Of a DNA stretch of 64,000 bases, positions 1-64,000 are shown one piece after another. The position numbers were made by a program, and so were the translations under genes. Location of the stretch: positions 99,140,001-99,204,000 of the forward strand of contig NC_086107.1 of NCBI RefSeq assembly GCF_963921235.1. Reading direction: 5' to 3'. Each line of letters begins with the position of its first letter. Positions within the stretch are counted from its first letter, which is position 1. Source of the DNA: Mobula hypostoma (taxonomy: Eukaryota). The notes beneath the pieces were generated by a model. That model made no database searches and was not told the origin of the DNA. It saw nothing but the letters and a program-made list of their open reading frames with translations.

Positions 1-376
1 CGGGAAACACTTCGTATCAGCTAATTATTATTTCATTGTGACGGTACTTAACTCCATTCTTTTTGTCGTAGCACTGGTCGAGACTTGAGCAAAGCACAGC
101 AACATTACGCTACCTGCTTGCATTCGGCCTTGCCTGAGAAATTGGGCTGTCGAGTCAACTCACACTGAAGGCTAGCGGCATTCGTTTTATATTTAGTTAT
201 CCCTTTCAGCCGTAGTGTAGGCTTCGTTTTCCATTTGATAGTTAACGGCCCTGTTTGGCCTAGCGTTTATAGTTTTCTTCTCCCTCTAAACTCTGTTTTG
301 CTTTAAAGTCTGTGAACTATCGACACGCCTCAGTGTCCCTCACCCGGCGCTTGGGCCACGTCTGAACGTAGTGACA
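1..376 (+). mobile_element. Probable 3' part of an LTR cut by the window edge
   Basis: Ends in ...GTAGTGACA, a typical LTR CA terminus; non-coding. 5' end and TSD not visible. Confidence 0.4.
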
Positions 377-803
377 CTGTGATTCTGAGCAGACCCTGGA
401 GCTTCAGGACAAGGTCTGAACCATCAGGGCTGGGCTCCAACCACAGCCCTGTGCTGCTACTGCCCACAGGTAGTCAGGGAGCATAAAACCTTACTTAAGA
501 TCACCAGACAGTGACTGGTGTCTCAGGTCACCCGCACAGCATATTGCTGTCCCATTAACTTGGCCAACTGGCCCCACTCTCTTGTTGTTAGAAGTGTGTG
601 TGTGTGTGTGTGTGTGTGATCACCTGGAAGAACTATGGAGGGTGCATCTGTAGACCAGAGTAAGTGTAGGGGTGGGGGTGACTCGTCCCTGCTTTCTGCA
701 CAGATCCAGAGCCCCCTCAAAGTTGGTTTAGCACAGGGAGCAAGTGACTATCCAGGCACAGCACCCACGACCTGTGACCAGGGGTCCAGGGATCTAGAGG
801 CAC

Positions 804-1487
804 ATTAGATTAGATTAGATTATGAGGACACTCAGTCCTCGTTTATTGTCATTTAGAAATGCTTGCATTAAAAAATGATACAACATTCCTCCAGAATGAT
901 ATCACAAGAAAACACAGGACAAACCAAGACTAAAACTGACAAAACCACATAATTATAATATATTGTTACAACAGTGCAAAGCAATACCGTAATTTGATAA
1001 AGAGCAGACCATGGGCACGGTAAAAAAAGTCTCAAAGTCCCGATAGCCTCATCATCTCACACAGGCGGCAGAAGGGAGAAACTCTCCCTGCCATGAACCT
1101 CCAAGCGCCGCCAACCTGCCAGTGCAGCACCATTGGAAGCACCCGACCGCAGCGGACTCTGAGTCCGTCCGAAAAGTTTGAGCCTCCAACCAGCCCCTCC
1201 GACACAGCCTCTCCGAGCACCATCCTCTGCCGAACGCTTCGACCTGCCCTGGCCACTGAGCAACAAGCAAAGCCGAGGACTCGGGGCCTTCTCCTCCGGA
1301 GATTCTGGATCATACAGTAGCAGCAGCAGCAAAGCAGGCATTTCAGAAGTTTCACCAGATGTTCCTCCGTGCTCTCACGTCCGTCTCCATCAAATCAGAA
1401 TTGTGCACGGTCCCCTACTTGACAAATACCAGACTTCACCACCGGAGTGGCCGCTGCGAACTGCGTCGTCCCACCATCTTCTCCTCC
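804..1487 (-). mobile_element. Non-autonomous retroposon family A, copy 1 (~680 bp)
   Basis: Similar copies at 59298-59930 and 62268-62913. Minus strand starts GGAGGAGAAGATGG and ends AATAAA, GAGGAC/GTCCTC hairpin, (AATCT)n tail. Confidence 0.85.
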
Positions 1488-2011
1488 TGCCTTTTGGATG
1501 ACACTGGGCTGATGTTCGTCTTTATGGCCCCTTCCAGGCACAGGGCTGCGTCCAGACTGAAATCTGGAGACCCAAGGGACTGGGACCGGATGAAGGGGCT
1601 CGGCCCGGAACGGCCACTCTCTGCTTCCCTCCATGGATTCTGCCTGGCCTCCAGCATTCTTGTGTGCTGCTCCAGGTCAAAGTCTGAGCAACAGCGGCTT
1701 CGTTTGGAAAGTCCGAATCTCACCAGGCAGAGTCTGCACGGCTTCCTGAAGGGAAAATCTGGTCTCTTTTTGAGGGAACGAAAACCGAGGGGGAAACAAA
1801 AGGAACTCAGCCGTTCAAGCTGCATCTGTGAGTGGGTGGGAGGGGGATATGGGGAGGACGTGTCCCGTCACAGATGACACCTGCCCCACTAAATCCCTCT
1901 AGCAGATTATGTTTTGTTCCAGAGCCGAGCATCTTGTGCCTCAACTAAACTGAACCACTAATTGGACTTGACAAAGGTCTTTGTCTCAGTGCCTCACAAA
2001 ATGGTAAAATA

Positions 2012-2330
2012 ACACGCACACAAATGCTGGAGGAACTCAGCAGGCCAGGCAGCGTCTATGGAAAAGAGTAAACAGTCGATGTTTTGGGCCGAGATCCTTC
2101 GGCAGGACAGGCGAAAAGAAGATGAGGAGTCAAAGTAAAAGTTTGGGGAGAGGGGAGGGAAAAACAAGGTGACAGGTGAAACCAGGATTGGTGAAGTAAG
2201 GGGCTTGGTGAAAGAGATACAGGGCCGGAAAAGGGGGAATCTAATAGGAGAGGACAGGAGGCCATGGAAAAAAGAAAAGGGTGGTGGGGAGAAGCCCCAG
2301 CAGAGATAACATGCTGCCATGGATAGAGCA
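2012..2330 (-). mobile_element. Penelope-like element 3' terminal repeat with degenerate hammerhead motif
   Basis: ACAAATGCTGGAGGAACTCAGCAGGCCAGGCAGC...GGGCCGAGATCCTT module with purine-rich tract, shared with 3871-4260. Confidence 0.75.
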
Positions 2331-3870
2331 CAGGCTGACAGGCAGGAAGCAGCAGACAGATAAGAGTGGAGTCATTTTACCATTTGATAACCTGAGATCA
2401 CAGGGATCACTGCTGAAACCATGGCTGCATACAAAAACTATTGGAGCAAGGAAGTCAAACTTGCAGACGGCATGAAAATAGACAGCAAGGTGAGTGGTGA
2501 AAATTGTCCAAGCGACTTACAGAGGGTTAGGTGAGAAGGCAAACAGAGTGGGAAAATATGAAGTTGTGCGTTTTGCTAAGAACCACATTACAAGAAAAAA
2601 TAAGCTTATAGTCTGACTTTAACTGCCACGTTGCAGTCCTACGCTATCAAAGATCTTTTATTTGTTCTGTCCATCGCTTTCCCCACTTTTTCTACTACTT
2701 AAGCTCACATTTTTATGCCCTCATGCTCAGTGTTAATGAAGAGTAACCAAGACGTATTGGTTAGTAGGTTAATTGTAAGTTGTCCCATGGTTTGGCTGGG
2801 ATTAAGTTGCTGGGTTGTTGGTGGTACGGCTCAGAGGGGCAGAAGGTCCTATTCTACACTGTATCTCTAAATAAGTAACAGGCTTGTCCCTGAATGATGC
2901 TAGGGTATAGTTCTGGTGGGTGTATCCCGCTCACTGTATAGCACCAGAATATGGTACCAGTGACCACGGGACTGCTTGTGTAGGGTAAGAGGATGAGCAA
3001 GTGTGTTGTTGTCATGAGATAACACAGGGATTCAGATAGTCCTCTGGAGTGGCCGCTGAGTAGATCCATTGGGATGATGGAAAGTTTCATTTCGGGAGAG
3101 AAGCTGTTTAGGCTAAGTTTGTTTCACTTGGAGGGGAGATCGGGGAAAGACTTGATAGAGATGTGCAAAACTATGAAGAGTTCCGAACATGAAACAAAGA
3201 GAGTTCCAGACATGAAGCATTAACTGTTTCCTCTTTCTACAGGTGACCATAAGACATAGGGGCAGAATCAGGCCATTCGGCCCATCACGTCAGCGCTGCC
3301 ATTCGATCATGGCTGATTTATTATCCCTCTCAACCCCATAAGTTGTCTCCATTTGTACAAGAGCCTGATGGCTGGGGGTTAGTAACTGTCCTTGAACCTG
3401 GTGGTGTGAGTACTGAGGCTCTTGTACCTTCTTCCTGATGGCAGCAGCAAGAAGAGAGCACGACCTGGGTGTTGGAGGATAATGATGTGTTCCTGTCGGC
3501 ACTCTTACTCTTACTAGAGATCACAGTGTTTATGTAGGGTAGGAGGATAAACAAGTGCGTTGTTGTCATGATATAACACAGGGGTTCAGTATAGGTGGAT
3601 CCAGACAATCCTGAGCAGATTCATCGGGATGTTGTCTAGGATGGAAAGTTTCATTTTTGGAAGAGAGACTGGATAGGCTGTTTGTTTTACTTGGAGCGGA
3701 GGAGATTGGCGGTGGGGGTGGGGACTTGATAGAGATGTACAAAGCTAAGAGGGGCACATGCAGGATAGACAGTAGAAATCTTTCTCAACACCCACAAAAT
3801 GCCCACAAGAAAACAATCCTAGCGTTGTATGTAGTGACATGCATGTCTTCTGATGATAAATTTTACTTTG

Positions 3871-5003
3871 AAAATGCTGGAGGAGCTCAGCAGGCCAGGA
3901 GCATCAATGGAAAAGAGTAAAGTGTCGAGGTTTTGGGCCGAGACCCTTCTTCAGGACTGGAAAAAAGCTGAGAAGTCAGCGGAAGAAGATGGGGGGAGGG
4001 GGGAGGGAAGGAAGAAGCACAAGGTGGTAGGTGAAAGGTGAAACTGGGAGGGGGAGGGGTGAAGTAACGAGCTGGGGAGTTGATCGGTGAAAGTGATAAA
4101 AGTCTGGGGGGGGCGAATTCTGATAGCAGACAACAGAAGGTCATGGATGAAAGGGAAGGGGGAGGAACACCAGAGAGAGGTGATGGGCAGATAAGAAGAG
4201 AAGGTGTGAGAGGGGCAACAGGAATGGGGAATGGTGAAGGAGGGGGAGGGGGCAATTACCGGAAGTTTGAGAAATTGATGTTCATGCCATCAGGTTGGAG
4301 GCTACCCAGACGGAATATAAAGTATTGTTCCTCCAACCTAAGTGTGGTCTCATCCTGGACTGACATGTCAGAATGGGAATGGGGAGTAGAATTGAAATGG
4401 GTGGCCACCTAGAGATCTTGCATTTTCGGGCAGATGGAATGAAGATGCTCAATGTCAGGTCTCACTGGTATACAGGATGCTACAATGGGAGTACCAGATA
4501 CAGTAGATAACCACAACAGACTCATAGGTGACATGGTGCCTCACTTGGAAGGACTGTTTGGGACCCTGAGGGAGGAGGTGTAGGGGCAGGTGTAGCACTT
4601 GTTCTGCTTGCGAGGATAAGTGCCAGCAGGGAAATCAGTGGGGAAGGACGAATGGACAAGGGAGTCATGTAGGGATCGATCTCTGTGGGAAGTGGAAAGG
4701 CAGAAGAGGGAAAGATGTGCTTGGTGGTGGATTCCATTTTGAGATAGCGGAAGTTACGGAGAATTATGTGCTGGATGCGGAGGTGTGTAGGGTTGTAGGT
4801 GAGGACAAGGGGAATCCTATCCATGGTGTGGCAGCGGGAGGCTTGGGTGAGGGCAGACGTGTGTGAATGGAAGAGATGTGGATGAAGGCAGCATTGATGG
4901 TGGAGGAAGGAAAGCCCCTTTCTTCAAAGAAGCAGGACATCTCAGTTGTTCTGGAATGAAAAGAAAAAGCTCCATCCTGAGAGCAGATGAAGTGGAGAAG
5001 CAA
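3871..5003 (-). mobile_element. Penelope-like element fragment (RT C-terminus/linker, decayed GIY-YIG region, 3' repeat)
   Basis: ORF 4522-4824 DRIPLVLTYNPTHLRIQHIILRNFRYLK...TKHIFPS and 4764-5006 FFEERGFPSSTI resemble the Penelope linker; decayed VIYCI-like motif near 4490-4510. Confidence 0.8.
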
Positions 5004-5917
5004 CATTTTTTATTGCTGCATAGACCAACCATGTTCTGAGCAGGACATTTTCACACAGGCTGAAAATTGCGCAGCACTTTAAATGCTTTTTTTTTGTAAT
5101 ATACATACTGTGAATATTTAGACTGGAAATTGGAAATTTTTTTCTTTTGAATTTATTTATTAATTGAAGGAAATACAGTACAACAAAGAAAATCTTTCAC
5201 ATTTTGTAAACATTTTCTCATTTGTTTTTGTTGCAGCTGCATGGCCACGAAGGCTATGTGCATGGGAGCATTTTAGTTACTGCGTGGCTGCGCACCCGTG
5301 CAGCTTAGAGGGAACAGTGCCTTCTCCTGTGCCACACTGTTTTGCTTTCTGTTTTATTCTAACAATTGTACTGATGCTGTTTCCTGAAATCAAACAGAAC
5401 TCAAAAATATTATTAGTTTTATTCCCAGTTTTCTGACCTGCTTTCATCTTTATCTGGCCTGTCTGACTGCTCCCTTCCCTCACTCAATCTCTCCACCTCA
5501 TGAGATAGATCATGACAAACATCTATAACAAGCCTGCAGCCTCCCACCTTGCCTCTTGTAGTGACTCCCATTTTGTTCTCCTGGTTCCTCCATCTTTGTT
5601 GTTTTTGCTCTGAGACTTTACAGCAAAGGGGCCTCCCAACCTGTCCTCTCAGTTCGTCAGTCATAGCTTCCTTTCCACCATAGAGTCCTTGACCACATCT
5701 CCACTCTCTCAGCCTCTCCCCTTCTGGATGAAACAAGAATGGAGTTCCTTTAGTCCATGCCTTGAACCCCACCCGATTCCACTTCAACAGATCAATTCCT
5801 ATCACCTCCAGCCAGATTCCACGCCAGAGTCAAAGTTGAGTTTATTGTCATCTGCACAAGTACATGTATGCACAGGTGCAATGAAAACTTTAGTTGCAAG
5901 AGCATCACAGGCACATA

Positions 5918-5989
5918 CGTATTGTGCAAAAGTCCTGGGCACATACAGTATGTATAGCCAGGGTGCCTAAGACTTCTGTGCAGCACTGT
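5918..5989. mobile_element. Tc1-type mini-MITE (~70 bp)
   Basis: Imperfect inverted ends TGTGCAAAAGTCCTGGGCAC / GTGCCTAAGACTTCTGTGCAGCACTG; same TIR as at 29651 and 61201. Confidence 0.65.
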
Positions 5990-8808
5990 ATATCACTGGA
6001 GTCGAGCATGAGTGTACACAGGTCAGTTCCTGTACACCACTGGAATGCCATACAGGCCCCCACCTTTATTTCAAGGCTCAGGTTGTGATTGACCATCTCA
6101 CCTCGTGCCCACTGGACTTGCATGTAGTGTCACAGGGCGCTCCGCAGGAAGGACAGCAGTGGCTGCAGCTGCAATGCCCTGCCATCCCACGGTCTTCTAC
6201 CTGCTGCCATCCAGGAGAAGCCCATAGTCCTTGCCCTTCCACCCGTCACTCAGGACTCCAGCACCCAGGACATTTCGCTGCTGTCATCAGGAGCCTCAGG
6301 ACTCACACCATCAGGTTCAGGAACACTTGTCACCCCTCAGCCACCAGGCTCTGGAACCAGACAGGATAACTTCACCCGCCCCATCACTGAAATGTTCCCA
6401 CAACCTATGGACTCACTTTCAAGGACTCTTCATCTCATGTTCTCAATATTTATTGCTTATTATTATTATTTCTGTTTTTCTTTCTTTTTGTATTTGCACA
6501 GTTTGCTGTCCTTTGCACATTGGGTGTCTGCCCTGTTGGGTCGGTCTTTCATTGATTCTATTATGGCTATTAGATTTATTGTGTATGCCTACAAGAAAAT
6601 GAATCTCAGGATTGTATCTGACCACATACATGTACTTTGATAGTAATAAGCTTACTTTGAACTTACTGCTTACCAGGGACTTTGGGGAAAAAAGGAGAGG
6701 ACACTACCTGTGTAACTCACCGACTGCACCCATGTTAATGGACCGCTCTGTTCTGTTGTCAGTATTACCTGAGTTTTTGGGACAATTCTGGGCTGACTCA
6801 GGATGCCTTGCTGTGTAGTTGTGCAGTCCCAACTCCCAGCGGCACTCTGAAACATCTCCTCCTGCCTTGTTATCCAGGGCAACTTTCAACAACCATCCTG
6901 CGTGTGCTTGGAGCTTCACGCCATGGAATCACTCCCGCTCGGGGATGCAGGTCGGAGTGTCCCCAGAGGTGGGGTTTACGCAGAATTTCAAAGGAATTCT
7001 GGAGAGACAGGGGAGCACAGAGGAATAGATCTAACACCAGGACGCTTGAGGGCATGGCTGCCAGTGTTGGAGGGGGGGGGGCGGCTGAAGAGATAGCAGA
7101 TAAGAGAATTGGATGGATGGATGTAACAAAAATCTCACTCACATAGGTTGCTACAGCAAAGGCTGGCGCACAGAGTGCAGTCACACACACTTGGTGGTCC
7201 CTCTGGCCTGGTTTTGGATGGGAACGTGGCAAGCTGGATCACAAATTGGCTCAGTGACGGGTAGTAGAGGGCAATGGGCAACTGGCATTTTAGTGAATGG
7301 TGGTCGTGTACAGCGGAGGTTCCACAGGGTTCAGCCCTAGACCCCTTGCCTTTCGTGGTTTATATCTTTATTTAAACTCATGGACAACCATCAAGAAGAG
7401 TGATTCTGGGAAATAAAGGGTTAACCTATGAGGAGTGTTTGATGGTGCTGGGAATGTACTTGCTGGAGATTAGAAGAATGTAGGGGTGGTGTGGAATCTC
7501 ATTGAAACCCATCGAAAACTGAAAGGTCTAGATAGAGTGGATGTGGAGAGGGTGTCACTTTAGAAGAGAGATGAAGAGGAATTCCTTTAGCCAGAAGGTT
7601 GAATGCATTGCCACAGATGGCCGTGGAGGCCAAGTTATTGGATATGTTTAAAACAGAGGTTGATGGGTTCTTGATTGGTAAGGAGATCATAGATTATAGG
7701 AGAATGGGGTTGAGTGGGGCAATAAATCAGTTGTGATAGAGTTGTGGAGCAGACTTGATGGACTGAATGGCCTAATTCTGCTCCTATGTCTTATGGTCTT
7801 AGATGGTAAAGAGGAAGCTCTAGATCACCAGAAGATACCAATGGACCAGTTCAGTGAGTCAAATAATAGCAAATGGAACATAATCTAGAGACAGAAGCGG
7901 GGAGGGAACTGGTTAACCTAGAGGAATCCCACACATTCCATGAGGCGGACATACTAATTCCTTACAGAGGATGCCGGGATTGAATTTTCTGAATTCCATC
8001 ACCCTGAGCTTTCAGACCGTTGTGCTAACTGCTACACTACCATGGTGCCCTCATTGTCGGTCGGGGTTGACCATGGATGTTGTCCTAGCTGTCTAGATAC
8101 TCATGCCAGCGTGATACAACATGGTGGGCAATGTTCTTCCCACGTAGCAAGCTCCCCCTCTCCACACATCTGATGAACCCGAAGGAATGAGGAACGGCAG
8201 AGACCCATACAGTTTGGCTCCAGCTGCGTCCCAGGAGTTGCCAGTCTGCATTGAACTCAACGTAGGACTCCAGCTCTGGATTTTTTCTAAGGGTTTACTC
8301 CCGAAGCCTTCCCCATGAGTGGGTATAGCCGCAAGGCAGCGGAGGTTTGAGATCAGAGTTTTCCTTCTCCTAGATGAGCTGCCAACCACGGCTGATGAGC
8401 CCCATCTGCCCGGAGTGACTGGTTTTAAGGTGCTGGTAACCCACCTTTGCCCCTTCTCCTGTCAGTAGAAACAGTTCCACCAGGCTTAATAACTAAGCCA
8501 CATGTGAAGGCCAGGAGGTGGACTTGGTTGTCGGAGGCTATTTGAGGTGCACGTCATTGGGAATATTTAATAGGTAGTGGGAGCTCGTCCCCATTACCAA
8601 CCCTGGCTATAACAACCTTAAGGAACCCAGATAACTTTATCTGTAGTTTATCTCCATGGCAACCCTACCTCACCCCATCAAAGTTCAGATCCTTCCCACT
8701 CCCACCCTCTCTGCAACTGAAAAACTAACATGTTTTCTCCTTCAACCAAAACACATAAAAGTTGCTGGTGAACGCAGCAGGCCAGACAGCATCTCTAGGA
8801 AGGGGTAC

Positions 8809-8844
8809 AGTCGACGTTTCGGGCCGAGACCCTTCGTCAGGACT
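8809..8844 (-). ncRNA. Minimal type I hammerhead ribozyme motif in a Penelope-derived repeat
   Basis: Minus strand AGUC-CUGACGA-A-GGG(UCUCGG)CCC-GAA-ACGU-C/GACU: core boxes, 4-bp stem I, 3-bp stem II, palindromic mini stem III, GUC triplet. Confidence 0.75.
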
Positions 8845-9007
8845 CCTTTTTTATGTGTATTGCTTGAAATTCCAGCATCTGCAGATTTCCTTGTGTTTAT
8901 GTTTCCTCCTTTCTCCTTTCACAGTGGCTACCTGACCAGCTGAGTGATTCCGGCAGTTTTTTGATTTTGTTCATTTTCAAGCTGCTTTTTATAAGACCCA
9001 AATTCCT

Positions 9008-9372
9008 AATGGGTGGCCGGGTGGAGATACGTCTCTACCAAAGGAGGTGGAAGGCCCTCCTTCTCTCCGCTAGGTCACCCTTGGGTGAGGTGTAGCACCT
9101 GTTTAGCCACCGATCGGGGTCACGAGACACCATGGGAGCAGGTGGTGGATGGTCGTATGAGCAGCTGGTGCACATCACAAGTCCTGGTTATGTGACCATT
9201 GATGCCAGGCAGACAATCTCTGTTAATGGCCAGGGTCACCCATCTTGTAAAGTCACTGCCCAGAAGAAGGCAATGGCAAACGGCTTCTATAGAAAAAAAT
9301 GCCAAGAACAATTGTGGTCATGAGACCAACATCGCCCACATCATACAACACCGCACAGAATGCTGATGATGA
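9008..9372 (+). mobile_element. RTE-type non-autonomous retroposon
   Basis: Inverted similar copy at about 57610-58015; (TGA)n-like tail. Confidence 0.6.
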
Positions 9373-11199
9373 CAGATTCCTAAAGAACTGTCTCGGCTGT
9401 CTCCCTTCAAGTAACTGATGGCTTTCGCTGGCACTTACTACTGCCAGCTGCACATAAAATGCTGGAGAAACTCAGCAGGTCAGGCCACACCTTTGAAGGG
9501 GAATAAACAGCTGACATTTCAGGCTGCGGCCCTTTATCAGGGCCAGAAAGAATGGGGCAGAAACCAGAATAAGAAGGTGAGGGGAGTGGAGGGGTACCAT
9601 TTGTGTGCGTCTCTGATCATTGTGCATTCAATCTGATCGGATCTATATGCTGGCTCCGTATGTTCACTGCATTCTGTTTACTCTGCGCGCACGTGCTGTG
9701 GACTTGCTGTGTGAGTATTCTGTGCGTTTGGTTCTTGCAGTTCCACCATGGATGGTCCCTAGCTGTGGAAGGAGGAGACTTGGGCATAGGGCTAGCAACC
9801 CCATCCCGTAAAAGCCCAGTGTTACAGAGACACCAACAGAAGATCCAAAGACCTCTTCCCTGGGAGAGGAAAGATCTGGGGATACACCTGGGGAGAACTT
9901 AAAAGACTGGCCCAGGACAGAGGACTCTGGCGAACGGCTGTTGGCAACCTGTGCCCCAGCAGGGCTGATGGGCTTAACTAACCAACAAACTATACCAGGA
10001 TTCTCCAGCTCACTCTGTCTTCCCCGTGTCCAGTTATTCTGCGCTGACTCCAGCTGCTCACTGTGTATCGCCCACTCCCTGTGACCGTTGTGTGTGCACA
10101 CTCACTGAGTGCACCCTGTACACTGCTCGCTGTGCCAGGAGACCAAAGAGAGTCTTTCTTCAAAGTGACGGTGTTCCTACAGGTACCTGTATTTCTGTTT
10201 GTGTACGTCTGTGTCTGTGTGTAGTTCTTCATTAATTCTATTGTATTCCTTTGTTCTACTGAGAATGTTTGCAAATGAATCTCACAGTAGGTAATGAGAA
10301 CATACTGTATGTACTAGGATAATAAATTTACTTTTGAGCTTTGAACTTTTTAAATATCAATATAAACTTTATTCATAATAAAAGATTATTTATAATACTA
10401 AGTCATGCAGAATCTTTTCATTTCTTAGTTCATAGACAATATGTTAAGCGGGGTCTCAGCCCAAAATGTCGACTGTACTTTTTTTCCATAGGTACTGCCT
10501 GGCCTGTTGAGTTCCTCCAGCATTTTGTGTGTGTTGCTTTGGATTTCCAGCATCTGCAGATTTTCTCTTGTTTGTGTTAAGTAGGTGTTCTGACCAATAG
10601 CACAGTTTCCACTCATGTGGTCCCCAGGGGTGGTACACTGCCTGTGCCACAATAACTGGAGGGCTGCCTCACCCAACCTGGCCCCTCGTTGACCCTCCCT
10701 TCACAGTGCAACCTTTTATCCCTCTCTGACAGCACCCGGTCAACGCCCTTACCCTGTTGCTTGTGTTCTGCACCCCCCTCTTGGACTGCGCCAATCAACA
10801 ACCTGTCTATCCAGGGACAGAAATAACCTCAGATGCCCACCATCCACACCAGGAAAGGGGAGCAGGAGTGACTGCAGAGGCTGGTAAGTCACTCATCGGG
10901 AGACACAAGGGTAAACAATAACACAGGGTAATTGCCTCTCTAATTTTAACTTCGAATAAAGACATTAAATTGTTTTTAGGAGAAATTCTTCAGATGCTGG
11001 AAATCCATGCAACACACACAAAATGCTGGAGGAACTCTGCAGGTCAGGAGGCATCTATGGAAATTAATACGCAGTCCATGTTTCAGGCAGAAACCCTTCT
11101 TCAGGACTTAAATCGTTTGCCTTATAAAACACACAGCTCTAATAAATTCAGTGTTTGTTCCCGTTCCCTAAATGGATAACCTTTAGAATTCCCAAAAGG

Positions 11200-11852
11200 T
11201 TAATTTGCAGGTTCATTCGGTGATGAGGAAGGCAAATGTGATGTGTGAATTCATTTCAAGAGGACTGGAATACAAGAGCAAGAATGTAATGCTGAGGCTT
11301 TCTAAGGCTCTGGTGAGGCCTCACTTGGAGTATTGTGAGCAGTTTTGGGCCCCTTATCTAAGAAAGGATGTACTGACACTGGAGAGTGTTCACGAAAATG
11401 ATTCTGGAATTGAAAGGCTTATTATATGAAGAGCATTTGATGGCTCTGGGCCTCTACTCACTGGAATTCAGAAGAATGAGGGGTGATCTCATTAAAACCA
11501 ATCCAATGTTGAAAGGCCTCGACAGAGTGGATGTGGAAAGGATGTTTCCTCTGGTGGGGGAGTCTAAGACCAGATGGCGCATCTTCGGTATAGAGGAACA
11601 TCCTTTTAGAATGGAGATAAAGAGGAATTTCTTTGGCCAGAGAGTGATGAATTTGTGGAATTTGTTGCCACAGGTGTCTGTGGAGGCCAAGTCATTGGGT
11701 TGATAGATTCTTGATTAGTCAGGGCATGAAGGGATATGGGGAGAAGGCAGAGGATTGGAGCTGAGAGGGAAAATGGATCAGCCTTGATGAAATGGCAGAG
11801 TAGACTTGATGGGTCAAATGGCCTAATTCTGCTCCTAGATCTTATGGTCTTA
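11200..11852 (+). mobile_element. CR1/HER1-like LINE 3' fragment
   Basis: KALVRPHLEYCEQFWAPY, LGLYSLEFRRMRGDLI; tail TCTTATGGTCTTA. Confidence 0.9.
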
Positions 11853-13455
11853 TTATAACGAGTGTGTAGCCTCATGAGAGACAGATAAATTCATTGTACA
11901 AGTTGTACCATATTACTGAACCAAGGAGACAGATCCAAAGAGTCATAAGTGCCAAACGATTTCCATTCCCCCTCAAGTATACGTTCTCACTTTAGACAGG
12001 AGTAACTTGGGCAATGCCCACTCTGTGCCCATGTATAGGAAAATGGACTATTGTCTCACATAGCTTTAGGACATCATTGCACACCTCTCAGATGAGATGA
12101 AAACATGGTCATCTACTATCTGAACCCAAAGTGCTGAGAAAGACTGAATGTTAATTCTCCATTTTCCGTTGATTGAATGGACATTGGCAGATGGATGGAG
12201 TAAAGTTGGAGTTAGGAATGATCCCGAATGTCTCAAGTCAGATATGTTCTCTTCATTGTGTTTTCTTGCAGCCCACAGTTGAAAGGCCTAGACAGAGTGG
12301 ATATGAAAAGGATGCTTGCTTACTATTGTGGGGGAGTCTCGGACCAGAGGGGACCACCTCAGAATAGAAGAACTTTGGAACAAACATGAGGAGGATTTAC
12401 TTTAGCCAGAGGATGGTGAATCTGTGGAATTCATTCCCACCAATGAGGTCAGGTCATCAGGTATACTTAAGGTTAATGTTGGTAGGTTCTTGATCAGTCA
12501 GGGCATCAAAGGTTCTGGGGAGAAGGCAGGAGAATGGGTTGAGAAGGAAAATTCATCAACCATCATTGAATGGTGGACTAGACTAATGGAATGGTCTATG
12601 TCTTATGATCTAATGGTCTGCTGGAACAGTTCCAGAATATATAAAATTTTAGAAGATGATAACTAAAACATTCTCACTATCTCTCTCTCTCTGGAGCAAC
12701 CTCTTCCAGATTCTGAGGTGAAGGTCACCAGATAGTTGAGATTGTCAGCTTTTAAGTATCACTCCTTTAGAATTATCTTTTGCTTATTTCCTTAAGTCCC
12801 TTGTTTTTGTTAGACCCGCAGTTCTCTGATATTCAGGACAGGCTTTTTGTGACCACTACTATGAGTATTTGTTTAATTCATCTGCCATTGTCTATTCTTC
12901 GTAATAAGTTCTTCTGTGTCTACATCTCTGGGGAGTTAATATTTCTCCTGATTGGTCTTTTCCATTTTGTGTACATGTAGAAGCTCTTAAAGGTCCATTG
13001 TTAGATTTCCAACTAGTTGGCTGTAATCCTTCCTTTAACCCCATCCTCATCCTCCTGCGATTACAGGCAAATTTACAAGTCTTTTACTTAGATGGAATAT
13101 TTCCTTTAATCTCTCCTGTCAGCCAAAGATGGGGCATATTTTTCCTGTTGGGGTTTTGTGCCCGGTATACATGTATCATTTAAAAGCTAGTTACTGCCTG
13201 TCCAGTGTCAGATCTTTCGAAGTATTTCTCATTTCAAAACTCTCCCTTCCATCTCTCTGTTTTCTCTCGGTTTTTGACTGCACTTCTTCCCTTTTGAAAC
13301 TCTACGCTACAACAGGATGGCAGTGTGACTAGTCACAGAGGCTTCTACGAGGTCAACAAAAGGTGCTACCATTCTACTTAAATGTACGTCTAATGATTGC
13401 AAGATCCTGCTATATGTTAAGAACTCAAAGGACTGCAGCTCTGCACCATCAGCGG

Positions 13456-14077
13456 CAGACATCCCATCTCTCCCGGAAGCTCCGGGAGTCTCCTGCATAT
13501 TAATAGTGGCTCCCTGATGCCCGCAAATTATATACAATGTCCCGGAAATTGATTTTTTTGAGAGCGAGTGTGAGAGAACACGCGAGAAAGAGCGAGAGAG
13601 CGAGTGCAAGAGCAAGAAAGCAAGCACGAGACAGTGAGCGCGAGTGAGAGCGACCACGAGCGAGAGAGCGCGAGCAAGAGAGAGAGCGTGAGAAAGCAAG
13701 CGCGAGAGCGAGAGAGTTCCAAAAAAAGTCAGAGTGGCAGAGTGTTCCAAAAAAAGAAAATATAAAACATACGTCACCCCAGCCTACGCTAAAGTGTACC
13801 CCTGCCTAATAGGGGTCAAAATAATGACAGTGTTGCTCGCTGCACTGTTTGCAACAGTGACTTTTCTATTGCCCATGGTGGGTTAAGACTGTAAAAGACA
13901 TGTTGAGGTGAGTTTAACAGGTGTCATTCGTTCATTAGCATAGCAAACGTTATTTAAACTAGCTGGCTGAACTGCTAAGGAGCTACTCTGTTGCAGACAT
14001 CCCACCTCTCCCGGGAGTCTCCCGCAAATTGATGATGCTACCTCCCTGAAATGAGTTTTTGCAGGGAGGGATGCCTG
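13456..14077 (+). mobile_element. Non-autonomous hAT transposon, copy 1, with decayed BED-finger exon
   Basis: TIRs CAGACATCCC / GGGATGCCTG; internal CTVCNSDFSIAHGG coding followed by GAG|GTGAGT; inverted copy at 15668-16203. Confidence 0.8.
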
Positions 14078-14084
14078 CAACAGC

Positions 14085-14923
14085 TCGCTCGCTAGTGGAG
14101 ATGCTGAAGGAGCTACACGGCGAGTTGCTGCCTGAATCGATGGAGGCTACATTCAGATAGCAAGTCGCCGTCGTGGTCGCTTCTCTTGTGACCGCAAGAC
14201 CCCTTTGGACAAGTTTGATTTGCTGATTGTTTTTTGGACGCGAGCAGGGGCAGATGGAGAGGGCCTAATCCTTGGTGGTAGCGAGGACTAGGCCTGAAGC
14301 CCCGGTGTGGCTTGTTTGCAGCCGCCCGGAGTGAGGGGATGAAGCCGTTGAGCTTCGCCGGGGGCAGTGTGGCGCAGTGTCCGGGACAGAACCGGAGCTG
14401 CCCTTCCGGAGTTTCGCTTGGCAAAAGACGAGCTCTGTTGTGGCCCACTGCAGATTTTTAAGGCAGCACTCAATGGGCTCGAGCCTCAAGCTGTGGGGTC
14501 GCTTGCTTTTCAGCTGCTGGAGGAATGGGTGTCTGAGCCACCGTGCTCTACCGGGGGCAGCATAGCGCAATTGTGGCAACTGAAGATTTAAAATGGACTG
14601 AGGGGTCTGGACTATATACGTAAATATTTGTCTGGTTGTTTTTTTCCTGATATTCCATATGTGCCTGTATACTCAAGGACTAGGCCTTTAAGCCTCAGTA
14701 TTGCCTAATGGGAGTCAAGCATCGAGGCGAGGACTGGGCCTCAAAGCCAGGGTGTTGCCTAGCAGGCGTCGGGGGCCAATCGGTGATTATATCAGTGGGC
14801 TTCAGTGTCTGGACTATATGTATATATAAAATATATATATAGTAGTAACACTGTCTCGTTTGGCTGTATTCATGAGTATTCCTATATGGTGAAATGACAA
14901 TTAAACTTGGATTGAATTAAATT
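14085..14923 (+). mobile_element. Non-autonomous retroposon family B
   Basis: Shares internal GAGCTCT.TTG.GG...CTGCAGATTT and 3' ATGACAATTAAA with the minus copy at 37165-37560. Confidence 0.6.
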
Positions 14924-14935
14924 CTATAATGGTCA

Positions 14936-15164
14936 TGTGGTAAACCATGTATATATGTTGTAACTCGGTTACCTGTCTGGACACACCCCTCTGCTGACTG
15001 CCCCTGTGGCTCCTCCCACAGAGTCCTGTATAAAGGTGTTCGCCTTGCCCCTCCCCCTCAGTCCGGGGGCAGACACTCACTGTGGAGGTCGTATTGTACA
15101 GTGAATAAAAGCCTTTCAGTATTTTACCAAACCTCAGTCTTTTGGAGTAATTGAAGGTGCTTCA
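14936..15164 (+). mobile_element. Solo LTR (229 bp)
   Basis: TG...CA termini, perfect 5-bp TSD GGTCA (14931-14935 and 15165-15169), TATAAA near 15030, AATAAA near 15104. Confidence 0.9.
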
Positions 15165-15667
15165 GGTCAATCTTCCCAAAAGGATCCCTTTCAACTGATA
15201 ATCAATTAACTCCTAGACAATGCACAAAATGAGACCTAGAATAACCTTATCCTGAGTTGCTACCTCAATATATTGATCGAGAAATCCATTCCATATTCAA
15301 AGTTCAAAGTACACTTACTACCAAAGTATGTATATGTTACAGGCAGCCACAAATCAAGAAACTCAAAAGAACCCATAAAAAAAGATCAACAAACACCCAA
15401 TGTACAGAGAGAAAAAAACAAATTGTTCAAATAGTGAAAGTATTTAGAACAAAAATGGAGTCCTCAGACACAAAGCCAGAGCAGGCCGCAGCCTCAGCCT
15501 CAGTTCAGCGTGGAGTGGAGTAAACGTCACGGAGACCGCGGACACGAAGCCCTGAGCAGCCAATGCAGGCCCCAGCCGCAGCCTCAGCCTCAGTGCAGTG
15601 AAGAGGAGAGTAAATGTTACACCGCAGCGAGCAGAACCAGCCCATCCCTCACCTCTGGTCCCAACAG

Positions 15668-16203
15668 TAGACATCCCACCTTGCAAAACTCATTTCAGGG
15701 AGGTAGCATCATCAATTTGAGGGAGACTCCCGGAACTTCCGGGAGAGGTGGGATGTCTGCAATAGAGTAGCTCCTTAGCAGCTAGCCAGCTAGTTTAAAT
15801 AACGTTAGCTATGCTAATGAACGAATGACAGCTGTTAAACTCACCTCAACATGTCTTATACAGTCACTTAATCCACCATGGGCAATAGAAAAGTCACTGT
15901 TGCAAACAGTGCAGTGAGCAACACTCATTATTTTTAGGCAGGGGTACACTTTAGTGTAGCCTGGGTTGATGTACGTTTTATATTTTCTTTTTTTGGAACA
16001 CTCTGCCATGGTCGCTCTCTCTCTCCTGTGGTCGCTCTCTCGCTCTCGCTCTCTTTCGTGCACTCTCTCGCTCTCTCTTGCTTTCTCTCCCTCGCTCTCA
16101 AAGAAATTGATTTCTGGGATATTGTATATAATTTGCGGGCATCAGGGAGCCACTATTAATATGCGGGAGACTCCTGGAACTTCCGGGAGAGGTGGGATGT
16201 CTG
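15668..16203 (-). mobile_element. Non-autonomous hAT transposon, copy 2, retaining an open 55-codon BED-finger exon (16009-15845)
   Basis: MAECSKKRKYKTY...AHCTVCNSDFSIAHGGLSDCIRHVE|GTGAGT; TIR GTGGGATGTCTG; nested in another element spanning about 15295-16645. Confidence 0.8.
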
Positions 16204-16778
16204 CAACGCCCTCCCTTTTCAATCCATCTGGCCCAGCGTTTAAATCTAAGACCTGGGCCCTGTCACATCGACACAGTCTGGACCTGGACCCCACACTCAC
16301 ACTTTGGCCCATACCTGACCTTTCCGAATCGGCCCGGCACTTAAATCAAACTTTGCTCTCGGTTCAGGCGGACAGGTCCCGAATTTTTCTCTCCTCCACT
16401 CCGACTTTGCTGCGCTCTGCTTGCTTCAAATAGGCCTTGAACCTGCCTCGACTTCTTGAACCTCGTCCCAACTTCTCCTCGCCCCCACACACTTCAACCC
16501 TCAACTCAATCTTGCCTCTTCATCGTTTGCAGTGATTGTTTACCGTAATTTTTTTTTACAGAAAATATGTTATTGATAAAGTATTTCTTATAATTCTTGT
16601 TTTGTTAACACCAGTGAGTTGTTCTCGCCTTCAGCAGTGCCATCATTCCCTGGATTTGCACTTGACAGAAAGGGAAGGACTGTAGGTCATGGACCAATGG
16701 TTGGTGGTCAATGTAATGACTTTACAGCGAGACTCAGGCACACAGACAGGGTGGAAAGATGAGCTGGTTGGAGACTGT

Positions 16779-16820
<42 letters not shown>
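16779..16820. repeat. (CA)n microsatellite
   Basis: About 20 CA units, expanded from the ACACAC head of the Penelope-derived repeat. Confidence 0.95.
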
Positions 16821-16823
<3 letters not shown>

Positions 16824-17959
16824 CGCTGCAGGAGCTCAGCAGGCCAGGCAGCATCTGTGGAGAAGGGTAATCAGTCAACGTTTCGGCCGAGACCCTTCAT
16901 CAGGGTGGAGACTAGTTTTCTTCACTCTTTTTCTCCTCATTCTGGGCACAAGCAGATCATCGATTCACACTTATCGGCCTCCTGCCCTCCCTTCCTGTTT
17001 CCACCCCTCTTCCTCTCTGTCTGTCTCTCGTTCCCAGTCTTTGACTGTAGTTTCCTGCATCACAGTCTCCCAGTCTCTTTGTTTTGTGTGTCAATTCCAA
17101 CACACGCAAAATGCTGGAGGAACTCAGCAAGTCAGGCAGCATCTGTGGAGAGGACGCAGGATCTTATATCAGTGCTGATGAGGGGTCTCAGCGTCTGTTA
17201 CTCTAGAGACGGCAATCCAGTTTGTCCAGTGTTTTCTCATAGCTACTAATCTCTATATCGGGTAGTCTCCTGGTGACCTGTTCTGCACCCTCACCAAAGC
17301 CTTCACATCCTTCCTGCGATGAGGTGACTAGAATTGCACACGATGCTAAAAACGTGGCCTAACTAAAGTTTTATTCAACTACAACATGACCTCTTGTCTG
17401 TTATACTCAGCACCCCAACCAATGAAGGCAACGATGCAAGCATTGACAGTCCTTTGTATTGACGAGTCTATTGATCTCTGTCACTGCCTTTTTACGTATC
17501 TTGTTCAGTACCCCTATCTTTATCTCTCTCTCCAATCACTCTCTCTCTCTGATCTCTCTCTCTCTCACTATGACTCAGTGCTTTCTGTTTCTCTCTTTCT
17601 CACTCACTGATTCTTCCTTGTTCTTTTTCCCTCTGTTTTTATTAACTCTCTCTTTATGTCCCTCACTCTCATCCTTTCTTAGTTTCACTCTCACTGTCAC
17701 TCCCTTTTTACCTGGCTACTTCACTTTTTTTCTCCGAAGACTGACAATCACTAAACCACAAATACCCTTCAGTTTCTGTCTCTCCTTCCCATCTTTTTCT
17801 CTTTCTCTCTCTCCCCCATCTCTATCTCTATCTATCTCTCTCCTACCTTCTCTCTCCCACTCTTTCTCTGTCTGTCTGTCTCTTTCTCCACCACGTTTTT
17901 CGCCTTCTCGAGTGCCCTCTATACCATACAGGCCTCAATGCTGGAGGAAAAGCGCTGTC

Positions 17960-18985
17960 AACTGCAGGCTGGCACTTCCACTGCATCCTGGATAATGGAC
18001 TACCTGACTGGCAGGCCACAGTTTGTGTCACACGTGGCTATAAGCAGCACTGGGGCTCCATAGGGGACTGTGTTGGCTCCCTTTTTGTTTACCCTGTTTT
18101 CCTCGGACTTTAGATACAACACTGAGTCAGGTCATCTTCAGAAATTCTCTGATGACTCAGAAATATTTAGGTGTATTAAGGGTGGACCGGAGGATGAATA
18201 CAGGGCCCCGGTGGAGGACCTTGTCAAATGGTGCAAGCTGAATCACCTGCAGCTCAACACCAGTAAGACAAAGGAGATGGTGATGGACTTTAGGAAGACT
18301 AAGCCTGCACCGCTCCTGGTTACTATTGATGGTGAGGACCTACAAGTACCTGGGGGTGCACCTGGATGACAGACTTGAGCGGGGCACCAACGCAGAGACT
18401 GTGTACAAGAAGGGTCAGAGTCATCTCCACTTCCTGAGGAGACTGAGTTCCTTTGCTGTATACAGGCCTCTCCTTCAGATGATCTACCTGCCTATTGTCG
18501 CCAGTACAATCTCCTATGTGGTGGTGTTCTGGGGGAATGGCATCAACATAGGTGATGCCAACAAGCTCAGTAAACTGACTAGAAAGGCTGGCTCTGTTAT
18601 AGGAGTCAAACGGGACACACTGGAGACTGTGGTAGAGCAAGGGACACTACGGAAAGTCCTGGCAATTCTGGACAATGTTTCTCACCCTCTGCATGCCACT
18701 TTGGCTAGACAGAGGAGCACTTTCAGTAATAGACCAAGACAACTGCTCTGCTCCAAAAAGTGCTATATGAGGTCATTCTTACCCTCGGCCATTAGGCTCT
18801 ATAATGAGTCAAGCTATAGCCAGGAAAGTGATGACTCCCTCCTGTTAGACTGTTTGTGTAACTTATTTTTTATTCTTTCTTACTTCTCTTCAAATATTTA
18901 TATATTTGTATATCTGTTCACTTGTAATGCTACTGTGACAGTGTAATCTCCTTTGGGATCAATAAAGTATCTATCGAGAGATCAA
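17960..18985 (+). mobile_element. Rex1/Babar LINE 3' fragment (RT), frameshifted
   Basis: LAPFLFTLFSSDF...LQKFSDD...LQLNTSKTKEMVMDFRK; YKYLGVHLDDRL; CAATAAAGTATCTATC tail. Confidence 0.9.
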
Positions 18986-19752
18986 TATATCTATCTGTCT
19001 GTCTCTGTCTCTCCCTTCTCCCTGTTTTGCTCTATCTCTGTCTTTTAACACCTCTTTTTACCTGTCAGCCTGCTTGTCCCTCCTCTTGTCTCTCTCATTA
19101 TCTCTTATTTTTCCATTATGTAAGGTGATGAACTCATTTATTCCCGTTATTTATGCCCTCTTGTTGTAATCAGCCTGGAAGCTCTCCCGCCTCCTCACCC
19201 ACCTTTTTTTTTCCATCAGCTTCTTTGTTACTCTGAATCCAGCTCATTACAATTCACTTCAGATCCATTAGCTACCTGACAGTTGTTCCTTGCCCAATCT
19301 CATCATTAACCATCTCCTCTCTGCTCCTTCGCCACTCATTGAGAAACATCTCCTCATTTCTTCACTAGACCATCCCCCTCTAATTTCAGCCTGTCCCCCT
19401 TACCCTCAGCGAAGACAGGTTCAAGGAGCAGTATCTCAAAAAAGGCAGCATCCATCATTAAGGACCCCCATCACCCAGGACATGCCCTCTTCTTATTGCT
19501 AACATCAGGAAGGAGATACAGGAGCCTGAAGGCACACACTCAACGATTCAGGAACAGTTTCTGCCCCTCTGCCATCAGATTTCTGAAAGGACATTGAATC
19601 GATATACCTCACTACTTTTTTATTTCTGCTTTTGCACTACTTTAACTATTTTATATATATATATATATCTACTGTAATACAGTATTTTTATATATAATCC
19701 ATATTTATCATGTTTTGCATTGTACTGCTGCTACAAAGTTAACAAATCTCAT

Positions 19753-21018
19753 GCCTTACTGAAGTCCATGTAGACAACATCCACTGCTTTCCTTTTTTCG
19801 AGGAGGTTACCAGGAAAGTGGATGAAGGGAAGGCAGTGGATGTTGTCTACATGGACTTCAGTAAGGCCTTTGACAAGGTCCCGCATGGGAGGTTAGTTAG
19901 GAAGATTCAGTCGCTAGGTATACATGGAGAGGTGGTAAATTGGATTAGATATTAGCTCAATGGAAAAAGCCAGAGAGTGGTAGTGGAGGATTCTCTGAGT
20001 GGAGGCCTGTGACTAGTGGTGTGCCACAGGGATCAGTGCTGGGTCCATTGTTATTTGTCATCTATATCAATGATCTGGATGATAATGTGGTAAATTGGAT
20101 CAGCAAATTTGCTGCTGATACAAAGATTGGAGGTGTAGTGGACAGTGAGGAAGGTTTTCAAAGCTTGCAGAGGGATTTGGACCAGCTGGAAAAATGGGCT
20201 GAAAAATGACAGATGGAGTTTAATACAGACAAGTGTGAGGTTTTGCACTTTGGAAGGACAAACCAAGGTAGAACATACAAGGTAAATGGTAGGGCATTGA
20301 GGAGTGCAGTAGAACAGAGGGATCTGGGAATACAGATACAAAATTCCCTAAAAGTGGCATCACAGGTAGATAGGGTCGTAAAGAGAGCTTTTGGTACATT
20401 GGCCTTTATAAATCAAAGTATTGAGTATAAGAGTTGGAATGTTATGGTGAGGTTGTATAAGGCATTGGTGAGGCCGAATTTGGAGTATTGTGTGCAGTTT
20501 TGGTCACCAAATTACAGAAAGGATATCAATAAGGTTGAAAGAGTGCAGAGAAGGTTTACAAGGATGTTGCTGGGATTTGAGAAACTGAGTTACAGAGAAA
20601 GGCTGAGTAAGTTAGGACTTCATTCCCTGGAGCGTAGAAGAGTGAGGGGAAATTTGATAGAGGTGTATTAAATTATGAAGGGTATAGACAGAGTGAATGC
20701 AAGCAGGCTTTTTCCAATGAGGCTAGGGGAGAAAGAAACCAGAGGACATGGGTTAAGGGTGAGGGGGGAAAAGTTTAAAGGGAACATTGGGGCTTCTTCA
20801 CACAGAGAGTGGTGGGAGTGTGGAATGAGCTGCCAGATGAGGTGGTAAATGCAGGCTCACTTTTAACACTTAAGAAAAACTTGGACAGGTACATGGATGG
20901 GAGGTGTATGGAGGGATATGATCCAGGTGCAGGTCAGTGGGACTAGGCAGAAAAATGGTTTGGCACAGCCAAGGGTCAAAAGGCCTGTTTCTGTGCTGTA
21001 ATGTTCTATGGTTCTATG
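19753..21018 (+). mobile_element. CR1/HER1-like LINE, 5'-truncated, with 5' fold-back
   Basis: [55 protein letters not shown] tail; splits the 3' tail of an older LINE (19415-19752 and 21019-21062). Confidence 0.92.
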
Positions 21019-21284
21019 ACATATGCCAATGATATTAAACCTGATTCTGATTCAGATTCTGAGATAGCAACCTTCACTAAGACTTTCCTCCAAAATCTCC
21101 ATCGAGTGTTCCAAGATATACAAACCAGGGAAACCTTCACCACTTACTTTAAAGCCACATTCGCCCATCGAAGCAGCCAATAGGATTGAGCGAGCGGAAG
21201 GGCAGTTGGTCACCTCATTCTCTTTCTCCCTCCGCTCCAGACACAAAGGATCGAGGAGGGTCACCTAGACATGGGCGCAATGAC

Positions 21285-21925
21285 ATAACTCTGTGAAAGT
21301 GGCCAGGAGGGTAAAGGAAGCAGGTGGCATGCGTGCCTTTGTTGTTAGCCAAGGCATTGACTTCAAGAACCGGGAATTTATGGCGCAGCTTTACAAAACT
21401 CTGGCTGGGCCGCCCCTGAAGAATCGCACACAGTTCTGGCCGCCCCATCTAGGAAGGACGTGGAGAGGGTGCAGGATTAGAGGGCGTGTTCTACCAGGAG
21501 AGGTTGGACCAACTTGGATTGTTTTTCTCCGGAGCATCGGAGACTGAGGGGAGACCTGAAAGAAGTTTATTAAAATGGAGAGGCACCGACAGAGTACGTA
21601 GCCGCCATCTTTCTCTCAGGGTCGAAATGCCCCATACCATGAGGTACGCATTTAAGGGGAGAGCAGGAAGGTTCAAAGGAGATGAGTGAGGTGAGTTTTT
21701 TTACACACGGAGAGTGTGGTGGGTACCTGGAACGTGTTGCCTGGGGTGATGGTGGAGGCTGATGTTAAGTGTCTCTTTGATAGGCACATGAATATGTAGA
21801 GAGAATGCAGGCATTTGGACCATGTCCAGGCATCAGGGATTAGTGTAATTAGCTTAATTAGTCCAGTGCTACATCTTGGGTTGAAGGACCTGCTTCTGTA
21901 CTTTTCTGTATTCTGCGTTCTAAAC
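21285..21925 (+). mobile_element. Old CR1-like LINE 3' fragment
   Basis: QGIDFKNREFMAQLYKTL, YQERLDQLGLF. Confidence 0.75.
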
Positions 21926-22653
21926 AAAAGGACCTTTGAGCATTGGCCTTGATCCTGAGCCAGTCTGCATCACAACAGGGACAGATCAAAGTAGTCAGGC
22001 CCTCTGATTAACCCTACCCAGACGTCTGGCCAGGGTAGAGATACTGGCGTTGGTGGGCAAGGGGTGTGGGTTCCCTGGAACGGAAGTGGAAATCCGTCTC
22101 CTCTCATGGGGTGAGTCAAGAAGGGGAAAGCACGGGAGTTGGGTTACTCTGGGGTGAAGTTTAGAGGAACCCCTCGCACAAAAGGTGACGGAATTGCCAG
22201 AGGTTTGCAACTGGAGAAGGAGAGGTTTTTGTTTGCAGTGGGCGGGGACGTGAAGCTAGTGAACTAGAGGTACCGCCGAACTTGGACAGGAGGCTGAAGG
22301 CCTGCCAACAAGTCACGTCACGCAGTGGTTGCTCAGCACCGGGGAGAGGAGCAGCTGCAGGTTAAATGTTCAAACCACAGGAGTTTGAGGTACTTGGAGC
22401 TGAACAAGTGTTGGGAGTACGGGGAGCTCGGCTGTGGCTGTGGGGTTAAGGGGTAGGGACTGGGGGAGCAGGACTGGACATCTGCTTCCAAGTCGGTGAG
22501 TGGTAGGGCTGGCGTTTTGTTTAAATGGATGTTTAGTGCTCGTCATGTTTTATTGTAGCTCAGTGCAGCTGCTTGTGAGCTGTTGATGGGTGTATTGAAA
22601 TCATTAATTATCATTACCCAAGCCATCAGATCCAGCTGCAGCCAGAGTCTCAC

Positions 22654-22780
22654 CCTGAGGCCCTCACTCGATGGTGCGTGCACCCGTCCCTGGGTTGGCC
22701 AGTCCTGCTCGCCGGTCCCCGGGACCAACGGTCTTCAGGGCCAAGTGCCCACTCCCCCGCTGTCTCCTTCAGTGAGAGGG
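22654..22780 (-). pseudogene. Candidate exon F of decayed gene (SLSLKETAGEWALGP...), acceptor AG missing
   Basis: Would continue LDI- in phase 1; donor GG|GTGAGA; the acceptor position reads AATA instead of AG. Confidence 0.25.
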
Positions 22781-23288
22781 TATTGAACACACAAGGAAAG
22801 ATCTCCCACACACAAAAACAGCAACACACACACACAGACACACACCCACAGACGTAGGTACAAGCACATGGATGCATACACAAGGCAGGCATTCATGTAC
22901 GCACAATCATTCACGTCCGCTCAACCTTTCTCTCCCTCTCTCTCTCACTCAAACATACTCAGAGAGGCACACACATGTATATATTCACAAAGCAAGAAGC
23001 AGAGTGACAGGTCAGTGTAAACAGAGAGACATGCACAGATATACACAGTTACAGAGCCACTCAGAGATAAGAGACACACAAACAAACATACATACAGATA
23101 GAGAGGGAGACTCAGGGATTAACTCTACATTTGTGGATGCTGAGTGCTTACAGAATTTTCTGCCTTTGTTTCAGATTTCCAGAATCTGTGATTGTTGGTT
23201 TAATTTCCAACTACTATTCCAGTAAACCCTGAAAGAATGGCAGGCAATCAGCTCGGCAGAGCCCTCGACTGCCACCACCTGGACTTAC

Positions 23289-23336
23289 AAATGTCCAGCT
23301 TGGTCAGGCCCAGGAGCAAGCTGACCAGGAGATGCC
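23289..23336 (-). pseudogene. Candidate 48-nt exon E, RUN-domain C-terminal helix-like (GHLLVSLLLGLTKLDI)
   Basis: Long pyrimidine tract + TTCAG acceptor, GTAAGT donor, phase 1-1. Resembles the RUFY-type GxxIVGLLVGLNVLD motif by eye. Confidence 0.5.
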
Positions 23337-23379
23337 CTGAATAGCCAGGGGACAGAGGGACAGTGACAGGGAGAGAGAA

Positions 23380-23389
23380 GGGGGGGGGG

Positions 23390-23453
<64 letters not shown>
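23380..23453. repeat. G-run plus (GA)n microsatellite
   Basis: Directly visible. Confidence 0.95.
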
Positions 23454-23457
<4 letters not shown>

Positions 23458-25345
23458 TGTCTGTGAGAGATAGGCACAGAGGGAGAGCGAGAGATGTACA
23501 TGCACACTGTAAAAGACAGTCAGAGAGAGACAAACACAGACGCAAAGGACACACAAACACAGACATGAAGAGGAACAGGAGCTCGCCCAGGCAGCCTCAC
23601 TGCTAATCTGTGACCCTCCATCAGCCTGACTGCAGTGGGAAATGTTGCAGAGAATCAGCCTGCCAAACTGTGGCTACAGAGAACGTGTGATTGAAATTAG
23701 AAACTGTCTGTTGACTTCAATTGTCGCATCTGTATGCTCATTAAAGCTTCTGTCATTAAGGACCATGTGCATTCAGCTGTACACCTGGGAAGGGTCCATG
23801 GCAGGGTGCTTTAGCTGTGGCCTGTGTCCTCTATTCTTTAACGCAGGAGATTCTGCAATTGCTGGAAATCTTGAGCAACGCACATAATCTGGTGGGGGAA
23901 CTCAGCAAACCGGGCAGCATCTATGGAGGGAAATAAACAGTTGACATCACCCCTCTGTCAATGCTGCCTGACCTGCTGAGTTCCTCCAGCACGTTGTGTG
24001 TGTTCCTCTGTCGTTTATTCCCTGTCCAGGTGTGACCTTGGCCACGTTCTGGGGGTGAGCTTACTGCTTTTCACTAAAAAGTTCCCTTTCGCACCCACAG
24101 GTGCTTGTGTGGACGGGAAGCTCCCGTTTGTGTAGACACGGACGTGTGGCTTCCCAGCTGATAGAAAGTCACAGTGGGAACACGTCCCGCGGTTTCTCCT
24201 GCCAGGAATGGCTGGGTCCACTCTCCTGACCAAACATTGCGGCATTTAGGGACACAACAGGGAAGCAGTCGTTATTGCTGTTATCACTGGTAGTGTCCTA
24301 ATGATGGGATGGCCCAGAGCAGCCAGCACACTCCACAACCCAGGTTCGGTTCACCCTTGTCAGCCTGGCCCTCTCTATCCATTACAAAGTGCACGTGGAA
24401 CTGTTGTTCCGGATTTCCTGTCATGTTGCTGTAATGAGACCGAAGGAGACCATTCAGCCCATTGACCCTGTGCTAGCTGAGTCAAGCAATCCTGTCAGTC
24501 AAGCTTCCCACTCTTTTCCCTTTCTCCTGCAAATTATCCCCCCCCCCCCCCATGGCCATCCAGTTGCAATAAGATGCAGGAGCCGAATTGGACTATTCAC
24601 CCTATCGAGTCTGCTCCATCATTCAATCATAGCAGAATTATTATCTCTTTCAAGCCCATTCTTCTCTGTAGCCTTTGACAGCCTTACGAATTAAGAATGT
24701 ATTAACCTCTGCTTTAAATACACCCAATGATTTGAACCCTCAGCCATCTGTGGCAATGAATTCCACAGATTCATCACCCTCTAGCTAAAGAAATTCCTCT
24801 CTTCTCTGTTCCTTCTGTTCTGAGGCTGTGCCCTCTGGTCCTAGATTCTCCCACTGGAAACACCCTCTCTACATACATTCTATCTAGGCCTTTCAGTGAC
24901 TGGTAAGTTTCAATGAGACTCACTCCTCATTCTTCTAAACTCCACCCTCAGTACACTGGTCTGTTTCTGCCTGCCCTCCAGAGAGTGAATCAGAGCCGGA
25001 GGTCTCCGTGGGTCGAGCAGCATCTGTGGGAAGAGAGGAATTGTCAACGTTTCGGGTCAATCAGGGCTCACTGAGTTCCTCACAAAGACGTTGTATTATT
25101 CCACATTCCAGCATCCAGATAAGTCCATGGTGCTGCTTTTTGCAGAACCCAAACCAGGGTAGGACTTTTACGGTGAACAGCCGGGCTTGGGCACGCAGAG
25201 GAGGAATGACGAGTCAGCGTAGGTGCGTACGTGGAGTGTGAAAGATTACAGCCTCAGTCTGAATATCTGAATGGGACTGCTCCTCAAGTCCTGGTTTGCT
25301 TCAGCCTCACGCCCCTGATCTACCGTCACCTGATGCTGAGGGAGA

Positions 25346-25392
25346 AGGGCACCTCCTCGTCGGCTTGCTCCTGGGCCTGACCAAGCTGGACA
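25346..25392 (+). repeat. Inverted 47-bp copy of 23292-23338
   Basis: 44/47 identical to the reverse complement of 23292-23338. Confidence 0.95.
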
Positions 25393-25397
25393 CTCAT

Positions 25398-25583
25398 TTC
25401 CCCCCCTCTCCCCCCCTCCCTGTCTCTCTCTCTCTCTCTCTCTCTCCCTCCCTCTGTCTGTCTCTCTCTCTCCCTCCCTCTCTCTCTCTCTCTCTCCCCC
25501 TCCCTGTCTCTCTCTCTCTCCCTCCCTCCCTCTGTCTGTCTCTCTCTCTCTCCCCCCTCCCTGTCTCTCTCTCTCTCCCTCCC

Positions 25584-25615
<32 letters not shown>

Positions 25616-25621
25616 CCCCCT

Positions 25622-25680
<59 letters not shown>

Positions 25681-25822
25681 CCTCTGTCTGTCTCTCTCTC
25701 TCCTGCTTTCTCTCCCTCTCTCTATCTCTTTACCACTCCTGTTTTCTCTCTTCCTCCTTCTCTCTATCTTTCTCCCTCTCCAGCTTTCTCCGTCCCTCCT
25801 CTCTCCCCCATCCCCCCCCCCG
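25398..25822. repeat. Compound CT/CCCT/CTGT microsatellite with higher-order repetition
   Basis: Directly visible; produces spurious SL/ER-rich ORFs. Confidence 0.95.
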
Positions 25823-26022
25823 TCTGTGATTATTTTTGTGAAGGGGTGTTGGTCTCTGTGGCCGTGGTGGGACATTGATCGTCACCATGGTGACCAAGGC
25901 CACATCCGCGGTGCTGGCGTTCTGCCCGTGACCCCCACAAGACACCGCAGCATCTCCAGACCAAGTTCTCTTGCTCTCGTTCATCGGCCCATTCAGTCAG
26001 TTGAGGTGAATTCTGTTATTTT

Positions 26023-26311
26023 GGGCCACACGGTAGTGTAACGGTCAGCACAACGCTTTACAGTGCAGGCAACCCAGGTTCAATTCCCGCCGCTGCCTGT
26101 AAGGAGTTTGTACGTTCTCCCCGTGACCACGTGGTGACCTCCGGGTGCTCCGGTTTCCTCCCACAGTCCAAAGACCTACCAGTTGGTGGGTTAATTGGTC
26201 ATTGTAAATTGTCCTGTGATCAGGCTCGGGTTAAGTTGGGGTTTCTGGGTGATGTGGCTCGCAGAGCCAGAAGGGCATGTTCCACACTGAATTTCAGTAA
26301 CAAATAAATAA
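26023..26311 (+). mobile_element. tRNA-derived V-SINE (HE1-like)
   Basis: A box GGTAGTGTAACGG, B box GGTTCAATTCC, V-domain CCGGGTGCTCCGGTTTCCTCCCACAGTCCAAAG, (AAAT)n tail. Confidence 0.88.
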
Positions 26312-26752
26312 CGTACTCAGTAAAAACCATCGATACACAACCTCCGCTATGTTCATTAATCATCCGTAAAATCAATTCTCTTACATCGTGTCACAGAAAC
26401 ATAGAAAACCTACAGCACAATACAGGCCCTTCGGCCCACAATGCTGTGCCGAACACGTCCTTACTTTAGGTGTTATTATTGTACCTGCCTCAACCACTTC
26501 CTCCGGCAGTTCATTCCACATAGATACCACCCTTTGGGCTAAACCTTTCACCTCTCACCTTCAACCTTTGCCCTCTAGTTCTTGATGCCCAATCCTGGGA
26601 AAAAGAGTAGAATAGAACTTTATTGTCGTTGCTCAAGACAACGAGATTGTGGTGCTACTCCAGTCTGTGCAAAGCAGATATTTACAATGCATGTGGTATG
26701 ACTTAATTTTTTAAAATTTCCCATATTTGCACCCAACAATTAACTTTGATAG

Positions 26753-26979
26753 TGTTGCGTATTTAATACCTCAATAACGTTCAAGTAATCTTGTATATAT
26801 ATTGTTTGATTAAGCAGCCTTGTTTGTTTAAATAATTAATTACGGATTATATGTAAAAATGCATTAATTGCATACATCATCACACAACCACATAAAAGTA
26901 AAGACTAAGTTACACCTTCATTCTGACTCCTTTGTCTCCTTTGAATTAGTCTAATGTTTTGAAGGTACAAAACCTAACA
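26753..26979 (+). mobile_element. Short solo-LTR-like element
   Basis: TGTT...AACA termini, near-TSD GATAG/GTTAG; related copy at 53131-53346. Confidence 0.6.
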
Positions 26980-27245
26980 GTTAGTCCATAAAACTCAGAG
27001 GTCATTGGCAAGCCGGGTGTAGCATTAGTCAGCTTCACAACAGCCCTTGGCAAGAAGCTGTTCTTCAGTCTTACTGCCTTGGCTGAGATGCTTCTGTATC
27101 TCCTGCCGGGTGAACAGGCAGTGTCCGGGATGGGATGGGTCTTTAATAACGTTGGCAGCACGTAGGCACCCAGAGTTGTAGATAGTCTCCAGGTCCAGTA
27201 GTTGAGCCCTGATGGTGTGCTGAGCCGTCCTAATCATCCACTGGA

Positions 27246-28446
27246 GTGTCTTGTGATCTGTCTTGCTACCTGCTGAACCGTGACTACGCCCGCCTGGACA
27301 AGCCAGCGAGCGCTGTGAGGGTCACGTTTTTTGACTTCTCCAGTGTGTTCAACACCATCCGCCCTGCTCTGCTGGGGGAGAAGCTGACAGCGATGCAGGT
27401 GGATGCTTTCCTGGTGTCATGGATTCTTGACTACCTGACTGGCAGACCACAGTACGTGTGCTTGCAACACTGTGTGTCCGACAGAGTGATCAGCAGCACT
27501 GGGACTCCACAGGGGACTGTCTTGTCTCCCTTTCTCTTCACTATTTACACCTCGGACTTCAGCTACTGCACAGAGTCTTGTCATCTTCAGAAGTTTTCGG
27601 ATGACTCTGCCATAGTTGGATGTATCAGCAAGGAAGATGAGGCTGAGTACAGGGCTACGGTAGGAAACTTTGTCACATGGTGTGAGCAGAATTATCTGCA
27701 GCTTAATGTGAAAAAGACCAAGGAGCTGGTGGTAGACCTGAGGAGAGCTAAGGTACCAGTGACCCCTGTTTCCATCCAAGGGGTCAGTGTGGACATGGTG
27801 GAGGATTACAAACACCTGGGGATACGAATTGACAATAAACTGGACTGGTCAAAGAACACTGAGGCTGTTTACAAAAAGGGTCAGAGCTGTCTCTATTTCC
27901 TGAGGAGACTGAGGTCCTTTAACATCTGCCGGACAATGCTGAGGATGTTCGACAAGTCTGTGGTGGCCAGTGCGATCATGTTTGCTGTTGTGTGCTGGGG
28001 CAGCAGGCTGAGGGTAGCAGACACCAACAGAATCAACAAATTCATTTGTATGGCCAGTGATGTTGTGGGGATGGAACTGGATTCTCTGACGGTGTTGTCT
28101 GAAGAGAAGATGCTGTCCAAGTTGCATGCCATCTTGGTCAATGTCTCCCATCCACTACATAATGTACTGGGTGGGCACAGGAGTACATTCAGCCAGAGAC
28201 TCATTCCACCGAGATGCAACACAGAGCATCATAGGAAGTCATTCCTGCCTGTGGCCATCAAACTTTACAACTCCTCCCTTGGAGGGTCAGACACCCTGAG
28301 CCAATAGGCTGGTCCCGGACTTATTGCATAATTTACATATTACTATTTAACTATTTATGGTTTTATTACTATTTAATTAATTATGGTGCAACTGTAACGA
28401 AAACCAATTTCCCCCGGGATCAATAAAGTATGACTATGACTATGAC
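27246..28446 (+). mobile_element. Young Rex1/Babar LINE, 5'-truncated, with uninterrupted 353-codon RT/C-terminal frame (27246-28307)
   Basis: FFDFSSVFNTI, GTPQGTVLSPFLF, LQKFSDD, LNVKKTKELVVD; CAATAAAG(TATGAC)3 tail. Confidence 0.95.
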
Positions 28447-29168
28447 ACTGTTCATTCACGCTGTCTGTGCCCCTCATGATATTCTTTCCCCCTGTAAGGT
28501 CTCTTGTGTAATAAGGAGAAGCTGAACAGGCTAGGACTTAATTCCTAAACTCCAAAGAATAAAATCCTAGCCTGTCTAACTTTTCTCTACAACTCGAGGC
28601 CTGGCAGTACCCTCACAAATCGTTTCTGCACTCCTTCCAGCTTAATGACATCAGGGCAACAAAAACTGAACACAATAACTTATGAAGGTAAGGATAAAAC
28701 CTACAGATGAATCACACGTAAATAACAAACTAAAGTGCATTAATATTAAATACTATAAGGTACAGAACAGATTAGCCAGTGACACTTCGGATGTGATGCG
28801 GCTGGGAGCTCAGAAGCCTAATGGCCTGGGGGAAGAAACTGTTTCTCATCCTGACTGTCTTTGTCTTGATGCATCAGAGTTCCCTGCCTGATGGGAGAAA
28901 GTCAAAGAGGATGCTGGATGGATGGGTGGGATTCTTGGTGATACTGAGGGCTGCGTACACAGCACTCCCCCATGGATGGTAGGGAGACCCCCATGATCCT
29001 CTCACCTGTACAGTTAGCCAAATGAAGCGCAAGGGCCATGACTGGGACATAAAGAGTTCAGGTGTACATCTTTTAATGTGTCTTTTGGATCACAGTCAGA
29101 CTGGGGTGAACATTGTGGTGGTGAAATGGACAGGTGTGGGTGTGCTGTGGGAATAACAGAGAACGCAC

Positions 29169-29231
29169 CTCTCAGAAGATCACAAACATTTCTGGAAATT
29201 TGGAGGTTTGCAGAGCTGCACATTCAGCTGT
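29169..29231 (-). pseudogene. Candidate exon D (DS*MCSSANLQISRNVCDLLR), in-frame stop
   Basis: TCCTCCTTGCAG acceptor, GAG|GTGCGT donor, 63 nt, phase 1-1. Confidence 0.3.
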
Positions 29232-29650
29232 CTGCAAGGAGGACCAGCGCATCCCCTCACTTCAACAGGGGACAGCAGGTAAAGTGCCTGGGGCCAAAGG
29301 CACCCGTGGTGGGGGTGTGAACAGAGATTGCCTGTAGGTGGGATATGGGGCTCAGTCCAGGCTGAGAGGTCAGTCTGTCTGGAGTAACACCACTTTGAGG
29401 GTGAACTTAATAACTTTTATATTTCCTGTTACCACCAGGAAGTAAAAATATGCTATCGCAACAACCTGGAGCTGAATGACGGAGATGCATTTTGACTTCA
29501 GGAGAAATGTGTCTCCTCGCCACCCACTCACCATTAACTCTACAGTTAGCACAGGCTCAGCATTCGGGTCCCTGGCATCGTTGTTTCACAGGAGCTTATG
29601 TGGGAGAGCCATACCCCCTTTATTAACAAACAGGCTTGGCAGAGGATGCA

Positions 29651-30171
29651 CAGGACCGTGCAAAAGTCTTAGGCACCACATATATATCTAAGGTCCGCAA
29701 GATTTTTGCACAGTGCTGTATTTGTCAAGATGGAGCAGAGAGTGAATCTGCAAATCTGGTGGGAGCAAAGGGCGTTGGGAATCGCGAGGGTGGAGCGCCA
29801 ATGGAGGGGGGGGTGGGACGGGTAACAGAGAGGGAGTGCCAGGGGTGGGGTTGACATGGGCGCAGACACACCCAGCCCTGAGACACCAGGTAAGGTAATT
29901 TGATTCCAAATGATTGATTTGTTGATCATTACGGAATGTCTCTCTGGTGCTTCCCACTCCCTCCCCTCTCCCTTCCCCTTGTCCCAACCATGATTCCCCT
30001 CTCCCTGTCCCCGTCCCACTCTCAGTCCACAACAGAGACCCATATCAGAATCAGGTTTATCATCACTCACACATGTCATAAAATTTGTTTTTTTTTGAGG
30101 TATAAAATTATTACAGTACTGAGGAAAAGTCTTAGCTACATGTACGTGCCTAAGGCTTTTGCAAACTACTG
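29651..30171. mobile_element. Composite element: mini-MITE + ~395-bp core + mini-MITE, copy 1
   Basis: Mini-MITEs at 29651-29718 and 30114-30171; whole unit recurs inverted at 61201-61716. Confidence 0.75.
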
Positions 30172-31740
30172 CATTTATTGAAGAAGTTGGCAAAATTCCA
30201 TCTTGCTCAGAACGTGCTGGTACAATTCTACCTGCTGTAACATCAAAATAAAATTTACTATCAGAGTACATACATGTCACCACATACACCCTGAGATCCT
30301 TCTTCCAGCAGGCATACTCAGCAAATCTATAGAGCAGCAACTGTAAGTAGGATCAATGAACAACAAACTGTGCCAATACAGGTATAAATAAATAGCAATA
30401 AATAACGAGCATGAAATAACAAGATAAAAGACTCCTTAAATGAGTGTAGCTATCCCCTTTTGTCCAAGAGCCTGATGGTTGAGGTGTAGTAACCTGGTGG
30501 CGCTAGTCCTGGGGCACTTGTACCTTCTATCTAGTGGAGGCAGTGAGAAAGGAACCTGGCCTGGGTGGTGGGGATCGTTGACGATGGATGCTGCTTTCCT
30601 ATAGCAACGATTCGTGTAGATGTGCTCAATGGTTGGGAGGGTTTTACCCCTGATGTACTGGGCCACGATGGAGAGCATCCTCACATCGACCATTACTGTC
30701 TGCTTGGCGTAGCATCCTCTCACAATATAGGAAAGCCACAGCAAACTATTAGCTTAGCAGAAAAGGTCACTGGCTGCAGAATTCCAGCATTGCGGGACTT
30801 GTCTGCATTCAGGCTGAAAAAGCAAGCAGGGAAAATCATTGTGGACACTTTCTACTTTTGCCGGTTACACTCCTGGCATTTAGGATAGCAATGAAGGTCC
30901 TCCATCTCTGGCGATGTTCAAAGCTTCCTTCATTGCATCAGTAGCTTGGTTTTCACTCCTGACAGTCATGCAAGTCCCGGGTGGAGACTCAGGAATACCG
31001 TCCCGTTCAGATGTAGTAGGATCTTTCTTGCTGTTTCCGTAGCAGTTTTTGTTTCATCAGTCAGGGTCGTTATCCTTGAGCTGAACCCCCGAACCTGGAG
31101 GACTGGTGACCACTCCTAGTCTGTCCTCTACCCTTTGACCTGTTTGGCATGGGTAACCCTACCAACAGCCAAAGCATGAAGCCCTGATTCTGGCCAACAG
31201 AGCTCTCTAGGTCATTGGGGCAGGCAACCCTCTAAACACAACGACAAGGTTGTCGTCCCCTTGTAGGATCAGGGTCACTACCCACCCAGCAAACTGCCTT
31301 TTGGAAATCACTATTAAAATAAAAACTTTAAACCATCTTCAAAGATCCGCCCCCCCACATGATCAACCATTAGCTCCCCCCACCCCCTCCCCTTCAGTGA
31401 CTGCAATGCTCCGTCTACACTTTAAACTGCTTTTTATAATGCTGTTTACATGCTGGTATTTAAGTATTTATGCACGTTTTATTCCATATCTGCACTCTAA
31501 CCTTTATTTTTTATATGATTCTTCATTCTTTATTATTGTTGAAGGTTTTTTGTTGCACGTCGTGCCAACCCAGCATGACAAATTCAGAAAACACATGTAA
31601 ATTTAAGTGGAGAATAAAGCTGTGCCTTGATTCTTGATCTTCTGCCTGAGCTGAGCTTTGGTAGGGAACAATCTGGAGGAGTCTCATCTGATGTGAGACA
31701 GCGGGTCACTGGAGCACAAGGATGAATGGCTGTCCCATAC

Positions 31741-31857
31741 CCTGAATCCACCGACGCGGCAGAAGGAACGCATCTTGGGGAGGGGCACTACAGTGCCCGT
31801 CGCAGCAGCTGTGGGTGAGGCTGGCTCTTGGTCGAGAGCCTGGCGTCGACCAGGACC
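31741..31857 (-). pseudogene. Candidate exon C (...PQDAFLLPRRWIQ)
   Basis: CCCCACAG acceptor, AGG|GTATGG donor, 117 nt, open in phase 1-1, CpG-rich. Confidence 0.3.
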
Positions 31858-32479
31858 CTGTGGGGTGGGCTGTATCGGTGCGGACTGAGCCGGATGCAGC
31901 GAGGGAGGATTATACTCAGCTGTGTAGGCAGTTCAATGCTGCGAGTGATATTACATTGGGCCAGGACTGGGTGATGTCAGCTTAGCAAGAGAAACTAATT
32001 ACAGGCACAATTAAAGTGTAGATTTTAGAAGGAATCTGAAGATGGAAGCTCAGGGGTGAAGGCTTTCTGGCTAATTATGCATTCAGAAACTATATTATAC
32101 AACATATTATGAATTAAGAATTAATGTGGCATGGGATGTGAGATTAGCTCTGCATAAGGCGTATTGGGAGAAGAGCTATTAAAGAGCTGTGGAGATTAAC
32201 TTTATAGGGTGGAGGATTAAAGAAGAGAGAAATTATGCTTCTTTAAACTTACGGCAGTGTTTAAAAGAGTTTCTGAATGTAATTCATTGCACTATTTCAC
32301 AGGGAAACAAATAGTTATTGGAATTATTTAATGTGCTTAATAAATGTATTACATCAGTGCTGATTTGTGAGATGGGCATTTGTGGACAATGGCACGGACT
32401 GGGTACAATTGGAGCAGGTTTATTTGGGTGAATCAGCACCAGATTATATGATAGTTGTGTCATATTAATTCGTATTAAT

Positions 32480-33162
32480 AGGCTCACCCCTATTGACATC
32501 AATGGATCTGAGGTTGAGACGGTGAACAGCTTCAAGTTCCTCAGCATAAACATCACCGAGGATCTCACGTGGTCTATACATACCAGCTGTGCGGTGAAAA
32601 AAGCACAACAGCACCTCTTTCACCTCAGATAGTTGAAGAAGTTTGGGATGGGCCCCCAAATCCTAAGGACTTTCTACAGGGACACAATTGAGAACATCCT
32701 GACTGGCTACATCACTGCCTGGTACGGGAACTGTACCTCCCTCAATCACAGGACTCTGCAGAGAGTGGTGCGGACAGCCCAGTGCATCTGTAGATGTGAA
32801 CTTCCCACTATTCAGGACATTTACAGTGACAGGTGCATAAAAAGGGCCCGAAGGATCACTGGGGACCCAAGTCACCCCAACTACAAACTATTCCAGTTGC
32901 TACCATCCGGGAAACGGTACCGCAGCATAAAAGCCAGGACCAACAGGCTCTGGGACAGCTTCTTCCACCAGACCATCAGACTGATTAATTCATGCTGACA
33001 CAATTGTATTTCTATGTTATATTGGCTGTCCTGTTGTACATACTATTTATTATAAATTACTATGAATTGCACATTGTATACAATATTCAGATGGAGATGT
33101 AACATAAAGATTTTTACTCATGTATGTGAAGAATGTAAGAAATAAAGTCAATTCAGTTCAAT
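32480..33162 (+). mobile_element. Rex1/Babar LINE 3' fragment
   Basis: KKFGMGPQILRTFY...ITAWYGNC...LPSGKRYRSIKARTNRL; AATAAAGTCAATTCA tail. Confidence 0.9.
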
Positions 33163-33351
33163 TAGTGTGTTTTAGTACATATCATATGAGAATAGGCTGA
33201 GTGAGCTAGGGCTTTTCTCTTTGGAGCGAAGAAGGATGGGAGGTGACTTGACAGAGGCGTATAAGATGATAAGAGGCATAGAGCAAGTGGATAGCCCGAG
33301 ACTTACTTAGGACAGGAATATGAGGGGACATAACTTTAAGGTGATTGGAGG

Positions 33352-33622
33352 ATGGCACGGTGGCTTGGTGGTTGGCACAATATTTTACAGTCCTGGGTTC
33401 AATTCTCGCTACTGCCGGTAAGGAGTTTGTACGTTCTCCCCGTGACCGCGTGTGTTTCCTCCGGGTGCTCCGGTTTCCTCCCACAGTCCAAAGGCGTACT
33501 GGTTGGAAGGTTAATCGGTCATTGTAAATTGTCCTGTGATTAGACTAGGATTAAATCGGGGAATTGCTAGGCAGCACGGCTCGAGGGAGCCAGAAGGGTC
33601 TATTCCACGCTGTATCTCAACA
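33352..33622 (+). mobile_element. V-SINE (HE1-like) inserted in a CR1 3' fragment (33180-33880)
   Basis: B box GGTTCAATTC and V-domain; CR1 sequence resumes on both sides. Confidence 0.85.
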
Positions 33623-34023
33623 AAGTATTGGGAGGGGATGTCAGGGGTAAGATTTTTTTACAGAGAGTGGTGTGCGTGTGGAACATCCAACCAGGGGTGA
33701 TGCTAGAGGCAGACTAGAAGCACTTCAAAAAAACTTTTAGATAAGCCCATGGATGGTAGAAAAATGGAGGGCTATGTAGGAAGGAAGGGTTAGATTGATC
33801 TTAGAGTAGGTTCAAAGTTCAGCATAGCATTGTGGGCTGAAGGGCCAGTACTGTGCTGTAAGGTTCTATATTGCATATGTTATGTTCATCACAAGCAGGG
33901 GTTCCCACCTGGGGTCTATGGACCCCTTGGTTAATGGTAGGGGTCCATGGCATTAAAATAGTTAGGAACCCCTGATTGTGTGGTGTCTTTAAAGGAGAGT
34001 CGTATATCTGCTTGTGAATTTAC

Positions 34024-34165
34024 CTTTAAGAACTCTCAGCGCCATATCGTTTGACCTTCGATAAACTGTTGTGCCTGCCCCTGCCGTTAACTGAGTGTTT
34101 GACAACCTCTATTTTGATGGTGATATGCTTGTTATCTACTTCAGCGAGCAGGAACACAATACGAC
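34024..34165 (-). pseudogene. Candidate exon B (VVLCSCSLK*...ALRVLK), two in-frame stops
   Basis: TGTGTGCAG|G acceptor, AAG|GTAAAT donor, 142 nt, phase 0-1. Confidence 0.3.
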
Positions 34166-34313
34166 CTGCACACAATACACTTGCTCCACAGGGGCCGCAC
34201 AGCTGCAGAATTTTACAATTGGACAATAATTATGGGTTGGTATTCTTGGTTTTGGGAACAACAATAACTTTAGAATGGCATCATACTTTAGAGATTAGTC
34301 CATTGTCAAGGAT

Positions 34314-34517
34314 TGGTATTCCTCTTCATTCCTGGTGGCACCTAGGGGCGGAAAACTTGCCGTTTCTTTAGCATTTTTACCTGTTTTTTTTAATGAGTTG
34401 CTAGCTCGACGCTCAACCCAGCACAGGTGGAAAGCGTGCAAGGAGCTGGCTGGATTCGAACCCAGGACCACTCGCCTCAAAGTCCGGTACTGATACCACT
34501 ACACCACCGGCCAGGAG
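34314..34517 (-). mobile_element. tRNA-derived SINE with 10-bp TSD
   Basis: GGTGGTGTAGTGG A box, GGTTCGAATCC B box; TSD TGTCAAGGAT at 34304-34313 and 34518-34527. Confidence 0.88.
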
Positions 34518-34759
34518 TGTCAAGGATGCAAACTAACCTAGCTCTATTTTTCTTCAAAAGTTCTTGATTAGTCTAATCTCTGAAAAAAAAAAGAGCTCAA
34601 AGATCTTTTAAATCTCATTGGCCACTCGAGGGAAGAGCAGCCAATGTATGTTCAGTGGACACACATGACCCAGGTGGGTGGAGGCACGAGGCAGATCCAG
34701 CACTGGGAACAAGGCCCAGGCAGCATTCAATTGAATGTGCCATCAAGGAGCCTCAGCTA

Positions 34760-35732
34760 AACTGGAGTCGGTGTGAATCGGGGGGAGCACCCACCTGTTG
34801 GAATGATATCTACAGAAGGGAAGATGGTGTGGTGGTTGGAGGGTAACCACAGGACACCTCAGCAGGAGTTCCCCTGGTTAGTACCCTAGGCCCAACCATC
34901 TCCAACTGTTCCATCAAAGACCTTCCTCCATCACAAGTTCAGAAGCAGGATGCTCGCTGATGATTGAGCAATGTTCAGCACCTTCCGTGACTCTTCTGAT
35001 AACGAAGCAATCCACAACAAGGTGCATCAAGACCTGGCCGACATCTGGACCTGGCCGATAGCTGGCAAGGAACATTTGTGCCACTCAAGTGACGATGTCC
35101 AGAAGAGAAAATCCGGCTGGTACCCACTGACAATCCACGGCATTATCTTCATCGAATCCCCCACTATCAATATCTTGGGAGTTACCATTGATCAGAAGCT
35201 GGACTGGAGTAGCCATGACAAGAGCAGGTCAGAGACTGGGAATCCTGTGGTGAGTAACTCCCCTCCATCATCTACAGGGCTCGTCAGGAGTGTGACAGAA
35301 CCACGTACTCCTCACTTGTCTGGCTGAGGGCAACTTCAACAACAGTCAGGAAACTCAACAGTGCACAGGATACAGCTGCCTGGTTGACTGGCACTACAAC
35401 TGTTCACTCTCTCCACCACTGATGAACAGTAGCACTAGTCTGTACCGTCTACAGGACGCACTCACCAAGACTCTTTAGACAGCACCTTCCAAAACCACTA
35501 TCTCTGTCGGCTAGAAGAACAAGGGAGGAGAAAGTCTCAGAACACTAGTGTCTGGAATTTGCCCTCCAAACCACACACCATCCTAACTGAGCAGTATATA
35601 ACCGTCACAGGGTCACAGACCTGGAACTCAACAGTTTAGAAGACAGCTCCCCATCACCTTCTGAAGGGTGATGAGGGATGAGCAGTTGACCACTGGATCA
35701 ACCTCTGAAGCCCTCGCACCTTGAATGAATAG
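34760..35732 (+). mobile_element. Ancient CR1/L2-clade LINE RT and 3' remnant
   Basis: Decayed GVPLGSTLGP...ADD and ILGVTIDQKLDW motifs. Confidence 0.7.
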
Positions 35733-35747
35733 AAAGGCATGCCTCAC

Positions 35748-35841
35748 CTCCAGCCTACGGCAGAGGTGCCCAACCCTCAGCAGCATCTCCACTGGCCACC
35801 GACAGGATGCTCACATGCTCTATGTACGTGTTGAAGGATTC
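35748..35841 (-). pseudogene. Candidate exon A (ESFNTYIEHVSILSVASGDAA / RVGHLCRRLE), 1-nt frameshift
   Basis: TTGTCATCTTAG acceptor, GAG|GTGAGG donor, 94 nt. RVGHLCRRLE resembles the RUN N-terminal helix (SNX29-type RVxxLCxxxE). Confidence 0.4.
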
Positions 35842-35940
35842 CTAAGATGACAAGATGAAACCTTGACCTCACAATCTACCGGCCTTCGCTGCACTTTCTC
35901 TGTAGCTGCTACACTTTATTCTGCGTTGTTATCTTTAAAC

Positions 35941-36750
35941 CGTGACGGGTTAAAGATCCAGCAGAAATGGAAAAAACACTTTGGAGTCTGGTATTGCTAT
36001 TAACTGCGCAATACAGTAATATAAATGCAGCTAAATCAAAAAGGTTAGCAATGATTATATATATAAGTGTGGAAATATATGAAAACCAAGCTTCTTCAAG
36101 TCTAGGGGTAAATAGATAATTTTACGATGATGAGTAAATTTCGGTTCAGTTCGTGGTATTGAGTTTAGTGATGGAGAGAGAGAGAGGGAGAGATTTGAAT
36201 CTTCAGGTGAGCTGACACCGTCGATCTTCCCGTTGTCCTCCGAATTCCTTTAGAAGTCACCGACTGTGACCAAAACAAAAGGTACCATTCTTCTGTGGTG
36301 GAATTATCAACCCAGGCGAGGGTCAGACACATGAATAACTCCCCACCAGTCACATCCCTTTTCACGCTGCGAGAGCCACTGATTGATCCGCCTGATCAAT
36401 CCTCCAAAACCCACCTTTTCTGCGGGCACAACAAAGCTCATTCAGTGTCCAAAACTGTAGGTCTAACATCTGACCTTCTATTTATCTCACCGTGTCTGTA
36501 GGTCTAACATCTGACCTTCTATTTATCTCACTGTGCTGAACACCAACAGTCCATCAAGCAGCTCCTCCCTTCTCTCGCTGTAAGAACTTGGAAGCTGCTA
36601 GTGTCCTTACAAAAGTGTAAACATGCTGCCAAAAAACCATAACACCAGCTCAAAGCAGTCTTCACCTCTCTCTCTCGATAACAAAGAACAACATCTCTCT
36701 CTCTCTTTTCAAAAGTACAGTTTATAGGGGTAATTCAGGATCCTGTCACA
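35941..36750 (-). mobile_element. Probable solo LTR (~810 bp) with internal 41-bp tandem duplication (36455-36535)
   Basis: Inverted termini (C)GTGAC...GTCACA; interrupts a LINE tail; TSD not clear. Confidence 0.6.
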
Positions 36751-37164
36751 GTAATGATCTGACCTGTACGACAATAATAAACCAATTCTAATTCCATTAG
36801 GGAAGACGCTCGCTGCTCCAAGTGGTACCTGTGGCCACAAACCCAATCACTGAGCAGATCGCATCAAACTGCCGAGCAAGGGCTGCACAAGGGTCCTCAC
36901 ACTCTCCCACCATTGGGGGCAACTTCAAAAAGTGGTGCCTTAAGGATGTGGCATCCATTAGTAAGGATCATCACCATTAGGACGTGCCGTCTTCTCAGGA
37001 CTACTGTTAGGAGCGGTGCAGGAGCCTGAAGACCCACACACAATCTTTTGAAAACAGCTGCTTCCCCTCAGCCATCAGATTTCTGAAAGGTCCATGAATT
37101 CACGAATACTACAACACTATTCCTCTTTTGCATTATCTATCTGCCTGTCTTAGTCTGTCTATCT

Positions 37165-37560
37165 GTTTATTTAAATTTAATTAAATTTACATTTAATTGT
37201 CATTCAACCATACATGAGTACCTATGAATATAGCCAAACAAGACAGCATTACTACGGGGTCAAGGTACAAAACACAGTACCAACAGTCACACACAGCACA
37301 AAGCACACATAGCACATATAAGATAGCAAGCACATACAGATATCAGTAAGATATAGCCACGCAATAGAAGAGTCCAAACTCAAGCCATCCAATGCTGCAG
37401 AAATCTGCAGCCGACCGCAATAGAGCTCATCTTCTGCCGGGCGAACGCTGGGGGGCCGCACAGACCCCAGCCCGGACGCTGCTCACACTGCCCCTGGTGG
37501 AGCACACGGGCTCTGGCGGCTGTTGACGGCCGACTCCGCAGCTTGAGGCCTAGTCCGCGC
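37165..37560 (-). mobile_element. Retroposon family B, truncated copy
   Basis: Homology to 14400-14923. Confidence 0.6.
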
Positions 37561-37662
37561 ACTTGGGAGACCTCCTAAAGAATCATTGGATGGTGGGGGG
37601 AGGGGGTGTTGGGGGCGAAGGGGGGAAGTGAAGGTAGAATTGCAGCATGAGCTCTGTATAAC

Positions 37663-37984
37663 CAGCTGCTGAATGATGTGTAATACCCACATTGATGTGA
37701 GGCCATTACACACTAAGTGGCTCTGTGGGAAAATCACACAATTCTATTACAGAGATGTACACAGACAGATTCACATTTTCATATATTTTATGTTCCAGGA
37801 CTGAGCCTTAAATAAATTGTGTGGGCATTAAGCATATTGTCAGACTAAAAGTATTTTGATTATGGACTGCTTTTACAATGATCATAAGGTCAAGGGGAGT
37901 CCAGAATCGTGACAGGTTTTTGCTGGAGAAGATAATGTTTGTGTCGGAGAAAGCGGTAACCGAGGGAAACTGATCCAAGGTAAC
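37663..37984 (-). pseudogene. Two candidate PTB-like exons: 37984-37877 (VTLDQFPSVTAFSD...) and 37722-37663 (SHLVCNGLTSMWVLHIIQQL)
   Basis: Strong acceptors TTTTTTTGCAG|G and TTTTCCCACAG; weak donors; both open in phase 0. Confidence 0.28.
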
Positions 37985-38794
37985 CTGCAAAAAAACCTTA
38001 GAAACAATCCTACAGTGAGCTATTGTGATCGGGAAGGGCAATGGAAGGAGATTCAGTCATAATAACTTGCTAAAGGGAATTCAGAGTATTTCAGAATCAC
38101 CAGCATATGTCATGAAATTTGCTGTTTTACTGCACCAATACATAATGATAAAGACTATAAATTACAGTAAGTACATCGATAAAAAATTAAATAAATAGTA
38201 CAAAAAGACAGGAAAAAATTGTGTAGTGATGTTCCTGGGTTCATTGTCCATTCAGAAATCTGATGGCAGAGGGAAAGAAGTTGTTCCAGAAACATTGAAT
38301 GTGTGTCTTCAGGCTCCTGTATCTCCTCTTGGTGGTAGCAATGAGAAAAGTGCACATCCTGGGTGATGGGGGTCCTTGATGATGGATGCCTCCTTGTTGA
38401 GGCATCGCCTTTAGAAGGTGACCATTTAGAGGACAATTAGCAGAACTATCCGAAATGAAAGGAGAATGGGATTACGTGATTAATCTGTTATCAGGGACAC
38501 AGTGGGATAAATAGCCTCCTAGGGTTCCATTTCGTTCTGTGAGCCTTATCTCCCTTGCGTAGCTATTCTGTTACTGTAGGCATCTCGGAGATTCATGGGC
38601 ATACACTCCACCATCTGCAGACGTGCCTTTACTGATCTTCACTGAGGAAGAGAAGTGCAAAGGCAGCAAGCCCCCTGGCCATCAGTGTCCTAGGATGGCT
38701 GACGCAAACTCCGTAGGACTAAAGTTCAAGTTAAAAGTACATTTATTATCAAAGTATGTATATATTATACAACCTTGAGATTCATCTGCTTACG

Positions 38795-40703
38795 AAAGGT
38801 TCAAAAAACTAGGTAATGATAGAGATCTAGAAGATTATAAGGCTAGCAGGAAGGAGCTTAAAGATGAAATTAGGAGAGCCACGAAGGGGCCTCGGCAGAC
38901 AGGATTAAGGAAAACCCCAAGGCATTCTACAAGTATGTGAAGAGCAGGAGGATAAGACGTGAGAGAATAGGACCAATCATGCGCGACAGTGGAAAAGTGT
39001 GTATGGAACCGGAGGAGATGGCAGAGGTACTTAATGAATACTTTGCTTCAGTATTCACTATGGAAAAGGATCTTGACGATTGTAGGGCTGACTTGCAGCA
39101 GACTGAAAAGCTTGAGCATGTAGATATTAAGAAAGAGGATGTGGTGGCACTTTTGGAAAGCATCAAGTTGGATAAGTCACCAGGACCAGACGGGATGTAT
39201 CCCAGGCTACTAGCGATTATCTTTGCATCATCAATGATGACGGGGGAGATTCCGGAGGATGGGAGGGTTGTGGATGTTGTTCCCTTATTCAAGAAAGGGA
39301 GTAGGGATAGCCCAGGAAATTATAGACCAGTGAGTCTTACTTCAGTGGTTGGTAAGTTGATGGGGAAGATCCTGAGAGGCAGGATTTATGAGCATTTGGA
39401 GAGGCATAATATGATTACACATAGTCAGCATGGCTTTGTGAAAGGCAGGTCGTGCCTTACGAGCCTCATTGAATATCTTGAGGATGTGACTAAACACACG
39501 ATGGAGGTAGAGCAGTAGATGTAGTGTATATGGATTTCAGCAAGGCATTTGATAAGGTTCCCCATGCAAGACTTATTGAGAAAGTAAGGAGGCATGGCGT
39601 CCAAGGGGACATTGCTTTGTGGATCCAGAACTGGCTTGCCCACATAAGGCAAAGAGTGGTTGTAGATGGGTCATATTCTGCATGGAGGTCAGTGACCAGT
39701 GGTGTGCCTCAGGGATCTGTTCTGGGACCCTTACTCTTTGTGATTTTTATAAATGACCTGGATGAGGAAGTGGAGGGATGGGTCAGTAAATTTGCCGATG
39801 ACAAAAAGGTTGGGGGTGTTGTGGATAGTGTGAAGGGCTGTCAGAGGTTACAGCGGGACATTGATATGATACAAAACTGGGCTGAGAACTGGCAAATGGA
39901 GGTTAACCCAGATAAGTGAGAGGTGGTTCATTTTGGTAGGTCAAATATGATGGCAGAATATAGTTTAATGGCAAGACTTTTGGCAGTGTGGAGGATCAGA
40001 GGGATCTTAGGGTCCTAGTCCATAGGAAATTCAAAGTTGCTATGCAAGTTGACTCTGTGGTTAAGAAGGCATACGGTGCATTGGCCTTCATCAATCATAG
40101 GATTGAGTTTAAGAGCTGAGAGGTAATGTTGCAGCTATATAGGACCCTGGTCAGACCCCACTTGGAGTACTATGCTAAATTCTGGTCGCCTCGCTACAGG
40201 AAGGACATGGAAACCATATAAAGGGTGTGGAGGAGATTTACAAGGATGTTGCCTGGATTGGGGAGCACGCCTTATGAGAATAGGCTGAGTGAACTCGGCC
40301 TTTTCTCCTTGGAGCGATGGAGGATGAGAGGTGACCTGATCGAGGTGTACAAGATAATGAGAGGCATTGATTGCGTGGATAGTCAGAGGCTTTTCCCCAG
40401 GGCTGAAATGGCTAGCACGAGAGGGCACAGTTCTAAAGTACTTGGAAGAGGTACAGAGAAGGTGTCAGGGGTAAGTTTTTTATGCAGAGAGTGGTGAGTG
40501 TTTGGAATGGGCTGCCGGCGACGGTGGTGGAGGCAGAAACAATAGAGTCTTTTAAGAGACTCCTGGATAGGTACATGGAGCTTAGTAAAATAGAGGGCTA
40601 TGGGTAAGCCTAGGTAGTTCTAAGGTAAGGACATGTTCGGCACAGCTTTGTGGGCCGAAGGGCCTGTATTGTGCTGTAGGTTTTCTGTGTTTCTGTGTTT
40701 CTA
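38795..40703 (+). mobile_element. CR1/HER1-like LINE, 1.9-kb 5'-truncated copy with stops and frameshifts
   Basis: [65 protein letters not shown] tail; splits an element at 38722-38794 and 40704-40905. Confidence 0.95.
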
Positions 40704-40918
40704 CAGGCAGCCGTAAAACAAAGAACCCAAAGGAATCCATTAAAAATAAGACTGACGAGCGCCCAACGTGCAGAGAGAGAGAAAACAAAACACACACATA
40801 AATCGTGCAAACAGTAAAGCAAGCAATGGAATTCAGAAAAGTGTGTCCATAAACACGAAGCCCAGAGCTGTCGGAGCGGGCCCACAGCCTCAGTGTAGTG
40901 AAGAACATCAAGAACAGA

Positions 40919-41022
40919 TCAGAGACTGGGATCCCGCATTGACTGGCTCACGCTCAGAGACTGGGATCCCACATTGACTGGCTCAGGGTCTGGGAACGGG
41001 ATCCTGCATTGACTGGCTCAGC
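40919..41022. repeat. Three ~35-40-bp tandem units with GGGATCC.CATTGACTGGCTCA core
   Basis: Directly visible; a fourth diverged unit near 41108-41142. Confidence 0.8.
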
Positions 41023-41633
41023 CCACGGCACTCCTGGGTCTTCCCGCGCCATTGGTATCCTGGGGATGACTGACCTCAAACTCCACAGGGCGAGAGACAA
41101 GGGAAGGTCAGAAACTGGGGATCCTGCAGCGATCGGCTCAGCCTGTGACATCACAGTGCCTTCCCACGGTCACTGGGTACATGGGTGGGCGCGTGTGTGG
41201 GATTCCTCTTCGAGCACATTACCCCTTAACCCTTTGGTTCCGTTTGGTATCTCCCTGCAGCCGAGATCTTCCTCCCTCACTGCTGCTGTTGCTCAGTTGC
41301 ACGTTCACTGTACAATGAGCAGTGTTACAGCCGGACATCGACTAAGTGATGATCGGTTTGTTATTGCCCCTTGCACCGAGATACGGTGAACTTTGTTTTG
41401 CACATCACCCATACTGACCATGCCAAGCACAACTATATTGAGATAGTACAAAGGGAAACACTTTACTAGAACGCTGAATCTTGTGTTGTGATTACACTTA
41501 TGGAGGAATTGCAATGCAGGTGGACCAATAGGAAGCAAAGGCCATAATGAAAGGTCAAGAGTTCATCTTCTTCTTACAAGAGGTCTGTTCGAGAGTCTCA
41601 TAAGGGTTGATGAACTAAAAGTGAGACTGACCT

Positions 41634-41908
41634 ACCAAAGGGAATTGAGGGACTGCTATGCACTCTGTCTCACCGAGATATGGCTTACACCAAAGGGAAT
41701 TGAGGGACTGCTATGCACTCTGTCTCACCGAGATGTGGCTTACACCAAAGGGAATTGAGGGACTGCTATGCACTCTGTCTCACCGAGATGTGGCTTACAC
41801 CAAAGGGAATTGAGGGACTGCTATGCACTCTGTCTCACCGAGATGTGGCTTACACCAAAGGGAATTGAGGGACTGCTATGCACTCTGTTTCACTGAGATG
41901 TGGCATAC
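41634..41908. repeat. 55-bp minisatellite, 5 units
   Basis: Units start at 41634, 41689, 41744, 41799 and 41854; no spacers. Confidence 0.97.
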
Positions 41909-43206
41909 ACCAGCTCCACCTGACTGTGCCTTTCAACCTGACGATGGACTGTATGGTGTCCTCGGACAAAGCAAGAGGTGGAGAGGGTCTGCTTCCTAAT
42001 CAACTCTTTGAGGTGCTTGGATGCGACGGTCCTAGTGAGTTCCTGTTTACCCGACTTGGAATATCTGATGGTGACCTGCCGTCCGTACCACCTGCCTTGG
42101 GCGTTCGCTTCAGCTATCCTGATGGTAGTCTACAATACATCCCGTCCCAGGCAGACTGCAATCAGTGAACTATACTCAGTGGCCAACAGCCTTGATATGG
42201 GGCAATCTGAAGCCTTGTACATCATTGCTGGTGACTTCCTCCAGGCCAACTTCAAGTGTGCGTTACCAAAAAACTACCAGCATGTCTCCTGTCCCACCAG
42301 GGGCCCAAACACCCCTGGCCATTGCTACCCAACCGTCAAAGATGCCTACCAAGCCACCCCCACCTTGGTAAATCAGACTACCAGGCTGTTCTCCTTCTTC
42401 CTGCATACAAACAAGCTGAAATGGGAGTATCCAGTACAGAAAGCCATACAGTGCTGGTGTGAGGAAACAAGTGAGCTTCTATGTGACTGCTTTGAGTCAG
42501 TAGGCTGGTCTAATGTTCAAAACCTCAGCCAACCTAGATAAGAACTTTATCATGGTCTGGAACTTTATCAAGAAATAAGTGTAGTAAATAAGTCAATCCG
42601 AGTATTTTCAAATTGGAAAACATGAATAAACTGGGAGATCTTCATTAAAAGTTCATTAGGAGTTTGAGGAGATTTGGTATGTCATCAAAGATTCTAGCAA
42701 ATTTCTACAGATGAACCTGTAGATCTGTAGAATATTCGAACTGGTTGCAACACCATCTGGGATGGATGTGTCAATGCACAGGATTGGAAGAAGTTGCAGA
42801 GGTTTCTAGACTCATCTATCTCCATCACGGGCACTAGCCTCTCCACCATAGAGATCATCTTCAAAGGAAGGTCCCTAAAGAAGGTGGCATCCATCATGAA
42901 GGACATTACCATCCAGATATGGCCTGTTCTAATAACTACCAATAGGAAAAGGTACAGGAGCCTCAAGATACACGCTCAATGTTTTAAGAACACCTTCTTC
43001 CTTTCTGCCTACAGATTTTTAAACAGATAATGAACCTACCTCACTATTTTGCTCTTTCTGAACTATTTTTTATATATTTTCATTGTAACTTATAGTAATT
43101 TTTATGTACTGCGCTGTCCTGCTGCAACAGCATGACAAATTTTGTGACATGTCTCACTGAAGTCCAGGACTACAGCTTTCAGATCAGGTTCCCTGACCTA
43201 TACAAG

Positions 43207-43784
43207 TGTAACTCTCGCTTTGGCTAGCAGCTTAATACAGGGGGTGATAGCCCCCGTTGCCCGGCCAAACTTAAGAAATCTCATTTGGGTGGATGCTGCG
43301 CGATGTGTCCCCTGTTACAAATCAATATTCCGAAATAACAAAGTACATAATATGTGATTAAACGATTGAGCTTTATAATTCTTAATTTGACTATATTGTT
43401 AGTAAAGAAAACAAAAAAAAGAAAAAGGGCCCATTCTCATGAGACAGTCTGTTGCGCAATGTTGGAGCTCACTGATAAGGCCGTTCGTCCACCGTCGACC
43501 TCCGATCGTCACTGACCTTCGGACCCTCGCTCCAAGTCCACCCCGTCCGAGGTCTACCAACTCCCTCTATTCGTGTCTTCTCTCCTCATCTCTCCTCGGC
43601 AAAAGACCGCGAATTCCCGGCTCCCAGACACACAAGAAAGAACAACATCCCGCTCATTGGCCAGCGTGCTCCACTATCTCTAGTCATAACCCAAACATTG
43701 CTGCTACAGAGAAACCATTACCTCAGCAGTGGAACATTACAAAGAAGCCATTATATTAGCAGTGAAACCTTACAGCGTGTTACA
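43207..43784. mobile_element. Solo LTR (578 bp)
   Basis: TGTAAC...GTTACA termini and perfect 4-bp TSD CAAG; inserted in Rex1 coding remnant. Confidence 0.9.
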
Positions 43785-46013
43785 CAAGAAATTGAGATAA
43801 CAGCTCCCACAAGGCTCCCAGGGATGCCAAGGAACAACAGCAGTACAAAATTAAGTCCCAGACCAGCTCTCAATTGTGGCAAGGCTTACACACTGTAACA
43901 CAAATGCAGGCAGTATTGCCGACAACAGTGCATTCCGTCCTGATGAGCTCAATGCAGTCTAGCATGTTTTGAACATCTACAGTCGCCGTTGCAGACATGA
44001 GATCAGTCTTCCTGAGTGAACGCAAGGAAAGCATCTGGCCCAGATGATGCTGCCGGTCGGGTCTTTAGATCCTGCACACATCAGCTGGTGGGGATACTTG
44101 CAGATATTTCTAACCTCCCCCTACTTCAATCTGAGGCTTCTACCTAATTTAAGGAAACCACTATCATCCTGGTAACTAAGAAAAATGAAGTAACATCTTA
44201 ATGACTACCACCCAATGATTCTAGCATCATCCATCATGGTGTGCTTCACAGGGCTGGTCATGGCATGTGTCACCTCCAGCCTCCCAGACAACATTGACCC
44301 ACTGCAATTCACCTCCTGCCAAAATGGGTCTATGACAGACACCATCTTCCTGGCCCTACATTCATCTCTGGAGCATCTGGACAGTAAAGATGCCTACATC
44401 AGACTCTCATATATCGACTTTAGCTCTCTCTTCAATACTATTATTCCATAAAATATAGGAGCAGAATTTAGACCATTTGGCCTGTCAAGTCTGCTCCATC
44501 ATTTCATCATGGCTGATCCAATTTTCCTCTCAGCCCCAATCTCTCCTCATCCCTTCATGCCCTGACCAATCAAGAATCTATCAACCTCTACCTTAAATAT
44601 ACATGAAGACTTGGCCTTCACAGCAGCCTGTGGCAAAGAATTCCACAGATTCACCATTCTATGGCTAAAGAAATTCCTCCTCATCTCCATTCTAATAGGA
44701 CGTCCCTCTATTCTGAGCAAACCCGTCTCCAAACTCCTAGACCTGATGCTCAGCGTCTCCTCCTGCAACTGGATCCTTGACTTCCTAACGTACAGACCGC
44801 AATCAGTAAGGATTGGCAGGCACGTCAGAGGGTGGTATACCCGTGGAGCTCATTGCCATGGGCAGCTGTGCGGGCTAAGTCATCCTGTTTATTTAAAGCG
44901 GAGGTTGATAGGTTCTTGATTAGTCAGGGTGTCAAAGGTTACGGGGAGAAGGCAGGAGAATAGGGTTGAGACGGATAATAAATCAGCCATCATGGAATGA
45001 TGGGGCAGAGTCGATGGGCAGAATGGCCTAATTCTGCTCCTTTCTCTTATGGTCTTATGGACTAACACCTCCACCACAATAAACCTCAACAAGGCTGTGC
45101 CCTCAGCTCCCTGCTTCACTTCCTATACACTCCCAACCCAAGTGGTCAGACTCTGGTTTAACTCCAGCTACATGTTCACAGCTGACACCTCTGAATTTCG
45201 AATAGCAATGAGTCAGAGTCCAGGAAGGAGACGGAGAGCCTCGTGACACGGTGTCATGACAACAACCCTTCCCTCAATGTCAACATAAGAGCTGGTCACT
45301 GACTTCAGGAAGGGGGCAGTGCCCGTGCTGAAGTTGAGAGGGATGTCTAAGATGTAAACATCACTAAGATGTAAGCCTGTCCTAGTCCAATCACGATGAT
45401 GCCACACCAGCGCCTCTAGTTGAGGCCAAGGAAGTTCGGCAGGTCCTGCTGACCTTCACCAATTTTTATCGATGCACCATAGAAAGCAAAGTATTTAGCT
45501 CGGTTAGGCAACTGCTCTGTACACGACAACAAGAAGCTACAGGGAGTGTGGAGACAGCCCACCGCGTCTCAGGAAATACCCTCCCCACCATGGACTCTGT
45601 CTACACTTCTCCCTGACTCAGTAAAGCTGGCAGGATAATCAAAGACCCCACCCACGCACTGGACAGTCTCTCTTCTCCCCCCCCACTATAGGGTAGAGAT
45701 ACAAAAGCCTGGAAGCACAGACCACCAGGCTCACAGATAGCATCTGTCCAGTGTTACAAGATTATTGACTGGACCTCTTGTCCAATAGGATAGTCTGTTG
45801 ACCTCACATTCTATCTCACCATGGCCTTGGCACCTTATTGTCTGCCTGCACTGAGCTCTCTCTGTCACTGTTACACTTCATTCTGCATTCTGTTCTTCTT
45901 CTCTCTTGCATCGCCGTGATGTAATGATGTGAAGAATGTGAAGTACTGGGTGACCTGCAGGACAAAGTTTTTCACTAACAAGAGGAAATCTGCAGAGGCT
46001 GGAAATCCAAAGC

Positions 46014-46045
<32 letters not shown>

Positions 46046-46519
46046 GGTGCTGGAGGAACGCAGCAGGCCAGGCAGCATCTATGGAAAAGAGTAAACAGTC
46101 GACGTCTCGGGCAGAGACCCTTCAACAGGACTGTAGCTCGGTACACGTCACAATAATAGACCAATTTTCTGATTTACAGCGCGATAGAAGCTGTCCTGGC
46201 TGGAGGTCTGCACTTTCGGGCGTCCCTGCCTGATGGGAGAGAGAAGAGAGGATGGCCAGTGTGTGGCTTGGGTCTTCGATAATGCTGGCTGCTTTCCTGA
46301 GGCAGCAAGGTGGAGACAGAGTCTATGGAGGGGAGGGTAGCTCCTGTGACGTGCTGAGCTGTGCCTCTTGTGGTCATGGGCAAAGCAGTTGCCCTACCAA
46401 GCTGTGATGCATCTGGTGCATCAATAGAAATCGATGAGGATCATCGGGATCCTCGTCTTCTGAAGAAGCAGAGGCGCTGCTGAGCTTTCAGGCAAAGGCC
46501 CCGTGCGCGCAGGGACGAG

Positions 46520-47400
46520 AAACACAAAATGCTGGAAGCCCTCAGCAGGTCAGGCAGCGTCCTGGGGAAGGGAACAGAGTCGACGCTTCATCAGAACTGG
46601 GGGAATGAGCTACCAAGCTGCTGGGGAAGGGGGAGGGGAGGGGTGAAGAGGACAGAGGAAATATCTCTGATAGGACGCAGACCCAAGTTGTCAAGGTAAC
46701 AAATGACTTTAAGTGAATGGTAGTTGGAGACAGATTAGAGAAAAGCCCTGAATTGAAACAGAAAGGCTCAGCTGTATCTGTCTGAGAGAAGGGCTGGCCA
46801 GCTGAAATTGTTGGATATCGAATCCTGGTGACTGCAGCGTGCCCAGATGCTGTTGCCTGAGGTTACACTGACTTTCGCTGGAGCAACATAAGAGACTGGA
46901 GGAGGGAAGGTCAAAGTGAGAGTGGAACGGAGAATTAAAGGGGCAGGCAACTGGAAGCTCAGGTACATCTCCACAGACTGAAGTCTGTCCGCTGCAGAGG
47001 ACTCACTCCAACTGCCTGTGGTTTGTCCCGTGGAGAGGTCGCAGTGTGAAGACAAAATGAAACAGACTCACCTGGAGGAAGTTCAAGTGAATCCCGGCTT
47101 CACCTGGCAGGACTGTTCGGGTCTGTGGTCGGCGGGAAGGGAAGAGGGGAAAGACTAGATGCTGCAGCCTCCATGGCCACGTTGGGAAGTTTGGTGGGAA
47201 GGTGGAGATGGAGAAATGAACCAGCGAGTTGGAGAGGGAACGTGGAAAAGAGGGAGGGGAGGAAGTGTCAGATCAATAGCAGAACTTGTAGAGGGTGATG
47301 AGGAGAAAGGTGCAAGAGAATGGGGAAATCCTTCCTTGCTCTTGTGGAGTGGGAGTGAAAGCAGAGCTAAAGCAAATGGAGGTAATGCAGTTGAGGTAAA
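46520..47400 (-). mobile_element. Old Penelope-like fragment
   Basis: Terminal repeat at 46520-46600 plus decayed sequence resembling 4250-5000. Confidence 0.55.
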
Positions 47401-47621
47401 GGAGCAGTCAATGTTCCGGGCTGAAAACTGATGATGTCTCGGCCCAAAACGTCGACTGTTCACTTCCTTCTGTCGACCGACATGCTGAGCTCCTCCAGTA
47501 TTTTGTGTGTGTGCGTGTCGCTGAAGGTTTTCAGCATCTGTCGATCTCTTGTGTCTCTGTGATGCTGTTGAGAGACCTGGCATCTCAAGTAGAGAGAAAA
47601 GGGAAGTCAGATTAAAGGGAA

Positions 47622-47862
47622 CACAAGAAAATCTGAGGATGCTGATAATCCAAAGCAACACACAAAATGCTGGAGAGACACAGCAGGCCAGGCAGCATGA
47701 ATGGAAACGAATAAACAGTCGGCGTATCCGGCCGACACTCTTCGTCAGGACCCTTCATCTGTGCTGAAGAAGGGTCTCGGCCCGAAGTGTCAACAGCCGA
47801 CTCTTTTCCAGAGATGCTGCCTGGCCTGCTGAGTTCCTCCAGTATTTTGTGTGTGTTGCCTC
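47622..47862. repeat. Head-to-head pair of Penelope-derived terminal repeats (imperfect palindrome)
   Basis: CACACAAAATGCTGGAG...GCAGC facing GCTGCC...CTCCAGTATTTTGTGTG. Confidence 0.8.
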
Positions 47863-48145
47863 GGTTTAAAGGCACTGATTTGGAAAGTCAACACAAGATA
47901 TGATGGAGACAGAGCAACCAGGTAGAATCACAGTTCTTGCAGTCAACAGGGTGAAAATAGGTATTGGCATTGTTTTTTTATTATTTTCATGTGTACCAAG
48001 ATATACTGAAAAACTCTGGGTGCCATCCATGAGACCATAAGAGCAGAATTATGCCATTTGGTCCATCAAATCTGTTCTGCCATTCCATCAGGTTGAAGTA
48101 TTATCCCCCTCATCCCCATTCTCCTGCTCTTTCCCCATAACCTTT

Positions 48146-48950
48146 GGAGAATGTGTGGTCCAGATAGCTGTGGGATAGGGCTGTGTTGGAAAAAGTGTGG
48201 TCAGGATATCTGTGGGATAGAGGCTGTGTTGGAGAAGGTGTGGTCAGGATATCTGTGGGATAGGGGTTGGCTTGTCACGGATATCAGTAGCTAACACATC
48301 CCCTGAGATGGGGATAGGATGTTCAGAAAGAGAAGGGAAGAATCAGACGTGGACCATGTGAGAGTATGAGAACGCTGGAGGAAAGCAGCAGAGGTGATGA
48401 AATGTTCAAGTTGTGTATGGGTGTGGGAAGCAGCCCTGATACAGTCATCAGTGTAGCAGGGGAAGGCCTGAGGGTGGGGGGTTGCTGAGCAGGCCTATCA
48501 CTGGGATTGTTTTACATATCCAGTGAAGAGACAGACAACTTGGAGCTGCGGGAGTTCCCAGAACTCTGCTTTGGACACAGTGAGTGGGATGAACGTAGGA
48601 ACAGTTCAGTGTGGGATTGAGCTTGGCTGGGCGAGAGGGATTGGTGGTGGAAGCAAAACCGGTTGGTCATCTGCTGGAGGAAGAGGTGGAGGTCTCCCAG
48701 ACCCTCCTGGTCTGGGACGAAGGTGTAATGGTTTGGGCACCCGTGTGAAAACCAGCCGGATGAGATCAGAATACTGGAAAGTGTCAAAGTGGAGGATGGT
48801 ATCAAAGGTGGCAGGGGTTTAAGTGGGATGGAATTGGACGAGGAGAAAAAGGATGGTGTCAAGATAGGAAGACAGAGTGTTGAAAGGCAAGAGCAGACTG
48901 AAACCCTACCCGTGGACCCTGGGGGGGAAGCAGGTGCGGGTTGCACGGCG
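48146..48950 (-). mobile_element. Decayed Penelope-like RT fragment, with 3 x ~42-bp tandem repeat at 48146-48265
   Basis: Minus strand TACACTGATGACTGTATC (YTDDCI, YxDD-like) near 48437-48455. Confidence 0.55.
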
Positions 48951-50914
48951 TTGATCCCCTGAGATCAGTGACTGTCCGATGTGCAGTGATGGGCTCACCG
49001 TCCTCTGGAGGCTTGAGGAGGTGGCTGAGGGACGACTCTTTACCTCCATCATGTAATGTGGAGCATTCCATGTCTCTGGGCCAGCTCTCGACGGAGATCA
49101 GAAGGACGAGTGGAGATCTGATCGAAACACACTGAATACTGAACGGCCTGGATGAAGTGAATTCAGAAAGGATGCTTCCATTAGGATGAGAGTAAAGTGA
49201 CACCCCTTAAAACTGAGGTGAGCAGCAATCCCTCCAGCCAGAGGGTGGTGAATCTGTGGAATTTGTTGCCACGGAGAACAGTGGAGGCCAAGTCATTGAT
49301 TTGAGGCAGAGATTAACAGGTTCTTGATTAGAAATGGAGTTAAGAACATAGAACAGTACAGTACAGCAACAGGCCATTCAGCCCACAGTGTCGTGCTAAA
49401 AAGCAAATTAAAAAAACCTGAACACCAATCCCTCCTACCTACACAATGTCCATATCCCTCCATCTTCCTTATATCCATGTGCTCATCCAAACATCACATA
49501 AAAGCCTCTAACGTATTTGCCTCTTCCACTGTACCAGGCAGCACATTCCAGGCATCCACCACTCTCTGAGTAAAACACTTACCCCTCACGTCCCCCTCGA
49601 ACCTACCCCCTCTCACCTTCAATGCATGCCCTCTGGTATTAGACATTTCAACCCTGGGAAACAGATACTCCCTGTCTACTCAATCTATGCCTCTCACAAT
49701 CTTATAAACTTCTATCAGATCTCCCCTCAGCCTCCGACACTCCAGAGAAAACAACCCAAGTTTGTCCAGCACGTGCCCTCTAAACCAGGCAGCATCTCAG
49801 TAAACCTCTTCTGCACCCTCTCCAAAGCCTCAACATCTTCCCTCTAGTGGGGTGACCAGAACTGTACACAATACTCCAGATGTGGCCACACCAGAGTTCT
49901 ATAAAGTTGTTACATAACCAGGGCTACCATAAGACCATACGGAGAGAAAGCAGGAGAGTGGGATTGGGAAAAAAAATCACGGAGGAGCAGACTCGATGGG
50001 CTGAACGGACTAATCTGAGGCAGAGGACGGTACACCAAAGGGCAACAGTACCACCATGGTCAGCAGGCTGGCTGGTCCTTGGAGGGTGGGGTTGGGGAGT
50101 GTGGGGGAGGACTGTGAAAAAGCATTTGCAGTTTTTAGCGCAGACACATATATAAAGTCTGTCAGGACAGATGGTGTGTTTTATCTTTCCTCTGTCGGTT
50201 CTGCTTACAAATCAAAACTGTTGGTACATTACATGCAAGTGATGATGTCACGGTGTCTCATCAGTATTCTTAAAGCAACGTACACACATGTATAATAGAT
50301 ATTGTCAGCCAATAATATCCCCTACAGTTAAGACGATGTCATTTGTATAAGCATTAACTGGGGTTGGATTCTGTGGACCCCACGGAGCACAACCTGCCAG
50401 CCACGAGGCTATCGGTGGCCGTGGCCCGCTAAACCTTTACTTCGTGCCACCAAAGTGACCTTTCTCCAATGTGCTGCTTTCCCTGAGATCACCTGCGATT
50501 TTACTTACTTGATCAATGAGGGGCTTGTCAAGCGCTTGGTGAAAATCAATTATACTCCGTTAGATGATCCGCACTCAGTCGACATCCAGGCATGACCTCG
50601 GCTGCACCGAGTGTCTGAGGTTCACCTCTGTCTGCGGGCTCTGATTCCTGCTGTTCCTCAGGGACGTTTCCAGCCATTGCCCACCCCCCCCCAACTCCCT
50701 CAGTCTGCTCTGCACCCCGTCACCAACCTCTCAGTCCTGCAACTCAACTCCAGTCCAGCCGGCACCGGAAGATGCCTGCACACTCTTCCCTGAGTCGTAC
50801 CGCACAGAAACAGGTCCCTCAGCCCCGCTCGCCCATGCTGACTGCGATACTCAGTGAGCTGGACCCATCTGCTTCCACTTGGCCCACTGCCTTCTAAACC
50901 TCCTCTGTCCATCT

Positions 50915-51555
50915 ACTTATGGGACGGCCTCATTGGTGAGACCCTTCATAAACTGGGGGGGCAGCTTTGTCGAGGCACCTCAGCTCCATCCACCAAGAGC
51001 AGAATTTCACAGTGGCCAGACATTTTAATTCCCGTTCCCTTTCCGACATGTTGGTCCATGGCCTCTTCTTGTGCCTTGATAAGGCCACCTCAGGGTGGAG
51101 AAGCAACACCTTATATTCCTTCTGGGTACCTCCAACCTGGTGGCATGAATATCAATTTCTCCTTCTGGCAAAAAATTTCCCTGCCCCTCCCCTCTTTTTC
51201 TATTTCCCATTCTGTATTCTTACCTCTTCTCACCTGGCTATCACCCCACCCCCCGGAACCCTCCTCCTTCCCTTAATCCTATGGTCCACTGTCCTCTCCT
51301 ATCAGATTCTTTCCTCTCCAGCCTTTCACCCATCTGGCTTCACCTATCACCTTCTAGCTACCTTCTGTCCTCTCTCCCACCCTCCCTTTTCCATCTGGCG
51401 TCCTCCCCCTTCCTTCTCAGTCTTGACGAAGGGTCCCGGCAAGAAATGTCGACTGCTTATCCCTTTCCATAGATGCTACCTGACCTTCTGAGTTCCTCCG
51501 GCATTTTGTGTGTTTTGCTTTGGATTTCCAGCATCTGCAGAATTTCTTGTGTTTA
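50915..51555 (+). mobile_element. Penelope-like element 3' end (GIY-YIG C-terminus plus terminal repeat)
   Basis: LIGET...RHLSSIH...VARHFNS...MLVHGL; GYLQPGGMNINFS; followed by a degenerate hammerhead at 51418-51455. Confidence 0.8.
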
Positions 51556-51745
51556 TCATCTACTTTTCTAGCTGGCTTTTGAATATCACTAATCTGGCTA
51601 CCTCAACCACAATTTCTGGCAACTCATTCCAGATACCTACCACCCTTTGTGTGGAGAAGCTGCCCCCCGATGTCCCTTTGACCTCATATTTATGCCTTCT
51701 TGTTTTTAATCATCCCATCTCTGGGGACAAAAAGACTGCTTTTAC

Positions 51746-51778
51746 CTGAAGAAGGGTCTCAGCCCGAAACGTCGACTG
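51746..51778 (+). ncRNA. Hammerhead core motif with truncated stem I
   Basis: CUGAAGA-A-GGG(UCUCAG)CCC-GAAACGUC-GACUG; the 5' CAGUC strand is absent. Confidence 0.5.
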
Positions 51779-53130
51779 TTATTCATCTCCATAGATGTTG
51801 CCTGGCCTGCTGAGTTCCTCCAGCATTTTGTGTGTGTTGCGTGGATTTCCAGCGTCTGCAGATTTTCTCTTGTTTGTGCATTTAGATAGATAGATAGATA
51901 TACTTTATTAATCCCGAGGGAAATTTGGTTTTGTTACAGCCGCACCAACTAAGAATAGAGCGTAAATATAGCAATACAAAAACCCCCAACAATCAAACAA
52001 CAAAATGCAAACTATGCCAGATGGAAAATAAGTCCAGGACCAGTTTATTGGCTCTATTTACCCTGTCTATAGCCCTCTTGATCTCGTATACTTCTGTCGG
52101 GTTACTCATCAATTGCCCATATTCCAGGAAATAAAAGTGCAAGTCTATGTAACCTCTCCTTGTAACTCGGGCCCCCAAGTGCAGGCAAAATCCTGGTACT
52201 CTTTCTAGTTTAATAACATCTCATAACAACATGAACAAAACTGTGCACAATACTCAAAGCACAGCCTCTCCAATGTCTTATGTAACTGCAATACAAGTTC
52301 TCAACTTCTATAATCAATATCCTGCGCCAAATGCCTTCTTCGCCATCTTATCAACCTGTGATGCCACTTTCAGCAAACTATTCACTTACACTCCTTGCTC
52401 CCTCTTTTCCCTAACACTCCTCACAGCTCTGTCTTTCTCTGTCTAAGTCGTACCTTGAATTGATCTCCAAAATGCACATATATCTTGACTGAAAGCCATT
52501 TGTCAATCCTCAGTCCAGTTACCTAGCTGATCAACATCCCCTGGTAACTTTTTGTGATGTTCTACAACACCACGTATTTTAGTATCGTCTGCTGACTTGC
52601 TACATCTGCTTTGTATGTTCACATCCAAATTGTTTATATAAGCTGCAAACAAAGGTCCCAGCACTGACCCCTGTGGCACACCACTAAACACAGGCCTCCA
52701 GTACAAGAAACAACCCTCGACTATCACACACAAAATTCTGGAGGAACTCAGCAGGCCAGACAGCATCTATGGAAATAGTAAACAGTTAATGCTTTGGGCC
52801 GAAACCCTTTGGCAGGATCACCTTCTGCTTCCTACCACTGAGTCGATCATGAATTTAATCCGCCTTCTACCTCACCTTCTAGACCAGCCTATCATGTCAA
52901 AGCCACATTTACTATCCTTTCTATTATAACATCCTCCTCACATTTTGTAATCATATCTTGGACCAATATTATCACACTTCCTCCTATCTCACAGCTTGCC
53001 TCAAATGCACACAAAGTGCTGGAGAAATTCAACTGGCCAGGCAGCATTTGTGGTGGGAAATAAACAGTCGACGTTTCAGGACGAGACCCTTTATCTGGGG
53101 TGAGGAAGTTGACATACAGCCTCTCATGCC

Positions 53131-53346
53131 TGCTGTGCAATAGTATTTCAGAAATATCTGAGTAATATTGTAAATATATTGTTTGATGAAGCATTTATTA
53201 CAGGTTATATGTAAAAGTATGTGAATGGCATACGTCATCACGTCACCATGTCATATGTGTGCGCCTCAGTAAAGTGAAACAAAGTAGACATGCATCATCC
53301 GGTATATTTTTCTTTCGATTAGTTTCTGGAGTTACAGCACATAACA
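53131..53346 (+). mobile_element. Short solo-LTR-like element (relative of 26753-26979)
   Basis: TG...AACA termini, near-TSD ATGCC/CTGCC, shared ATATATTGTTTGAT and ATATGTAAAA. Confidence 0.55.
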
Positions 53347-55479
53347 CTGCCCACCTCTAACCCATGTTTCAACAATGGACCCTGTGTCACACTGTGCCCT
53401 CAATTCACTCAATTTATTACTAAGATTCCTTGCATTAAATTAAACCAGTTAACCACTGCCAAAAGAACATTTCCTTTTCCTCCTCCTATTTTTTTTCTCT
53501 CTGTCTTCCAAACTCATTCTGCAGTTTCCTAGACTCCTTTACTAAACTCCCAATCTTCTATGTCTAGCTTTGGTCTTCCTTCTTCTGAAACTGCCCTGAG
53601 GTTCCCTGTCCCCTATCAAACAAGTCAATACCCTCCCCAATAGTACTAGCAAAACTCCCTCCAAGGTTCTCCATTGAACCTTCTAAAGCCAAAAATTATC
53701 CCAAGGAGCTTAAACAAATAAAAGGTGGCTCAGAACCTGGTAATACTAGGACCGGTGTTCAAAAGCTTGATCAAAGGTGAGAAGGAGACAGAGAGATTTA
53801 AGGAGTGATTATAGTTTAGGAAGTCAAGTAATGGTAAGACATATACACTGAATGGTTGTGCATGAGGGAGTATTGAGCAACAGAGGAACATTAGTGTCCC
53901 AGTCCATAGAACTTCGAAGGTGGTAGCATGGGAAGGTATGGTAGTGAAGAAGACGCCAGAATACTAGACTTCATTGGCTGAGGAGTAGCACATCAGAGCG
54001 AAGAAGTAATGGTACAACTTTACAACGCATTGCTGATATCACAGCTTGAATGCTGTAAGCTACTCCTGGTCTCCTTGCTATGGAAAGTACACGATCGTAC
54101 TGGAGAGGACACACAAGAGGTTCATCTGGACGTTTCCTATGTTGGAGCATTTTCAGTTCCGAAGGGAAGCTGGATGGGCTGAGCTTGGAGCGGAGGAGAC
54201 TGAGAAACCTTGTAAAGGTGTATAAAATTATGAGGGGCTGAGAGTGGACATAAGCATGAAACCTTTCCCCACAGCCGTGCGTCTTTCAGCAGGCAGCGAT
54301 AGGTTTGTTTAAGGTGAGGAGTCAGAGGCGTACGGGAGAGCTGAGGAAGAAATTTTCCACCCAGAAGGTGATTGGAACCGGGACCACGTGGCCTGAGAAG
54401 CTGATGTAGGCAGAGACCCTCGCAGCATTGAAGGAGTCTACAGTCCAGCAGTTGAATAGCTGAGGCGCTGAAGACGGTGAACCAGGTTCCACAACCCAAG
54501 AACCTCACTTTCAAGTACTCCACAACTTATGTTCTCAGTATTATTTTTTATTTATTCTGTTGTATTTCTTTCTTGAAAGAAACACCAGAAAATGAATCTC
54601 AGGGTTGTAGATGGTGACACAGACATACTTCGATAATAAATAAACTTAGAACTTTGAAGTTCCGGTAAATGGAATCAGTGTGGATAAATGCTCGCTGGTC
54701 AGCATGGATTTGATGGGCTGAAGGGCCTGTTTTGTCTTGCATGCGTCTATGAGTTCTGCAGCTCAAAGCCAACAGGCAGGTGGCTCAGCCCTCTGTGGCG
54801 GTGTGAAGCAAAGGGGAGGAGACGGGAGAGGCCAGATCCAGAGGAGGGCGGCTGTTCTCCCAGGGCCCTTGGACTGACTGAGATTACCCTAGGAAGCCAG
54901 GGAAACACCATCAAGGGCTGCCTGTTCCACTTGCACAATAGAGGGAGGAATGTAAGGCACACCATCAGACACAAGGCCTTGCCACTGGCTCAAAGTGTGC
55001 ATGACATATTAGTCTCACACAGGAAGGGAATTAAAGATGCACAAGATGGAAAAGGGGGATAATTGAGAAACTAATCTCACTGATGTCACAGTGGCATATG
55101 GAAGCTGTCAGATGTGAGAACCTTCATTACTGTTCAAAGCATTTTGCCGTGCTGTTACAATTGTGACTGTATCAGCCCAAGACTTAATGACGTGTAATCA
55201 TGACCTTACAAAGCCCAGCAGCGAGGAATAGAGTCCCAGCAATGGCATTGATTCTATCCCACAGCTAAATACAGAGGCAGAAGTTAAAAATAACCTTTTA
55301 CTGAAATGGAAACTTCTCTCTAAACTGGTCCTTTACACTTCTCTCACACATGCAAAGGGTGCCCGTCTCTGTCTGTATGTGTACTGCCCGTCTGTATGTC
55401 TGAGTACATATTGCACTGTGCCCATGAATGTGTGCATGACAGCAAAAACGTCCGTGTCTGAAAGATCGTAATCAAGAGA

Positions 55480-55638
55480 AGATCTGCAGATGCTGGAATT
55501 CCGAGCAACGCACACAAAATGCTGGAGGAACTCGGCAGGCCAGGCAGCATCTTCGGGCCGAAACTCCGACTGTACTTTTTCCCATAGGTGCTGCCTGGCC
55601 TGCTGAGATCCTCCAGCATTTTGTGTGTGTTGCTTGAA
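55480..55638. repeat. Palindromic Penelope-derived repeat pair
   Basis: GCAACGCACACAAAATGCTGGAGGAACTCGGCAGGCCAGGCAGCA facing TGCTGCCTGGCCTGCTGAGATCCTCCAGCATTTTGTGTGTGTTGC. Confidence 0.9.
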
Positions 55639-55667
55639 TGAAGGGTTATGTGTGTATGTGTGTATAT

Positions 55668-56533
55668 ATTAGGTACCTAATAAACTGGCCAATAAGTGTA
55701 TGTTCATTGTCTTCTGCTGCTGCAACACATCCACTTCAAGGTTTGGGATGTGTTGCATTCAGAGATGCTCTTCTGCACACCACTGATGTAACCTGTGGTT
55801 ATTTGAGTTACTGTCGCCTTCCCGTCAGCTTGAACCAGTCTGGCTATTCTGCTCCGACCTCTCTCATTAACAAGGTGTTTGCGCCCTCAGAAATGCTGCC
55901 CACTGCATGTGTTTTTTTTTTGTTTTTCGCACCATTCACTGTAAACTCCAGATACTGTTGTGCATGAAAAACCCAGGAGATCAGCAGTTTCTGAGACACT
56001 CAAACTACCCCATCTGGCACCAGCAATCATTCCACAGTCAAAGTCACTTCAATCACATTTCTGATGTTTGAAGTGACAACAGCTGAACCTCTTGACCATG
56101 TCTGCGTGCTTTTTTTTATGCATTGAGTTGCTGCCAAGTGATTGGCTGATTAGATATTTGCACTGACGAGCAGGGGTACATATAGGCATCTGTTAGTCTC
56201 ATGAGACCATGGATTTGCACCTTGGAAGGTTTCCAGGGTGCAGGCCTGGGCAAGGTTGTATGGAAGACCAGTAGTTGCCCATGCTACAAGTCTCCGCTCT
56301 CCACGCCACCGATGTTGTCCAAGGGAAGGGCATTAGGACCCACACAGCTTGGCACCGGTGTTGTCGCAGAGCAATGTGTAGTTAAGTGCCTTGCTCAAGG
56401 ACACAACACACTGCCTCAGCCAAGGCTCGAACTAGCGACCTTCAGATCACTAGACGAACGCCTTAATCATTTGGCCAGGCACCAGCACAACGAGCAGGGG
56501 TACAAATGTACCTAAAAAAGAGGCCACTGAGTA
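55668..56533. mobile_element. Tc1-type non-autonomous element interrupted by a SINE
   Basis: Right end GTACCTAAAAAAGAGGCCACTGAGTA and internal GTACCTAATAAACTGGCCA repeats. Confidence 0.65.
56181..56489 (-). mobile_element. tRNA-head SINE with RTE-type tail and perfect 15-bp TSD
   Basis: TSD ACGAGCAGGGGTACA at 56166-56180 and 56490-56504; AGTTCGAGCC B box; GTGTCCTTGAGCAAGGCACTTAAC core. Confidence 0.9.
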
Positions 56534-59297
56534 CATGTGTCTATGTGTGTGACTGTGTGTGCGCATGTGCATTTATACATTTGTGTGTCTGTGTGATGGT
56601 GGAACACAACTAAAATCTTCCAGTTATGGGATGAACAGAGTCACAGAGTACAGCACAGAAACAGGCCCTTCAGCCCATCTCATTCATGCTGAACAATGGT
56701 TGTATTAGTTGTGGAGCAGCTAAGTTACTGGACTAACAATTTAAGGACCTAGGTTCAAATCCCTCCACGACAGTGTGGAATTTAAATTCTGTGAAGAGTT
56801 GACCATATTTATCCGACCACAGAAACCACAGGATTGTTGTCAACTCCTTTGCTTTAGTAAGACAGACCCAGGAGACCACCGGAGGCTGAAATCTGGAGCA
56901 ACAGGCAATCTACTGGAGGAAATCAGTGGGCCGTGGAGTCAAAGAGCAATACAGCATGGATATAGGCCTTTCTGCCCATCAAGTCCATGCTGACCATGGT
57001 ACCCACCCAGCTAGTCCCAATTTCCTGTATTATCTCTCTAAGCCCCACATATCCATGTGCGTTTTAAATGATAGAGCGGTAGCTCTAAATGTTACCCCCT
57101 CAGGTAGCTTTTAAATCCTTCCCTCTCACCCTAAACCTGTGCCCTCCAGTCTTGGACACCCCTACCCTAGGGAATAGCCCGTACACATGTGCGTCTTATG
57201 TGTGTCTCTCATCAATTTAAATGTTTCTCTGAGGTCGTCCCTCATGTTCCTCTATTCCAAGGAACAAAAACCACGCCTGGCCAACCTTTTCCTGTAAGTC
57301 AAGCCCTTTATTGCGGCAACATCCTGATGAATCTTTGCAGTTTAACCTCGGGAAGCATCTGTGGGGGGAAAGGATTTAAAGGACCTGAACCAGGGCTTTA
57401 ACCTGAAATGTCGCCCATTCCTTTCCTGCCCCACCCCCACAGATGAGGCTTGACCCACTGATTTCCTCCAGCAGATTGTTTGTTGGTTCAGTAACAATCT
57501 ATGGTCCTTATCCTGTCTGGGCCCACAGACCCTTAGGCACCCTACGAAAAGGCCAGGCAAGCCACTTCCACTCACTTCAGACATTTCCTCTCTCCCCTCT
57601 TCCATATTTTCATATGACATCATCATTATGTGCTGTTTCATATGACATCATCATTATGTGCTGTGTTGTATAACCTGGGCGATCATAGTCTTATCCATGA
57701 CCATGATTGTTCTTGCCAAATTTTTCCACAGAAGTGGTTTGCCACTGCCTCCTTCTGGGCAGAGTCTTCACAAGATGGGTGACCCCAGCCATTACCAATA
57801 CTCTTCAGAGATTGTCTGCCTGGCGTCCGTGGTTGCATTACCAGGACTTGTGATGTGCACCGTCTGCTCATATGACCATCCACCGCCTGCTCCCATGGCT
57901 TCACGTGACCATGATGGCGGGGGTGGGGGGATCAGGAGGGGGGCAAACTGCAGGCTAGCGGAGGGAAGGAGGGCCTTACACCTCCTCAGGTGGAGACGTA
58001 TCTCCACACCACCACCCTTTCCATCAGGCAGAAGACACAAACTCCTGAGAACAACGACCACCAGGCTCATGGACAGTCTGTACCCTGCGGCCATAAGATT
58101 ATTCTATAGCTCCCTAGTGTGATAAATTGGACTCTTTACTTCACAATCTACCTCGTCGTGATCTTGCACCCTATTGCCTTCCTGTGCTGCGCTTTCTCTG
58201 CAGTTGCTACACTTTGTTCTGCATCTGTTATTACAACGCACTGTGTAACTTCACGAGGAATCCCACCCACCCTGCTCATGGACTGTTTGTCCCACTCCCA
58301 TCAGGGAGGAGGCTATGTAGCATCCACACCAGGACTACCAGACTCAAAAACATTTACTGTCTACAAACAGTAAGGAAACATCCCCCACCATCGCTGCTTT
58401 ATCATTTCACGTCGGTCACCTTTCGTACAGACACTCCTGTGCCTAGCATCACTTTATGGACAGACAATCAATTTGTGTATATAAGCTAACATATATCTTT
58501 ATGATAATTGTGTTTTTGTTATTGTGTTCTGTATCCTATAGTGTTCTTTTTGCTGCATTGGATCTGGAGTATAATTATTTCAATCTCCTTTACACTTGTG
58601 TAGTGGAACTGACATTAAACACTCTTGAAGCTCGAATCTTGATTGCTTTGATCTGTATGAACAGTGTGTAAGACAAGCTTTTCACTGTACCTTGGTACAT
58701 GAGACAAATATAAACCAGTTCCAAATCCCATCCAGTTGTAGGTGACTCATCAGACGTTTCTGAAGGGCAGTTAGGGGTGGTTAATGCCATTGACACAGAG
58801 ATTCCCGAATTATAGACTTAAAAGGTCATTGGAGGGAATTTACTTAAAGTGATAATAATCCCAAAAGAGGAAAAAAGACCAAGCAAAGTCCAATCCCAGA
58901 ATTTTAACAGAAATGGCTGCAGTAGTAGTGGATGATCAATGTTATCAATTTACACAACACAAGGACAGGCCACTCGGCCCTTTGAGGCCATGCTGACCAT
59001 CAAGTGCCCCCTTCCGCTAATATTACCACACTTGGAGTATCGTACTCAGCTCTGGTCGCCTCGTTATAGGAAGGATGCGGAAGCTTTAGAGAGGCTGCAG
59101 AGGAGATTGACCGGGTTGCTGCCTGGATTGGAGAGCATGTCTTATACGAAACGGTTGAGCAAGCTAGGGCTTTTCTCTTCGGAGTGAAGGAGGATGAGAC
59201 ATGACTTGATAGACATGGATAAGGTGATAAGAGGCATAGATAGACTGGAGATTTTCTCCAGAGTGACAATAGATAGTACAGGAGGGAATACTTTTTT

Positions 59298-59930
59298 TTA
59301 GATTATGAGGACACACAGTCCTCTTATTGTCATTTAGTAATGCATGCATTAAGAAATGATAGGATTTGTTCCTCCAAAATGATATCACAGAAACACAAGA
59401 CAAACTAAGACTAAAAATAACTGACAAAAACCACATAATTATAACATATAGTTACAACAGTGCAAGCAATACCGTAATTTGATAGAAGAACAGACCATGG
59501 GCACAGTAAAAAAAGTCTCAATGTCTCTCGGAAGTCCCATCATCTCATGCAGACGGTAGAAGGAAGAAAACTCTTCCTGCCATGAGCTTCCAGCGCCGCA
59601 GGCTTGCCAATGCAGCATCCTGGAAGCACCCGGCCCAAGCACCAAGCACCATCTCTGCCGAGCACTTCGACCCCGGCCCCAGCAACAGGCAATAGGCAAA
59701 GCCGAGGATTTGGGGCCTTCCCCTCCGGAGATTCTCGATCTCACAGTAGCAGCAGCAGTGAAGCGGGCATTTCAGAAGTTTCTCCAGATGTTCCTCCGTG
59801 CTTCTCATGGCTGTCTCCATGAAATCAGAATTGTGCACGGCATCCTACTTCACAAGTATGATATCAAATCGGAGCGGCCGCACCATGCGCGCTGCATCGC
59901 GTCGCGCCACCATCTTCTCCTCCCCCCTCC
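59298..59930 (-). mobile_element. Retroposon family A, copy 2, inserted in a CR1 3' fragment (59020-60195)
   Basis: Homology to 804-1487; ACTTT on both flanks is a possible TSD. Confidence 0.85.
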
Positions 59931-60602
59931 AACTTTAAGCTGATTGGAGGAAAGTATAGGGGTAGTTTATTACTTAGAGCGGGGTAATACATGGAAAGTC
60001 TGCACACTGCCAGAAGTGAAGGTGGAGGCAGATGCATTGAGGACATTTAGGAGACTCTCAGACGGGTGTGTGGATGAAGGAACAATGGAGGGGTATGAGG
60101 GAGGGAAGAGTTAGACTGATTTTGGAGTAGGTTAAAGGGTCAGCAGAACATTGTGGGCCCAAGGGCCTGTACTGTGCTGTTCTACATGTTCTATAACCTT
60201 ATTCTCATCAACGCCCCCCGATTCTAACACTCACCTACATGGTGGGGGCCTCTTATAGCAGCTAATTAATCAACCAAATCCACACGTCTTTGAGATGTGG
60301 GAGAAAACTGGAGGGCCCAGGAGAAAGTCACGTGATGACAGGGAGAACGTGCAAACTCCGCACGGTCAGCGCCGGAGGTCAGGGTTGAACCTGGGTGTCT
60401 GGAGCTGCTCTACCAACCGCAGCTTCTTCGTCCCAGTGCATCGCACCACCTTGTGTCTGATCTTCCGAAGATCCCTCGGTCCGTGAAAGGAACCAGCAGA
60501 GTGCAAAGAGATGAAAAGCTTGTGTCTGGAGAGGAGGATGACTGAAAACAGGAACTCTAGCCTTAGCCCAATGTCATTCCCGTCAAAAATGCTGGAATCC
60601 GT

Positions 60603-60865
60603 CTATTTATTTAGTTATTTAGTTAGTTAGTTAGTTAGTTAGAGATACAGTGCAGAGTAGGCCACTCCGGGCCTTTGAACCACGTCGCTCAGCAATCCCC
60701 CAAATTTCTTTTAATGCTAACCTATTCACGGTACAACTTATAATGACCAACTAACCTACCAACTGGTAGGTCTTTGGACTGTGGGAGGAAACCGGAGCAC
60801 CCGGAGCACCCGGAGCACCCGGAGGAAACCCACGTGGCCAGGGGGAGAACGTACAAACTCCTCAT
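60603..60865 (-). mobile_element. Truncated V-SINE with triplicated CCGGAGCAC and (TTAG)n tail
   Basis: Reverse complement of the V-domain. Confidence 0.8.
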
Positions 60866-61200
60866 ATGGATGTAATAGTTGGACATTTAAATCATTATCA
60901 CACGATTCCATAGCACCAACACAGGAGAAAGGGGAGGAGGCGAGGCACCCGAGGGAGGTGATGAATGGGGCGAGGAGAAGAGAAGGGGTGAGGGGGAATG
61001 GAAAAAGAGGGAAGGGGGAGGGCCGAGAAATGACCTGAAATCAAGGTGATGCGTCTACAGTCAAAGTCAAGTTTATTGTCATAGGCACAAGTGCATTGGA
61101 ACACTTGGTTGTAGTAGCCCAGGCACATGGCATCATTCGCAAAGAAAAAATGTAAACTAAACAGAAATTATGCAAACGTAAACAATAAAGAACATACTTA

Positions 61201-61716
61201 CAGCACTGTTCCAAAGTCTCTAAGCACATATACTGTATAGAGCCAAGGTGCCTAAGACTTTTGCACAGTACTGCCGCCTAAAACACAAAACAAATTTTCT
61301 GACATATGTGAGTGATGATAAACCTGATCCTGATATGGGTCTCTGTTGTGCACTGAGAGTGGGAAGGGACCAGGGAGAGGGGAATCATGGATGGGGAGAG
61401 GGGAGGGAGAGGGAAAGACCAGAGAGACATTCTGTAATGATCAATAAACCAATTGTTTGGAATCAAATGACCTTGCCTGGTGTCTCAGGACTGGGTGTGT
61501 CTGCACCCACACCACCCCCACCCCTGGCACTCCCTCTCTGCCACCTGACCTGCACCCCTCCCACGGCGCTCTCCCTCGCCATTCCCAACATCCTTTGCTC
61601 CCGCCAGATTTACAAAATTGGCTTCCACTCCATATTGATAAATATAGTATTGTACTGTGCAACGTTCTTAGGCACCCTATATATATATATGTGCTGAAGA
61701 CTTTTGCACAGTACTG
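61201..61716. mobile_element. Composite mini-MITE/core/mini-MITE element, copy 2 (inverted), TA-flanked
   Basis: Reverse-complement similarity to 29651-30171; TA at both outer ends. Confidence 0.75.
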
Positions 61717-62267
61717 TAGATTTAAAAAAAACAAAGTGCAGATTGGTTGAAGTGGCCATCCTGAGGTAGTGATTAGGATGGCACAAATAACTGAGGAATT
61801 GGGATTGTCATCCCTTCCTACAAAGGATCCAGGGAAATCTTGCTGCGTTTGTACCGGGCATGGTGAGACCACACCAGGAGCAGTGTAGTGGGTCTTTTGT
61901 CTAAGGGGGGATAGGGCAGCATTGGGGTGTGGGTGGAGAGTGATCAATAAGCTGATTCCTGCCTTATAAGAAAAGGGAGAGTAAACTGGGACTTCTCTCT
62001 CTGGGGATTCGAAGAATCAGTGGCGGTCTTGTTGAAGGATATGTGACTCTGGGGCTGGGGGCGGGGGCGTTGGGTAATTGATGGTGAGGGAGTGGATCCT
62101 GAGAGAATGTCCTCCTAGTGAGGGTTTGTAGAACAAGGGTATGGATTCAGAATGAAGTCACCCATTTGTACTGTAATCGGTCTATTATCGTCACATGTAC
62201 CAAGATACGATGAAAAGCATGTCCTGCAGGCTGTTCACACAGATCAGATCGCTACACAGTGCATCGA

Positions 62268-62913
62268 ATTAGATTAGATGATGAGGACACGCAGTCCTCG
62301 TTTATTGTCATTTAGTAATGCATGCATTAAAAAATGATACAATGTTCCTCCAGAGAGATATCACAAGAGACACAAGACAAACCAAGACTAAAACTGACAA
62401 AACCACATAGTTATAACATATAATTACAACAGTGCAAATCAATACCATAATTTGATAAAGAGCAGACCATAGCACAGTACCAATAGCCCCATCATCTCAC
62501 ACAGACAGTAGAAGGGAGAAACTCCCCCTGCCATGAACTTCCAAGCGCCGCAAACTTGCCGATGCATTGGAAGCACCCGACCGCAGCCGACTCTGAGTCC
62601 GTCCGAAAACTTCGAGCCTCCGACCAGCCCCTCCGACACTGAGCACCATCCTCTGCTGAGCGCTTCGACCTGCCCCGGCCGCCGAGCAACAGGCAAAGCC
62701 AAGGATTCGGGGCCTTCCCCTCCGGAGATTCTGGATCACACAGTAGCAGCGTCAGCGAAGCAGGCATTTCAGAAGTTTCACCAGATGTTCCTCCGTGCTC
62801 TCACATCCGTCTCCATCAAATTGGGATTGTGCACGGCACCCTACTTGACAGATTACAGATGTCATTCACCGGAGTGGCCGCTGCGCGCTGCGTCGCGTCG
62901 CCATCTTCTCCTC
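62268..62913 (-). mobile_element. Retroposon family A, copy 3
   Basis: Homology to 804-1487. Confidence 0.85.
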
Positions 62914-63267
62914 TATTAGAATAATAGAAACGGTAACAACGCAGAATAAAGTGTGACAGCTACAGAGAAAGTGCAGTGCTGGTAAATGATAAAGTGTGAG
63001 AGCGTAATGGGGTAGATCATGAGGTCAGGAGTCCAACCTTTCATACAAGTGGTCCATTCAGGAGGCTGGTAACCAGGGGGATAGAAGCAGTCCTGGAACC
63101 TGGTGGAAGGAGAACTTTCTCTCAGTGCGTGAAAGTTTGGAATTCTCCGCCCCAGAGAGTCATCAGATATATTTGAGGCTGGAAGAGATGTTTAGGGTGA
63201 TGGGGAGTTGGTGGGATCAGAGACCACAGTTGTATTGTAATGAGATGGTGACTGCCCTCCTGCTCAC

Positions 63268-63404
63268 AAGGCTCTCGGTCTTCCCTGGACCACAGTCAAA
63301 GATGATGGACTGGGTCTGGACAAGTTGCGTTGGAGAGTAGTGCCAGCTGACTGGGGCACTGGCCCACTCCCGTGGAGTAGTGGGAGCTGCCAATGTCCTC
63401 TCTT
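63268..63404 (-). pseudogene. Candidate exon, PTB N-terminus-like (..VSWHYSPTQLVQTQSIIFDCGPGKTESL)
   Basis: CCTCTGCCTTTGCTGCAG acceptor, CTT|GTGAGC donor, 137 nt open. WxxSPxxL...F...GxTE resembles the CED-6/GULP1-type PTB start by eye. Confidence 0.35.
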
Positions 63405-63567
63405 CTGCAGCAAAGGCAGAGGGAAAGCTTGGCGGAGGTGCTGGGAATGGCGAGGGGGAGTTTGGTAGGGTTAATAGGTGGCAGTTTGAGCACAGAGGTT
63501 GAAGAGCGAGAAACAGAGAAGCAAGCCGATCCCCTTCTCTCAGAAGGCCGGTGTGGTTTGGGGATAA

Positions 63568-64000
63568 AGGCTGATTTATACTTGTCTGTACTAGCTTACG
63601 CCACAGCCTACACAAGTGGGCTACGCCATTGTGAGCATTTATACTTGTGCGTTGGTGTGTCTGCGTCGCTCTGCAATTCACCGCCAAAACGCTAGTTGGT
63701 GGTGGGGTTTCTATGCCACTGAGTTGAGTTTCTTCGTGTTAAAACTCAACACGAAGAAACTCAAACTTCAAACAATATCGACTGTAACTGAAGGAGGGTG
63801 AATTTTCTGTGCTTGTCCGGCCTCTGAGAGACATGAACGAGGAAATGCATTGCAAATATTTTCGGATGTCGGCAGGTAGATTTGACGATTTGGTTCATCG
63901 TCTCCAACCATTTATTTTGCATCAGTGTACGCACAGTATACTCAGAGACCGGCAATCACCATTCGAGTTTTAGCTTCAGGTGGAAGTCAACAGGCTGTAG
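63568..64000 (+). mobile_element. PIF/Harbinger transposon left end with transposase fragment
   Basis: Begins AGGCTGATTTATACTT after TAA. From about 63790 encodes [12 protein letters not shown]...[17 protein letters not shown], then after a frameshift [10 protein letters not shown], which are HARBI1-family motifs. Confidence 0.85.

Follow-up and report, generated by a model that had tools for sequence, protein, structure and literature searches.

The focal hammerhead and its insertion

The feature at the centre of this study is a predicted type I minimal hammerhead ribozyme at positions 8809-8844, minus strand, of a 64,000-nucleotide stretch of Mobula hypostoma DNA (the window), recognised by its sequence motif and with a predicted cut between 8813 and 8812. 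Read along the minus strand, helix I (8841-8844 with 8809-8812; 4 bp) is followed by the first core box, CUGACGA (8840-8834), a bulged extra A at 8833 between A9 and G10.1, stem II (8832-8821, with 8832-8829 paired to 8824-8821 as 4 bp around a 4-nt loop), the GAAA box (8820-8817) and an ACGU palindrome (8817-8814), whose palindromic positions 15-16 replace helix III. C17 (8813) stands after C-G-U, and the 3' arm, 8812-8809, comes next. The location and cut site of the original prediction were borne out by the sequence, by a strict pattern and by the published consensus, and the short helix I was also present, except that the focal copy begins GAGUC rather than CAGUC and has 4 bp, not 5. The strict pattern used on the window (CUGANGAH-G-N7..16-CGAAACGUC) gave two matches, 8813-8840 minus and 51746-51773 plus, against none in 100 shuffles.

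According to the available part of the source, the minimal hammerheads of Penelope-like elements (PLEs) share a CUGANGAH box and a G10.1-C11.1 pair; the additional base lying between positions 9 and 10.1 is conserved, positions 15.2-16.2 form a palindrome, and many of the listed examples end GAAA-CGUC (PMC4209133). The G10.1-C11.1 pair and an unpaired base before G10.1 were both found at the focal copy. It had been doubted that the ribozyme could be active with an extra A after CUGANGA, a doubt that proved unfounded, as CUGANGAH is described as a conserved hallmark of the group (PMC4209133) and the A is present in 16 of 17 aligned copies.

An Rfam scan of the window returned no hammerhead at E<=10, and 11 unrelated weak matches. 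Because the motif has no helix III, this result was not counted against it. The hammerhead call is accordingly supported by motif and covariation rather than by an Rfam model. Single-copy folding z-scores were non-significant (z -1.5 to +0.7; 7 sequences), which is uninformative for a dimer-type motif. Helix I pairing was assessed in 12 chosen sequences, namely six window copies that have the 5' arm and six metagenome loci of distinct flanks, together about four independent families. Between unrelated families, each of the four pairs had changes in both of its bases. The proportion of paired cells was 90.6% and the covariation 0.553, compared with 23-47% (maximum 46.9%) and at most 0.127 when the arms were slid, and one locus (L010) was unpaired. 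The metagenome loci were drawn from 36 that share the core, found in metagenome contigs with a pattern that left helix I unspecified; all belong to unrelated families, certain loci recur in several records, and they were used only for helix I pairing and for the comparison of 5' ends. Four of them (L011, L027, L032 and L036) represent an unrelated family with the same core, occurring as opposite-strand pairs or inverted junctions, and with many 3' ends 113-120 nt past the motif. Pattern scans for further copies of the window's own family found none in viral contigs and none in prokaryote genomes.

The hammerhead is part of a unit of about 156 bp, in which an inverted tail, four linker bases, the hammerhead and a short 3' end lie between 13-nt target-site duplications (8730-8742 and 8899-8911, with one mismatch between them). 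Downstream of the hammerhead, the remainder of the pseudo-LTR occupies 8743-8808 on the minus strand and runs to the proximal (short) 3' end (HMM match 8844-8746, model 511-610), while on the other side an inverted, 5'-truncated piece of the same family with the distal tail occupies 8849-8898 on the plus strand (HMM match 8849-8899, model 596-647). A piece of a related PLE tail, older and more diverged, is found at 8916-8959 (plus), 17 nt past the focal insertion and just outside the duplication.

Copies of the family in the window

With a family HMM, 26 matches were found at E<0.01, of which 20 cover the hammerhead at least partly. This agrees with the family of about 20 copies originally proposed, and all 17 positions listed at that time are family copies. 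It is also the highest-copy repeat in a self-comparison of the window (10-21 partners per copy, compared with 6-7 for the next family), which upholds its description as the most abundant short repeat. The density of one motif per 3 kb holds as an average, but the distribution is uneven: of the 26 matches, a sole partial copy of the motif (23947) falls between 17.2 and 46 kb.

Five of the 26 matches extend upstream into a shared pyrimidine-rich 3' untranslated region (UTR), and three of these reach remnants of an open reading frame (ORF). The longest PLE remnant (3871-5042, minus; tblastn E 7e-50 to homologue P0001, and 109 matches from homologues with reverse transcriptase (RT) and GIY-YIG domains) comprises a broken ORF end with RT thumb, Cys-rich linker and GIY-YIG (about 5042-4256; tblastn span 4259-5042), the 3' UTR (4255-3959), a mutated hammerhead (3958-3923) and a short 3' end. 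A second remnant, on the plus strand at 50945-51555, has an ORF end (tblastn E 7e-7, 50958-51171), 3' UTR, a mutated hammerhead (51419-51454) and a long tail; 245 nt of it align to the 3958 copy at 71% identity. The third, older remnant (46522-47029, minus) consists of the end of the endonuclease (tblastn E 6e-5, 46811-47029), 3' UTR, a hammerhead without stem II and a short 3' end; judged by strand and order, a remnant of the RT core at 48213-48533 (minus; tblastn E 2e-12) is probably the upstream part of the same copy. The two other extended matches are both on the minus strand. One, 2007-2329, combines some 220 nt of 3' UTR with a mutated hammerhead and a short 3' end. The other, 9450-9595, has about 50 nt of 3' UTR and a hammerhead mutated by G8>A and loss of helix I; at 700 nt, it is closer to the focal copy than any other copy on that strand.

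Most of the remaining copies are short. Closest to the consensus is 51745-51875 (plus; pattern and HMM), with an intact core, a long tail and the 5' arm of helix I absent. Two minus-strand copies that begin at the 5' edge of the hammerhead are flanked by duplications: 10980-11108 (C17>G, long tail, 11-nt duplication with one mismatch) and 16772-16905 (7-nt duplication; the core is intact and has a GUU triplet, helix I is lost, and the TG run is expanded). A 7-nt duplication also flanks 10451-10573 (plus), which is truncated within stem II and has a long tail. On the minus strand, 45977-46133 (two core changes, long tail) and 52723-52817 (five core changes) start from the hammerhead edge, and 53004-53109 (two core changes) from near it, while the plus-strand copies 47428-47554 (long tail) and 1589-1670 are degenerate, as is an old copy on the same strand at 57384-57483. 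Three inverted pairs were found apart from the focal one: a head-to-head pair at 47620-47867, flanked by a 7-nt duplication, with the long tail on its minus half (47752-47620) and the short end on its plus half (about 47760-47867), and 55469-55638 and 23840-24009, each with the long tail on a single side.

Several smaller observations concern these copies. A 3' half copy (17154-17097, minus) adjoins a plus-strand piece (17168-17192) that holds only the 5' half of the hammerhead (E 0.17), and the junction within 17097-17192 resembles the palindromic 47752/47760 junction in that both turn at the CUGA box. In two copies (e.g. 16780-16820 and 46015-46043), microsatellites have arisen by expansion of the TG run close to the short 3' end. 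Three short copies (47428, 47752 and 47760) sit within 47029-48213, between the older minus-strand PLE ORF remnants, an arrangement which suggests that they were inserted into an earlier member of the family.

Other features of the window

Remnants of non-LTR retrotransposon reverse transcriptases were found on the plus strand at 27234-28304, 18284-18943 and 38874-39916, the first two with an ALKBH8_N Pfam domain. A separate repeat of about 650 nt is present in three copies of 75-85% identity (809-1486, 62268-62913 and 59298-59922), and a 55-nt minisatellite (5.1 copies, 98% matches) occupies 41634-41912. At 19765-19855 there is a near-perfect hairpin of about 35 bp, with weak matches to microRNA families below gathering scores.

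The host element

The last 50 residues of the ORF in 3871-5042 match two proteins of the stingray Hypanus sabinus (68% and 64% identity), both of which give weak GIY-YIG matches with scores below the Pfam cut-off. Such matches point to a ray-like cartilaginous fish as host. RT-associated Pfam domains are present in most of the 97 longer homologues, and the long homologues carry both RT and GIY-YIG. Homologues P0001 and P0002 have a C-x4-CxxC motif upstream of the GIY-YIG motif; in the 3958 window copy the CxxC is kept and the first linker Cys is mutated. None of the window's own 14 PLE ORF fragments matched Pfam, so that the PLE assignment was made via the homologues, and within the 64-kb window there is neither a full-length element nor an intact ORF. 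A CX2-5CxxC linker is given, in the available part of the source, as the mark of the Neptune and Nematis types of endonuclease-bearing (EN+) PLEs (PMC8557442). The repeat family most probably represents the pseudo-LTR and optional tail that form the 3' end of an autonomous PLE, which has a C-terminal GIY-YIG and a Cys linker of Neptune/Nematis type; this assignment by linker motif leaves Neptune and Nematis together. The Penelope origin and dimer-type minimal hammerhead put forward in the original prediction were both upheld, the copies being continuous with a PLE 3' UTR and ORF and the motif agreeing with the published consensus.

The family is very abundant, judged from the tens of thousands of contig pieces that align to the PLE remnant: between 69,257 and 80,396 per run in three DNA runs from three organisms, figures which are not copy numbers. 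All 30 bins are covered by pieces from each DNA run, and 29 of the 30 by those from a fourth run, guessed to be RNA.

Structure and origin of the insertions

The 3' ends fall into two classes, short (15/26) and long (10/26), with medians at 608 and 645.5 on the model, about 37 nt apart. In all four inverted pairs the tail of about 37 nt is found at one end only (chance probability 0.053). Target-site duplications scoring at least 7 were found at 6 of 19 insertions, with junctions placed by eye and the 23947 case doubtful, compared with 2 of 342 mismatched flank pairs. Short copies are about 95-135 nt long, and roughly 40% of all copies are units of defined length that begin at the hammerhead. 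Truncation at the 5' end, an inverted 5' piece and an optional one-sided tail of 30-40 bp are all described for PLEs in the available portions of PMC8557442 and PMC11167929. In the green anole element Poseidon_Ac, according to the latter, reverse transcription begins at two internal sites downstream of the hammerhead, the main template is uncut RNA, and the ribozyme needs protein (PMC11167929).

A single explanation covers these features. The PLE protein would nick genomic DNA and prime internally, downstream of the hammerhead, at either of two sites separated by about 37 nt, a step demonstrated for the anole PLE and deduced here from the two classes of 3' end. Most cDNA products would be 5'-truncated, part of them with an inverted second piece, and for that reason the hammerhead would remain in nearly every insertion. 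By analogy, the motif would be kept functional in the source elements, most likely cutting weakly, as a dimer and with the help of protein. Inserted copies would then decay neutrally, the focal insertion of about 156 bp having kept its core by chance. The probability of this explanation as a whole, from PLE 3' end and truncated insertion to neutral decay afterwards, is put at about 0.88.

The original prediction had also raised a retrozyme-like origin, in which tandem hammerhead units are cut to monomers, circularised and reinserted. Retrozymes are defined, in the parts of the two sources available, by at least two consecutive tandem hammerhead units together with circular RNA (bioRxiv 10.64898/2026.07.22.740005; PMC7229834), and the preprint reports a PLE pseudo-LTR origin, monomer copies and one sampled chondrichthyan, all of which would suit such an origin here. 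Two pairs of same-strand neighbours in the window, spaced 281 and 326 nt, might also be read that way, except that their cores or helix I are broken in both cases and what separates close same-strand copies is unrelated sequence. No tandem array of the unit exists in the window, and upstream the copies pass without a break into the 3' UTR and RT/GIY-YIG ORF of a PLE. A cut and circularised template should, moreover, often give copies beginning at the cut site, and none of the 26 starts within 3 nt of it. The retrozyme-like description accordingly fails, and an origin of this kind is considered very improbable. The same count led to the rejection of cut RNA as template.

Decay and selection

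The original prediction had named excess conservation of core bases as something to look for in the family, and none was seen. Excluding CpG sites, differences from the majority base were found at 13 of 140 core positions (9.3%) and at 108 of 1125 other sites (9.6%; Fisher p = 1.0), and at CpG sites at 7/31 and 26/122, respectively, a count from which N7 was omitted and in which the variable pyrimidine tract of 7 columns was scored separately. The focal copy does keep its core, as first noted, but it is not alone in this, as all 11 invariant bases are retained in four of the 17 core-spanning copies (8809, 11073, 16872 and 51742), of which the second has C17>G and the last two have lost the 5' arm of helix I. 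The neutral expectation, leaving aside three copies truncated inside the motif, is 4.2, and the focal copy is therefore without sign of selection. Pairwise divergence is 11% for the closest pair, with a median of 27%. These copies are old and decaying neutrally, and the view that the family is spreading self-cleaving motifs was overstated.

At N7, the free position of the core, the 17 copies are split T7/C5/A5, with G absent, an excess with P of 1.5e-4 to 1e-3 (0.014 to 0.087 corrected for about 90 columns). This gives a modest indication of several source elements whose differences were confined to positions at which the ribozyme tolerates change, as might be expected of selection at the level of the source. 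In the focal copy N7 is C, and the first core box can pair with the CGUC of the cut site. The resulting fold, which hides the core, is predicted at -11.9 kcal/mol, whereas the hammerhead scaffold reaches -7.9; for dimers, the best structure is at -32.1 and the double hammerhead at -14.7. These are nearest-neighbour energies without core contacts, and do not rule out activity. The focal copy by itself is probably silent or nearly so. In PMC4209133, a PLE minimal hammerhead failed to cut as a monomer and dimers cut weakly, and dimer cleavage of minimal hammerheads is also treated in a review (PMC6765202).

It could be asked whether the host has retained the 8809 copy as a minus-strand ribozyme that cuts with a partner RNA from another copy. 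This copy is the only one of the 20 to unite core, NUH triplet and helix I, and the family is so abundant that partners in trans could exist (the contig pieces counted above, which are not a copy number, run to tens of thousands). However, one intact copy is what neutrality predicts, the copy is 12% diverged overall, its N7 = C favours the core-hiding fold, the double hammerhead is far less stable than the best dimer by predicted energy, and the nearest same-strand copy is broken. Host exons were recognised in none of the 134 stop-free segments of the window. Retention by the host is thus regarded as highly unlikely, and the focal copy is best described as a new example of an already described motif, with its core kept by chance.

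5' ends at the edge of the hammerhead

Ten of the 26 matches have their 5' starts within a 15-nt window at the 5' edge of the hammerhead, and by eye two more do so. Given the truncation rate seen elsewhere, this pile-up has P of about 5e-8 (about 2e-6 corrected for 40 windows), with the provisos that the 15-nt window was picked after seeing the data and that the low-complexity 3' UTR could mask short extensions. Plain random truncation does not explain it. In copies 11108 and 16905 the duplications lie directly at the junction, and because they abut the hammerhead edge, this edge is a true insertion boundary; the upstream flanks of the two copies have no common sequence. A spliced-RNA origin of the short copies was excluded by the absence of a shared upstream exon and by these abutting duplications. 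In a second family, which has this core too and gave 34 matches among the metagenome loci, 5' ends are scattered without a pile-up, and one long-flanked copy ends within 15 nt of the hammerhead edge.

One possible source of such a boundary is a self-propagating, non-autonomous SINE-like element of 95-135 nt, transcribed from its own 5' edge and copied by the PLE protein in trans, and the pile-up, the duplications at the junction and the unrelated upstream flanks would all be in keeping with this. Against it, short and long copies are mixed on a tree (97 columns, star-like and without a strongly supported branch) and a clade of long copies only was rejected (p-AU 0.0135), near-identical copies are absent, the closest pair being the 11% one given above, and run-off cDNA of the autonomous RNA gives the same geometry. 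Neither a tRNA gene nor a sense-strand A box is present in the copies. No Pol III head was recognised in the copies as a tRNA gene or as an Rfam match to tRNA, 5S or SRP RNA, and the A-box pattern occurred at chance level, with only antisense one-mismatch matches in two copies. The term SINE-like, which had been suggested for the family, is therefore apt for shape only (some 40% of copies are short units of defined length from the hammerhead), and not as regards a tRNA head, a sense A box or a lineage of its own; the element itself is considered improbable.

The simplest reading of the pile-up suggests reverse transcription run-off at an RNA 5' end lying at the hammerhead edge, from uncut RNA. 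The edge carries an initiator-like CCAGTC and, following a long pyrimidine tract, a CAG; these are weak signals. A tentative elaboration, and on present evidence a doubtful one, is that internal priming in the 5' pseudo-LTR of the uncut transcript, followed by run-off at its end, yields cDNAs of strong-stop type, about 95 or 135 nt long, which insert alone. In the Penelope of Drosophila virilis, by contrast, a 75-nt intron begins 46 nt after the transcript start (PMC2377424) and its end meets helix I (PMC4209133); the edge in that element is therefore a splice acceptor and not a start.

Run-off, if true, would explain why a single family scatters many hammerhead-headed fragments. The ribozyme would then also lie right at the 5' beginning of the message, such that cutting would strip off a capped segment of roughly 33 bases and withdraw that RNA from the pool, making the ribozyme a brake rather than a processing step. 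The literature searched held no account of this family, of the pile-up or of the run-off idea; the family may be catalogued in Repbase or Dfam, which lay outside the search. The hammerhead motif, the host element and the dimer behaviour were already described between 2014 and 2024, and the focal copy looks like a neutral relic. Of more use is the record of cDNA ends that this very high-copy family holds, which bears on whether PLE hammerheads act on the template RNA in vivo.

Comparison with known systems

The closest counterparts of the motif are the PLE minimal hammerheads of Cervera and De la Pena (2014, PMC4209133), which, in the available part of that paper, are likewise of type I, with CUGANGAH, a bulged base before G10.1, GAAA-CG-UC without a separate helix III, and a U-rich flank. 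They too occur mostly as single copies from truncated PLEs, and as opposite-strand pairs 100-700 bp apart. The 4 bp of stem II seen here are at the short end of the published range, and the searched supplement (file 1 was outside the search) has no shark, skate or chimaera rows. The non-LTR retrozymes of metazoans (Cervera and De la Pena 2020, PMC7229834; Li et al. 2026, bioRxiv 10.64898/2026.07.22.740005) share the type I hammerhead, the link to a PLE pseudo-LTR and dispersed monomers, but differ in having tandem units, of which the window has none, whereas the copies here connect to a coding PLE.

Neptune and Nematis PLEs, in the portion of Craig et al. (2021, PMC8557442) available, share with this family the C-terminal GIY-YIG, a CxxC between the GIY and YIG boxes, the CX2-5CxxC linker, 5' truncation, inverted 5' pieces and a one-sided tail. 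Poseidon_Ac (Frangieh et al. 2024, PMC11167929) differs in several respects according to the part of that source available: the Poseidon clade is without the Cys linker that is present in the homologues here, its ribozyme activity has been measured and is protein-assisted whereas that of the present family is predicted, and no genomic 5'-end pile-up at the hammerhead 5' edge is reported for it. The two are alike, however, in that Poseidon_Ac has no RNA ends at the cut site, just as 0/26 copies start there in the window, and in that two RT start sites define an optional tail of 30-40 bp (PMC11167929).
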